Source: Moniliella sp. 'wahieum' (Eukaryota). From it: 64,000 nt of DNA. Shown piece by piece: positions 1 to 64,000 of this stretch (positions within the stretch are counted from its first letter, which is position 1; the number at the start of each line of letters is the position of its first letter). The stretch covers positions 62,001 to 126,000 of the forward strand of contig RSEE01000002.1 in the NCBI GenBank assembly GCA_003971905.1, written 5' to 3'. The position numbers and the translations under genes were made by a program. Under the pieces are notes generated by a model. That model ran no database searches. It saw only the letters and a program-made list of their open reading frames with translations, and was not told where the DNA came from.

Positions 1-2452
1 CGGGCCCAGCCGCAGTAAGCACAGCGGAAGCGGGCGTGTGGGTCTTGGCGGTGGAGACTACGTACTCGAGCACGTTGGACGCGAATTTGTGCCGGGCCAG
101 ACGCACAAAGCGGTCCGGTCCGCCGGTCTCATGGGACAATGGATCGGGCGACGACGCCGGGTCCAGCACCAGCCGCAGCACTGTCTCATGATCCGCCATG
201 ATGACCGCTGCTTCCTGCTTGTCCACAGCGGCACTGTCCTTCCCACGCGAAGGGAGCGAGTGAGGCGAGGTGCGTTGGAGCAGCCACTGCACCACATAGT
301 TCCCATACGCGTCTTGCATCAACGTGAGTGCGTTCTCGCGTACTTCGTCCACTAGCGCACGTGTCGTGGCCGAGGGCAGGCGTTCGAACAGACGCTGCAG
401 CACGCGGCATGCATAAGCGTGCGTCGCGAGCACATGAACCCGAGTCAAGAACGCTTGGACCAACGTCGTCAAAGCTGCATCGGCCTCGGCACAAGGCGCA
501 ACCACGCCATCGGCCGAGTCGATCGACGGGGCCAAGACGGCGACAAACTTTTGCAGCACGTGGTTCGCGTTTTGGTCGGTTGCCAAGGTGCGCACATGAT
601 CTTCCGTCGTCTGTGCACCCAGAGAGGAGGCCAACAACAGGCGAACGGCCAAGGAAGCTGCCTGGGGCCGGGTTACATAGTCCAGCGCACGCTGCAGGAC
701 ACGGCAGGCGTAGGTGTGCCGCGCGATGGAGGACAGATCTCCATTCGAAGGGTCCTCCTCCTCTCCCTCGGCCGGTTCCTTCTCTTTCCCTTCACTGGAG
801 GTAAGGAAGCCAAGCGCGACAAGCAAGCTCGTCCGCTGTTCCAAACTCTCCGTGCTCGAGAAGCTTTTGAATTACCTACAGGCCAGAATGAAAAAAGGGT
901 CAGTGGGAATGAAAGAATGCGGACACCAGTGTTGGGAGATCGGCCAAAGGGACCTACATAATTCCAAACACATCATGCATCAGCTTCTTGGCCTGCGGCA
1001 ACACCTCTGCCAAGATGATCGATCGCGCATCCTCGCCTTCGTCCGGTGCTGTGAGTGGGTTGGAAGCGCCGCGGTCCAACGCATCTTGCAGCCGGCGGGA
1101 GCCCAGCTGGTCCTGAGCCATCCGTACCACCTCCCCCTTGAACTGGTCCGGGCGACGGACTCCAGCCGCTCGGGCTGGGTGGGTGGAGGCAGTACGTGGG
1201 AGGGACCATGGTGCGACGCCAAGGGCGTGGGTGCGGGTGGGCTGGAGGATAACCCGGTGGAGCGGCACCAAGAGGAACACCACCAAAGGGAACGAGGGGG
1301 GCTGCCATCGGCGGCCAACCCGCGGGTCCGCCGGAGCGAGAGTGGCGATGCCGACGCCCCGGGGTTCCTTGGTTGTTGGCCCCTTGGCCTTGGCCTTGAC
1401 CTTGGCCTTGGCTTTGGCCGCCCTGCCTAGGCGCATCAATGCCCCAATTGGCGGAGGCCGGGTCCCGGACAATGGGAGCCCAGGGGGGAGGCGGTGGGTG
1501 CGGGAAAGGGTGCGGGTGGTCATTGGTGGAGGGATTTCGGTTGTGGCCGCCAGGGGGACCGCTGGGGACGGGCATGGGTTGTGGGGCAGCACCGGGGGCG
1601 GTGGGAGGCAGGTTGGCCATGACAGGGCCTGGGGACCAAGCGGTTGGATCGGGGTAGGTGGGCACAGCAGGCCATTGCCACGCCCACCATTGTGCTGGGG
1701 GTTGGGGAGAGTAGGGAACGGCGTCGTCACTGGTGGGGGAGCCGATAAGGGGGGAGAGAAGAGCCAGGGGCGGGGGCCAGTAGAGTTCGTTCCCTTCCGA
1801 ACGAGGCGAGCGCGGCCGTGTGGGGTCGGACTGGTCCAGCTGCAGCGCAGGCGGGGCGGCGGGCTCATGGGATACGGGTACATGTTCAATCCGTACCCCA
1901 TCGGAAGCGGCACGACAGGGGTGGAGAGGGTGATGCTCTGGCGCGAACGGCGGCTGGCACGGCGTGGGTGTCGGCCAAACGCGCCAGGCGGGTTGGGACC
2001 GCCGCCGGGATGCGGAGGCAAGGCGGCGACGGGCGGAGGGGAGCTGGCGATGGAGAAGCGGGGCCCAGGATACATGTCGGCCAGCGCACCAGGGCTGAGG
2101 GGGTCGGTGTGCATCGACGCGGTCGGGGGAGCCGGAGCGGGGCGGATGGGGATGGGAGCGGCGGTGGGGGAGATAGCGGCGGCGTCCTGGGTGGCGGGCG
2201 GGGGCGCGGTGGGAGAGTCGGTGGGGCCGGGGGGCGGGGGGGCGGGCTCGGGGGCAAGATTGACGTTGACGCGCAGGCCGAGGCCGGCTTGGGCGGGTGG
2301 AGGGGGGGGGCGCGGCGGCGGGCGGCTGGGCTGGTGCTGGCGCTGGCGCTGGGCCCCGGGCGGGCGGGGGTGGAGGCGCTGCGGACCATGCTGGCTGCGG
2401 ACGTGGCGGGGGAGGAGACGCCGAGCTCGCGTCCACGCTGGGCAAGCGCCAT
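1..2452 (-). CDS. Pumilio/PUF RNA-binding protein, PUF3-like; 3' end beyond window; introns and frameshifts
   Basis: Successive PUF repeats on the minus strand: AQDQLGSRRLQ, HDVFGNY|VIQKLLEHG (intron ~876-957), DQNANHVLQKFV, HAYACRVLQRLFE, QDAYGNYVVQWLL, HKFASNVLEY. Long Pro-rich N-terminus; start approximate. Confidence 0.85.
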
Positions 2453-3293
2453 GGGGGGGGGGGGGGGAGATGGAGGCGGAGGTGGTGGTGGTGGTGGTGT
2501 GGTGGTGGATGAGGACAAGAGAATGCGATGGCTGCGCTGGATGGGCGTGGCGGCGGCGTGGTGGCCTGGTGGCCTCCTGAGACGGCCTGCTGAGGCAGCA
2601 GCTGGCCGCAGCACAAACCTTACAGCTAACCCCTGCCCAACCAAGCGCCGCTTGCAATGTTGCAACTCGCCTGCCCCCTCTCTGCCCGCCCCTGCTGCGT
2701 CTCTCTCAACCAGCACCTGTCTTCGCTTTGGTGTGCTGCCTCCGCAACAGCTGCCTCTCTCCCGCGCTTACATCCGCACCAAGAGGACGTCGGAAGGCCC
2801 CTGGCTGTGACAGCCATCAGCCATCCGGCACAGGGCAGATCCTGTGATCTAGCACCAGAACCGCTTCTACTGCCCTCATTGAGGCACCATACAGATCTTG
2901 CGTAGGATGGGCAATGTGCCCCTCCCCAGCCGGCAACGGATGCAGGAAGGCGGGTGCAGCAGGGCCCGCGGATGGGGTAGATTGGATGGAGAACGCCGCG
3001 TGGCCAATCTATCGTTCGGTCCGATCCAAGATGCGAATGGCGAGGTAGACAGACAATGGCCACGCCTTGGTAAACATGGCTTGCAATTGGGTTCCCAGAT
3101 CTCAGATCCCACTATTCAATCCCCGCATCTCCTCGGCGGAATGCGGGCGCGAGCCAGGTGAATTCCGCCCAGGCGCCCAGCCGACGGCAGGGGCAGGCAG
3201 CGGCTGACGTAATGCGCCGCTGGCCCGGACGCGTCGTCAGCGGGAGGCCGACCGACGGCGGCCGGCTGCCTCCCGCCTCCCACCGAGAGCAGG

Positions 3294-4670
3294 ATGGAAG
3301 AGCTTGGGATCGAGACCACTACTCTCCAGGCCGTCGAGCCTACCCTGACCGATGCGCTCGCCGAGAAGCAGGCGTTGCACCACGAGATGGCCCAGGAGGA
3401 AGACACCTTTTTGCGCTACAAGAAGCTGCAGCGCCACCTCGACTTTCTCAGCACCATGGAAGACTGTGTTGTACGTCGTCGCTTGTCCCCCTCCCCATCC
3501 ACTCCCATCCCTCCACTCCCATCCCATCCCATCCCATCCCATCCCATCTGGTCCGGTCCAGCCACTAACCCTTTCCCCGTCTGCCCTGCATTGCAGAAAG
3601 ACGAGCAGCGCAACTTGAAGCGCGAGCTGATTCGGGCGCAGGAGGAGGTGAAGCGGATCCAGAGTGTGCCCTTGGTCATTGGTCAATTCCTCGAGGCCAT
3701 TGACGAAAACACTGGCATTGTCGGCAGCACCACTGGTCCAACTATGTTGTGCGCATTCTTTCCACCATTGACCGCGAGCTGCTCAAGCCGTCGTCGAGCG
3801 TAGCGCTGCACCGGCACAGCAACTCGCTGGTGGACGTGTTGCCGCCCGAAGCGGATTCGTCGATTGCCATGCTGGGCGAGCACGACAAGCCCACGGAGAC
3901 GTACAACGATGTGGGTGGGCTGGACGTGCAGAAGCAAGAGATTCGGGAAGCGGTCGAATTGCCGCTGACCGAGTTTGACCTGTACAAGCGCATTGGCATT
4001 GATCCTCCACGTGGTGTGCTGCTCTACGGCCCCCCGGGACAGGCAAGACTATGTTGGTGCGGGCCGTGGCCAATGCAACGACCGCTTCCTTCATCCGTGT
4101 CAATGGGTCGGAGTTTGTGCAAAAGTACCTAGGTGAAGGCCGCGGATGGTGGCGCGACGTGTTCCGTTTGGCAAGGGAGAATGCACCGGCCATCATCTTT
4201 ATCGATGAGATTGATGCGATTGCGACCAAGCGATTTGATGCCCAGACGGGCGCGGACCGGGAAGTGCAGCGGATCTTGCTCGAGCTACTGAACCAGATGG
4301 ATGGGTTTGACCAAGATGCCAATGTCAAGGTCATCATGGCCACGAACCGGCCGACACGCTGGACCCTGCCCTGCTCCGTCCCGGTCGACTGGATCGGAAA
4401 ATCGAGTTCCCCAACCCATCGCGTCGGGAGCGGCGACTGATTTTCCAAACCATCACGGGCAAGATGAACTTGGCGCCAGATGTGGACTTGGAGGACTTTG
4501 TCGGTCGCCCCGATCGCATCTCGGCCGCCGACATTGCTTCGATCTGCCAAGCGGCTGGGCTGCAAGCCGTGCGCAAGAACCGCTATGTCATCCTCCCCGC
4601 CGACTTTGAAGAAGCATGGAAGCAGACGGTCAAGAAGGCGGATGCTGGGCGGCTGGACTTCTACCAGTAG
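3294..4670 (+). CDS. RPT3: 26S proteasome AAA-ATPase regulatory subunit 6B
   Basis: [98 protein letters not shown]. Intron 3471-3596; several frameshifts. Confidence 0.96.
3496..3548. repeat. (ATCCC)n microsatellite in RPT3 intron
   Basis: cccatcccatcccatcccatccc run inside the GT..AG intron. Confidence 0.8.
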
Positions 4671-4900
4671 CCGGTTGAGCCTGCTTGGTTTCCTCCTGGG
4701 TGCTGCTGCTTGCTTTCAACGTCAATGTATTCATCCCACATTCCCCGCTTGCGTTGCTTTGCTATGACCAGGATCGACAAGGGCAGGGGGTACTATTTAT
4801 CTAGACTAGATTGTTGGATGTGCAATAATGGCATGGGAGGCTTGTGAATGTGAGCAGCCAGAGGCAAATGGACAAGAGGACAAGGACAGGGAGGGGATCG

Positions 4901-5515
4901 TTACAGATACCTCCGTGCGCTGGCGCGAACGCGCGAATCAAACGAGGCAGACAAGACGGGTGAGGTGGGCTCGCGGAGCGGGTTGAGGTTCAATTTGACC
5001 CACAGTTCCCACACGTCGAGAAAGAAATTGCGAATGCCATCGTCGTGCTTGTGCTCGTGCAAGATGAGGAAGCGCGTGCCGCCCGGGACGACAAGGCGCT
5101 GGTGGACCATTCGTGATCCGATCCACCCCCCGGTAGAGCGCGCCGTCGTACAGCGCCACATCCTCCACCGCATCAGACTGCTGTGCGCAATCATCTGCAA
5201 CGCATCCTTATCGTTGTACCGTCCAAAACTTAATCCGGCGCGCGTTCGCCCACCAGGACTGGCGCCGGCCGTCAAAGCCGTCACGCCGCCGGGCAACGAT
5301 CCCAGTGGCTGGCCAAACCCAAACGGACCCGCCTTCTCCTTCTCTGCCGACACGCCCGCCTTCGACTTGGGATCGGCTCGGTTGGTGCTCGTGCTGGGGG
5401 TGGGGCTGGTGGCCAGGAGCGACGATGGCCCGACCGAGCCGCCTGAGCGCGCGGCCAGGTCGGCCTCGTACAGCGGGTCGTCACGCGGACCGACAATGAC
5501 AAAGTAGTAGCTCAT
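4901..5515 (-). CDS. TRS20: TRAPP complex subunit, sedlin family
   Basis: MSYYFVIVGPRDDPLYEA ... LQMIAHSSL ... RFLILHE..DDGIRNFFLDVWELWVKLNLNP ... FDSRVRASARRYL. Confidence 0.9.
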   Translation of the reverse strand: MSYYFVIVGPRDDPLYEADLAARSGGSVGPSSLLATSPTPSTSTNRADPKSKAGVSAEKEKAGPFGFGQPLGSLPGGVTALTAGASPGGRTRAGLSFGRYNDKDALQMIAHSSLMRWRMWRCTTARSTGGWIGSRMVHQRLVVPGGTRFLILHEHKHDDGIRNFFLDVWELWVKLNLNPLREPTSPVLSASFDSRVRASARRYL

Positions 5516-6026
5516 CGGAGGGCGGGGATGGCGACGCTGCTATTGATGGCGGTTGCGGCGGCTGTTGTGGTTGTTGTTATCGCCGTTGCGGTTTGCGGTT
5601 GTCGTTGTCGTTGTCGTCGTCGTCGTCGTCAGCGCGGGGCGGGGCGGGGCAGGGCACCGTCGAGCTTCAAGCTTCAAGCTTCAAGCTTCACGCGTCACGC
5701 TTGAACGCAGGCGGCGCCCCGTCCCCATCATCCATCACGAGTGGCCCTCACACATCATCCCTCGCCCAAGCCGAGGCGGGCGGAACGGACGGGGGTTCCG
5801 CCCTGGCGCACCACAGGGAAGCCGAGCAGCGGCGAGGAGGAGGGGACGTGGTCACGTGACGCGCGTGATCAGACAACATGCGCAACATGATGGGTGGCGG
5901 CCAATAAAGCGGGCTGCCGACCACACCGCCTTAATTGAGGTAGAGGTACTGTCAGTCCGACCACCTTCGTTCGTTTGGGACCGTTCGCCTGCGCAACTAC
6001 ATGAGGGCACGACGATCTCCTGACTT

Positions 6027-7421
6027 CTACAAGGCAGGTTGTTGGTATGGGTAGGCAGGCATGAATATGAATATGAATATCGACTGAGATCGGTCAGTGT
6101 GCTGCGCCATTTTGGTTCCCGTTGGTCTCCTCTTGTTCTCGACTTTGGATTTCCCGAGCGAGTTGGACCAAGTCTTCGCCGGTAGCCATCGAGGGATCCA
6201 CAACGTCGCGCGGGACCATGTTAGCCGCGTATTTGGGCGCCGCTCCGCCCGCCGCTTGTTGTTCTGCAAAGGACGGATCAGACGCAGCATCGGCCGGCGC
6301 TCCTCCTGCTCTTCCTCATCATCCTGGTCCTGGTCCTGGTCCTGATCCTGGCTCGCGTCGAGATCGGGGAACGGAGAATTGGGGGTGGGGGTGTGTGTTT
6401 GGAGCGTAATGGACGCCTCGGCGTCGAGCGATAGACTAGCCGTCTCGCCCACGGCTCTGTGGCGGAAGTAGCTCGGAAAACGGAGGGCTTCCAACTCGTC
6501 CCAATCAAACAAGAGCGCATCGGTGCGGGGCAGGTAGGGATTGATATCAACAAGAAAGACCGAGGCCATGTTACGGGTCACATACACATCCGCTGCATAG
6601 TCGGCAATGGGCGCGCCCATTGTCGTCGCACCAGCGGACCCGGAGGCGTCGACGGGGGCAGGACGGCGCTTGAGATGGGTCTTCCAAAAGTGAGAGAGGA
6701 GATTGATAAATTCATCTTGCCTCGGTTGAGGCTGGAGGTGTTCGTAGTACACCGTATCCCGCTGGCAAATGGCAACCAACTGGTTGGCCCGGACAAAGAG
6801 GCGGAATTCATGGGAAGGGGGCATGCTGAACCACTTTTTGAGCGTCAGCCATAATGTTGGACGAGTCGGGGTTCCATTTGGCGACTGTGCAGTGTCATCT
6901 GCCTCGGTAGGGGCCGGGAAGGAGGCAAGCTCTTGCGCTTGTTGAATGTCGTTCGTGATGAAGTCACTTGACTTGAGCAGGAGGTACACATCTGAGGGTG
7001 ACATGCACTGGAGGTCGTTCCCGGGTAGCATCCACCCAGCATCCTGAGGGGCACTCCAGTTGAGTTTCGGAAAACACGGCCATCGTATTTGTCGAGGACA
7101 GAGCGGATGTGGCGATTGAGAGGACCAAAATCATAGTGGCGCACGCCAGAGTCGTCCGAGTCGGAGGACGTGTCTGGATCGGGGCCAAGGGTCGTCCCAG
7201 CTCTTGAAGGGCGGCAGTCCCATTCACACCCTCCGCACCTGGGGGGATGTGCAGCCATCCTCCTCGAACCAGTCGAGAAAGTCAGGTTGGAGGGCAGAGA
7301 GGTTGACAACAGTAGCTTTGGGGGAGATGCGCTTGAAGCGGGGGAACCAGTTGTGGAACTCGGTCTGCTCTAGTGCGGTTCGCACAGGAGTGAGAGGGAC
7401 GGGCGAGGTAAGCATAACCAT
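6027..7421 (-). CDS. CDC123: D123/Cdc123 family protein (eIF2 assembly factor)
   Basis: FHNWFPRFKRISPKATVV, DVYLLLKSSDFI, LKKWF..PSHEFRLFVR..LVAICQRD, VFLVDINPY..TDALLFDWDEL, spread over frameshifted frames. 3' end approximate. Confidence 0.88.
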
Positions 7422-7502
7422 GATGATCCGGCGATGGTGGTGGCGATGACAATAGCAATGGCCATGACGGTGGAGGTGGCGGCGGCCTTAGCAATTAACA
7501 GT

Positions 7503-8428
7503 ATGCCCTTCCCGATGCGGGCGACGGCGTTTGTCAAGGGCTCGGTTCAATCTTTCGGGCACTCGGCTGTCTTCGGCTGGATTCCAGTGATAGTGGCAGA
7601 TTTAATTAGTTCGGCCCGAGTGGGCTGCCACCACCTTCCTCAGCTTGATGATGCAGCTCCCAGTCGATCCTCACGACGACGCTGAGCTGTGCATGGCCAT
7701 CCGGGGTCCGGCGCGCCTGACAGCTAGCTGGCATGCGTGTTGGGCTGACCCTCCAGCGTTGATGTGTTTCTGTGCGCACGGCATCCTTCTGCCCCGCCCC
7801 CAAAGCCGCCTCACATGCACTCCCCCTGGCTCGAGCCCATGCCAACCAGCGCGCAGCGCACTGACCAGCTTCGAGTGCGTTCGCCGGACCAGGTCACCGC
7901 CCCGCTGGACGAGGGTGTTGCTTTCTTGTGCGCGTCGCTCGATCAGTCCGCTGGCAGCGATGAGAACGAAGACCTGGACACGATCGGTAACAAGGCGGGA
8001 CGGCTGAGCAATCCCGTTTTTCGGCATTCTCAGGGCCCATCCCACGATCATAAGCATGCTCCCTTGCTCATTTACATCGAGGGGCAGGTGCGCGGCCGAA
8101 TCGTCCGACCTGACGCGCCCGAAGTTGGTTTGGTGGGCATGACGACCCAGGGGGCGGATAAGGAGCTCTTACTGGCTGTCACTGGCTGCTGTCGTCCCTA
8201 CGGATGCCGATCCTCTCTCCGCCGCGAACGAAAGTAGATAAAGGATCTGTCCAGGCCACCCCTAAAGCAGCATCCGCCAAAGCACCCTCGGTGCCAATGA
8301 CGATGATCTCGGCTGGGACTATCACCTACGCGCCAAGTGCTTATACCTACGCCTATGCTCTGCGTTTCTGTTGGAAGCAACCGTTGCGGCCAGATACGGG
8401 AGATCCAGCTCTCGCACACACGTAGTAG
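7503..8428 (+). CDS. hypothetical protein
   Basis: Overlapping + ORFs (7645-8007, 7764-8237, 8204-8425) and a candidate intron with CTGAC..CAG at ~7706-7757. Divergent from CDC123. No recognisable domain. Confidence 0.3.
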
Positions 8429-8628
8429 GCTGAAACAACATGCCAGACCATCTATCAAGACATCCTCCCCAGAACCACCACAGACACACTCGGCGTCACA
8501 TATGAAACAGAACCGACGCGCAAGGAATTGCCCATGTCCCGGGGAGGGGGGAGGAAGCACCGTGCACCGTGCACCGTGCAACGTGCAGGATAGAAAACAA
8601 ACAGACAGAGTATAGGAGGCACCCTGAA

Positions 8629-11178
8629 TCAATTGGCCTCAACCGCAGCTGGAAGGATGCGGTGCAGTGTATCGATGCGGGCGGCGATGGAGGTCAACGT
8701 CTCGAGCGCTTCGGCGGCGTGGGCGGCGGTGACGGTATGGCGCAGTGCATGGGGGTGAGGTGCTTGATCTCGTCAGCCAAGGCCGAGTAGACGTTGCGTT
8801 GGTGGAAATAGGCGTCACCCAGTGGGCAGTGAGGGTATGCAGCCGTGCTTTCTCTCGGGCTGCAGGTGGGCCACAAAGGCCAGGACGGGGTCCATGTCCA
8901 TGCCCGTGTCCATGTCCGTGCCCGTGTCTGTGTCGTTCTCAGCCAACAGGACATCAATCTGGTCCACGAGCGCATCCAGCGCCTTGGCTTCCGCCTCGAC
9001 CTGACGCGCTTCTGCCTCGGCCGCTTCAGCACGCGCCTTGCGTTTACGTTCGGCACGGCGAGCGCGAATGCAGGTGGCACACTTTTTCGGGTCGTGCGTG
9101 TGGTCAATGGCGTGGTCGTCAGCGGCATGGGCAGGGGACGCAGCGGACCGGGCCTCGGCCCCACTCGTATCCATTGACCGACTCAACTCAAGCTGGGAGG
9201 GCACTGAGGTGCTCACTTCATCGCTAGCGACCGACCCGCCGGCCCAATGGTTGGAGGTCAGACTCGAGAGAAACAGGGGGGTAGAGGCGCGATCATCAAG
9301 TGCCAAGAAGGGAGGGGCCGGAGCGTGTCCTGCCAGTGGGCCAAACCGTCTGGATGGCGATACCGGGGGAGACGAGAGACGGCAGGGGCGGAGGGGGAGG
9401 GTGCTAGGGCCGTAGGACGAGCGGGGGAAGAAGCTGCGTGTCTGGAGGTGATGTAGGTGTCTGGCGAGGCAGGCCGAGTGTTGGTCTCGGTGCAGTGTCC
9501 AACGAGGGAAGGCGACGTGGGACTGGCGTTGACACACTCCAATCCCACTAGAGTCGTGGGAAGATTCCTTTGGGCCTTGAGCTCGGCCACATCGTCTTGC
9601 AGCTGACGAACCGCAATACGAAGCCTGGCCACCTCGGCCGTCAAGTCTGCTTCGCGTAGTCGCTCCTCAGGTGTAAACTCAGAAGGTGATTGCGCTGAGT
9701 TGCCGGTCGACATGGCCCGCATAAGGTTTGGGCGGGCGCAGCGTGAGCTGAGAGGCGAGGGGACGAACGAGGGCGATGAGGGCGGTGACACTAGGGAAGT
9801 TGACGGTTTTGTTCTCAGAGCAGAACGAATGGGGGGGTGAAGCTGTTGGTGTAACAGGCAGGACACGTGCCCCCTCATTGCATTCACCGTAGCAATGATC
9901 TCTCTTTTCCGCCAGGGCACGGTGGTGCCGTTTGCGTGCGGGGGAGGGAAGAAGGTGGCAGAGCGTGGGGACCACCGGTTGCGAGACCGGCGGGAAGAGA
10001 GGTGCTGAGCGGCAGTTGGGCCCTATGGTCCCGGAACCATTCGTCACGCGGAGATGAAAGGGAGGGAGGCATAGCACGCGGCGCGCCCACCGCGGGGCCA
10101 ACACGAATAAGAGAGCAGTCAAGCGGATGGGTCAAGGTCGGACCCTGATCCTGATCTTGGCTCTGGGTCTCACTTTGAGCTTGGTCCCCAGCCTGAGCCG
10201 CATGTTTGTCACGCAAGCCAGCGGCGGCAGACTGAAGAGTATTGATCGGAGCGGCCGCTTGAGCATCACGATGAAGCACCTCGGAGGGGTCGTGGAGCAC
10301 ATCAGAGTGAAGCTGGTCCAGCTTGGCTTGAATTTCGTGCAACTGATCGGCACGGAACGAGTCGTGTCCTTGTGGTCGGGACGGAAGCGGGACGTGCTGG
10401 ACATAGAGTCCTTTATCAGGACTGTCCAATGCGTCCGACACGCCGGTGACATTGGGAAGATGAAGACCTTGGAGCGGGATGCCAGCACCAGCGTTGGCAC
10501 CTGAAGGCAGAATCAAGTGATCTGGGAAAGTGCGTCCACCGTCCCATTCGACCGGCTTGATCGATGCGTCGGAGGCCGCACCACGTGCACGCGAAACGGA
10601 GCGGGTAAAAGGACGGACACGGCCGCGGAAACGAAACCGGGCGGCGGCAGCGCCCACCTGAGAGTTCTGGAGAAGCACAGGATCAGGGGAAGAAACAGAA
10701 GGGGAGTCAGAATGGGTATACAGAGAGAAATTAGCCCATTTGAGATGAGCGACAACGGACTTCTTTTTCAGCCATCCGCAAGCGGTCGAAGCTGTCGACG
10801 TGGACGTCGTGGAGCGCAGGACGTGTGGCCGTGCGCGACAAAGTTGCAGAAGGGCTGCGGAAAGCGGCATGGAAGGCGAGGGGCGGGGTTCGCGCAATGC
10901 ATCTGCCCATACTCCGTTGTCTGCGGGCGGGTCCGAGTGGGAGAGATGGGCAGAAATGTTGGAGGTTGGACGGAGCCGGTGGGCAGAGCGGCGGAAGTTG
11001 GGAGAGGGAGAGGGATACGGCGTGGAGGAGGCGAGGAGGGGAAGGCGGGAGAGCGGGTAGCGGCCGCGGGGACCGCGCCGGCGGGGGCGGGGCCCTGCGT
11101 CTTCGCTGGCTTATGGGGCGCTGGCGATGCAGGCGGACATGAGCGGAGAGCGCGGGCGGAGAGGCTCTGGTCTTCCAT
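8629..11178 (-). CDS. Cep57/PPC89-like spindle-pole-body coiled-coil protein (frameshifted)
   Basis: Chain of minus ORFs 10768-11178, 9884-10897, 9258-9920, 8815-9537, 8694-9164. Motifs LHLPNVTGVSDALDSPDK, coiled coil LTAEVARLRIAVRQLQDDVAEL, HDPKKCATC, and C-terminal FHQRNVYSALADEIK...AAHAAEALETL..IAARIDTLHRIL resembling the Cep57 microtubule-binding domain (recognised from memory). Confidence 0.6.
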
Positions 11179-12225
11179 GGCAACTCTTTACTCCAAAAAA
11201 ACAGCAGCAGGTGGTGTGTGTTCAACCGCCATCTTCCACTGCTTTTGGGGGGCAACATCCCATGCCTCTAGTTGAGCAGTATCCACGTCTAGTTGCCGTA
11301 GCCGAGACGCACGCCCAACAGCCCCCGTCAAAAAGCTAAGGGATATATATGACAGAGCCTTAAGCGGCCACATCTACGACGCTTCCTCTCGCTTGTGCCC
11401 CACAACGGCCTACTGTGACATGTGGCACGTGTGATGCATGATGGTTGCGCATCGATCGTTGCTCGGGCAGTTCGTTATACCCTCGGCCATATAAGGCCCG
11501 ATCCTTCCCATAGCCTCCTGTACCTCTCCTCAGAACCACATCCTCCATTCTCCTCCTCCTTCAGCAAAACATCTTGCTCGCCGTCGTGGTGTGGCATAGT
11601 GTCCTCGGGTCGTCATACCCAAAGGGAAGAACTAATGTTCATAACCTTAAGGTGCTTGGCGTTATTGGCGCATTCTGCTTGTTCCAACGCAGCAATCGAA
11701 GCAGCCCCTGCCTGAGGTCTTCCGGCGTTCCCAAGGCGCTTTTGTGGGGCTCTGTGCACCACCCTCCGGTACGCAGACGTGCCGTAATGAAACAGCCAGG
11801 GGGTTTGCAATGTCTGACCTATAAAAGCACGTGCAGCAGCGCCGCCAGAGGCCCGCTAGGGTAACGCCGGTAACGCTTCATCTTAATTTTTAGGTGATTT
11901 TAGGTGATACAGGAAGGTGATGGAACGGTGGGCCGATGGTTACCCGGTTCGGTCGCTCAGCACGGCCGGTAAACATGGGAATTGGTGGACAATGGCACGG
12001 TGGCCCGCTAGTGATATTACCGAGGCTGAACATTCAATGAAAGGGGGCCAAAGGCAGTAAGGAAAACGAAAGAAAGGCAGGGGAAACGAAGTGAGGCGGG
12101 GCGAAGCTTCTTCGAAGGTGCACACAGGGGGGACAGGGAGGAGAAAACAGGGGAGGGACCACATCATGGAGGAGAGGTGAAAGGGATCATCCATCATCCA
12201 TGGACCGGATCCACATCCGACTCGT

Positions 12226-14177
12226 TCAGCGCAAGTGCTTTTTGAAAAGTCACGGACAAAGTAAGCTGATCCGAGGTAGGTGCGGGGCAAGGTAGGTTGT
12301 TTATAGTCGACGGATTGGACGCCGAACCGAGGCTGCTTGCCTACCTCCCATTCGACGTTGCTGGTGGCGGACCAGAGCCAGGCGCCGACAATCTTGATCC
12401 CGTCGGTATGAATGGACTCAAGGATTTGGAGGAGGTAGCTGCGGTAGTACAGTTGTCGGCCCGTGTCCATGATCAGTTCCCAGTACGAGCTCTTTTGTGC
12501 TTCGTCCTTCTCCGCCCAGCCAAATTCGGTGATGATGATACCCTTGGGCGCGGGCCAGCGCTTGGCAATGTACTTCAAGTGCTCGCGGAACGCACCAGCC
12601 GTGTTGGCCAACCAGCTTGAACACGTCTCGTCCGGGTACGCCGTCGTGAGGGGCCACCCGTCCGACATGGTCATCGGGCCATTGGAACACCAGGGCCAGT
12701 TGGGGTGGGCAATGTTACCGTAGCATGCACTTGCCTCCTTGGCGGGCATCGACTGGGTGATGCCACTCGAGTAGTAGTCCGTGCTGTACACGTCGGCCGA
12801 GCCTTGCGACGCCGCCGCTTGTCGGCCGCAGTGAGCGGCGGAAGCCACTTGGCAGGCACCTCACGCTTCACCACGGGGGGGTAATCGTGCGTGTTGGAGT
12901 GGATGGGATCGCTGTACAGACCCAGACCAAAGTCCATCCCTCGCTCCACCGCTGCCTTGTCCGCATCGCTATTCGGGTCCCACGGCATGCTCAGCGCCCC
13001 GCTGTTTTTGTAGGAGAGCACTGCCTTCTTGGACACGGTCCATCGGTTTGGTACTTGCGGAACAGCTCGTTCATCCGTCCGTGGGCCTTGATCATGTACC
13101 CGGCGCATTTCCACTGCGTCGACTTGGGCGGGGACGCGTAGCCGTAGATGCCCTTCAAAGCGAGAAGGTACCGGTCCGTGCAGTGGACACTGGGCTCGTT
13201 GTGGGAAACCCAGTGCTAATGCCAGGGCAGCAGAGATGGACGGGTTACTCGTCAGCTTGATGATCTACTCACAGGTAGAAACGCAAGAGGGGGGGAAGAG
13301 AGGAGTGTGAAACATACCTGAACGCCCATGGGGCCCAAGGCCTTGAGCATCACATCCGCGTATTCGGCAAATGCGTCTACATAGGTGTGGTTCTGCTGGC
13401 CATTTTCGGAGATTTGAAGGTAGAGAGCAGGTCCCAGTGCTGCAGGGTAACTGCCGCCTGCATCCCGTTCTTGTGGATTTCGGTAACCAAGTCCTTGTAG
13501 AACTGTAGACCCTCTTGCGACACATACCCGCGTCCCAGCGGCATGACGCGGGACCAGGACACACTGAAAGAGTACAGCTTGGCGCCCATGGTGGCTACAC
13601 GCTTAATGTCGAGCGGGTACATGTAGCGGAAGTTGGTGGCCACGTCAAAGGTGTCGCCGTTGCGCATGTTGTTGGTGCGGTGGGCATACCAGTCCCAGAT
13701 CGAGGGTCCGCGGCCGTCGGCTTTGACTGCGCCCTCGACCTGCGCACTGGCCGATGCGTACCCCCACGAAAAGTGGGCGGGGAGGGTGACGTTGTCGCCG
13801 GCAAAGCCGAGCCCCAAGTCGTCCTGATAGGGACGGGGGTGATGGATTGGGGCATCATCTCGTAGTCGCTTGGCTAAAGTTACGGTACACATACTGGATC
13901 TTGGCATACTCGACCGGCTTGTACCGCTCGATCTCGGACCAGAGGAACTTGACTCGGCCCTGGACGGCAGCAGGGTTGTTGAAGTCGATGGGCTCGCCGC
14001 CGGGAGGGACGTGGCCGCCAGCCTTGACATTGGGGTTGCCAGAGGTGGCGGCGGAGGCGTGAGGGGAGGGGTGGGGCTTTTTTTGGAATGGTGAGCGGAT
14101 GCGGCAGCGGCAGGGGCAGGCGCAACCAGTGCGATGACCGCCAGGCCGGCCGCCCAGGCGGAGCACAGAAGACGCAT
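12226..14177 (-). CDS. Secreted glycoside hydrolase family 1 (beta-glycosidase), copy 1
   Basis: Signal peptide MRLLCSAWAAGLAVIALVAP; FSWGYASASAQVEGAVKADGRGPSIWD; YSFSVSWSRVMP; HWD; HNEP acid/base; IIITEFG nucleophile; EWEVGKQPRFG. Intron 13216-13317. Confidence 0.92.
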
Positions 14178-14239
14178 GGGGGGGACGGCGGGGAGGGGAG
14201 GGCGACAAGAAGGGCACGGCGGGTGTATTGGGCGAGGGG

Positions 14240-14254
14240 GTCTGTATATATAGC
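14240..14254 (-). promoter_or_regulatory. Putative TATA box of GH1 copy 1
   Basis: CTATATATAC ~70 nt upstream of the ATG; conserved in copy 2 at ~28087-28096. Confidence 0.5.
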
Positions 14255-14851
14255 AGCAGCACACCCGCCCTGGACGCGCTCGGGCAGGCATGGATGGGGC
14301 GGATCAGCGGTCGATCCGACGTGGCTGCCGCCAGGGCAGGCCAGCGCACACAACAGGTGACGAGTGACTGCCATGCGTGTCGGTGGCCTCTGGATGGAGA
14401 AGTGCGGGGCAGCGGCCGGCACAGCAGCGCACAGCAGGGCTGCCCAGCCACGGCTGCAGCCCGCACACTGCCCCCGTCCCTGCCCTTGGTGGTGCCAGTC
14501 TTCAGATCAACGCGTCCAGCACTGCGGCCAAGTACGAAGTACTAAGCTCGCATCCATCGTCACACATCCCGGCCGCCCAAGCAGCCCTGCTCCCTGCGCC
14601 CGGCCTCCGCGCTGAGCCACCTCGCGCGGGCAGCATGAGCACATGTGGACTGCCCGACGCAAGGAAGTTTAAGCCGTTCAAGCAGGTTTGGTGCGTAACC
14701 GCCCCCAGTCCCCAGTACGCAGTACGCCAGTACTCGCCCCTTGACACGATCAAGGATCGTCAATCATTAATCACCAACCTCAGATCTGTACGGTCCCCGA
14801 CGGCAGCTCGGCTCGGTCCTGCAAGGGCGTGCTCTGGTGGTGGGGGGGAGT

Positions 14852-14945
14852 AACTAGCAACTAGCAAACTAGCAACAACTAGCAACTAGCAACTAGCAAC
14901 TAGCAACTAGCAACTAGCAACTAGCAACTAGCAACTAATAGCAAC
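14852..14945. repeat. (AACTAGC)n heptamer tandem repeat
   Basis: About 13 units; degenerate inverted counterpart at ~27410-27456. Confidence 0.9.
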
Positions 14946-16309
14946 CCGTATGAAAACGAAAGAATCGGGCTGAGGGCAATGCCCCTGCAGGGCAATCGAT
15001 GGGTGTGAACGAGTAGGTTATCCCCGGGGATAGCTTAAACCGCGGTTGTCTGTTAACGCGTTAACACTTGAGACTGAGAAGTAGCTTGTACGCTACCAAA
15101 AGCCAAGGACGATTGCACTGTGCAGGGCGGAAACAGTCAGAGTATCGCTTCTTGTATGCTCCGGATGCTAGTCCGACGTGGCAGCAGGCAGAAGAGGAAG
15201 GAGGAGAACGAGGCGCGACGGTACCTATAATCCGGAGCATGCGAGTCGCGCAACACCGTAGCCACTGTTCGGCTTGCCAGCGACATGGCCCTTGTCGATC
15301 AAGCCACGCCAAGTGGTGTCACAATGACATGCCACAGGTCACCTGTCACCTGTCACATGTCACATGCCACCCTACCCCAACAGTATCCAGTATCGCACTC
15401 AGCACCTGGCCTTTGGCCCGATAGGGTTGGTGCGGCGGCAGCCGGCACGAGCTGCGCGAGTCCGAGCAGAGGCGGCGATTCTGAGACGGTGGCGATGCAT
15501 GGATCATCGATCATCAGCAACATCATCGCTCCAGCATCATCGACCATGTTTGGTAAGGACGTGGAGCGGACTGGGTGTGCCGGTTACATGGAAGTCTTTT
15601 TACGTATCCAAAGACAGGACGATCAGGAGCTCGGATCCTTTGCGCTTCTGCCCCCTCGACCCCCTCACGGTCGTGGGTGGAACCTTCTTGGTCGCAGCCA
15701 AAGTTCAGCCCACGTTATGTACCCTCGGGTGGACCACAGAGGCAGGAGAAAAAGGGAAGGATCGGCATCTGGTGTGATGCATGTGATCGCGCCTTCAGCA
15801 AGGGGCAGGGTCCCTGAAGTGCCTGAAGCGTGTGGAAGCGCGCCAGGGTTTGCCAGGGGTCCCGGTCCTGACCAATTCAAGTCAAGGATCTGGAGAAGGG
15901 TTGCAAAGGAACGTGGCACGGAGCGGCATGGAGGCAGTCTAGCCTCCGTCTGGATTCCCGTCTATAGTCAAATTACGGAAAGCAGAGCGTTGAACGTGTT
16001 GAACGCGCTGAACTCCAATGTGGAAAGGTGGCATGTGACATGTGACATGTGACATGGGACATGGGACATGTGATCGGGATCACCTGGTGGGGCAAGCTAA
16101 GCGGCTAAGCGCTAAGCTTAGCGCTATATAATAGCCGGAACTGGTAAGAAGCCGGTAGGTAAATCTGAAGGGGCCAGGAATACAGTAAGTATTTCCTGAT
16201 CAATATAGGCCTCTTCAAGCTTCATGAAAGAAGGATTGCTGGTATAGAGGTGGACAGAGGATCAGAAAACTGGTAGCAATTTAATCAGGGCAAGGTGATA
16301 CAATGGTGT

Positions 16310-16862
16310 AACAGGCTGAACGTACCTGAACACGTGTCCCCTCAACGCATTCACACCGTAGTTATGATATCTCTTTTCCGCCAGGGCACGTTGGTGCCGT
16401 TCGGGGCGGGGGAGATGAAGAAGGTGGCAGGGCGTGTGGCCTACCCGTTGCGAAGAGACCGGCGGGAAGAGAGGTGCTGACCGGCACTTGCTACTTGTGC
16501 CCTATGGTCCCGGAGTCAATCGTCGTGCGGAGGCTGTGAGAGAGCGGGAGGCATGGCAAGCGGCGCGCCCACCGCGGGGCCAGCAGGAATACGAGCGCAG
16601 TCAAGCGGATGGGTCAGGTTCGGACCCTGATCCTGATTGGGTGTGGGTCTGACTTTGGACTTGGTCCCCAGTCTGAGCCACATGCCATTTGGCACGCAAG
16701 CCATCAGCGGCCGCACTGAAGACCGTCGATGGGAGCGGTCCCTTGAGCATCGCGATGAAGCACCTCGTTGGGGTCGTGGAGCAGATCGGAGTGAAATCGG
16801 TCCAGCTTGGCGTGAATTTCGTGCAACTGATCGGCACGGAACGAGTCGTGGCCTTGTGGACG
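16310..16862 (-). pseudogene. Diverged partial duplicate of the Cep57-like gene (copy of ~9850-10378)
   Basis: SRPQGHDSFRADQLHEIHAKLDRFHSDLLHDPNEVLHRDAQ versus SRPQGHDSFRADQLHEIQAKLDQLHSDVLHDPSEVLHRDAQ; same orientation; truncated at both ends. Confidence 0.8.
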
Positions 16863-17943
16863 GGATGTAAGGGGTCGTGCGGACATGTGATGTATAGCTA
16901 GCTAAGCGAAAGTGGGATGACGCGATGAGGGAGAAGGATTTCATCTAGTGCACCACACGACGTTGACAAAAATCCCGACTATCAGACAGGTGAGATCTGA
17001 GAGTGCATGGGCTGTTGGTTACAAGGAGGTATCCAAGTTCGGCGTCGTCTTGTTTTATCAGTCAAACCCCCGATGTGCGGGGGACAATTGATAAACGCTG
17101 TTGGTGTTGAGCCTCTTGGGCCTGGCCGTGACCGACGCTCGCGCCCTCATCACCGCCACTATTCAGGCCCTCCTCCCCTACCTCTACTTCCCGCCCACCC
17201 CACCCTGCTGCCCGCCGCTCCGCCATCCCCCCCTGCCCCACCACGGAGGCAAGCCCCGCGGACGCCGCCTTCTCCGGCAGCAGTACCACCTCATTCCTCC
17301 CGGACGTCATTGCCCCCAAACTGCCGCGCCGCCAATGCTGTTCCCCTTCCCGGTCCAAGCACGCCGCCGCTGTTGGCCTCGCCCCACGTCCTCCCTCCTT
17401 ACGGTCCGCCTCTTACTGCCCCTCTCAAAGGGCATGTCCCGCGGACGCTGCCAGCTCCGGCAGCCTCTCTTCCCCCCCATTTTCCCCCCAAATCGCGCCT
17501 CGGGATCTCGTTTCCCCTACCGCTGCCCCTATGGAGTCGGGGGTAAGCCATGCCGTTCATCTCGGCCACCGGGCGCGTTCCCCAAGTAAGCCACTGACGC
17601 CTTCGGTAGGCACCTCGGTGCCACTCCTCCCCCCTATTACCAAGGCGCAAAATTGCTTCGCCCCTTTGCCCCGCCAGCCCGCTGACCCGCTCGGTCGCTC
17701 CCCTGCTGTTCGGGATGTCATTGTTGCACGCGTCAAGTTATGGCATGAACGTGCCATGCATCTTCCCGTTCACAAGCTTCCGGGGCTCACCGCGGGGTCG
17801 TCCAGTGCAGCGAGGACAGAGCGTGGACGGGGCCCGTGTGACATCACAGTTGGTGTGTAGGCCCTGCTGGCTATATGGGAAGAAAAGAAAAAAAAAAAAG
17901 GCGAAGCGAGAGAACGCCAAACATGACTGTCTCTCGCAAAGGC

Positions 17944-18774
17944 TTACGGGGTCCTCATGTCTAGCACAGAACACGGATAAAGCGGAGTAGGAAAGGTTAG
18001 GAACGATCTACTGACTCCGTGATGGTGCGGGTGAGGGGGCGACAGGGGAGGGACGTACAGGAATCCATATAATCCTTGTAGGACATGTATCCGTACCCTG
18101 TGCACTGTGGGTCAAACCGCTGAAAGCTTTCGGTCAAACTTTTGACCACGACGCATACGCGAATGAAGCGATCAAAGGTGAGGTCGGTTTGGGACTCGAT
18201 GCTAGCGTACTTAATCATGATCATGTGCAAGGTGGTCGGGTCAAGGTTGAAGCCAAAGTTGCGCAGTGCGATTCCCAGATCCATCTCATTGATCCGCCCG
18301 GACCCCGTGCGGTCGGCAATCCGAAACGCATCGGACCATTGGAGGATGTAGGTATAGAGGGCGGAGAACTCGTCGAGCGTGATGAGCCCCGTACGACGCA
18401 CGTCAAATTGGCGCAACAGCATCACAATCGTGTCGCGATCAAAGTGGGACCAATCGCCATTGATCAGCGCACGCTGCAGATCGTTCACGCCAATGGCGCC
18501 CTGATGCTGCTGGTCGACTGCGACAAAGTATTTCCTGGGAATAGAGGGGAAAGAAGGGGAGGGGGGAGAGGTCGATGGTCAGTACACAGCGAGCTCCTCG
18601 GTCTTAATCTGGAGATGCCACCCATCATTGCACTTGGGGTAAGAGGGACAGCCAGAGAGAAGATACGCACCAGGCAGTGGGGTTGACTCCTGCGGGGGGG
18701 GATGAGGGGAGGGGGATAGAAGAGCGGGGGGGGTAGCCCCCTGGGACGGTGTAGGACTGGGCAGAATAGTTCAT
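17944..18774 (-). CDS. PEF1: Penta-EF-hand calcium-binding protein (peflin/ALG-2 family)
   Basis: Pro/Gly/Tyr-rich N-terminus; LQRALINGDWSHFD..MLLRQFDVRRTGLITLDEFSALY..WSDAFRIADRTGSGRI..LRNFGF..FDRFIRVCVVVKSLTESFQRFD. Last intron ~17961-18057 gives ..DSYMRTP*. Confidence 0.88.
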
Positions 18775-19743
18775 TGGCGGTGGGGGCGGATGGGATCGGG
18801 GGGGCGGGAATGGGAGTGGGAGTCGGACGGGAAAATGCCAGGGGGCGATGGAGGGGAGGAGAGACGTGGTGCAGCAACAACCAACAGGGGGCACGGCAAA
18901 AAAGGGCAGTGCGGAAAGCAAACGAACAAGTGCGGATGGAGCTGCGCAGCTGACGTTTGACCCAGTCGCACCGCGAGTGTCAGTGTCTGCGCACGGGTGG
19001 GCAAGGCTGGAGGACGAGGTGCTAGGAAACGTGGGTCGTTGCTGCGTCCCAGGTCACATGGACGTTAGATCCGGTTGCATTGCTGAGGGGCCGCCCACCG
19101 GCCAGCGCGAGGCCATCGGGGCCGCCCAGCTGGTTTAATGAGTGGGCGGGCGCTTGTGGAGCAGGGTGGGCATGCCACATGTCGCCAGGGCAGATTTGAA
19201 TGCGCCAAAGTCCGACGCAGTGCGTCAGCGCGTCAGCAACTCAGCCGGAGCCGCCACCGCGCTGAGGCTCAGCCCTGCCCAGCCTACTGTCCGCATAATG
19301 TCAGATGTCAGCCGCTGAGGTCAGGCTAACAGCGAGGCTCACCAGGCGCGCCCGCGCCGGGCATCAATGCGCTGCGATGCTTCAGCCCTCGGCTTCGGCT
19401 TGCGGCATCCTGCCTGCCGTCGCTTCCACCGCTCCCGGCCGAGATGGCATGGTTCTAGTGCTCTTGGCAAGCGCCGTCATCGACCGACGAGCACACCCCG
19501 TGGTGTCCCAGTGCTCCCGAAACCCCCCTGAAGCTTCCCAAATTGTGCAAGAAAGGGGTAGAATGCAAACATTGAAGATGCGCTGCGTAGTGCTGCCCCC
19601 CCCCCCCCCCCGCTGATACGATGCTCTCTCTCGGGTTTTGGAGACCGACACTATGTAGCAATGCGCAGGACGCATCGGTAGAGTGTGCATTGTCGAGTAG
19701 ATAGCAGAAGGGACATGCCATGTGCTATGTCCCCATTGGCCGC

Positions 19744-22700
19744 TTACAGCTTTGCTCGGCCATCTTGGCCTGGAGCACCTTGGCAACGTGGTCGAGGAAG
19801 CCTTCGGTGGTCACATAGTCCTCCCGCACCATTGTCCTTGCCCTTCATGATGTACGCCAAGTCCTTTGTCACCACATGTAGGCCAGTCGTGTGGCCATGC
19901 ACAACTCCAGGCCATTCGTCCCGGTTGCCACTCAAGTCCTCCCTCTCTACATCCACTGGCAGGAGCTCATCCCAACCGAGTCTCCGGTTCCCTGGCCAGC
20001 GGGGGTGTTGACTGTGATCCTCTGGCTCCCAGTCGGTAGACCAGGTTCGCCTCGGTTCCATCGGCTTCCACGCTGACGTCCCTGCGTGTCACTGTCCCTG
20101 TGCCCTGCACTCTCCTGTGTGACTACTTCCCTGTGCCTAGTCCAGCCTCCTATATAGATGCCTCTGTACCCAGACCCAACTCTGGCTCCAATCCATCACC
20201 TTCTCCTCATCCTTCTGCCCGTCCGGCTCCCTAGGCCAACAGAGCTACAATCTGATCCCCCGGAAGGGGAGCGCTCTTCAAGCAAGCCCACCCCCAAGCC
20301 TACAAGCCCAAGCTAAGCCGCCAAGCCCACAAGACACACCCGTCCTCCCGCCCAACACACCACCGCCACAATCGGCACCTTACCGCCACAATCGGCATAC
20401 TACCGACCGCCAATCGGCATACTACCGCCACAATCGGCACACTCGTCCCCCACAGATGGGGCAATGATTTTTAGGGACAACACACGACGGAACAAAACGT
20501 GTCGGGTATCGTCAACGAGACGAAATTCCTCCAACGACAAAACGGCGCAGGCGAATCGCAGAAAGCGGGGGTGGCTGCTCATCAAGTGCCCCACCCACGG
20601 CTACACGCCCCGGATTGCCAATTCATCCGGGGCACCTGGGGAAAGGATGGGGGGGGTGGTCACCCAACTTCTTCCACTCCTTCTTTTTCAACAACAAAGA
20701 GAACCCAAACAGATCAAGACGGTTGACGCATAGCGCCCGTTCATTTCCCATGCCCAATGGACCCACTGGCACCAGGCATGCGGAACCAAACAACTACCAA
20801 CGCATCCAATTTTGATGCCAAACGACCTTGGACCGCATTTACTCCAAGTTTCCAATTTCTTTCACTACACCTATAACTGGTGCTTTTTACTTTTGCCCAC
20901 CAAATCGCTTCGGGGCGCAACCCCTACTACTTTTACTTCTAAGACTTCTACAAGCATCTGGCGGTCGCACAATACACCAACCACAAGCGCTCGGCTCGTT
21001 CAGGTGTCATCCTGGACAGCGGGGGTGTAGGCCAGTCGTGTGGCCATGCACAACTCCAGGCCATTCGTCCCGGTTGCCACTCAAGTCCTCCCCTCTCTAC
21101 ATCCACTGGCAGGAGCTCATCCCACAACCGATGTCTCCGGGTTCCCTGGCCAGCGGGGGTGTTGACTGTGATCCTCTGGCTCCCAGTCGGTAGACCAGGT
21201 TCGCCTCGGTTCCATCGGCTTCCACGCTGACGTCCCTGCGTGTCACTGTCCCTGTGCCCTGCACTCTCTCCTGTGTGACTCACTGTCCCTGTGCCTAGTC
21301 CAGCCTCCTATATAGATGCCTCTGTACCCAGACCCAACTCTGGCTCCAATCCATCACCTTCTCCTCATCCTTCTGCCCGTCCGGCTCCCTAGGCCAACAC
21401 CACATTGTCCTTATCGATCGTGTGGATGCAGGCGTCCTCCAACAGCTGCGCAAACTGCACCAGCTTCTCGTTGCCATCCAGCTGGCCTCGGAACTTGAGC
21501 CCACGCGTCCACGCGTAGATCGAGGCGACCGAGTTGGTCGACGTCTCCTTGCCCTGCTGGTGCAGGCGGTAGTGCCTCGTGACCGTGCCGTGCGCCGCCT
21601 CCGACTCCATGGTGCGTCCATCGGGTGTGATCAGCTCCGAGGTCATCATGCCCAGCGAGCCAAATCCCTGGGCCACAATGTCCGACAACACGTCCCCATC
21701 GTAGTTCTTGCACGCCCAGACAAACCCGCCGTGGCCCTTGATGGCCTGGGCAACCATGTCGTCAATCAGGCGGTGCTCGTACCAGAGCCCAAGCTTTTCA
21801 AACTCGGCCTTGTACTCGGCCTGGTAAATCGCTTCAAACGTGTCCTTAAACTTGCCATCGTACGCTTTGAGAATGGTGTTCTTGGTGGCCAGGTACAGCG
21901 GCATCTTTTTGCTCAATGCCATCTTGAACGATGCATGGGCGAATCCCTCAATCGACTCGGTCGTGTTGTACATGCTCATTGCGACACCGCCCTGTTCAGG
22001 TACTGGTATACCGGCCACACCTTCTTGGTCCCATCCGCTGCTTCAAACGTCATCGTCAACTTGCCCGGCCATCAATGACGGTATTGACACAACGGTACTG
22101 GTCGCCAAACGCATGACGGCCAATGCAAATGGGCTGTGTCCATCCGGGGACCGGTTTGGGAATCTTGTCCAACACAATCGGTTCGCGGAAGACGGTACCC
22201 GCGAGAATGTTGCGAATGGTGCCGTTGGGAAGCCACATTTTCTTTAGCCCAAACTCCTTTACCCGTGCCTCGTCGGGGTGATGGTGGCACACTTGACGCC
22301 CACAGCATACTTTTGATGGCATTCGCTGCATCAATGGTGATCTGGTCGTCGGGCATCACGCGAGGTGATGCTCAAGTCATAGTACTTGAGATCAATATCG
22401 AGGTACGGCAGGATCAGTTCCTCCTTGATCTTCTCCAGATGATCCGCTGCAGAAAAGGAAATCGCCCAGTCAGCTCCACCGCTTTCTCACTCAAGCGCAT
22501 TCCAACATGACGAGGGGGAGGGGGCAAACGCACATACCGTCATCTCGTCGCCATCCAGCTCAACCACAGGCTGGTCAACCTTGATCTTGGATACTGTCAT
22601 ATATATAGCCCCGCATCGTCAGGTTAGTCCGGCTGCGTGATAGGAAGCAAGGGGACACGGAAACGTACCGGCCGACGTTGAAGCCAAGGCGAAGGAGCCT

Positions 22701-22871
22701 TGACGAAGGAGAGCGGGGGAGAGGGAGCGGGCCGGCGACGGCACGCAGAGCGCTCCCGGCCCGGAGCGGAGTTGCAGCAGCAGTGGCCAGGCGGGCTGAG
22801 GGGGCACGGAGGGCCATGTTGCACGAAAGGCCGGCACTTGCGCGGCACACCGATGGTGAGGGGCGTAGCAT
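19744..22871 (-). CDS. IDP1: NADP-dependent isocitrate dehydrogenase, interrupted near the 3' end by an LTR element
   Basis: [100 protein letters not shown]. Remaining C-terminus ([16 protein letters not shown]) lies at 19744-19876. Confidence 0.95.
19877..21399 (+). mobile_element. Non-autonomous LTR retrotransposon (TRIM-like), copy A, long LTRs
   Basis: Direct repeats 19877-20241 and 21026-21399 (TGTAGGCC...GGCCAACA). TSD CCACA at 19872-19876 and 21400-21404. PPT-like CAGCGGGGG before 21026. TATATAG in the LTR. No gag/pol motifs recognised internally. Confidence 0.93.
20362..20443 (+). repeat. 4 x ~20-bp tandem repeat (ACCGCCACAATCGGCAtact) in element leader
   Basis: Seen directly; also present inverted at ~31254-31337 in copy B. 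Confidence 0.85.
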
Positions 22872-25800
22872 GGAGCAGAGTGGAGCAGAGGACGTGGTGG
22901 ACAAGAAGCAAGCAAGAGCGCCGGTCGGGCTTCCAGCTACTTGGCCCGAGCCGAGCCCAGCTGCTCATCTGATCTCCCCATCTCAGATGTTGCCGTGGTT
23001 AAACCCGCCTGGACCGCACTGGGGCCGTCTCTGTCGCCCAGCAGCGCCAGCCCGGCTGCCCCGGTCGATAATTCACTTCAAGCTTCAAGCTTCACGCTTC
23101 GAGTCCGAGAGTCCGTGCCATCTCCGTCGACGTCAGCTTCCCATCGGAGAAGTTCATCCGTCCCGAGGGGCGGAATACGGGTTTGGGCGGAATCAAAATG
23201 CCGTGGAGGCGCTGACTTGCCCATAAGGCCGTCTTTTTTTTTTCCTCCTTCGTCTCCACCCTCCCACCACCATCCCTGATCTGGGCGCAGTTTCATTGTT
23301 TGGTTGTCTTCTGGACACCGGACGCATCCCTTTCGGTAAGTCAACCAAACTTCCAACCTTTTCCCCCGTCATTCTTGGGCCTTGGGCTCTGCCCGACCCA
23401 GACAGGACGTTCGATGATGAGAAAACATGCTGGCACCAGTCGTACTTTTTATGCCGACAAGCTATTGCGGGGCGTCTCTTAATACGCTATGTCGCCCCCT
23501 GACCTTTCCATTGCTCCCTTACTGCAAGGGAACATCGTGCTGACCTCCTCCTTTGTGTCTTTTTCTCTTGATTGCTGTTGCTCCGCCTCACCTTGGCCTC
23601 GTTTGCTTCGTTGTTGCTATGCATCCCCCCTCGCTCATCCTTGCTCCGTCTGCCGCCTATACCTTCTTGAGTAAAGTTACTCATCGGCCCGTATAGTGTA
23701 GACCCTGCCAGACCCCATCGCACCAGTTGGCAGCTCGCCTGCTCCTCAGTTGCATAGGAATCGGCATCTACCGTCCTCATCTATTACTACGCAGAACGAA
23801 CATCGGCTCTTCCGAGATTACTCGCTAGTTCTGCGCCGATCATTTTCACCCAGCTGGACCAGGTGTTCATACCAAAAAACTAGGCCAACTGACTGCAACA
23901 TGTCAGCGCAGATGTGACATGGTCGATGAGATCTGAGAGGGGAGGGGGAGAAGGGGAAAATGCGCTGGAAGGCGCTGGTTGGTCGTTAATGGCCAAATAC
24001 TAGCACCAGTTTTCCGAGCAATCCTTCGGGTCCGTTCGGCTATAGTGTCCGCCGATCTGTTTCACGGCTTTTCGGTATAGCTTTTCCGGTGCTGCGTGGG
24101 CACCGTCTCATGGTCCAACAGCACGCCGATTCGCACTTTATTGTGCTCAACCTTTCGTCATGATGACCACGGATAACTTACACATCGAGTCGAGTCCATC
24201 TCGAGGAGAACCCTGCTTTTCATTATCGCCTCCAGCGGGAATTGTGGGGACAGGCACCTGGCAGCCCCGAGTTTTCCATGACTCGCATCTCTCTCGACAC
24301 ATGGCACTGCTACGCGAAAGCTATTACAGCAACTCGTGCCATTCACCATTTTGATGCGTACGAGTCAAAACACACTCTTCCTTAGTATTGTAGCATACGC
24401 TCTCTCACCATCTTCTTGTTCCTATAGCCATAACGAAAGGGAGCGCAGATTACTGCCCCTTTGGACTATATAATAACTCCTATCGTCACAGTGGTTGCTG
24501 GGGGAGTCAACGCCGGGTCCCATCAGTGGGCTCGTTCCAGGTATTTGAGAGATACAATCCTTTACAGGTCGTCCGAACGTCACTGGCTCACAACTCATGG
24601 TTGTTAGTACTTGAGCTGGTTGTGGTGGATGCGCGTGGGGTTAGGGCCAAGAAGTGACCTCTCTCAGCGTATAGTAGAGCGGCTGAAAGTGTGGCAAGGT
24701 TGTGTATGCACCGGCTTGGGCAGAGAAGTAGCAGCATGTGTGATTGAAGCCTTCGGGCTCAGTCGGGGTCGAGGATGAGTGGCAGTGGAGGACAAAAGAC
24801 CGCCACAGCTGGGACAGAGGATGCTTGGCACGCCCCTTCTCCCTTCGAACTTGGGGGGTGCAGGCCAGGTCTCTTCTCATTCGCACGCTCCTCCTTCCTT
24901 CACTCGTCGAGGTAACGAATCAAAGCCTTCCTGGGAGGAGGGAAAGGAAAAGGGATTTAGAGGCTCTGTGTTGACCAGCCGGCCAAAATTTCTCGTTTCT
25001 TCACTCGGACTTTGAAGAGACAGGGCCCTTGTTCCGCCTGCTTTCGTTCTCTCCCATTGTTGCGCGGGTCTACTGGAGAAGATTGGAAGGGGTCAGCATG
25101 CCCCGCTCTGATGACTCTCACCCTCCCCAACACGGGGGGGGGTGTTGTTCTGTTGTACTATCATCCGTTCTGTAAAATTTTTCGAAGAACTGATGAGAAA
25201 TGACACGATCCAGGTCATCGTATTCGACAGCGCTTCGGTCCGCGTGCGCGAAAGGATCATTATCGACGGAAAAGATGGAAAAAGTGTCCGCAAGATGCGT
25301 GAGAGTCCCGTGCTCACGGCATTATACTACTAGTATCCTTGTATGCAATGTGGTGTCTGCGTGTGTTAAAACAACTTGACCATCCGTGATTGCTACCACA
25401 GTTTTCTTATCCTCTGTCAGCATATCAGCAACCCTTCCTTCCTCAAGAGGCCTATACATCAGAAGGAAATACCTCCAGATTATGAATGAAGAGAGGCGTA
25501 CCAAAAGGTATATGGAGAGATGGTTCATATCATATTCACCGTGGCGCTTTCATCTTGAGTGCGTGTGGTGACGCTTTAATTACAGTGCACCTCAGGTGTG
25601 GTCTGGGGGATTGGTGATAGAAGATGTGGGGCCGGAGGTATTATCAGAAGCGGCGCGTCGGTGGGCTTACTGTTCCTGAGGAGATGCGGTGTGTTGATGA
25701 GACGTTGAACGTTGATGCATGGTGGTAGGGCGCTTGGGACCTAAAAGGAGAGAGGGGGACAGACGTGGTGACGGGTGTATAATATGCGTGTGGCTTGTAG

Positions 25801-28147
25801 GGGAAAGGGAGGATTATTGTCAGTAGTTTGATCGTTGGATGAGAGAGCCGAGTACGTTATTGCTGTTGTGTGCGGGCAGTTGCGGGGGATTGTACACGTT
25901 GCTACTACTGTCCATGCAGGTCTCCTTTGGAGGGGGAGGGGAAACGGGATAACCAGTTACGGGGTTAGGTTCAGGTCCAAGTGTACTGGTGGGGATATGG
26001 GCTGCGGAAATGTGCTGCAAAAATACTCCGGCCCCTTCATCAGCTCTCTGGGCTTTTTACCGGTTCCGGCTGATTGCTTACCCCACCAGGTGATCACCAT
26101 CACATGTCACGCGTCACGTGCCACATGTCACGTTTCAATGTTCAACGTTCGACGTTCTGTACGTGTTCAGTACCCAATGCCAGTCCTTAATAGGCCTTCG
26201 GCCTTTGAGCCTGTTAGGCCTAAGGGTTGGTGGGGCAGCAGTCTGCACGAGCTGCCCGAGCCCGAGCAGACGCGGCAGTTCTGAGACCATGGCGCATCGA
26301 TCATCGACCATGATCGGCATCATCATTAACTCCGGTGACCGGTGACCGGTGAGGACTTGGAGAGAGGTCTGGGTAATATACCAGCGTTAGTATATGCCGG
26401 TTACATAGAAGCGTTTTACGTATACAAAGACAGGATGATCTGGAGCTGGGACCCGTTGCACGTTGTGGACCATGGGACCCCGCACCGACTAAGAGTACAC
26501 GAGTTTGCCACCCCCAGAGGTCCCGGCGCCCCATGCAGCACAAATACCGCCTGGTTCGGACCTGCGGGAGCAGCTAGGAGGTGTGGATGAAATCCCCGAA
26601 ACCAGTGGTGTGGAAGGCGGCAGGGCATATGCAACCGACCTTTTTCTGCCTCCCCCTTGTGTGCGTGTGATCGGCTTTTCCGGAGAAATCTCAGATCTCA
26701 TCAACGTACCTGGGCACCCTACTGTGCACGTGTAAGCATGTGAGCGCATGGGCACAGCAGCGCTCAGCCTGAGCGCGTGAGTCGCGACCAGCATGTGCAG
26801 TACAATACAACACCGCGTCCACTAATCGTCCGAGGCCCAGAGCAGAAGGTGTATTGGACAGATGCCTCTTCCCACGCCAGGCGTTGGGCTACTAACGTTG
26901 TGACGCGATAACTCGATAACCCCACCCCAGACCAGCGCGTAACGCGTAACGAGTAACGAGAGGAATGCATGAATGTGCGGGCGACAAACGAGTAACTATT
27001 AGGTACGTTGGCTTGAAGCTTGAAGCTTGAAGCTTCTCAAGTCTGAGATCTGATCGATGATCGGGCCTCTCCCTGTTTCAGTCACTAGTCACTTCGCTCG
27101 CATGGTGTGGAATGGTTAATGGAGAGACGAACCAAGACGACCCCTGCGCCAGACTCCATGCTATATAGCTGTGCGGAGAAGTACCGGTTACCGCTTACCC
27201 GCCATCTTACCTGTTAACCCTACCGACACGCCGCATTCCATTTGAGGCGCTCAGGCGCTCAGGCAAGGAGGGGGGACACCAGTGGACGCCTGTGGCTGTG
27301 TGAAACCCATTTCCTATCTCCCACCCTGCACAGAATTCCAGATGGATGCCCGGGGCGATCAGTACGTAGCAAGTAGCGCCGTGCCGTGCGAGCAAGTATA
27401 TTGTTACACGTTGTTAGTTTATAGTTGCTAGTTGCTATAGTTACTAGTTACTAGCTTTACCCTCCCTCCCCCCGCCACCCGAGCAGTCCTCTCAAGTCCC
27501 CTGCAGTCCTCTGCAATGCCCTGTGATGCATGTGATCATGTGATGCATGATGCAGTCCCCTGCAGTCCCCTGCAGGCGCGAGCCGAGCTGCCGTCGGGAA
27601 ACGTACCGCGTTCTGACGTGGGTGATTAATGATTGACGTGCCATATTCCCTGGCCGTGTCATGGGTGACCGGTGAGTACTCCGTCCTGGGAGCGGTTAAA
27701 TACTAACACTGCTTGAACTGCTTAAAGCTACCTTGCGTCGGGCAGTCCACACGTGTCCTCGTGCTGTCCGCGCGAGGTGGCTCAGCGGCAGGGAGCAGGG
27801 ATGCTTGGGAGGCCGGGATGTGTGATGATCGGTGCGAGCTCAGGCGCAGTGCGGGACGCACTGACGCGCTGCTGCGCTGAGCGCTGATCGGGGGATCGGC
27901 ACAAGCACCGGCAGGGACAGGGGCGGTGTGTGGGATGCGCCCCGCACTTTTCCATCCAGAAGGCCACCGACACGCATAACCCGTGCGTGCTGGCCTGCAC
28001 TGGTGGCAGCCTCTTGGGAGCGATGGCTGATCCTCGATCCGCCCCATCCATCCCAGCCCGAGCGTCCGAGGCGGATGTGCTGCTGCTATATATACTGATC
28101 CCCGCGCGCCCAATACACCCGCCGTGCGTTGCCTCTCTCCCCCCCCA

Positions 28148-30079
28148 ATGCGTCGTTTGTGCTCCGCCTGGGCGGCCGGTCTGGCGGTCGTCGCACTGGT
28201 TGCACCTGCCCCTGCCGCTGCCGCATCCATTCGTTCCAAGCCCCACCCCTCCGCCTCCACCTCTGGCAACCCCAATGTCCAGGCTGGCGGCCACGTCCTG
28301 CCCGGCGGCGAGCCCATCGACTTCAACGACCCTGCTGCCGTCAAGGGGCGAGTCAAGTTCCTCTGGTCCGAGATCGAGCGGTACAAGCCGGTCGAGTATG
28401 CCAAGATCCAGTATGAGTACCGTAACTTTAGCCAGAGCGACTACGAGATGATGCCCCAATCCATCACCCACCGTCCCTATCAGGACGACTTGGGGATCGG
28501 CCTCAAGACAGACAACTTCTCCTTCCCCGCACACTTTTCGTGGGGGTATGCTTCGGCCAGTGCGCAGGTTGAGGGCGCAGTCAAAGCAGATGGCCGTGGC
28601 CCCTCGATCTGGGACTGGTATGCCCACCGCACCAACAATATGCGCAACAATGACACGTTTGACGTGGCCACCAACTTCCGCTACATGTACCCGCTCGACA
28701 TTAAGCGTGTAGCCACCATGGGCGCCAAGCTGTACTCTTTCAGTGTGTCCTGGTCCCGCGTCATGCCGCTGGGACGCGGGTATGTGTCGCAAGAGGGTCT
28801 ACAGTTCTACAAGGACTTGGTTACCGAAATCCACAAGAACGGGATGCAGGCGGCAGTTACCCTGCAGCACTGGGACCTGCCTCTCTACCTTCAAATCTCC
28901 GAAAATGGCCAACAGAACCACACCTATGTAGACGCATTTGCCGAATACGCGGATGTGATTCTCAAGGCCTTGGGCCCCATGGGCGTTCAGGTATGTTTCA
29001 CACTCCTCTCTTCCCCCCCTCTTGCGTTTCTACCTGTGAGTAGACCATCAAGCTGACGAGTAACCCGTCCATCTCTGCTGCCCTGGCATTAGCACTGGGT
29101 TTCCCACAACGAGCCCAGCGTCCACTGCACGGACCGGTACCTTCTCGCCTTGGAGGGCATCTACGGCTACGCGTCCCCGCCCAAGTCGACGCAGTGGAAA
29201 TGCGCCGGGTACATGATCAAGGCCCACGGGCGGATGAACGAGCTGTTCCGCAAGTACCAAGCCGATGGGACCGTCCAAGAAGGCACTGCTCTCCTACAAA
29301 AACAACGGGGCGTTGAGCGTGCCGTGGGACCCGAACAGCGCCGCGGACAAGGCAGCGGTGGAGAGAGAGATGGACTTTGGCCTGGGTCTGTACAGCGATC
29401 CCATCCACTCCGACACGCACGATTACCCCCCCGTGGTGAAGCGTGAGGTGCCTGCCAAGTGGCTTCCACCGCTCACTGCGGCCGACAAGCGGCGTCTGCA
29501 AGGCTCGGCCGACGTGTACAGCACGGACTACTACTCGAGTGCGATCACCAAGTCGCTGCCTGCCAAAGAGGCAAAAGGATGCTACGGGAACACTGCCCAC
29601 TCCAAATGGCCCAACTGTGCCGATGGTCCAATGACCATGTCGGACGGGTGGCCTCTCACGACGGCGTACCCGGACGAGACGTGTTCAAGCTGGTTGGCCA
29701 ACACGGCTGGTGCGTTCCGCGAGCACTTGAAGTACATTGCCAAGCGCTGGCCCGCGCCCAAGGTATCATCATCACCGAATTTGGCTGGGCGGAGAAGGAC
29801 GAAGCACAAAAGAGCTCGTACTGGGAACTGATCATGGACACGGGCCGACAAGCTTACTACCACGCCTACCTCAACCAGATCCTCGAGTCCATCCATACCG
29901 ATGGAATCAAGGTTATCGGTGCCTGGCTCTGGTCGGCAACATGCAACGTCGAATGGGAGGTAGGCAAGCAGCCTCGGTTCGGCGTCCAATCCGTCGACTA
30001 TAACCAACCTACCTTGCCCCGCACCTACCTCGGATCAGCTTACTTTGTCCGTGACTTTTTCAAGAAGCACCTGGGCTGA
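28148..30079 (+). CDS. Secreted glycoside hydrolase family 1 (beta-glycosidase), copy 2
   Basis: Same motifs as copy 1 (HWVSHNEP, IIITEFG). Intron 28991-29092. Ends ..RDFFKKHLG*. Confidence 0.92.
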
Positions 30080-30296
30080 ACGAGTCGGATGGGGATGCGG
30101 TCCTCGGATTATCGATGATGCCCTTCACCTCTCCTCTTCCATGATGTGGTCCCTCCCCTGGTTTCTCCACCCGTTCCGCTCTGTGTGCACCCTCGAAGAA
30201 GCTTCGCCCCGCCTCACTTTCGTTTCCCCTGCCTTTCTTTCGTTTCCCTACTGCCTTTGGCCCCCTTTCATTGAATGTTCAGCCTCGGTAATATCA

Positions 30297-31696
30297 TGTT
30301 GGCCTAGGGAGCCGGACGGGCAGAAGGATGAGGAGAAGGTGATGGATTGGAGCCAGAGTTGGGTCTGGGTACAGAGGCATCTATATAGGAGGCTGGACTA
30401 GGCACAGGGACAGTGAGTCACACAGGAGAGAGTGCAGGGCACAGGGACAGTGACACGCAGGGACGTCAGCGTGGAAGCCGATGGAACCGAGGCGAACCTG
30501 GTCTACCGACTGGGAGCCAGAGGATCACAGTCAAACCCCCGCTGGCCAGGGAACCCGGAGACATCGGTTGTGGGATGAGCTCCTGCCAGTGGATGTAGAG
30601 AGGGGAGGACTTGAGTGGCAACCGGGACGAATGGCCTGGAGTTGTGCATGGCCACACGACTGGCCTACACCCCCGCTGTCCAGGATGACACCTGAACGAG
30701 CCGAGCGCTTGTGGTTGGTGTATTGTGCGACCGCCAGATGCTTGTAGAAGTCTTAGAAGTAAAGTAGTAGGGGTTGCGCCCCGAAGCGATTTGGTGGGCA
30801 AAAGTAAAAAGCACCAGTTATAGGTGTAGTGAAAGAAAATTGGAAACTTGGAGTAAATGCGGTCCAAGGTCGTTTGGCATCAAAATTGGATGCGTTTGGT
30901 AGTTGTTTGGTTCCGCATGCCTGGTGCCAGTGGGGTCCATTGGGCATGGGAAATGAACGGGCGCTATGCGTCAACCGTCTTGATCTGTTTGGGTTCTCTT
31001 TGTTGTTGAAAAAGAGGAGTGGAAGAAGTTGGGTGACCACCCCCCCCATCCTTTCCCCAGGTGCCCCGGATGAATTGGCAATCCGGGGCGTGTAGCCGTG
31101 GGTGGGGCACTTGATGAGCAGCCACCCCCGCTTTCTGCGATTCGCCTGCGCCGTTTTGTCGTTGGAGGAATTTCGTCTCGTTGACGATACCCGACACGTT
31201 TTGTTCCGTCGTGTGTTGTCCCTAAAAATCATTGCCCCATCTGTGGGGGACGAGTGTGCCGATTGTGGCGGTAGTATGCCGATTGTGGCGGTAGTAGTAT
31301 GCCGATTGTGGCGGTAAGGCGCCGATTGTGGCGGTGGTGTTGTTGGGCGGGAGGACGGGTGTGTCTTGTGGGCTTGGCGGCTTAGCTTGGGCTTGTAGGC
31401 TTGGGGGTGGGCTTGCTTGAAGAGCGCTCCCCTTCCGGGGGATCAGATTGTAGCTCTGTTGGCCTAGGGAGCCGGACGGGCAGAAGGATGAGGAGAAGGT
31501 GATGGATTGGAGCCAGAGTTGGGTCTGGGTACAGAGGCATCTATATAGGAGGCTGGACTAGGCACAGGGACAGTGAGTCACACAGGAGAGAGTGCAGGGC
31601 ACAGGGACAGTGACACGCAGGGACGTCAGCGTGGAAGCCGATGGAACCGAGGCGAACCTGGTCTACCGACTGGGAGCCAGAGGATCACAGTCAACA
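30297..31696 (-). mobile_element. Non-autonomous LTR retrotransposon (TRIM-like), copy B, short LTRs
   Basis: Direct repeats 30297-~30536 and 31457-31696 (TGTTG...CAACA, 240 bp). TSD TATCA at 30292-30296 and 31697-31701. Near-identical to the reverse complement of 20006-21399. Confidence 0.95.
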
Positions 31697-32389
31697 TATC
31701 ACTAGCGCACCATCGTACTCTCCTCCACCATTCCCATGTCCACCGGTCGTGCTGGGCCATCGTAACCATCGGCTCACCGTCCTGTATCACTCAGAAATTA
31801 ACGATGAAGCGTTGTCCCCATATGCCTCCATAGTTATTTCTTTCCAGTGCCTATAAACGCATCTTCGCCACCGTCTTGGGTGGCATAGTATTGTCCTTGC
31901 CCCAAACTCAATGGGGGGAAAAGGGTTCTTGGGGGCGCTGTTATACATGATGTGCTTGTCGCCTTCTGCTCGTTCCAGCAGCCGAAGCAGCTCCTCCCGG
32001 CGTTCCAAACGCGTCGTAGTGCTCTCATGTACCACCTTCTAGGCAGTACGCAGAGCCTCTAAAATAGATCCCCTTTTTACTGTACGTCATCAGTGCTTAC
32101 CGATTTGTTTGCGCCAGTGGAGGTATCGGCCTCCGACCAACACCGCGCTCAGCCATGCGTCTTGGTGATACAATTTCGCTCAACCCGACTCTGCTACTCC
32201 CAGCGTGGAACGGGGCAAGGTGGTTGCGGTGGCGACGGTGGCCCAGCATGCAGCACCCAAACCGGGCCGTAGGCCCGGAGGTCTCCTAGTAGCTAGTCAG
32301 CCTGTAGTGTCACGGGGCGGGCCCCGGCTCCCCCCCCCCCAGGTGGCTCGCCCGGGGTTTTGGGGGTACGATAATTCCTTAGGAGACGG

Positions 32390-32830
32390 CAGATCGACTC
32401 ACGGTAGTTTCGGGCGTGGGCTAGTTGGTGGGTCCGAGCGGAGCTAGGGACGAGGAGAGGCCTTTGGTGGGGCGGCTGCACGTGTGGCAACTCTGCGTAA
32501 TGCACCGGATTGGGCCGTAGTAACGTGTCTGAAGCCTCTGGGACTTAGGGACAGGAGGAGGCGGTGGCGGACAAACACTGCCTTCACTGAGACCGGGCAC
32601 AGAAGAGAACGGAAATCGACGCGGATGGAGGAGGGCTCGCGCGGCTGGACTGATGGAGTGCTGGAGGATGAGGTCGGAAAGAGGAGCGGGAGTTAAGAGG
32701 AGAAGAGGCTGCCTGTACTGGATCAATTGGCTGGAAAATGGGCAGGAGTCGGACAGGGTAGGCGGGAACAGGGATGAGGGTATAATAGACGAGAGATGAG
32801 GAGAATGGAAGGTGGGGGAAAGGGTCCTCA
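32390..32830 (+). repeat. Degenerate dispersed repeat, homolog of 50690-51115
   Basis: Shared blocks such as ggtagtttcggg, aacgtgtctgaagcctc, cttagggac, ctggagga.gaggt.gga and gagaatggaaggtggg. Confidence 0.7.
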
Positions 32831-35621
32831 TCAACCAGGGGTACAGGATAGATCAAAAGGGAGAACGTGTACAAGAGGAGGTGTAGAAAGGAAAAAGACA
32901 CGTCAAAAGATGGGTTGGTCGCCGCAGATGCGACCGAGAAAGGAAAGGAAGTGGGGACAGAAGCGACAGTCGTTGTAAAGATACCGTAAGTTTGGTGGCC
33001 TTCAGTATTTAGGCCATCCGACTTTTGGACTTGGGCGGGGGGCGACTATTGTTGCACGGACGCATGGCCCCTCGAGCCACCGTTCCTAATTTAACCCACC
33101 ACCATCACACTTGGTTGGACTGCGGAGCACGCTCTCCTGGGCATGTGCGGAGCAGGCGGGCCTTAGCTTGGACCGTCCCATCCCGCGTCCAACGCAGCCC
33201 GTAACAATCTTTGAGCGTTTGACCGTTTGGTGTTGGGTCCTATATTAACGTCCTAACTGGTCGCTGAACTTGCTTCTCGATGCCTCTCATCGACATCAAG
33301 GTAGCATTATGCATTACTCCGCATCTCAACGCCGAGGCCCATTCTAAGGGTTGGCCGAGCGGTTGCTGCGCGCTGACTGCGTGCGTATACTGGGAGTACT
33401 GGGCACTTCTGGAATCCTGACCGACAGCTGCGAAGGTAGTGGCATGTGGCACATGACATGCATGGCATGTGACACACCGGTGCATGTGATGCGTGTGATG
33501 CGCGTGATGCACGTGATGGGTGATGTGTGTGACATGGAGCATGCGGAGTACCGGGAGTACCTAGCTACCTCGGCAACTAGTAAAAGGTACGTCCATTTTT
33601 GCGACAGCGCAGGGGGAGGGGGTGCGCTGGTTTGCCACCCTGTGCGCACGCACAACGGGGCTCCGCAGGACTCCGCTTGGCTGGACCTGCGCATTCCAGG
33701 GATGGCCAATGGCCGATGGCCGATCGATGGGCTCAATCGTAATATAACCGAGGTTTTGTGGGGTCTGGGCCACGCGTCCTGCGTCCTGCGCGCGGAGTGC
33801 AGGAGAGTAAGAGGATGGGGATGAGTACACTGAGTCCTGTGAGTGCATGAGAACGCTACTATGTTGATCTATGTGAGCGTGCGGGTGCGACGCAGGCTGG
33901 TGCGACCCTCTGTCGACTGTCGATCATCAAAACGTTGAATTGATCTTCGAACCATCTCCTCTTAGGCGAGTACCGCGTATCCAATAAAGCGGGAAGGTGC
34001 AATACAGGAGACAGAAGACGACGTCTGGACGGTTCTGGGTGAGATGTGTGGCCGCCTGCGGTTGCTGCCTGCAGAGGATAGGTGGGTCCTAGCATCGTAG
34101 CCTCCCTTTTTGGCGGGGTTTGCTGGTTTTTCCAGGCGACGTTCCCGGGTTTCCGCGGTATGGCATGCAGGTATAGCCGGTAGAGTTTACCGGGAGATCG
34201 CTATGTAGGTCCTGACTTGCATTGGCTATCCATTGAAATTTAATATTGGTCTTGAAGCTTGAGTACTTACTGACTACCGAGTGTGTCGATTCGATAACAG
34301 AGGGCACAGCCGCGGTGCGTTCGGCGCCGTTCCGTTAAATACAAGGGAAGATGATCGGTAGGCGATCGAGATGATCGCATGCATCATGCATCAAACATCA
34401 TGCATCGTGGCCGAATTATTCCCACCTAATGAGTACGTTTAATGCATAATGAGTACTGAGTACGCAGGGAAGATCGGCGATGTGCAGTCGCGGGAGCAGG
34501 CTGGGCCTGGGCCTGGCTGCGGATAGAGCTGCTAGTGGGGAGGGGCCGGGGACAGCTGGAAGGCCTGCAGGGCGCACAGCGGCCGGCTGGGCGGGCCGGA
34601 GTTATGGGTGCAACGTGTTAAGCGTTAAGCGCCAAGCGCCAATACTGCTTGCTATGCGCCAACCCAGGGGCGGGCAGAGGCGCAGTGTGGGCCCAGGGCC
34701 TCCTCCGAGGGGCGCAGTAGGGCGCAGTGCGGTGTGGTTCGCAGGACCACGCTCGCCCTGGCCAGCGGGGGAGGAGTGTGCTGCGTGTGAGAGATGCTGT
34801 CAGGTGTGCGGAGCGTGTTTCAGGAGTGGCCTCGCTAGGCTGGGCCAGTGCGGGGGGCGAGGGGGGGAGCGATCGGGTCGGCTTGGCTTGGCTTGTGCCT
34901 GCTCTGGCTCGTCGTCCCCGACAGACGCTCGCACCGCCCTCGTGGCCGCCGCTGCGCTCCAGGCGGCTCCCGGCCGCTACCTGCTGCTCTGCCGCATGGG
35001 GGCGCCCAGGAGCGCACATCGGGGGGGCCCAGGAGTGCGCCTCCGCCGTTGGGCCGACGCTGCTGGGGTGGCGCGTGGGTGGGGGCGCATGCTCTGACAA
35101 GCGGCGCTGGTCGATGGCATGTGCAGCCGCCGCACAGTGCCCCGTGCACCGGGGCTGCCCCGGTGCTGGGGACGGGGGCGGGCGCACGGAGCCAGTGTGC
35201 TGCTGCGTGTGCCATATTATATAGCGCGACTCGGCCTGGGCACGCGGCTGCCTGTTGGTGCGGCGCACATGAGATGGGCGATCGGGGGAGCGCCAAGGGC
35301 GAAGCTGTGGAGGATGAGATGAAGCTTGGAGCGGACGGACGAGGCGCGGCGCTCCGATCGCTTCTTCGGGCTCGCGAAGAGCACCAATGGGCGTCGAATT
35401 GCCGCTCACACATCATGCATCAGCACACACCCCACGGATGCCCACGCGCCTCATCAGCCACAGCCATCGTCGGATATCATCCTCGCCCTCTCGCCACACC
35501 TCTCCGCTGCCCAGCCCTGCCCTCCCACGCAGCCCCCCCGCAGCACATCGCTTTCCTTGGCACCACCACCACCTCCCGCCTCCTCTTCGGGCTGGCCTCA
35601 CACCCAGCCTCTCGTAGCAGT

Positions 35622-38148
35622 ATGCCCACCCACACGTCCCCAGCGGCCTTTACGCCGCTCGACACCACGCCCTCCGACACGGGCAGCAGCGACGCAGCCC
35701 CCCCCCCCTCGCCCGCGCCACCACCTCCTCTCCCCCGGCTGGCGCGCCTCCGTCGGCTTACCATCCGTCTGCTCGTGCGCCCTACCTTACTTCCTCTCCC
35801 CCCCCGCTTCCCCCTCCGGAGCCGGGAACGAAGCCCAGCGCGCCTTGCACGCCGGCCTCTTCCCCGTGTCTACCACGCTGTCCGCTCAGCAAGCCGCTGG
35901 CTTTGGTCCTACCTCCGCCTCCAGCTCCACCGCTCTCGTTACCAGCAGCGCAATCTCGTTCCGCGACGCAGCCAAGACAGGCGCCGCTTTCCCGACCAGC
36001 GCCCCTGCTTCCACCGATACAGGCAACCACTCTCCCGCGCGATACGGTGCGTTCCCCGCTGTGCCTGGTGAGGAATATCAGCTGGGCGGGCTGTACAGCT
36101 ACGACTTGGACGAGCTCGACGACGATTTGCACAGGATCCAGTTCGTGTCGGACGGGCAGGGCGGACAGCGGGTGATGCTGGAAAAGGGGTCGAGGGTACG
36201 GGCGTGGGCGAATGCCAGGGCAATCATGAATGGAGGCACGGTGTTGGTGCTGCTGCTGGGACTGCTGATGCTGTTTGCTGGCTACCCCATCCTTACCCAC
36301 TACCGTCACCACCACAACAACCTTGGTGGCTACGGTCCTGGCGGTACTAACGCGTCTGGTCAAGTGGGCAGCGTGCCCGGCGTGCGCACCGACCTGATTG
36401 ACCCCGACACCCCGCAAGACGCCTACACCCGTCTCTCGGCAGACGGAACAACTACGCTCAAACTCGTCTTTTCCGACGAGTTCAACACCCCCGGACGCAG
36501 CTTTTACCCCGGTGACGAGTACGTTTGTGCCTGTTATCGTTATCTTGCTTTATGCCTGCTGCGCGCCGATACAAACAACGGGCGCCGGATGCTGACCTAT
36601 TTTCACCCTCTCCCTTTCCCTCTCTTTCGCGCGCTTCTCTCTACGCATATTTGCTGCGCACTACCCAGCCCTTACTGGGAGGCGGTCGACCTGCACTACT
36701 GGGCGACGAACAACTATGAGTGGTATGACCCTGCAGCCGTGACGACGCAAGGGGGTGCCTTGCACATCACTCTCTCTCAGCACCCGGAGCACAACCTCAA
36801 CTTTCGCGGGGGCATGATCCAGTCATGGAACAAGTTTTGTTTCACGGGCGGCGTGTTGGTTGCCAGTGTTCGCTTGCCCGGCTCGGCGACCGCGGCTGGG
36901 CTCTGGCCTGCGATTTGGATGATGGGCAACCTAGGTCGTGCCGGGTACGGCGCTACACTGGAAGGCACCTGGCCCTACAGTTACGATGCTTGCGACGTGG
37001 GTACGCTGGCCAACCAACCGACCCTACGACCAACGAACCAAACACGGCCGTGTTGGGCAACTGCCCCTTTAACCGCAAACACAGCAGCAAGTCCCTCTCC
37101 TTTCTGGGTGGCCAGCGTCTCTCGGCCTGCACGTGCCCCGATGACGACCACCCCGGACCCAAGTTGGCCGATGGCACCTTCCCAGGCCGAATGGCCAGCG
37201 AGATTGATCTGTTTGAGGCGCAGGTCAACGGGCAACAGCAAATGACTGTATCACAGTCGGGGCAGTTTGCCCCGTTCAATGGTACGTGTGTCGTCGATGT
37301 CTTCTCTCTTCTCTCTTCTCTCTTTGTGTTTCCGCTCCCGATTGCCTAGAGCTGGCATTGGTTGGCGCTGGGAGTGCGACCCCAGCAACCTGTGTGCTAA
37401 CCCCTTTTCTCCATCCCACTCTCTGCTTCCTAGCCTACTACCGCCCCATGACCAAGCCGCAATTGTTCGACCAACGAACCATTATCAACTCGTACACGGG
37501 CGAGCTGACGCAGCAGAGCATGTCGGGTGTGACGCCCACGAACCAGCTGGGCGTAGAGTACTTGACCAACGGGATATGGGCATCTTTACCGAATACGCCG
37601 TCGAGTACGAGCCGGGCCACGACGGCTTTATTCAATGGGAGTCCAGTGGCCAGCCTGCGTGGCGCTTGACTTCGGAGCAGCTGGCAGCCGACCCTGTGGC
37701 CAACATCTCTTCCCGTCCCGTCACGCCCGAACCGCTCTACATTCTTGCCAATCTGGGCATCTCGCAAAACTTTGGCACACCCTCGTGGAAGAAGCTGGTG
37801 TGGCCCTCGACCATGTCGATCGACTGGATCCGCGTGTTTCAAGATCCAGCCAAGATCAACGTTGGGTGCGATCCGCCAGATTACCCTACCCAAGACTACA
37901 TTAACCGTCACATCGAAGCGTACACCAACCCCAATCTGACCGTCTGGGGCGCAGGCGAGAGTGGCTACGGTGCAAACTGGCCACGCAACCGCCTGAACCC
38001 AGGCGGATGCGATGCCACTCCTTCCACATCCGCAGGAAGCCCGACGGTCCCCGTGCCCAAAGCCCAGGCGTACCCCTCTGCGGCCATTGGCAACCATCAG
38101 CCCCAGTGCGACGTGTCGGCGTGGAATGATGGCCAGATCCAAAATTGA
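35622..38148 (+). CDS. KRE6: Beta-1,6-glucan synthesis-associated type II membrane protein (GH16, KRE6/SKN1 family)
   Basis: DELDDDLH, TM segment LVLLLGLLMLFAGYPIL, LIDPDTP, LVFSDEFN..GRSFYPGDDPYWEAVDLHYWAT, GMIQSWNKFCFTGG, GNLGRAGYGAT.EGTWPYSYDACDVGTL, GQRLSACTC, EIDLFEA. Introns 36519-36668 and 37282-37433. Confidence 0.92.
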
Positions 38149-39753
38149 TCTTCCTTCTCCTATAGAGGATCGCTCCCTCCTCTCGCTCCCCCCTGCTTTG
38201 GTGGGGATCTCTCTTGTCACCCGTCCTCCTCCCTCCTCTCTGTCTCTTCTTCTCGCGCTCGACTCCCTTGTCTTCCGTGTGTGCGTCAGTAGCTTCGTCC
38301 CCCTCTCCTTGCTGGTGCCGCCATCAGATTGTGCACGGATTTCCCGTACCATCTCTCTACTTGCTCTCTCCCCACCAATCTATCCCTCCCCCACTGGTTC
38401 TCTTCGTGTCCGCTATCCCTTCCCACCTCTCTTCCCGTTTGAGATGTATCTTTCCATACTTACGCCACCTTGATGTCTCACTGTTCCTATACGGAACGGC
38501 TTACAGATCCTTGATATTCGTCTCCTTCCCCCCCCCCCTCCACCTCCCGATTATCGCTGTGCCATAGTTATTGTTTTGGTCTCTCTGTTCCATAACCGGC
38601 ATAACCCCACCAAGGCCGCGCTCCGATTCCAGCGAGGGTAGTAAGGATGTTTGTCAGAGCAGCAGACGGGTACATGCAGCGGTACCTTCTGATGGACGGA
38701 CGCTCGCGCTCCATTTCCATCCAATTCGGCGCCCTTTTCTCTCTCGTATCTCATCATTTCTCATCACACCTCTCTCTCCATTTTGGCTTCCCTTTTTTGC
38801 TCTTGCGTCTCGCTGCATGCCCACTTGTGTTCTGCTTTCTTCCCACAAGTGGTACCGATCGCTTGCCACCGCTTCCTCGGATGCAGCATGGGAAAGGACA
38901 TGGGAGAGATGACTGGAAGACTAGACTCTGACTCGACCTCGCTCGCGTGCAAGGTTAAATAAAACTCACGGAACAACGCCATACCCCGGGCACGCGCCGA
39001 TGTGACATACACGCCAGATCCCCACGTGTCAGGGCTTCCACCCTTCCTGCCAACGCGTCTATATACCAACATGCCAAAAATGGGATGAAAAACGTGTGCT
39101 CAAAACCAGAAACTAAGCAACCCAACCCACGCAAGACAGCAAAGCAACAAGCCAACTGAGAAACAAAAACAAAACAAAGCAAAATCCAAAAACAAAAGCA
39201 AAAAAAAAACGGGCAAGCAGATAGGGCAGGAACAAATCCCGCCGAATTCACTCTTTGTCGCCCGCGACAACAGGAGATCATGGCAATGGCAAGGGAGGCA
39301 AGGTGGGCGCCCAAAGGAAACGGGGGCAGCGCCACGCGCCACGCGTCAAGCGACGGGCCCAGGAGGCAAAAAAGCAGCGGAGAAAGGTCCTCTCAACACC
39401 CTCTCGTTCATATAGACAATTCGTGGTGGGGGGAGAGAGGCGGCAAATGCCTGAAAGATAGGGTGGGGGAGAAGCAGGTCAAAAACAGGGAAATTGGAAT
39501 GAAGGCGAGTGAAAGAAATGGTGGATCGGCCTCACATGAAAACGCCATGGGCCATCGGGCCTTAGGTGCAGCGTGATGTCCTGAGAGGCAAATTGTGTAC
39601 CGGGAACGTTGAACCGAGGCCACAGGTGCACCAAGATATGGATGGGTTTGGCTTGGCCAAAGTGGACCACTGTGCACCGCAAGACCCACGGTTGCAAGGC
39701 ATTCCTCTCAATCACCATGGGCGCGGCTCTGCCTCGGATGGGCACGGTCACGT

Positions 39754-40712
39754 TTAGTGTTGCACCACGACGGCGGCCCGGACCGCTTTCAGCATGTCCT
39801 GGAACGAGGCCACATGGCTCACTTCCGATGCCGCCGAGGAGTACACTCGGTTCCACGCTGCCGATGCAGAGGAACCGACCGGCTTGGCTGGCGCAGCCGA
39901 GGAAACATGTTTGTTCTGCTTCGAGGATGGCGAGCCAGCGAGATGTTGGGCTGTGGATGGCGACGCCTTGGCCGGCGACGCTGGTGGCGAGGAGGAGGAG
40001 GACGACGACGACGATGACGAAGACGAGGACGACTGCGATGCGCTCCCGCCCGACTGAGACGCCTTGGGCCCACATCCCGACGGCGTGCCATCGGCAAAGG
40101 ACCACGTGATGGGGAAGGTTCCCTGCTTGGGTGAGCCCAGCATCTTGAATAGACCGGCAGTCAAGTCCAAGTCACAGACTACATGGTGCAAGCGCACATG
40201 TCAGTATTCAATACTCAGTACTCAGTTCTACTGTTGTCGCAAGGGTACGAGAGGGAGGAAGAACGGACCGGAAGCACAGGTGGAAGTCTCTGCGTCATAG
40301 GGGCATGTGTCCATCAAGTGAGCAAGTTGTTGGGTTCCATTGGGAGCGTGGAGGATGATGGCTTTGAAGCACAGATCTTTCTCCGACAGACCTTCTCTTT
40401 TAAACCGATCCCATCCCGCCTGGGAAAGAGCGACGCCCATCTGCACAACGCATCCACAGCACAGGTCAGAACGTGGGTGAGCAATTACAGAAGCGCGGCG
40501 TATGGGCTGGCAACACAGTAAAACACACTACAGGCCGAGTGCGATGGGAAACGTACAGTGTTGTCGCTCATCGGGGGCCCGCCGCAGCTGCCGACGGCAC
40601 TAGCGCCCTCGGTTTTGGGGTGGTAAAAGGTGGCCTGGCCACGGGCCGAGGCGAAGGTGGGCAGGGCAGCCAGCGCGAAGAACGAGAGAGCAACGAAGGA
40701 GAAAGAACGCAT
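39754..40712 (-). CDS. Secreted RlpA-like double-psi beta-barrel (expansin/loosenin-like) protein with Ser-rich tail
   Basis: Signal peptide MRSFSFVALSFFALAALP; GQATFY..GSCG; LMDTCP; LDLTAGLFKMLG..GTFPITWSF. At least two introns. Confidence 0.8.
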
Positions 40713-43700
40713 GGTGGGTGGGAGAGATGGAGAGGATGTCGAGTCGAGGTTGGACGTAGCCCGAGGCGCGTGGGGTAGAAAAGACGGTGGTGAGGATGAA
40801 AGGAAGGTGGGGATTCAGGGCGAGAGACCGATGAGCAAGAAGGGGACAGGCAGATGGAGGGAGCGATCAAGCAGACGGTTCTCTCCAAGATGGAGCCTAT
40901 CCATACGTCCGCTCGCGGCACCACATGCACACCCGCATAGACTCAGCTCACCGTCACCGCACGAGCGAGCAAGTCACCAGGTCTAGCTTGAAGCTTGACT
41001 AGAGTGACTTCGAAGCTAGTCTGGCCCAGCGTCGATCTTTGATCATGCATCATGCCCATGCATCATGCATCATGCATGCGGTGCCCTGCGTCATGCATCA
41101 TGCATCATAGAACTTGGTCTCATTCGCCTCGCGAGACCCCTAGGCCTTACCGCCCCTTTGTACTTAGCAGCAAAACTTATATGGCCGACCCTGGAAGCTT
41201 GATAATCAAGTGTCAATCACATTAATCCAGCCTCCATGCTGTGGGTGCACCCACCATCATCGACCATGGCCCACTAATAATGCCTAACGCCGATCGCTTC
41301 GGTGTCCGCGGGACAACCCAGCACAACCCGACCCAGCGCCACTGTGCCGCTGTGCAGCTGTATTTCACCGAGCGCTGCCTGCAGCTCGCTTATTAGCGCT
41401 GCTGAGCAGGGTGGCGCACACTGCTTCAGTCGGCCGCGCGAAGCAGTGCCAAGCAAAAGGCCAACACGCATCCCCATGCAGCTGGGAGCGTTCGGAGCGC
41501 TGACGCCCTCCCTCGCTCTCTGCCTCGCTCTCCACCTCTCCGCACCGTATCCATCATGCATCATGCATCAGACCTCACTAGCACTGCCTCAGCGCCTCAG
41601 CACTCACTCACCGACACTGGGGCAGGACGATCAGCTCGATCATCGCTCAGCGGTGAGGATCTCCGGTCACCCCCATATGCCAGCTGGTGCGCTGGTGTTG
41701 CGCCGCATGGTGCATGATGCATGTGCATACTATGTCAGACAGCATCACGCACCATGCATCAGAACGATCCAAGCCCCCAGGCGTGGGGCCAGTCTGGGGC
41801 CAAGCTGCGCTGAGCTCTGCACACGCCCCCTTCTCTGCCGGTCCAGCTTCACGCGACGCTTCACACTTCACGCTTCGAGTGATGCTTCAAGCTTCACTAT
41901 GTAGCTTCCCAGTAGCTGTCCTTTTGGTTACGCGTTGCCGATTCTCGATTAGCGCGTTAGAACGGGTGCATGATACGCCAGAGCGTACCCGCTCAGTCGA
42001 GCAGGGAGGCGCTGTGACAGAGAGCGCTCCCCCATGGGGCCCAACACGGGGTGGATTGCATTTGAAATGCGAACAGGCCGAGTTGGCAATTTGCCAGCGT
42101 GTGTTGCACCAGGTTGCACCACACACCACCCATGGGCGCTGGCTCAGCTGGAGGCTTGCTTGCTTCTGTCGTTACGCACACTCGCACCATTCCCCACTAC
42201 CCCCCACCGCCACCGAGAACCACTTGGGGATGGAGATTGCTACTCGCATCCATCTGGCTCGCCAATTCTCCCGGGTCAGAGTCAACCGCGAATGAAGGTC
42301 TCACAGCCCAACAGTTTCCAGGTAACCAAGCCGCCAAAGGTCCAGCCCAAACCATATTCGCTGTCCTCCCCAAGGCGAAACTAACAGAAAAGGTTAGCCT
42401 AGGGGGCTCACATGGATCGCAGTAGATCTAAGATGAAGACTCGGCGACATGGAAATTCAGAGATGCACCACGTATTGGGGTGAGCTTTTGACAAAGGCGT
42501 CATTGGACACAGTTTTATGGTCAACTAGATCACTTAATAAAGCTGACACGCCACCGCCCCTGGGGACCACAATGGTCCTCGAGGGTGATGCAATCGTACG
42601 TTGTGGTGATGCAGGTGTGGTCTACGGCGCCAACCAACAGCACCTTCTACCGCTGGACCGGACTTTCAGCAGCCACCGGGCTTGACTGAAAATACTGAAG
42701 CGAGAAAAAGGCGGAGCTTCTACTGTCCTGAGAATGGACTGAAGGGACCTTTTTGTCCAAACGCATCACGAGAGCCACTTTATGGCACACATCATGTGAG
42801 TTGTGGATGCGCGTTGTGGTGCCGCCAGGTATTAAATAGGGCGGGCATATACGCCTAGCTCCCACCTATATCCTCACGCACATCTGATGCGCTCTCAACC
42901 CATCAAAGCACGTCGAACCTCACAGGACTATCACTTCTGGTCGGAAGCGGCCAACGTGCTATATCAAAGCTATGTGAATCTCTGATCGGAAACCTGTCAT
43001 GATGATTCTTAAAAGTGCAGACGGCCAAATCTGGGAACCTCTCGAGAACGCACTCAGAAACGGTGGAGATGGAGAGTTGTGTCTCCTTTTTCGGTGAAAC
43101 GGGAGAGTGTGTCAAGGCACCGATGAAGGGATGATGATGCTTCGATCATTAATACTAGCGGGAAGCGCCCAGCATGATGTTCGCTAGCCCTGGGTGTCCA
43201 GCGTGAGGCGCGCCCACGGTTTTTTTGTGGGACGGGTCCGAACCAAGTGGTGGGCTTCCAACAGACCAACGGTTGTGCGTGTCGGGGGTGGCAGAGCGAC
43301 TTGGGGCCGAGATGGTCCCCTTCTCCGCTTTTCGGTTTTACCCCTACAGCACGGCTTGAAGTCTTCTGTTCGTATGGACGAAGGGAACTCCTATCTCTGG
43401 TAGGCGACACTATTATTACCATCAGCCTCCATACTATGGCTCAAGCTGAGCAGCTGAGCCCAGGTAGCAGCTGCGATTTGTGGGTGGCATGCCAGCTTCT
43501 TGCGTCTCTCAGTTCTCTACTCCGCGTCCCCACACCCAGCAATGGCTAATCGGGGGTGCAAGAGGCCTGCTGAGTCCTCTCCCTGTCACGGGCCCCGGCA
43601 TCTAGACTATAGACATTGCATCTTCTTTCCCCCTTATCGACGCGCCCGTTCTCTTCTTCTTCGTTTCGCCCTCTCGCTTTCTCGACTCGGCCTTTCTTCC

Positions 43701-44971
43701 TTTCTCTCACAGTCTACAAGCAGTCGCATCTCTTCTATATCTCGCTCTTATCCGTCTAAAACTGTAGACATGGTTTCGACTCAGTTTCTCCTCTCGTTTC
43801 TCGCCTCGTGCCTTTCATGCTGGGCCCTCACTCCCTGCCCTTGCTTGTAAATCCTGATCGTTCCTCAAGAACCGTGTTCCCCTTCACACCCTCCCGGCCC
43901 ATTGGAGCCTTCCGCCTTCATGAGCCACGTCCGGTCCCAAACGTGCAACCTCTCCTTTCAGACGCTGCCTGGCTCTGCTCCACGACTTGCATTGCACTGT
44001 ACTCGCGATGCATCCGGGTCAAAGGAAGGTCTCCGCCTGGGATGCCAACAACCATGGGAGGACCAATTATCCCATCTATATGGGACCTTCTACATAATGC
44101 TGAGGTCAATGCAGTAGTAGGCCAATTCACTTGTAGATATGGGTGATTCATGACATTATACTCGACAATGAGGATCATCTGCAAGGCAAGCGAGAAATTC
44201 CATGTCAGCACATGATCATCCATCTCGCGCACATGTGTGGGTTGTGGGTCCTCAGGCAAGAAAGTGTCATCAGGGCGCCTACACCAAGTCCAGCCGGCGA
44301 AAGCGGACTCGTTCCATGAAATGGGGTGAGGCGACACAGACGCAAATTACCATAGAAACATCCTCGGAATAGCAGGGAAGGAGAGCAGAACGCACCATAT
44401 GTGGAAGCCACAGGGACCAGGAAGGGGCGCAGCGGCCAAGAAGAGTAAAAAAGGTCAGTTGTTCGTCCGCATAAAGGACCCTACCCTGGAAGGAAGATGA
44501 AGCGTCAAACGCAGAAGAAGCGGGATGGCGGTGGAGGCTGGAAAGAAGAAATCCGGATGGGTGGCCGGAAGAAAAAGGGGGGGTCGTGCCTCCACCTGGT
44601 CCGGATGTTGCACCGATGAAGAGGCCGCGGCTTGGAGCATGGAACATGCAGGTTGAAATTTGAAATGACATCAGGACGTTTGATTTGGCAAACTGGGGCC
44701 GTGCGAAGGCGCCGAGGCGCAACTCGATCAAGTCACACATGTCACACTGGCGCCGTACGGAGACGCATAAAAGTTTCACTGCGAACTTTGTCCGGACAAA
44801 CCCCCCATGTGCTTTCTGCTCGCCTGTCTTTCTCCGTTGGCGGTGGAGCCCGCGGTGGATGGCTGCTGGCTTGCTACTTCCTACTTCTTCTCCTTTGCAG
44901 ATCCCCCCTTTTCTCTTCTCTTCTTTTCTCTCTCCCTTCCCGTCCCTCTCCTTCCCTAGTCTGTCATCACC

Positions 44972-47171
44972 ATGGCAGCACACCTACGCCAGACGTTTGC
45001 GTCCAAGGACGCCAAGAATGAGCCCGTCTTTGTCACCTTCCTCACCGCCGGTTTCCCTACCGTCGCCGACACGGTGCCCCTCCTCCTCGGGCTCGAGAAG
45101 GGCGGTGCGGATGTGATTGAGCTTGGGGTTCCCTTTAGCGACCCGCAGGCTGACGGCCCCGCCATCCAGCACAGCGACGAGGTGGCCCTGAAGAATGGGG
45201 TGACGCTGCACTCGTGCCTCGATTTGGTGGCCCAGGCGCGCAAGGCTGGGCTCACTGTCCCAGTCCTGCTGATGGGATACTACAACCCCATTTTGGCCTA
45301 TGGCGAGCAAAACTGGTTGCCGACGCAAGGGCTGCCGGTGCAAGCGGCTTCATCATCGTGGACCTTCCCCCTGAAGATGCCTTTGCGTTCCGCGGGGCTT
45401 GCACCACCGAAGGGTACGTTTCTCTTTGCTATCATCCTCACTTTCTTGTCTCCCCATACAGTTCCGCCACCTACTAACCACGCGCGTATACCTTTCTGTT
45501 GTTCGGTACTCAGTCTTTCCTTTATTCCTCTTGTTGCGCCCGGAACGACTAACAAGCGGATTGCGACGCTGCTGCGTCTGGCCGACTCGTTTATCTATGT
45601 CGTGAGCAAGAACGGCACAACGGGGGCCACATCGAGTGTGAGCGCGACGCTGGATCCGCTGGTGGCAAGGATTCGCAAGGTGCAGGCCGAGGAGGGTGTA
45701 CACGTACCTCTTGCTGTTGGGTTTGGTGTCTCGACACACGAGCACTTTACCGAGGTGGGCTCCGTATCCGACGGCGTGGTGATTGGTTCGCAACTGATCA
45801 AGGTGGTGGGCCAAGCTCCCGAGGGTACTCGTGCGGCGGCCGCGCAAGCGTTCTGCGAAGAGATTACCAACAAACCCAATGGTTTCTGGCATCGCTCCAA
45901 GCCCCTTCCCCACATCTCCAGCGACGCCCCCAAGCTCGCAGCTGCCACGGCAACCCCGTCGGCTGAAGAGCGGGCGGGCTGGTTTGGTGGGTTTGGTGGG
46001 CAGTATGTGCCAGAGGCGCTGTACCAAGCACATGCAGAGTTGGAGCAAGCCTACCTCGAGGCGGTGAACGACCCTGCATTTTGGAAAGAGTTCGAGAGCT
46101 ACTTTGAGTACATTGGTCGTCCTTCCGACTTGTACTTTGCCGACCGGCTGACTGAGGCCGCTGGTGGCGCTCGGATCTGGCTCAAGCGCGAGGACATGAA
46201 CCACACTGGCTCGCATAAGATCAACAATGTGGTGGGGCAGATGTTGCTGGCCAAGCGGCTAGGCAAGACGCGCATCATTGCCGAGACGGGGGCCGGGCAA
46301 CACGGTGTGGCAACCGCGACGGTGGCAGCCAAGTTTGGGCTGAAGTGTGTGGTGTATATGGGCGCAGAGGATGTGCGGAGACAGCAGCTGAATGCGTACC
46401 GGATGAAGATGCTTGGTGCCGAGGTGGTCGCCGTCGAGTCCGGAAGCAAGACGCTTAAGGATGCCATCAACGAGGCGAACCGGGACTGGGTGAGCAACAT
46501 TGAAAATACTCACTATGTTGTGGGCTCGGCGATTGGTCCCACCCGTTCCCGTCGATGGTGCGAGACTTCCAATCGATCATTGGCAAAGAGGTGCGCAAGC
46601 AGCTGCAAGCCAAGCGGGGCAAGTTGCCGGACGCGGTGGTTGCCTGCGTCGGTGGTGGATCGAATGCCATTGGCATGTTCCACACCTTCATCCCGGATAA
46701 GAGCGTTCGCCTGATTGGAGTCGAAGCTGGTGGGGATGGTGTCGACACGGACCGGCATAGTGCAACTTGTCGATGGGCAAACCGGGTGTGCTGCACGGTT
46801 CGTACCTACCTTCTCCAGGACAAGGATGGCCAAATCACCGAGACCCACTCAATCAGTGCGGGTCTGGACTACAGCGGGATTGGCCCTGAGCATGCCTGGC
46901 TCAAGGACACTGGCCGTGCCGAGTACCGCGTGCTACTGACGTCGAGGCCCTGGAGGGCTTCCGTCTGCTGACTCAACTCGAGGGGATTATCCCCGCTTTG
47001 GAGAGCAGTCATGCCATCTACGGTGGATTTAAGGAGGCGAGCAAGCTGCCCAAGGACCAGGACATTGTCATCTCGTTGAGCGGGAACGGCGCCAAGGATG
47101 TCCCCGAGGTTATCTCCCTTCTCACGGAGCGTGGTTGGGACAAGAAGGTCGGCTGGTACCTTGACCAGTAG
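44972..47171 (+). CDS. TRP5: Tryptophan synthase, fused alpha-beta
   Basis: Alpha: [33 protein letters not shown]. Beta: [60 protein letters not shown]. Intron 45414-45513. Confidence 0.97.
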
Positions 47172-47321
47172 TGCAACTCTTGGTGCCCAGCCAAAAGATC
47201 TCTTTGATGCATTTTCTCACACATACTCGTACTTGCTATGACTATCCAACATCTCATCGATCTCTCGTCGTCTTGGGCTACATAGGAGGAAATGCGAAAG
47301 TGAGATGCGGTAAATAGGATG

Positions 47322-49229
47322 TCAGAACCGCAGCGTACCCACGGTGGTAGAGAACGGGACACAATCTCTCACGTTGTCCGTGTTGGTCAAGATCGAGACC
47401 AATCGTTCCACCCCAATGCCGAACCCGCCGTGAGGCGCAGAGCCGGTGAGACGAAGGTCCGAGTACCAGCCCAGCTTGCCGCCGCCCGCGGCAGCATCGG
47501 AAGCCATACCAGCCTTTTCAATCTGGGCTTGCAGGATATCCGGGCGCTCCTCGCGCAGCGAGCCGCCAGCAAGTTCGCCAAGGGCGGGAATGAGAAGGTC
47601 AAACGCATCAACTGTGGGTCCTTGAGCAGGGGGAGTATCGGTCGCGCGCATGTAAAAGGGCTTGATTTGCGCAGGGTAACGGGTGATGAAGATCGGTCCT
47701 TTGCCCACGACAGAGGCGAGCCAGCGTTCATGTTCACTTCCCAGTCCTTCGCCCCAAGTAGGCGCAGCCGAACCAAACGGTTCTTGCAACAGCGCCACGG
47801 CATCGGTGTACGACAAGCGCGGCCATCGCGTTGGTGCGCTCCACGACTGGACCTGCTCCAGGGTCAGCTCCGAGGGGCGGAGCGGCACCTGCGAATCGGA
47901 TTCTTGGCCCTCATGGCCCCGCTCGGCCTCCGTCTTTGGGCTGGTGGTGAACAAGGTCTTAGCTTCCGGCCGGACCTGGCCATCGGGGGTCAGGATGGAG
48001 GCCTGGATGGCCGAACGCACCACGCCTTGTACCACATCCATTACCTCGTCCAGCGCCGCGTCCCCTCCGGCATCAAGAAACGCCATCTCAGCCTCGAGCA
48101 TGCGGAACTCGGCCAAGTGACGATTAGTTGCACTCCGTTCGGCACGGAAGGAGGGAGTTTCCGTCCACACCCGGCCCAAGCCGAGGGCGAGAGCCTCAAG
48201 GTGCAGTTGGCTCGATACTGTTAAGTACGCCGGTTGCCCCCCCCGAAACGGGTCATGAGACGTTGCTGTTCCTGTGCGGCGGAAAGGGGAGGTGGCGCGC
48301 TTGAAGTTGGCTCGGCCGCAGGTGAGGTTGGAGGCTGAAGCGATTCGCGCACATCAGTATCACTCATAACTTGAAACACCTCACCTGCCCCCTCACAGTC
48401 GGAAGCTGTAATGACCGGGGCAGTGACATGGACAAAGTCGTGGTCCTGTCCCGGAGGCGGTTAGCATCCTGCTCTACCTCGACTCTTTCTCGTTGCCCTA
48501 GCAGGAAGGCCATACGTACCCGGAACCATTGGGCCACAGCGCCATCGATCCGGTCGCGTGTCCGAAGCACAGCCGCATCTCTGCCCCGGCGGAAGCGGAG
48601 GTGGGCATGTTCGCGTGCGGTTTCCAAGAGCGCATCGGGCGTAGCAAGAGGATTGGCTGGTGCATTACCCGGTGCAATCTTCTTGACGTGCTGGACCTGC
48701 AATTCCAGTTCGCCCGGCTGGGCCGTCCGGCCCCGACTGGGCGCCAGCTGCCCCACCACTTCCACCGATGCACCCGTGTCGATCTTGGCGTCGCGCACGG
48801 CATTGGCCAGATCGCCACGCGCGACGGCCTGGAGAAAAGGCGCGCCAGCAGGCAGACTCCCATCGGTGAGGGTGAGGAAGACGACGTTCTTGTGGTCCCG
48901 GATGTGGCGCACCCAAGCACGGATGTGGTGGTGATGCGCGTCGGACACAGGTGCATCCGTTTGCACGGTCTGGGCAGCGAGCAGGGCACGCAGCGTGGGC
49001 CGAGGCGTGGGCAAGCGGCTGCTTGCGGAGGGGGGGACGGCATGGCAGGCCGAAGCGGTCGAGAGCGCTCGCAGGAGGGGTGGATGGGCCGGTACCGATG
49101 GCGAGAGGGCCGATGGCGAGAGGGCCGATGGAGAGACGACCCTGCTGCGATGGGCAGCGGGCGCCGGACTGGCAGCAAACCCGCATGATGGATCCAGGCA
49201 GATGCTGGCCAGAGCCAAGAGTATATCAT
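47322..49229 (-). CDS. SLM5: Asparagine--tRNA ligase, probably mitochondrial
   Basis: OB-fold (WVRHIRDHKNVVFLTLTDGS), REHAHLRFR, YLTVSSQLHLEAL, SFRAERSATNRHLAEFRMLEAEMAF, YPAQIKPFYM, GELAGGSLREER, PHGGFGIGVERL. Start approximate. Confidence 0.88.
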
Positions 49230-50689
49230 CCGCGAGCGCAGTTCTTCCTGTGCTCTCGCCTGCGAGTCACTAGCCACGGACACCGGCACCACGCATCGGA
49301 CATCACGTGACTGTCGTCTCGGCAGGCCAGCATCTCCATCTGGCGAGATGCAAAGCGGAATTCTGAGTGGGTGAGGCCGATCGATGATTCAGCAGTGCCA
49401 GTCCGACAACTGACCCGACTGGCCACCGAACGTACTGAACTGACTGGCAGGACTGACCCATAACTAGTAACTGGTGTCTAACAGCGGCTGTAGCGTCAAC
49501 CGTGAACCGAGGGGCGGCGGCCGCAAGCGTCGTCGATTGAGCCACATCTTCAGAACCCAAGCTTCAGAGTTTTTACGGATGGAGCATTAGGCCCGGGCGG
49601 CAGCTACTATCAGTGTCGGTCTAGCGCCACCAAGGTTAAGGAACCAGGTATACCACAAAAGTCGAAGACTACTACACCCCGCAGCAAATAATATGCGATT
49701 CGGGCTGGGTTTGATGGCATGCAGCTGCATGCACAGCGGATGCGTGGCCTTCCCGAAACTTTCTATTAGGTGGATGGGATCAACCTGCTAACAGACCGCC
49801 CATGGTGCTTCGATTCCCACTTTATGTTGGTTCTGTTGGAGACGGTGGAGGCTATCACTGCCAAAAGGTGGGCGCGCAGACCGTAAATTCAGATTTCGTC
49901 CGTCGGCAAAGTACCGTGTATCGTCATGATCAGGGGGAAGAACGGTTCTTGAGTGCGTCCGTGCAGTGTATGCGGTGTTTTCTTGTCATAATCTGCTTGC
50001 ACCCGCGGTCGATGTGCAGCTTCTTCTCCCGACGTTGCGAAGGCGTCGCGGTTTCCTTGTATATCACCTTCCGAAACGGAATCGTTGGCCTCCGTTCGGT
50101 CCACAGGTCCCTCTCTGAATGAGGTCTACTGCATCAGTCCTTCAGTACTGAGCCTCAGTACACACTTGATGTGCACTTACTGCGCGAGGAACGGCATAGG
50201 GGGGGGCACGGGGCCCCGAGCTGGAGAGAATGCGAAAGCTATTAGGTGAACGAAATCGTTATGTCCATGGCATGTGACATGTGTACACGAGGAAGTGCTA
50301 TCGGATGATATTATTAGTGCCTTCATCGCAGCCTCGCTTGCTTCTGTTGGGGGGGGGGGCTGGGGTTCCCTTGCACGACCCTCGGTGTATCGGTGACGCT
50401 CACTTAACCGGGCGGAAGAGTTCCGCTCGCAGGGCGCGCGCGCCCTGCTCGCTTCATCTCCCTCTCTCTCCTGTCTCCTTCCTTCCCTTCAGAAGTTACC
50501 TGAAGACTTATGGCCCACCACATTACCTTCACGCCTTGTCTGAAGACTGCTTTGCAGCTGAACCATTCTAGCAGCTTCGTCTCTGCTTCGCTCTGTCAAC
50601 ATCTATATGCCAGTCCGGTGGGGATTAGACAGGAGGTGGTTACCAAAACAGGGTCAGCCAACAGTCAGCATCCTCGATCAGTGGGGATC

Positions 50690-51241
50690 CTTTATCCCAC
50701 CTTCCATTCTCGTCCTTTCCCACCTTTCATGTCCAACTCCTGACGGTTTCCGGCCAGCTGATTGAGTAATGCAGGCAACCTCTCGTCTCCACTTAGCTGC
50801 CTCATCTTCATCATCCAACCTCGTCCTCCAGCTTTCCATCCGCCCAGTCACGCGAGCCTTCCTCAGCGTATCGCGTGGGTTCCTTTCACAGCTACGTCCA
50901 CAGCCGCCCCCGCCCAGCTTCAGCCCTGGCAGTCTTTGTCCTCCACAGCATCTACCCGTCCCTAAGCTCCGGAGGCTTCAGACACGTTGCTACCCCCAAT
51001 CCGGCGCATACACGGCCTTTCCGCGCGTGCGGCCGCCACGGCTTCACGCCCAAAGGCTTCTCCTCGGCTCGGATCCATCAAATAGCCCAAACCCGAAACT
51101 ACCGCAGTCGGCAGCCTTGTGGCCATGGCGAAGACGGCAGTGGCGGCACAACTCTCGGCGTGGATTGAAGGAACACTGTGCGCGAGTGTGGTCGTTGGTG
51201 CGGCAATGGGGGCACCGCCAGTGAGCACGGGTAGGGGGCAT
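50690..51241 (-). mobile_element. Degenerate retroelement-like relic with CCHC zinc knuckles
   Basis: CPHCRTNDHTRAQC (CX2CX4HX4C, 51173-51214) and CRHCRLRHGHKAADC, followed by stop-riddled sequence with a diverged homolog at 32390-32830. Confidence 0.55.
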
Positions 51242-52696
51242 TTTAAGGGGGTGGAGGGACGCGTCGACGCGACTTGGGTGTCATTTAGGTGTGATATGCC
51301 CGATTATTAGCCAGCTGGCGCAGCAAGCCTCCCCCCCGTCACGTGCAGGCAAGGGAGCAGTAGGGTTGTTGGCGGATTTTGATGGGTACTCGTATATGGA
51401 ACTAAAAGGATGTGACAGGTCTCAGCCTCCCAGGACCTCAGGGTGAGGCACAGCCCTCAGCGCCTCAGCGCCTCAGCGCCTCAGCCCTCAGCCCATGCTG
51501 CGCTCACGCGCTCACCCATAGAGGGCCTCCACTCTCTCAAAACGTCCAATATCCCACGTCCAAAACGTGCTCTATCTTGATAACGGAGTCGTGGTTATCA
51601 GTACCCAGGACACGTCACGCGTCAGATAGGTCCGGACGCATATTTAGCGACAGGTCGGAGTAACATGTGACAGGGGTGACTTTGGGCAGCAACCATCTCC
51701 GAAGCACGGTGCTGCTGCTACGCTGTTGTGGAAACATACAAACTAAACATACTTAAGGGGGACAGCTCAGGGATGCGGGCCCCAGTGCCAGCCACTCCCT
51801 CCTCTTTATCTGGCTTGAGGGATAGGGGGAAGAGGTCGCAGGCCACAGAAGGGCTTTAGACGGGGTCTTCCCCCCTGAGGGCGTGGGGCCGGGCCCTGAG
51901 GTGCCTGAAGTGAGGAGCTAGTGAGGGGAGGGCGGACGACAAACGACACTGGGCGTTGAACTGAAGATTATAAATGCGAAACGCGTTCTTGTAGCATCAA
52001 AATGGCCGAACCGACGTCGTGAGCGCGTGAGCACCGAAGATCCGAGTTGAGCTTCAATGCTGATACTGGTCTGGTGCCGAGGGGAGCACCGTGTCCTGTG
52101 GAGTTGCAAGTCACAGGGACGCGTGAGAGCCATATAGTGGGTGCTGCGCTGGAGACCGTGGCGGAGACAATAGATGTTGAACGTTCAAGTTGAACGTTGA
52201 ACCTGACGAGTTAATCGTTAATCGTTCAACGTTCAACGCTTTGAACAGGGGCGCTGTGGGGCGCTGTGGGCAACAAGTAGCTCGGGCTAGGGGTTCCCGG
52301 TTATGTCCTACGATACGACGTGTGACATGTGACAGTCGCATGTGACACTCGGGGCAACCCGTGGCCGGGAACCTCACGCCCTGAGGGCCTGCATGGCTGA
52401 GCGCCGAGCGCGCTCAGACTGAGCTGAGGCCGTTGCCCGGGGTTTATCATCGATCTATCATCGCTTTTCATACTCTCGCATGTGGGAGACGAGCAGCGTG
52501 GAGAGGTTGACGTGTGACGTGTGTGACGCATGACGTGTGAAGCGTGACGAGGAGACGGGTGACAGGTGATATATGATACGGGCCAAGGCGGCACTGCAGC
52601 GCACGGCGCTCTGCCGGGGCAGAAGTGCGCCTGACACTGGCGCCCTGCCGCCCATGCTCTGGCTCTCCTCTGGCGCGCGGCCGCCGCTCAGGCTGA

Positions 52697-55164
<2,468 letters not shown>

Positions 55165-57083
55165 CCCACCGGTCCGCCCTAGTCCTTTCTCCTCGTTGCC
55201 TCGCTTTATCATCTCCTCGCCTGTCCACATTCGTCCATTCCCAGACTCCGACCCCAACACGGCCTCAGTCCCCCCTGCCCCCCCCGCTGCTCTGCTTTCT
55301 CTTTTGCTGTTCATTCCCTCCCTTTACCTCACCCCCCCCTTTACCACCCACTTCTCCCTTCATTCCTTTCATGCTCTCACTATACCCCCCTCCCCCCCCC
55401 CCTCTCCCTCCCCGCCCTTCATGGGAAGGGTCCCCTCGCTTGCAGGACTTGTGTGCCGTCCCCTTCACATATGTCCCTCTTGGTGGTTCCCCCCCGTCTC
55501 GTAGGCTTCCTCCAATCCTCATCTTACCTCTTGGGCCGTGTGGTTGTGACCACCCTCTCCGGTTGACTGTGGGTCGGGTCTACTGCGACGTTGTACAGGG
55601 ACACGAGACGCAGCAAGGACACTGGTGTATCGAATATGAATAACACCATTAATTAATCACCTACTGTGCATCCCATGTCACGCGACACGCGTCACGCATT
55701 ACGCCTTTCCATGAGCAGCCCCATCATCAACACTACCGCCTACACTGACGCTGCGCTTCGCTGTGGACAGGCGGAACGAGCCCGGCGGGAGGGAGGGTTA
55801 CATACCTTTAAGTCCTTCGCATACCACAAGTCGATGGCACCGCATATGTACCCTTCATTGCCTGTGCCGGCACCGCTGTTGGGCGCTGCCGCCCGGGCCG
55901 CCCCGCTCTCCGCTTCGCCCCTTCGATTGAATATTGACAGGATACTAGTCCTGGTCCGTAATAGACTCTTCAAAAGCTCAAGAGTATAATGATGATGAAT
56001 GATGATGATATGCATGGCGAAGTATAGCGACCACAGCCTCATGCAACCGCAGTCTGGACGGATCAGATCGAGGACTGCGTTGCTGAAATCAGCGTCGGAA
56101 TGACTGATGAGAGCGTGCTCAGCGACGCGGCAAAGGTCTTGGCAAACAGCCATTATGTGGATGATGTCCGCTTTCTAGAAGGTGGATGTCAGGAGGTTGT
56201 CGCTTCGCTGACATGTGAGACTGGCTCCACGAGTCCTCGCTGCAACACCCGTCCGAGGAGAGCAAGATACAAACAAGTACACACCCATTTATTCGTTACG
56301 TGGGACAGCGTAGTCAGATCTCAGAGCACAGAGCAGGTGCACACACAGAGTGATCTCGTCCCGGGGAAGGCATGGGGCGAGTGTAAGCCGAGGTGATCGA
56401 TAGCCAGGGTTTTACTCCGCACTATAACATGGATGCCTCACATGCTCACGTTTACTCTGTCGCCCTTTCCTTCCTGCTTCCTTTCCTTCGCCACCATCCG
56501 ACCCAAGCGCCTTCCTAAGCACTGCAGATGGCTTCTACTGAGGGTCTGCAGTCTCAAGGGAGCGTCGACGGCCCTGGGACCAGCTCTACCAGCGCCCCCA
56601 ACACCCACCTCAATCACTACCATTACCTCACCAGCAACCTCGCGCTACTCCAAAGGGGTTCTAGTTGGCACGCCGGCTGTTCGCTCGGGCAGCTCAAGGA
56701 GCTCAATGCAATTCACGGAGAACGATGGAGGATGTTCAGCCTTTCTACCCAAGACGAAGACCAGGCCTTCCCCACCCCGTCTCGACCGCGGCCTTGCGCC
56801 GATGGAAGTCCACGGCACTGCTTGACGAAGAACGGATCAGTCGATACCCATTCCCAAGCAATCACGTACCCCCATTGAGCATGCTACCTGCTTTGGTATG
56901 CGACATGACCGCCTTTATCTTCGACCCACTTCAGCGTGAGAATGTGGCGGTACTGTTTGACCCCAAAGCAACGGGTAGGGCAGAGATGATGGCTCTTGCA
57001 TATCTTCTCACGCGGCCCGACCTTTCAGCTGAGATTGGATCGCTCAACTTCCCACCCTTTCCTCCACTTCAGGGGAGGAAGCG

Positions 57084-59514
57084 ATGTCACTGGAACCAAT
57101 TGGCTCGTCGGGTGTTGAATGTAAGGAGGACGCGCCCCCGCTCCGTAACACATCCACTTGTTTTAAAGAGGAGACATCCCTTCCCCGTGCTAAACACCGC
57201 GGGCGCTCCACCTCCAGTCCAAACATAACAACGACTTGCCATCCTCCGCCTTCCAGCAACTCCACCCACCAGCAGTACACTCAGACGACCATTGCTCCTT
57301 CCCATCGGCGGTCGTCCCTGGCAAGCGCACACCCACCCTCAGCATTTGCAAGGTTCTCGCTCCAAAATGGAACAGGCCGACACCACGCCAACAGCTCCGC
57401 TCCTTGCTTGTCCTTCAATGAACTCGATACAGCCACTGTACCCACATCGGTGTCTTCCGGCCCGCAGTCGAACACCCCGGACGTTGACGCCCAAGCCCAT
57501 CTACAGCAAGTGCTTGACTTCTATACCGAGCAGACTCGGCTTCCCCTTCCAGGGCCAGGATCAGTTCGGCATCACCGTTTGTCTTCCCTAACCACCAAAC
57601 GAGCACGAGATTGGGCCCGGGCCTCTAGTCGAGCTCTGGAATTTGCTTACCCATCAGGGATGCCTTGGCCCACTTGGAGCAAATTCAAGTTTCCTCGTTC
57701 TGAAGCTTGGCCCATGCCCTTCTCCCGCTCCAAGAGTACTGATCTGGAACGAGAGAGAGTCACATCCAACCTCTCCGATCTGGATCACGGTGATCGCTGC
57801 CTTCACTTTTGGAGTAGGCCTTTGACCTCCCGCAGCATTGGTTCTCCTACACCCGGCACGCCCCCCACCACTTCTCCCGGGGAAGACGCGCCCATCTACA
57901 ACGCTCGCCACCATTCGATCAACGCTGACGAGTGGTGGGAGCAGGCTGGGATGGAACCCGTGTCAAACGAAGAAGAAGTCATGTGGGAGGGAGTTGATTC
58001 GAGCCGGCATGAGCAAACGAACCAAGAGGGGTCGACTGGCACTGCGTTTGACAATTTCCGACTCCCCGTGCGCTGGGACCCTCATCCTTTTATCCCGCCC
58101 CCTCAAAGGCGTTCCTTGGGCGAAGCAAGCCTAGAGGCTTACTCCATGGTTTCAGCTCACACAACTCGTACCATGACGGGTGCCGGATTAAGGGACCAAG
58201 CGATGGATAGAAACGAAGCGATGCAGGAGGAAGCTGATAACCCCCTATTTCGCTCTTTCTCTGTCCCGGCCGCCCAAAGCCATTCGCAGCAACGGTCATC
58301 TGTCAGCTGGGGATCGACCAACGATCCCAACGATCCCCACTATAATGATTTCTGTGATGGCCCTTCCACTAGTGCCGCAAGCAAGGCTGGGGAGAAGTAT
58401 GGGGAGTTGTCTCCCTCCCGCCTTCGTTGGCTGAGGTATTGGTCGAGGGTACTCGGCGGAACCGACCCACGTATGGGAGTTCGATCGGTTCCCGTCGTAC
58501 CCAAGAGGAAAGTGCATCTGACCCGCATCACACTCGAGTGGAAAGCCCCAAGCTCCGAGTTCGAACCCCAAATCGAAGGGAGCTACCCTCTTGATAGAAC
58601 AGGGTCGCCTGGCACCTTTCTTTGGCTTAAAGAGGAAAGTAAGAGTAAGGCCCAGAACATTTTGTCTTCAGGATCGCTGGGCGTTGCAAAGGTCAAGGTT
58701 AACCGGGTGAAGGAGGAGCTCCATCAGCGCATCAACTTCAACTTCAGTCCTCGAGCCAATATGGATTGTTCCAGGGCACGCCTGAGTATGCGGTCATCGG
58801 TTACCAGTGGGGACATCAATCGTCCAAAACCGAAGCCCTCTGTTGCGGGCGCGTTGATGGTGGCTACAACGCCTGCTTCTCTGGCGGGTGCATCGGCAGC
58901 GGCAACCCTTGCTGCAGCATCGGCCAATGTCACGGCAGAACTGGAACTACTACGATGTCACGTCCGCACCTCCCCACTGTGCAATTGGGTCGTTACGACG
59001 ATTCCGTCTCAGGGATGCTAGAGAGATGGAGCGAAGTGCCCGTCAACGGTACCAAATCTGGGGGGATTTTTTCCCGGGGGATGCATCCTATGATTTGGAG
59101 CTCCGCATGCCCCGTATGTTGGACGATTTATTGGTGGCCGAGGCCGAGGGAGGGGCAGAGGCCCCAGACGACGGTTCAGCCTCGCACACTGAAATCCCAC
59201 CACAAGAAACTTTGGCAGGATTGCGCTCCAAGATGGCATCGAAAAACACCATGGGAATCAATGTTGATGCCGAGGCCGAGACTACTCGGCAGTTTCATTG
59301 GTCTACAACGGCAGACGGGAAGGGAGAGATGACTATCAATTGGTGCACTGAAGTGACATTCCCAAATCAGAAGTCCGAGGTGCTCACCTCATCTGAAGGA
59401 ACTGTCTCATCTCCTTACCCCCTCCTTCGTGGTGAGGCAGGAAATTACCAGTGGCCTTCCCCACTTCGAGTTGGATTCGGAAAGGGAAGTGTGCATCAAA
59501 CTAACCCTTCCTAG
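57084..59514 (+). CDS. hypothetical Ser/Pro-rich protein
   Basis: 645-aa ORF plus an overlapping 208-aa ORF (probable frameshift or intron near 58.95 kb). No recognised domain; start may lie upstream (~56528). Confidence 0.5.
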
Positions 59515-60119
59515 AAGCGAAAGGAACATCCCCCACCTGCCCCCCCCGTCATTACCCCCCGTACAGGAGGCATGGGCTTGGATCATACCCTGCTTTGAAG
59601 AAGCATACCCTATCACAACGGCACAGAAGGTTACGACACTTCGCTTGTCTCCCGACGACATTGATTCCCCAGGGAGGCCGCTGCCGTCTGATTTGCTCGC
59701 TGTCGAGGTGCAATGGTCTGCTGCCTCTTCGGATGTACCGATCAACCTGGACGAAGTGCCCATGCTTTGATCCACCCCTGATGATGGCGCTTTGACGCGT
59801 TTTTGACGACACATTGAAACGACATCGTACACGAATAGACATTTACGACTCAAAGAGAAACGCTTTTCAGCAACGCCCCCCCCTCCTCATTCTCTGACTT
59901 TTGGACATTGACCCCGGGAACGACACTGGGCGCATTTCCTCCAACTAAAAACGGATAGTACACTACAATGGACCTGTCTTTTGGATACTTTTTGCATTCC
60001 TTATTCAATGTGTGTACGCTAATAACAGTACAGCATGAGCAGAAAAGAGCATAATTATGCACGTATAATAACGTATAGGAACAGTTGAGGGCTGAGCGCT
60101 GATCACAAAAGAAAGCTGT

Positions 60120-60974
60120 CTACGCATGGACCGGATTGCTTGGCCTCTGTTGGCTACAGCCTGTTACCACATTTTGGCGGTACCAAGCCAACTCTGGCGT
60201 TCTAGTCAGTACTTGTAGTTAGATCCGTACAGATGAGTAGAACATACGATTAATCGAATCCTGAATGTCGGGCAGGGCGCGGTGGATACCTCTTTTGGAG
60301 CGGGTCTGGTCGAAAGCTTCGAGCTCGGAAGGGTACCAGCGCCGAGTTAACTCATAGACCGAAGATACGTCAACGATGCGATAGTGCAAATAGTCAACCA
60401 CCTGTGTGCGTTCCTCGTAAATTAGTACTGAGCTGGCGAAAAAATGGGCACAAAGACACACTGAAGGAAAAGACCATCATGAAGAACTTGTCCATGTGAA
60501 CGGAATTGCCGGCGAGGGGGGCGGTGCGAGCTTCCTCAATCCGCTCTTGTATGTACTGAAGAATGTAACGCTGTGCTTGATCCAGAGTTACTGAGCGTGT
60601 AGGATCGAGACATGCACTGATCAAGCCCGACTCGCCATGGGTGGTTTGGCACCACGAGTCCATGGCGTCTAGCTGGGCCTTGTCGGTGAGGATAGTGTAG
60701 GTAACTCCACCTCCATGGGCTTGAGGTTTCCATCGGTTATGATGACGGCGATCTCGATAATTGTATCGTTAAATACGTCAAGTCCTGTCATCCTGGCCAT
60801 GCGCAGTTTAGTGGCGGCGTCTGGGTCGTTGGGACGGAAGGGGGTCAAAGAGAGACACTCGCAGTCGATCCATACCAACGGCGAGTCACTGCTTTGGAGG
60901 GCGGGGCGGGTTGGGGGAGGGGGGCTCTGAGTCGTGTGGGCCTCTGCCGCGGAGGATGGTCCGGGTGCTCCCAT
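60120..60974 (-). CDS. REX2: Oligoribonuclease (DEDDh exonuclease)
   Basis: PLVWIDCE|MTGLD..DTIIEIAVIITDGNL, MDSWCQTTHGESGL, PLAGNSVHMDK, YLHYRIVDVSSVYELTRRWYP, HRALPDIQDSI. Three introns. Confidence 0.92.
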
Positions 60975-61612
60975 CTGTCCCGTGATTAATGATTCGCGAT
61001 CGAGTGGAAACGGTGGTGGAGGGTGCCAACTCGAGGACGGGCAATGGCAGCTGTGAGTCTGGGCCGACCAAAATCCATCATGCCTCTCAACGTTCCACAG
61101 TGAACTATTTTTACTAAGTAGATTTCCCCTGTCTCAGTTGATGTGATGCGTGATGACTCGATGACGAGTAATTTTAGGTGTTGGGTTTGCCAACGACGTC
61201 AAAAATACTGCAAAGTGACAAAACACATAACCCATGGCATGTGACAAAGCGATCACCGACACATGATCGATGATCATCGATCGGGGTTGGACATCTTGTC
61301 TGCGTCTGCTAGCCTGTGCGGGTGGCGCGTGTGTGTGATGCGTGATGCGTGACGGAACATGAATTCCGCTGCCTGGAGGATAGTTTCATGTTTCAAACTG
61401 CGGCGTTGCCTGAGACCATTCCGCCCAGCGGAATAGCTCAATCCGTTTACCACGCGAGGACACGACGAGCAACCATCACCACCTCCTTTCTCGCGTGTGC
61501 TACTACACCCGCCTCCCTGACGGCGCGAGGGCAGCGCTTGACCCCCTGACTGTACCCCCCGCACACACATTAGGTGCTGGTGTTGGAAGATCCATTGGTG
61601 CTGTGGCCCAGG

Positions 61613-62176
61613 ATGTTTTTTCTCAAGGACCTGACCCACACCATCAACCTTCATCCCTCCTTCTTTGGCCCCGCTATGGTCAAGTTCCTCGAGGCCAAGC
61701 TCAGGGATGACGTTGAGGGGACGTGCACAGGGCGATACGGATACATTATTTCTGTTATCCGTGTCACGTCTATCGGCGACGGCACCGTCCTGCCCGGTTC
61801 GGGCCTGGCGGAGTTCAAGTCGACATACAGTGCCATCGTCATGAAGCCTTTCAAAGGCGAGGTCGTCGATGCCATGGTCACGTCAGTTAACAAAATGGGA
61901 TTTTTTGCCTCGGTTGGCCCGATGACTATCTTTGTCTCCACCCATCTTCTTCCGGTGGAGTACAAGTTCATGCAAAACTCGAACCCTCCCGAATTTGCTT
62001 CGACCGAGGCTTCCATCAGCCCTGGCTCTAAGGTTCGCCTGCGTATTCTCGGTCTTCGGGCCGAGGCGAGCGAAATTTACGTGATGAATCCTGCTTGAAA
62101 TGCTCTTCTCACAACTTCCTGGTGCCAGTTTGCCATTGGAACGATGAAAGAGGACTTTTTGGGACCAACCGAGTAA
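61613..62176 (+). CDS. RPB7: RNA polymerase II subunit 7
   Basis: MFFLKDLTHTINLHPSFFGP..DVEGTCTGRYGYII..KPFKGEVVD..VNKMGFF; last exon FAIGTMKEDFLGP after an intron at ~62078-62128. Confidence 0.95.
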
Positions 62177-62959
62177 GGACGAGAACATGGACCACTTTGT
62201 GGCAATCAGGGGGGGTCGAGACTCTACGTCCCAAAAAGTGAGCCGGGAGGGCTGGCTCTGCCACCTCGATTGGTTGTCGCTTGCATACCACGTCCCCCTC
62301 GCTGCCGTGTTCCATGCCTCTGCGTCCCTTGCTCCCTATCGTACGTTACCGCATACCGCTCTCATTCGTATTTTTATAGCGTTCTCTAAATAACACACAT
62401 ACGTAGAACATACATTTAGTAGGGAGGGTCTTGAATAGGAAAGAGCGAGACGCCGAATCCCTGTAAACACCAAATTTGCAAGGATGCAAGAGACTCCACT
62501 AGGGGATAATGAGAACAAGCGAACAGCAAAGAGAAGTCAATAATTATCACTCCCGGTCGCATATTGAACCTACACTTGCGAGGTAGGCAATAATCAACGC
62601 CCCAGTCCCAAAAACACGCAGATCACCTACTCCCTCTCATCAGCAACGCCTATGAAGCAACGCTTATGACAGATCCGAGTCATTTTGGGGATCTGGGGCG
62701 GTAGAACAGGCCACAGAAGAGATGAGCTGCGAAGGATGAAATCCTTTTCTGCCCCATATGCTACGGGTCATAGAGCTATATCACAATATTAGTGTAGAAC
62801 AGTGCTCCCGGTAATGAGGCTCCCTCAGACGACTGACGTCTGTCTTGTGATACTTAGCCAGGCCATCCAACTCTCAAAGTGCAAACGGCCACCTTGCCGG
62901 TAAGTCGCACCGCCATAAGGAAAGAATCTCATCACGCAGGTAATGTGGCCAGTCAATCA

Positions 62960-64000
62960 GTATCAGAGTACTCACTACTGACCCAGTGGAAACCACTTGC
63001 TGAGCGCGGCAAAAAGAGGTGCCCTCTGCTCTTTGAGGCCACGTTAGGGGAGATGGCAACCGGCTTCAGGGTATTGCTGAACAAATTGGCCACCCCTACT
63101 TTGCGGGGATCCTCTCCGCCGGGTAGCGCGCAGGATTGGTGCTACCCAAAACGGAACTTCGGCGTAACCCCCGGGCCCGGTTTTTGCGCCACGTATGGTA
63201 TCAGCATGACAGCCAACTGGCACCAGGAAACCCGGAAGATTGCAACGCGTTGGTGGCAAAGACGAAGCATGGAAAAAAGTGAGAAGATACGCAGGTTGGG
63301 ATGTGCTCAGCCAAGGTCTGTCGTCCACAGAATGTAACCGTCAGTCATTGCTTCCAGAAATGTGGCACAGGTTTCGGGCAAGGGAAACGGACTTGGGTGA
63401 AGGCATCAATGACGGCAGAGTCGCGTGCACCGCGAGAAGAAGCACCCCAGATGCCCTTATACACGCCCCTGCACTGGTAGCCTTCGAAAGGTCCAAGTCA
63501 TTTGGGTCGAGCAGCTTGGTTCCGCCTTGCCAGGGGGCAGTGATGCTCGTGATACTGCGCTGGACCAAACCACGTTGGGACAAGAGATAGGCAAAACCGA
63601 ACCGGCTTAAATCCTGGACGCAAAACGCGCGATCTAAGCCTGTTGAGGTGGTCAAGTCAAGGGCTTTGAGAGGTGGGCCCCCTGGGTGAGTACGACATGA
63701 TCCACTCCTTGACCCTTTGTTTCAGAGGCGATCTTGTCCACCACAGCCTCTACCTCCTTGGGCTCTGCCAAGTCAGCCAAGATATACGCTGCCGCCCATT
63801 GCCTTTCCCTCCAGAGATGCTTGCTTGAGCTTTTCAATAACTTGGGATGCGCTTCCTGCGACTCCCGACAACGAGAACGCTTGCTCCGGCTTGGGCAAAG
63901 CGCAAAGCAAACCGGCACCAATACCGCGTGTGCCGCCGGCAACGAGAACCTTCTGCCATCAAGGTCAACGGGGTGGTTGACGTTGGCAAGTTTGTTTAGG
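62960..64000 (-). CDS. Short-chain dehydrogenase/reductase; 5' end beyond window
   Basis: KVLVAGGTRGIGAG Rossmann motif at ~63910-63952, YILADL, VDHVVLTQG, TTSTGLDRAFCVQDLSRF. 3' end approximate. Confidence 0.7.

Follow-up and report, generated by a model that had tools for sequence, protein, structure and literature searches.

Extra polypurine tracts (PPTs) near the 3′ long terminal repeat (LTR) are known in several groups of retroelements, and their role is called unclear in the parts of the literature drawn on here (PMC2829016, PMC3605345, PMC5371799). In Sireviruses, a group of plant Ty1/copia elements whose criteria include a conserved octamer, AGGGGGAG, placed 10 bp upstream of the 3′ LTR, together with an AT/TG attachment site, several identical PPT copies form a cluster no more than a few hundred bases away from that LTR, and the authors ask whether the upstream copies can prime and transfer; these upstream PPTs are described as being without an attachment site, and the relevant part of that paper reports no integrated upstream-primed products (PMC2829016). 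A second plus-strand primer, functional or putative, is also described for Ty1 (PPT2), HIV-1 (the central PPT), Bongo3 (PPTa) and Athila4/Calypso; in the corresponding parts of these sources the internal origins are placed kilobases upstream or within coding sequence, with no report that any of them defines an alternative LTR boundary (PMC2829016, PMC3605345, PMC5371799). Retroviral vector work indicates that normal PPT priming usually prevents transfer of the upstream strand (Bowman, Pathak and Hu 1996, as cited in PMC2829016).

Here we describe two near-identical small non-coding LTR elements from a fungus whose end repeats are unequal in length, both located in a 64-kb stretch of DNA that was analysed as a whole (the window). 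Most likely they illustrate neatly, in nature, something already recognised as possible, a start at either of two adjacent primer sites, and they are not a new kind of element; no natural LTR-length dimorphism from two PPTs was found in the open-access papers searched. Bowman, Pathak and Hu reportedly engineered retroviral vectors with an added internal PPT/att, and their vectors and our elements pose a common question, whether plus strands begun at an upstream PPT yield a provirus with an extended LTR, but here the tracts are 134 nt apart and both kinds occur as natural insertions. Sabot and Schulman are said to have described complex LTR retrotransposons that arise by template switching; like those elements, ours appear to have, before the real 3′ LTR, the relic of an LTR start together with a PPT belonging to it, and unlike theirs, the relic module seems still to be a working element end. 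By analogy, a relic LTR start left by template switching is a likely origin of the 134-nt module. PPT copies are clustered near the 3′ LTR as in Sireviruses, and the same RNA has a second primer as with Ty1 PPT2, the HIV-1 central PPT, Bongo3 PPTa and Athila4/Calypso (PMC2829016, PMC3605345, PMC5371799). Unlike in Sireviruses, the upstream tract here comes with a TG start and an inverted repeat of its own and is apparently used by a copy flanked by a target-site duplication (TSD), and we are dealing with a non-autonomous element in a fungal host; neither the Sirevirus octamer AGGGGGAG nor its spacing is seen, and the tract AGCGGGGG abuts the TG directly.

Two insertions with LTRs of unequal length

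Copy A (19877-21399, plus strand, 1523 bp) begins at the first of two TG starts, and LTR alignment gives it long-form LTRs, of 365 nt at the 5′ end (TGTAGG...CAACA; 19877-20241, +) and 374 nt at the 3′ end (21026-21399, +), with identical CCACA duplications flush on its left (19872-19876, +) and right (21400-21404, +). Copy B (30297-31696, minus strand, 1400 bp) begins at the second TG and has short-form LTRs, of 240 nt at the 5′ end (TGTTGAC...CAACA; 31457-31696, −) and 239 nt at the 3′ end (30297-30535, −), with TATCA flush on the 3′ side (30292-30296, +) and 5′ side (31697-31701, +) of the element. The starts, LTR lengths (~365-374 bp and 240 bp) and TSDs given for the two copies in the initial annotation thus hold, and every architectural feature described there was found in place or at most 1 nt away. 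The 3′ LTR of copy A comprises an extra 134 nt (21026-21159, +) and a short-LTR equivalent (21160-21399, +), the latter 100% identical to the 5′ LTR of copy B; in the 5′ LTR of copy A the extra U3 segment measures 129 nt (19877-20005, +). Copy B keeps the extra segment as a single internal copy, as had been claimed, but its bounds are 30536-30669 (−; 134 nt) and not 30537-30669. All four LTRs end in CAACA and start with either TGTAGG (long) or TGTTGA (short), and the inverted repeats that both starts had been said to form with the common end are present (TGTAGGCC against TGTTGGCC, 7/8; TGTTG against CAACA, 5/5). A putative TATATAG box, read from the sequence, stands 90 nt before the LTR end in the 5′ LTR of copy A (20151-20157, +) and has a counterpart in the 3′ LTR (21311-21317, +). 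The internal region of copy A (20259-21010, +) is non-coding by ORF and Pfam tests and includes a tandem repeat array with a unit of 20-22 nt (20356-20443, +). Copies A and B are the only ones in the 64-kb window, where no solo LTRs were found either.

The 134-nt segment is flanked by two copies of CCTGGMCAGCGGGGG followed by TGT, and an LTR start lies directly after each. In copy A, the upstream PPT (tract 1, CCTGGACAGCGGGGG; 21011-21025, +) runs directly into TGTAGGCC, where the long LTR starts, and the downstream PPT (tract 2, CCTGGCCAGCGGGGG; 21145-21159, +) into TGTTGAC, where the short one starts; tract 2 matches tract 1 at 14 of 15 nt with a spacing of 134 nt, and a further copy of it lies within the extra U3 segment of the 5′ LTR (19991-20005, +). 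Copy B has an intact tract 1, again followed by TGTAGGCC, at 30670-30684 (−; exact 18-mer match at 30667-30684), and tract 2 at 30536-30550 (−), inside the internal 134-nt segment. A search with the 18-mer CCTGGMCAGCGGGGGTGT confirmed the two near-identical tracts first noticed 134 bp apart in copy A: it returned five matches in the elements and one match with two mismatches elsewhere in the window (0.00 expected by chance, 100 shuffles). Tract 2 with TGTTGAC is intact in both LTRs of copy A, and tract 1 with TGTAGG is intact in copy B; both modules are intact in both copies, and in neither had the use of one site disabled the other. The 3′ junction of copy B reads GGGGGT-TTGAC, one G fewer than the other three copies of the junction, and if the missing G at this tract-2/U3 junction is real, copy B could not yield a proper short end. 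Folding revealed no RNA structure shared by the surroundings of the two tracts (z = −2.75 for the tract 1 region, z = +0.70 for the tract 2 region), and the Sirevirus-type inverted repeat had no clear counterpart in the folds around either.

Copy A cuts off the 3′ end of an NADP-isocitrate dehydrogenase (IDH) gene (19728-19876, −); on the minus strand, the 5′ continuation of the gene extends from 21400 towards higher coordinates. The right flank ends in ...IDKDNV(+G) and the left begins with (T)GTG GTG ACA, reading VVTKDLA; in an empty-site test, with the element and one TSD removed, IDH reads DKDNVVTKDL, a stretch that aligns to 6 of 6 homologues without a gap and matches the homologues P0001 and P0002 letter for letter. 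Since the frame closes exactly once the element and one TSD are taken out, the long terminus marks a genuine integration boundary, and the clean 5-bp target duplication on each copy indicates that both left ends were accepted by integrase. The IDH gene carries a 1-nt frameshift in the assembly, and its relatives place the host near the smuts (Ustilaginomycotina/Exobasidiomycetes).

Primer sites, class and a candidate partner

The repeated tracts lie on the PPT side of the element, as the initial annotation had proposed. AGCGGGGG is 7/8 purine and abuts both alternative LTR starts, and next to the 5′ LTR stands a putative primer-binding site (PBS), GAGCTACAATCTGATCC, identical in copy A (20242-20258, +) and copy B (31440-31456, −). 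Its complement is shaped like tRNA positions 24-40 with the anticodon GTA: it contains U33 and R37, pairing is found at 30-40 and 31-39, and the putative primer 3′ end, at tRNA position 40, abuts the LTR. By the hemivirus rule, the 3′ OH of the half-tRNA primer sits at nucleotide 40, and like the sites of the hemiviruses copia, Ty5, 1731 and Osser the putative one here abuts the LTR and would complement an anticodon stem-loop to position 40; unlike in those hemiviruses, as characterised in the part of the source drawn on, the anticodon is GTA (Tyr) and not that of initiator Met, and this putative half-tRNA (GTA) priming site is read here from geometry alone (PMC1181622). No tRNA genes were found within the 64-kb window.

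Were the element to run in the opposite direction, the tracts would be two alternative minus-strand PBSs and the length difference would fall at the U5 end, a reading we regard as improbable. By symmetry, priming at an inner or an outer PBS predicts identical DNA structures, and a classical TGG primer site is absent in either orientation; against this, the opposite orientation fails every test applied, its would-be PPT being only 3/8 purine and its would-be PBS, with no U33, no TGG and stem pairs that fail to form, lacking complementarity to a tRNA 3′ end as well as to an anticodon stem-loop.

The element is a non-coding LTR retrotransposon of TRIM type, 1.4-1.5 kb long, and it has features of the LTR order, namely TG...CA direct repeats, a TSD whose 5 bp fall inside the 4-6 bp of that order and a PPT abutting the 3′ LTR. 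It is like TRIM/LARD elements in being short and non-coding with LTRs, a putative PBS, a PPT and a 5-bp TSD (PMC13570524, PMC3532108). Unlike those elements as portrayed in the parts of these sources consulted, it has a putative PBS that is not a tRNA 3′-end site and an LTR length that is dimorphic within one family, and its overall length of 1400/1523 bp and LTR lengths of 240 and 365/374 bp put it over the classical TRIM size (under ~1 kb, LTRs ~100-250 bp), a limit taken from PMC13570524, where the name itself is used more loosely. None of the 11 ORFs of at least 60 aa in the element matched Pfam at E ≤ 0.1, and a scan of 150 of the window's 152 ORFs that reach 130 aa found no reverse transcriptase, integrase or gag. 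Rfam returned only two sub-threshold matches to RsmY, at 18 and 16 bits (gathering score 57), which we attribute to chance.

The search for an autonomous partner suggested in the initial annotation yielded a candidate, a 5089-nt contig from sequencing run X3. It contains the 18-mer spanning LTR end and PBS (corresponding to 20238-20255) and, in matching orientation ~4.85 kb further downstream, tract 2 with TGTTGA (21 nt, corresponding to 19992-20012), but past TGTTGA it diverges from the element, so that the similarity consists of these two short matches only. The contig fits an autonomous partner with common PBS, PPT and termini, and the element is probably mobilised by such a copia-like, half-tRNA-primed partner. 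The loose-end motif of the X3 contig had 0 matches in the window, and the LTR of the candidate partner therefore does not lie there.

A probable choice of plus-strand start

We assign a probability of about 0.7 to the reading that one RNA with two primer modules gives two LTR lengths according to where the plus strand starts, in a TRIM-type element with a copia-like partner. Just before its 3′ end, this RNA would bear, at a spacing of 134 nt, a pair of almost identical modules for plus-strand priming, each consisting of a G-rich PPT and an immediate TG start that is an inverted repeat of the common CA end. Plus-strand strong-stop DNA from the upstream tract would lead to cDNA with 374-bp LTRs, as in copy A, a start at the downstream tract would give 240-bp LTRs and leave the 134 nt internal, as in copy B, and integrase would accept either left end. 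The 5′ U3 is not transcribed in LTR-retroelement replication, so long and short forms should give the same RNA; the difference would then arise at plus-strand priming, and either form may give rise to either form.

Copies A and B differ by 2 substitutions and 12 gap events in ~1400 aligned columns, and from tract 1 to the element end they are identical except for the one missing G. Together with the intact tracts in both copies, the 2 substitutions point to a common RNA architecture and a different plus-strand start. The earlier proposal that the same RNA primes at either tract, with both ends being integrated, thus draws support from the orientation, the IDH boundary, the shared 3′ region and the low divergence; the priming events themselves and the partner element are inferred. 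Switching may be regular, with each site used at some frequency of its own, and the extra U3 may affect the promoter.

Long and short forms might instead be two fixed sublineages, each breeding true through sequence differences that choose the tract. The sample is one copy of each form (n = 2), and the G missing at tract 2 of copy B shows that junction variants exist; this reading is nonetheless quite improbable, since the tract regions are the same except for that G, the copy that lacks it is the short-form one when a short-only lineage would need the reverse, and the standard replication scheme yields the same RNA from both forms. The two separate lineages that the initial annotation had named as a sign against switching are not apparent in this pair, whose divergence is confined to the 2 substitutions and the gaps (n = 2).

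A third account, which we judge very improbable, has priming at tract 1 only, with integrase sometimes cutting at the internal TGTTG 134 nt in. 3′ processing by integrase usually removes 2 nt, and removal of 134 nt goes far beyond this. The internal site does invert the right end at 5/5 positions (6/8 over the first eight), and cleavage at internal att-like junctions is discussed, in the part of the source drawn on, for foamy virus 2-LTR circles (PMC1180852), but the account leaves unexplained the near-perfect tract copy (14/15 nt) before that site, and the X3 contig uses tract 2 with TGTTGA as its own internal-region/LTR junction.

If the plus strand does start at either of two tracts, the element might be two-state: in each round the choice of module would set the LTR at 240 or 374 bp with the RNA unchanged, 134 bp from the upstream part of U3, which bears the promoter, would be gained or lost reversibly, and the two left ends (TGTAGGCC and TGTTGAC), combined with the hybrid right end TGTTGGCC, could allow use of two partner integrases. 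We regard this extension as tentative and rather doubtful. In retroviral vectors, transfer of plus strands begun upstream is reportedly blocked in most cases by priming at the normal PPT, and by analogy one form or the other may be a rare by-product. What the locus offers is a natural, near-identical pair of insertions, one apparently made via the upstream module and the other via the downstream one, each with a proper TSD. Should more copies confirm the pattern, it would provide a simple natural system for the choice between competing plus-strand origins, for how much U3-end sequence integrase needs and for the effect on expression of reversible changes in U3 length. On the practical side, LTR-finding software will split such families or set their bounds wrongly, and in dating by LTR divergence the long and short forms must not be counted as different families.

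Relative to its 3′ LTR, the 5′ LTR of copy A lacks 9 nt, in 7 deletion events, and shows 0 substitutions, a pattern that points to assembly indel errors and not to age. Five sequencing runs were available, three of which contain only 6-13% of the sampled words; contigs from the reads of X1-X3 are short and cover parts of the LTR and internal region only, and neither 5′ terminus is crossed by a contig. An assembly artefact, with 129 nt wrongly added at 19877-20005 or 134 nt dropped at 31696, is likewise very improbable, for although the assembly is rich in small indel errors and X1-X3 read depth is 0 over 19677-19936, both forms have flush 5-bp duplications, the bounds of copy A restore the IDH frame exactly, the error would have had to begin precisely at the TG behind tract 1, and the 5′ copy of the segment has its own set of deletions and hence an independent consensus. 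A metagenome scan with the tract pattern gave 88 loci, 80 of which were retrieved with flanks; BLAST of copy A against the 88 found a single 22-nt match, in locus L072, where the surrounding sequence reads as normal protein-coding DNA and no LTR structure lies close by, and which we set aside as a chance match; a 26-nt LTR motif had 0 matches in the genome contig collection. One 143-nt contig from run X1 stops exactly at 21160, the short-LTR start; with a depth of 3, this hints at a repeat boundary there only weakly at best.

Two LTR lengths in one element family

Reading, repeat search, BLAST of copy A and alignments together identified two copies of the element, and no others, in the 64-kb window. 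The long-LTR copy (copy A; 19877-21399, + strand) carries a 365-nt 5′ LTR (19877-20241) and a 374-nt 3′ LTR (21026-21399), and the short-LTR copy (copy B; 30297-31696, − strand) a 240-nt 5′ LTR (31457-31696) and a 239-nt 3′ LTR (30297-30535). The LTRs of copy A are lengthened by a 134-nt segment (21026-21159) that occurs only once in copy B, internally and directly upstream of the 3′ LTR (30536-30669). This segment is bordered at both ends by CCTGGMCAGCGGGGG, forming two polypurine tracts (PPTs): on the + strand of copy A, tract 1 (21011-21025) is followed by TGTAGGCC, with an LTR start at 21026, and tract 2 (21145-21159) by TGTTGAC, with an LTR start at 21160. The tract 18-mer including TGT has five matches in the element against 0.00 expected from 100 shuffles. 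In alignments, target site duplications (TSDs) lie flush with both pairs of ends — CCACA on either side of copy A, abutting TGTAGG and CAACA, and TATCA on either side of copy B, abutting TGTTGAC and CAACA. The alignments, TSDs and repeat search thus confirm the observation of the initial annotation that two copies with tandem tracts have two LTR lengths; its structural description was correct overall, with the coordinates of the internal segment of copy B off by one base.

The two copies are mutually inverted and 8.9 kb apart (19877-31696), and since each retains its own matching TSD pair, recombination between them has not inverted the intervening DNA. A TATATAG box (20151-20157) lies 90 nt away from the end of the LTR. 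Directly downstream of the putative primer-binding site (PBS) lies a tandem array of 20-22-nt units (20356-20443 and 31233-31338; unit about CACACTACCGCCACAATCGG, ~4 copies), in which the few real-looking differences between the copies cluster. A tract-like 18-mer with two mismatches (CCTGGCCAGCGGGGGAGG) occurs at 34757-34774 (+) within a GC-rich ORF region; a BLAST search of the window with copy A found no LTR similarity around it, and it is therefore probably a chance match.

Sequence quality and the insertion in an isocitrate dehydrogenase gene

The LTR pair of copy A shows no substitutions and seven deletion events (9 nt), every one of them in the 5′ LTR; alignment of the two copies over ~1400 columns gave 2 substitutions and 12 gap events. 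Indels without substitutions are a signature of consensus error, not of ageing, so LTR divergence is unusable for dating. The sole difference within the LTR pair of copy B, one missing G at the junction of tract 2 and the LTR (GGGGGT-TTGAC; 30535/30536), may likewise be a sequence error. Several other genes in the window run across different frames. A family-1 glycosyl hydrolase (GH1) gene (28031-30076, +) and a KRE6/SKN1 gene (35323-38145, +) are each in three pieces in differing frames, and a second GH1 paralogue (11943-14303, −) is in two; introns could account for the splitting of all three, as could indel errors of the kind described above. The GC minimum of the window, 0.517 against ~0.58-0.60 around it, falls at 24001-26000, a stretch within which no ORF match was found.

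Copy A lies inside a gene for NADP-dependent isocitrate dehydrogenase (IDH) on the − strand (PDB match 1lwd, E = 3.7e-94; Pfam Iso_dh), interrupting it ~50 codons before its end and leaving parts at 19728-19876 and at 21400-22042 and beyond. Translations of the two flanks were aligned with six homologues hand-picked among 120 listed; three of them are unnamed proteins (90-94% identity) and three are named proteins from Exobasidiomycetes. Upstream, the gene terminates in ...IDKDNV with one base left over; downstream, it opens with GTG GTG ACA, reading VVTKDLA. With the element and one 5-bp duplication removed, the gene reads ...IDKDNVVTKDLA..., ungapped against 6/6 homologues and identical to two of them (P0001 and P0002) over DNVVTKDL. 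This ungapped restoration of frame marks the terminus at 19877 as a true integration boundary rather than a mis-join, bearing out the earlier proposal that the long form has a genuine insertion end. Copy B lies ~215 bp downstream of the first GH1 gene, so that the frame-closure test is inapplicable and its boundary rests on the flush 5-bp duplication. The IDH tail also carries a one-base frameshift near 19827 (KGKDNG / REDYV, versus KGKDM(T/V)REDYV in relatives); the interrupted, frameshifted gene might represent an allele that has been knocked out, a single haplotype in a diploid or dikaryon, or a fault of the assembly.

Proposed choice of plus-strand origin, and element orientation

The RNA of an LTR element spans R of the 5′ LTR to R of the 3′ LTR, so both new U3 copies derive from the single U3 at its 3′ end. 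Plus-strand strong-stop DNA begins at the base following the PPT cut, and this 5′ end becomes the left end of the finished DNA. Because copies A and B align without difference between tract 1 and the end of the element, one G excepted, they would yield the same RNA, and only the choice of plus-strand start can then decide between LTRs of 374 and 240 bp. A start after tract 1 would join the 134 nt to U3 and copy it to the 5′ end, producing copy A; a start after tract 2 would leave the 134 nt internal, producing copy B. Tract 2 with TGTTGAC is intact in both LTRs of copy A, and tract 1 with TGTAGG is intact in copy B, so neither site needed damage for the other to be used. The structure further suggests that integrase took both left ends, as these form inverted repeats of the common right end (7/8 in the long form, 5/5 in the short) and both copies have 5-bp duplications.

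Two alternative minus-strand primer sites in a reversed element could equally yield both architectures, and both orientations were therefore tested. With the tracts read as PPTs, as initially annotated, the 8 nt preceding either LTR start (AGCGGGGG) are 7/8 purine, and the 17 nt directly after the 5′ LTR (GAGCTACAATCTGATCC), the putative PBS, complement GGATCAGATTGTAGCTC. Placed at tRNA positions 24-40, GGATCAGATTGTAGCTC contains a 7-nt loop, TTGTAGC, that includes U33, the GTA anticodon and a position-37 purine; it forms pairs 30-40 and 31-39 and has its 3′ end at position 40; no tRNA gene was found in the 64-kb window. Hemiviruses (copia, Ty5, 1731, Osser) prime cDNA with a half-tRNA, from the 3′ OH of its nucleotide 40 (PMC1181622), and the element's putative PBS resembles theirs in geometry, placing the primer 3′ end at this position. 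With the element reversed, purines make up 3/8 of the presumptive PPT, and the presumptive PBS has no U33, stem or TGG. The purine content and tRNA-like geometry, set against this failure, uphold the PPT orientation, which is very probably correct.

Initiation at two PPTs is the best explanation of the two forms, with a probability of roughly 70%. With one copy per form, both sites may be in regular use, or one of the insertions may be an uncommon result of mispriming. The pair amounts to a natural experiment in plus-strand origin choice, albeit one drawn from two copies and an assembly rich in errors. The extra 134 nt could conceivably affect the promoter.

Extra PPTs are described for Sireviruses, Athila4/Calypso, Ty1 (PPT2) and HIV (cPPT) (PMC2829016) and for Bongo3 (PPTa; PMC3605345), and alternative PPTs have been proposed in HIV (bioRxiv 10.1101/2023.06.12.544617); Ty3 is said to be without a central PPT (PMC5371799), and a 2026 survey of sugar beet non-autonomous elements uses PPTs merely as supportive annotation (PMC13570524). 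According to the Sirevirus paper, strands initiated upstream usually fail to transfer in vector experiments, because the normal PPT primes and transfers efficiently and the tRNA is removed early, a kinetic argument that small PPT-to-PPT spacing is said to weaken (PMC2829016). Here the tracts are 134 nt apart, and the upstream one has its own attachment site, unlike upstream Sirevirus PPTs as that paper describes them. Full-text searches of open-access literature turned up no natural family in which integrated copies differ in LTR length through the use of two PPT/att modules.

A candidate autonomous partner and a possible origin of the extra module

Of the 152 window ORFs that reach 130 aa, 150 were scanned, and none encodes a reverse transcriptase, integrase or gag; none of the element's own 11 ORFs (60 aa or longer) matched Pfam at E ≤ 0.1. 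Contigs from three metagenome runs were compared with copy A, and one of 5089 nt from run X3 has two perfect matches to it, with order and strand conserved: contig 160-177 corresponds to window 20238-20255 (the last four LTR bases and the PBS), and contig 4998-5018 to 19992-20012 (tract 2 and TGTTGA). Outward of each match the contig diverges from the element. It is probably a ~5-kb autonomous partner with an internal region of ~4.85 kb, having in common with the element the PBS (...GAGCTACAATCTGA), the PPT (tract 2 with TGTTGA) and the terminal bases, but a different LTR body. This junction match suggests that tract 2 with TGTTGA is the canonical junction, and tract 1 with the 134 nt an added module. 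A direct repeat of ~19-20 nt flanks the segment and suggests that the module may have arisen by template switching between related elements. The element can be classed as a small non-autonomous LTR retrotransposon of ordinary type in which the left-end module is, unusually, duplicated and seemingly functional.

Two shorter contigs also match copy A. One of 143 nt from a wastewater metagenome (run X1) matches 21160-21272 with 0 mismatches and stops at precisely the position where the short LTR begins, an end that a repeat boundary in the assembly graph would give, at a depth of only 3. The other, of 270 nt from X3, matches the internal region at 20283-20553 with 7 letters different and 3 gaps.
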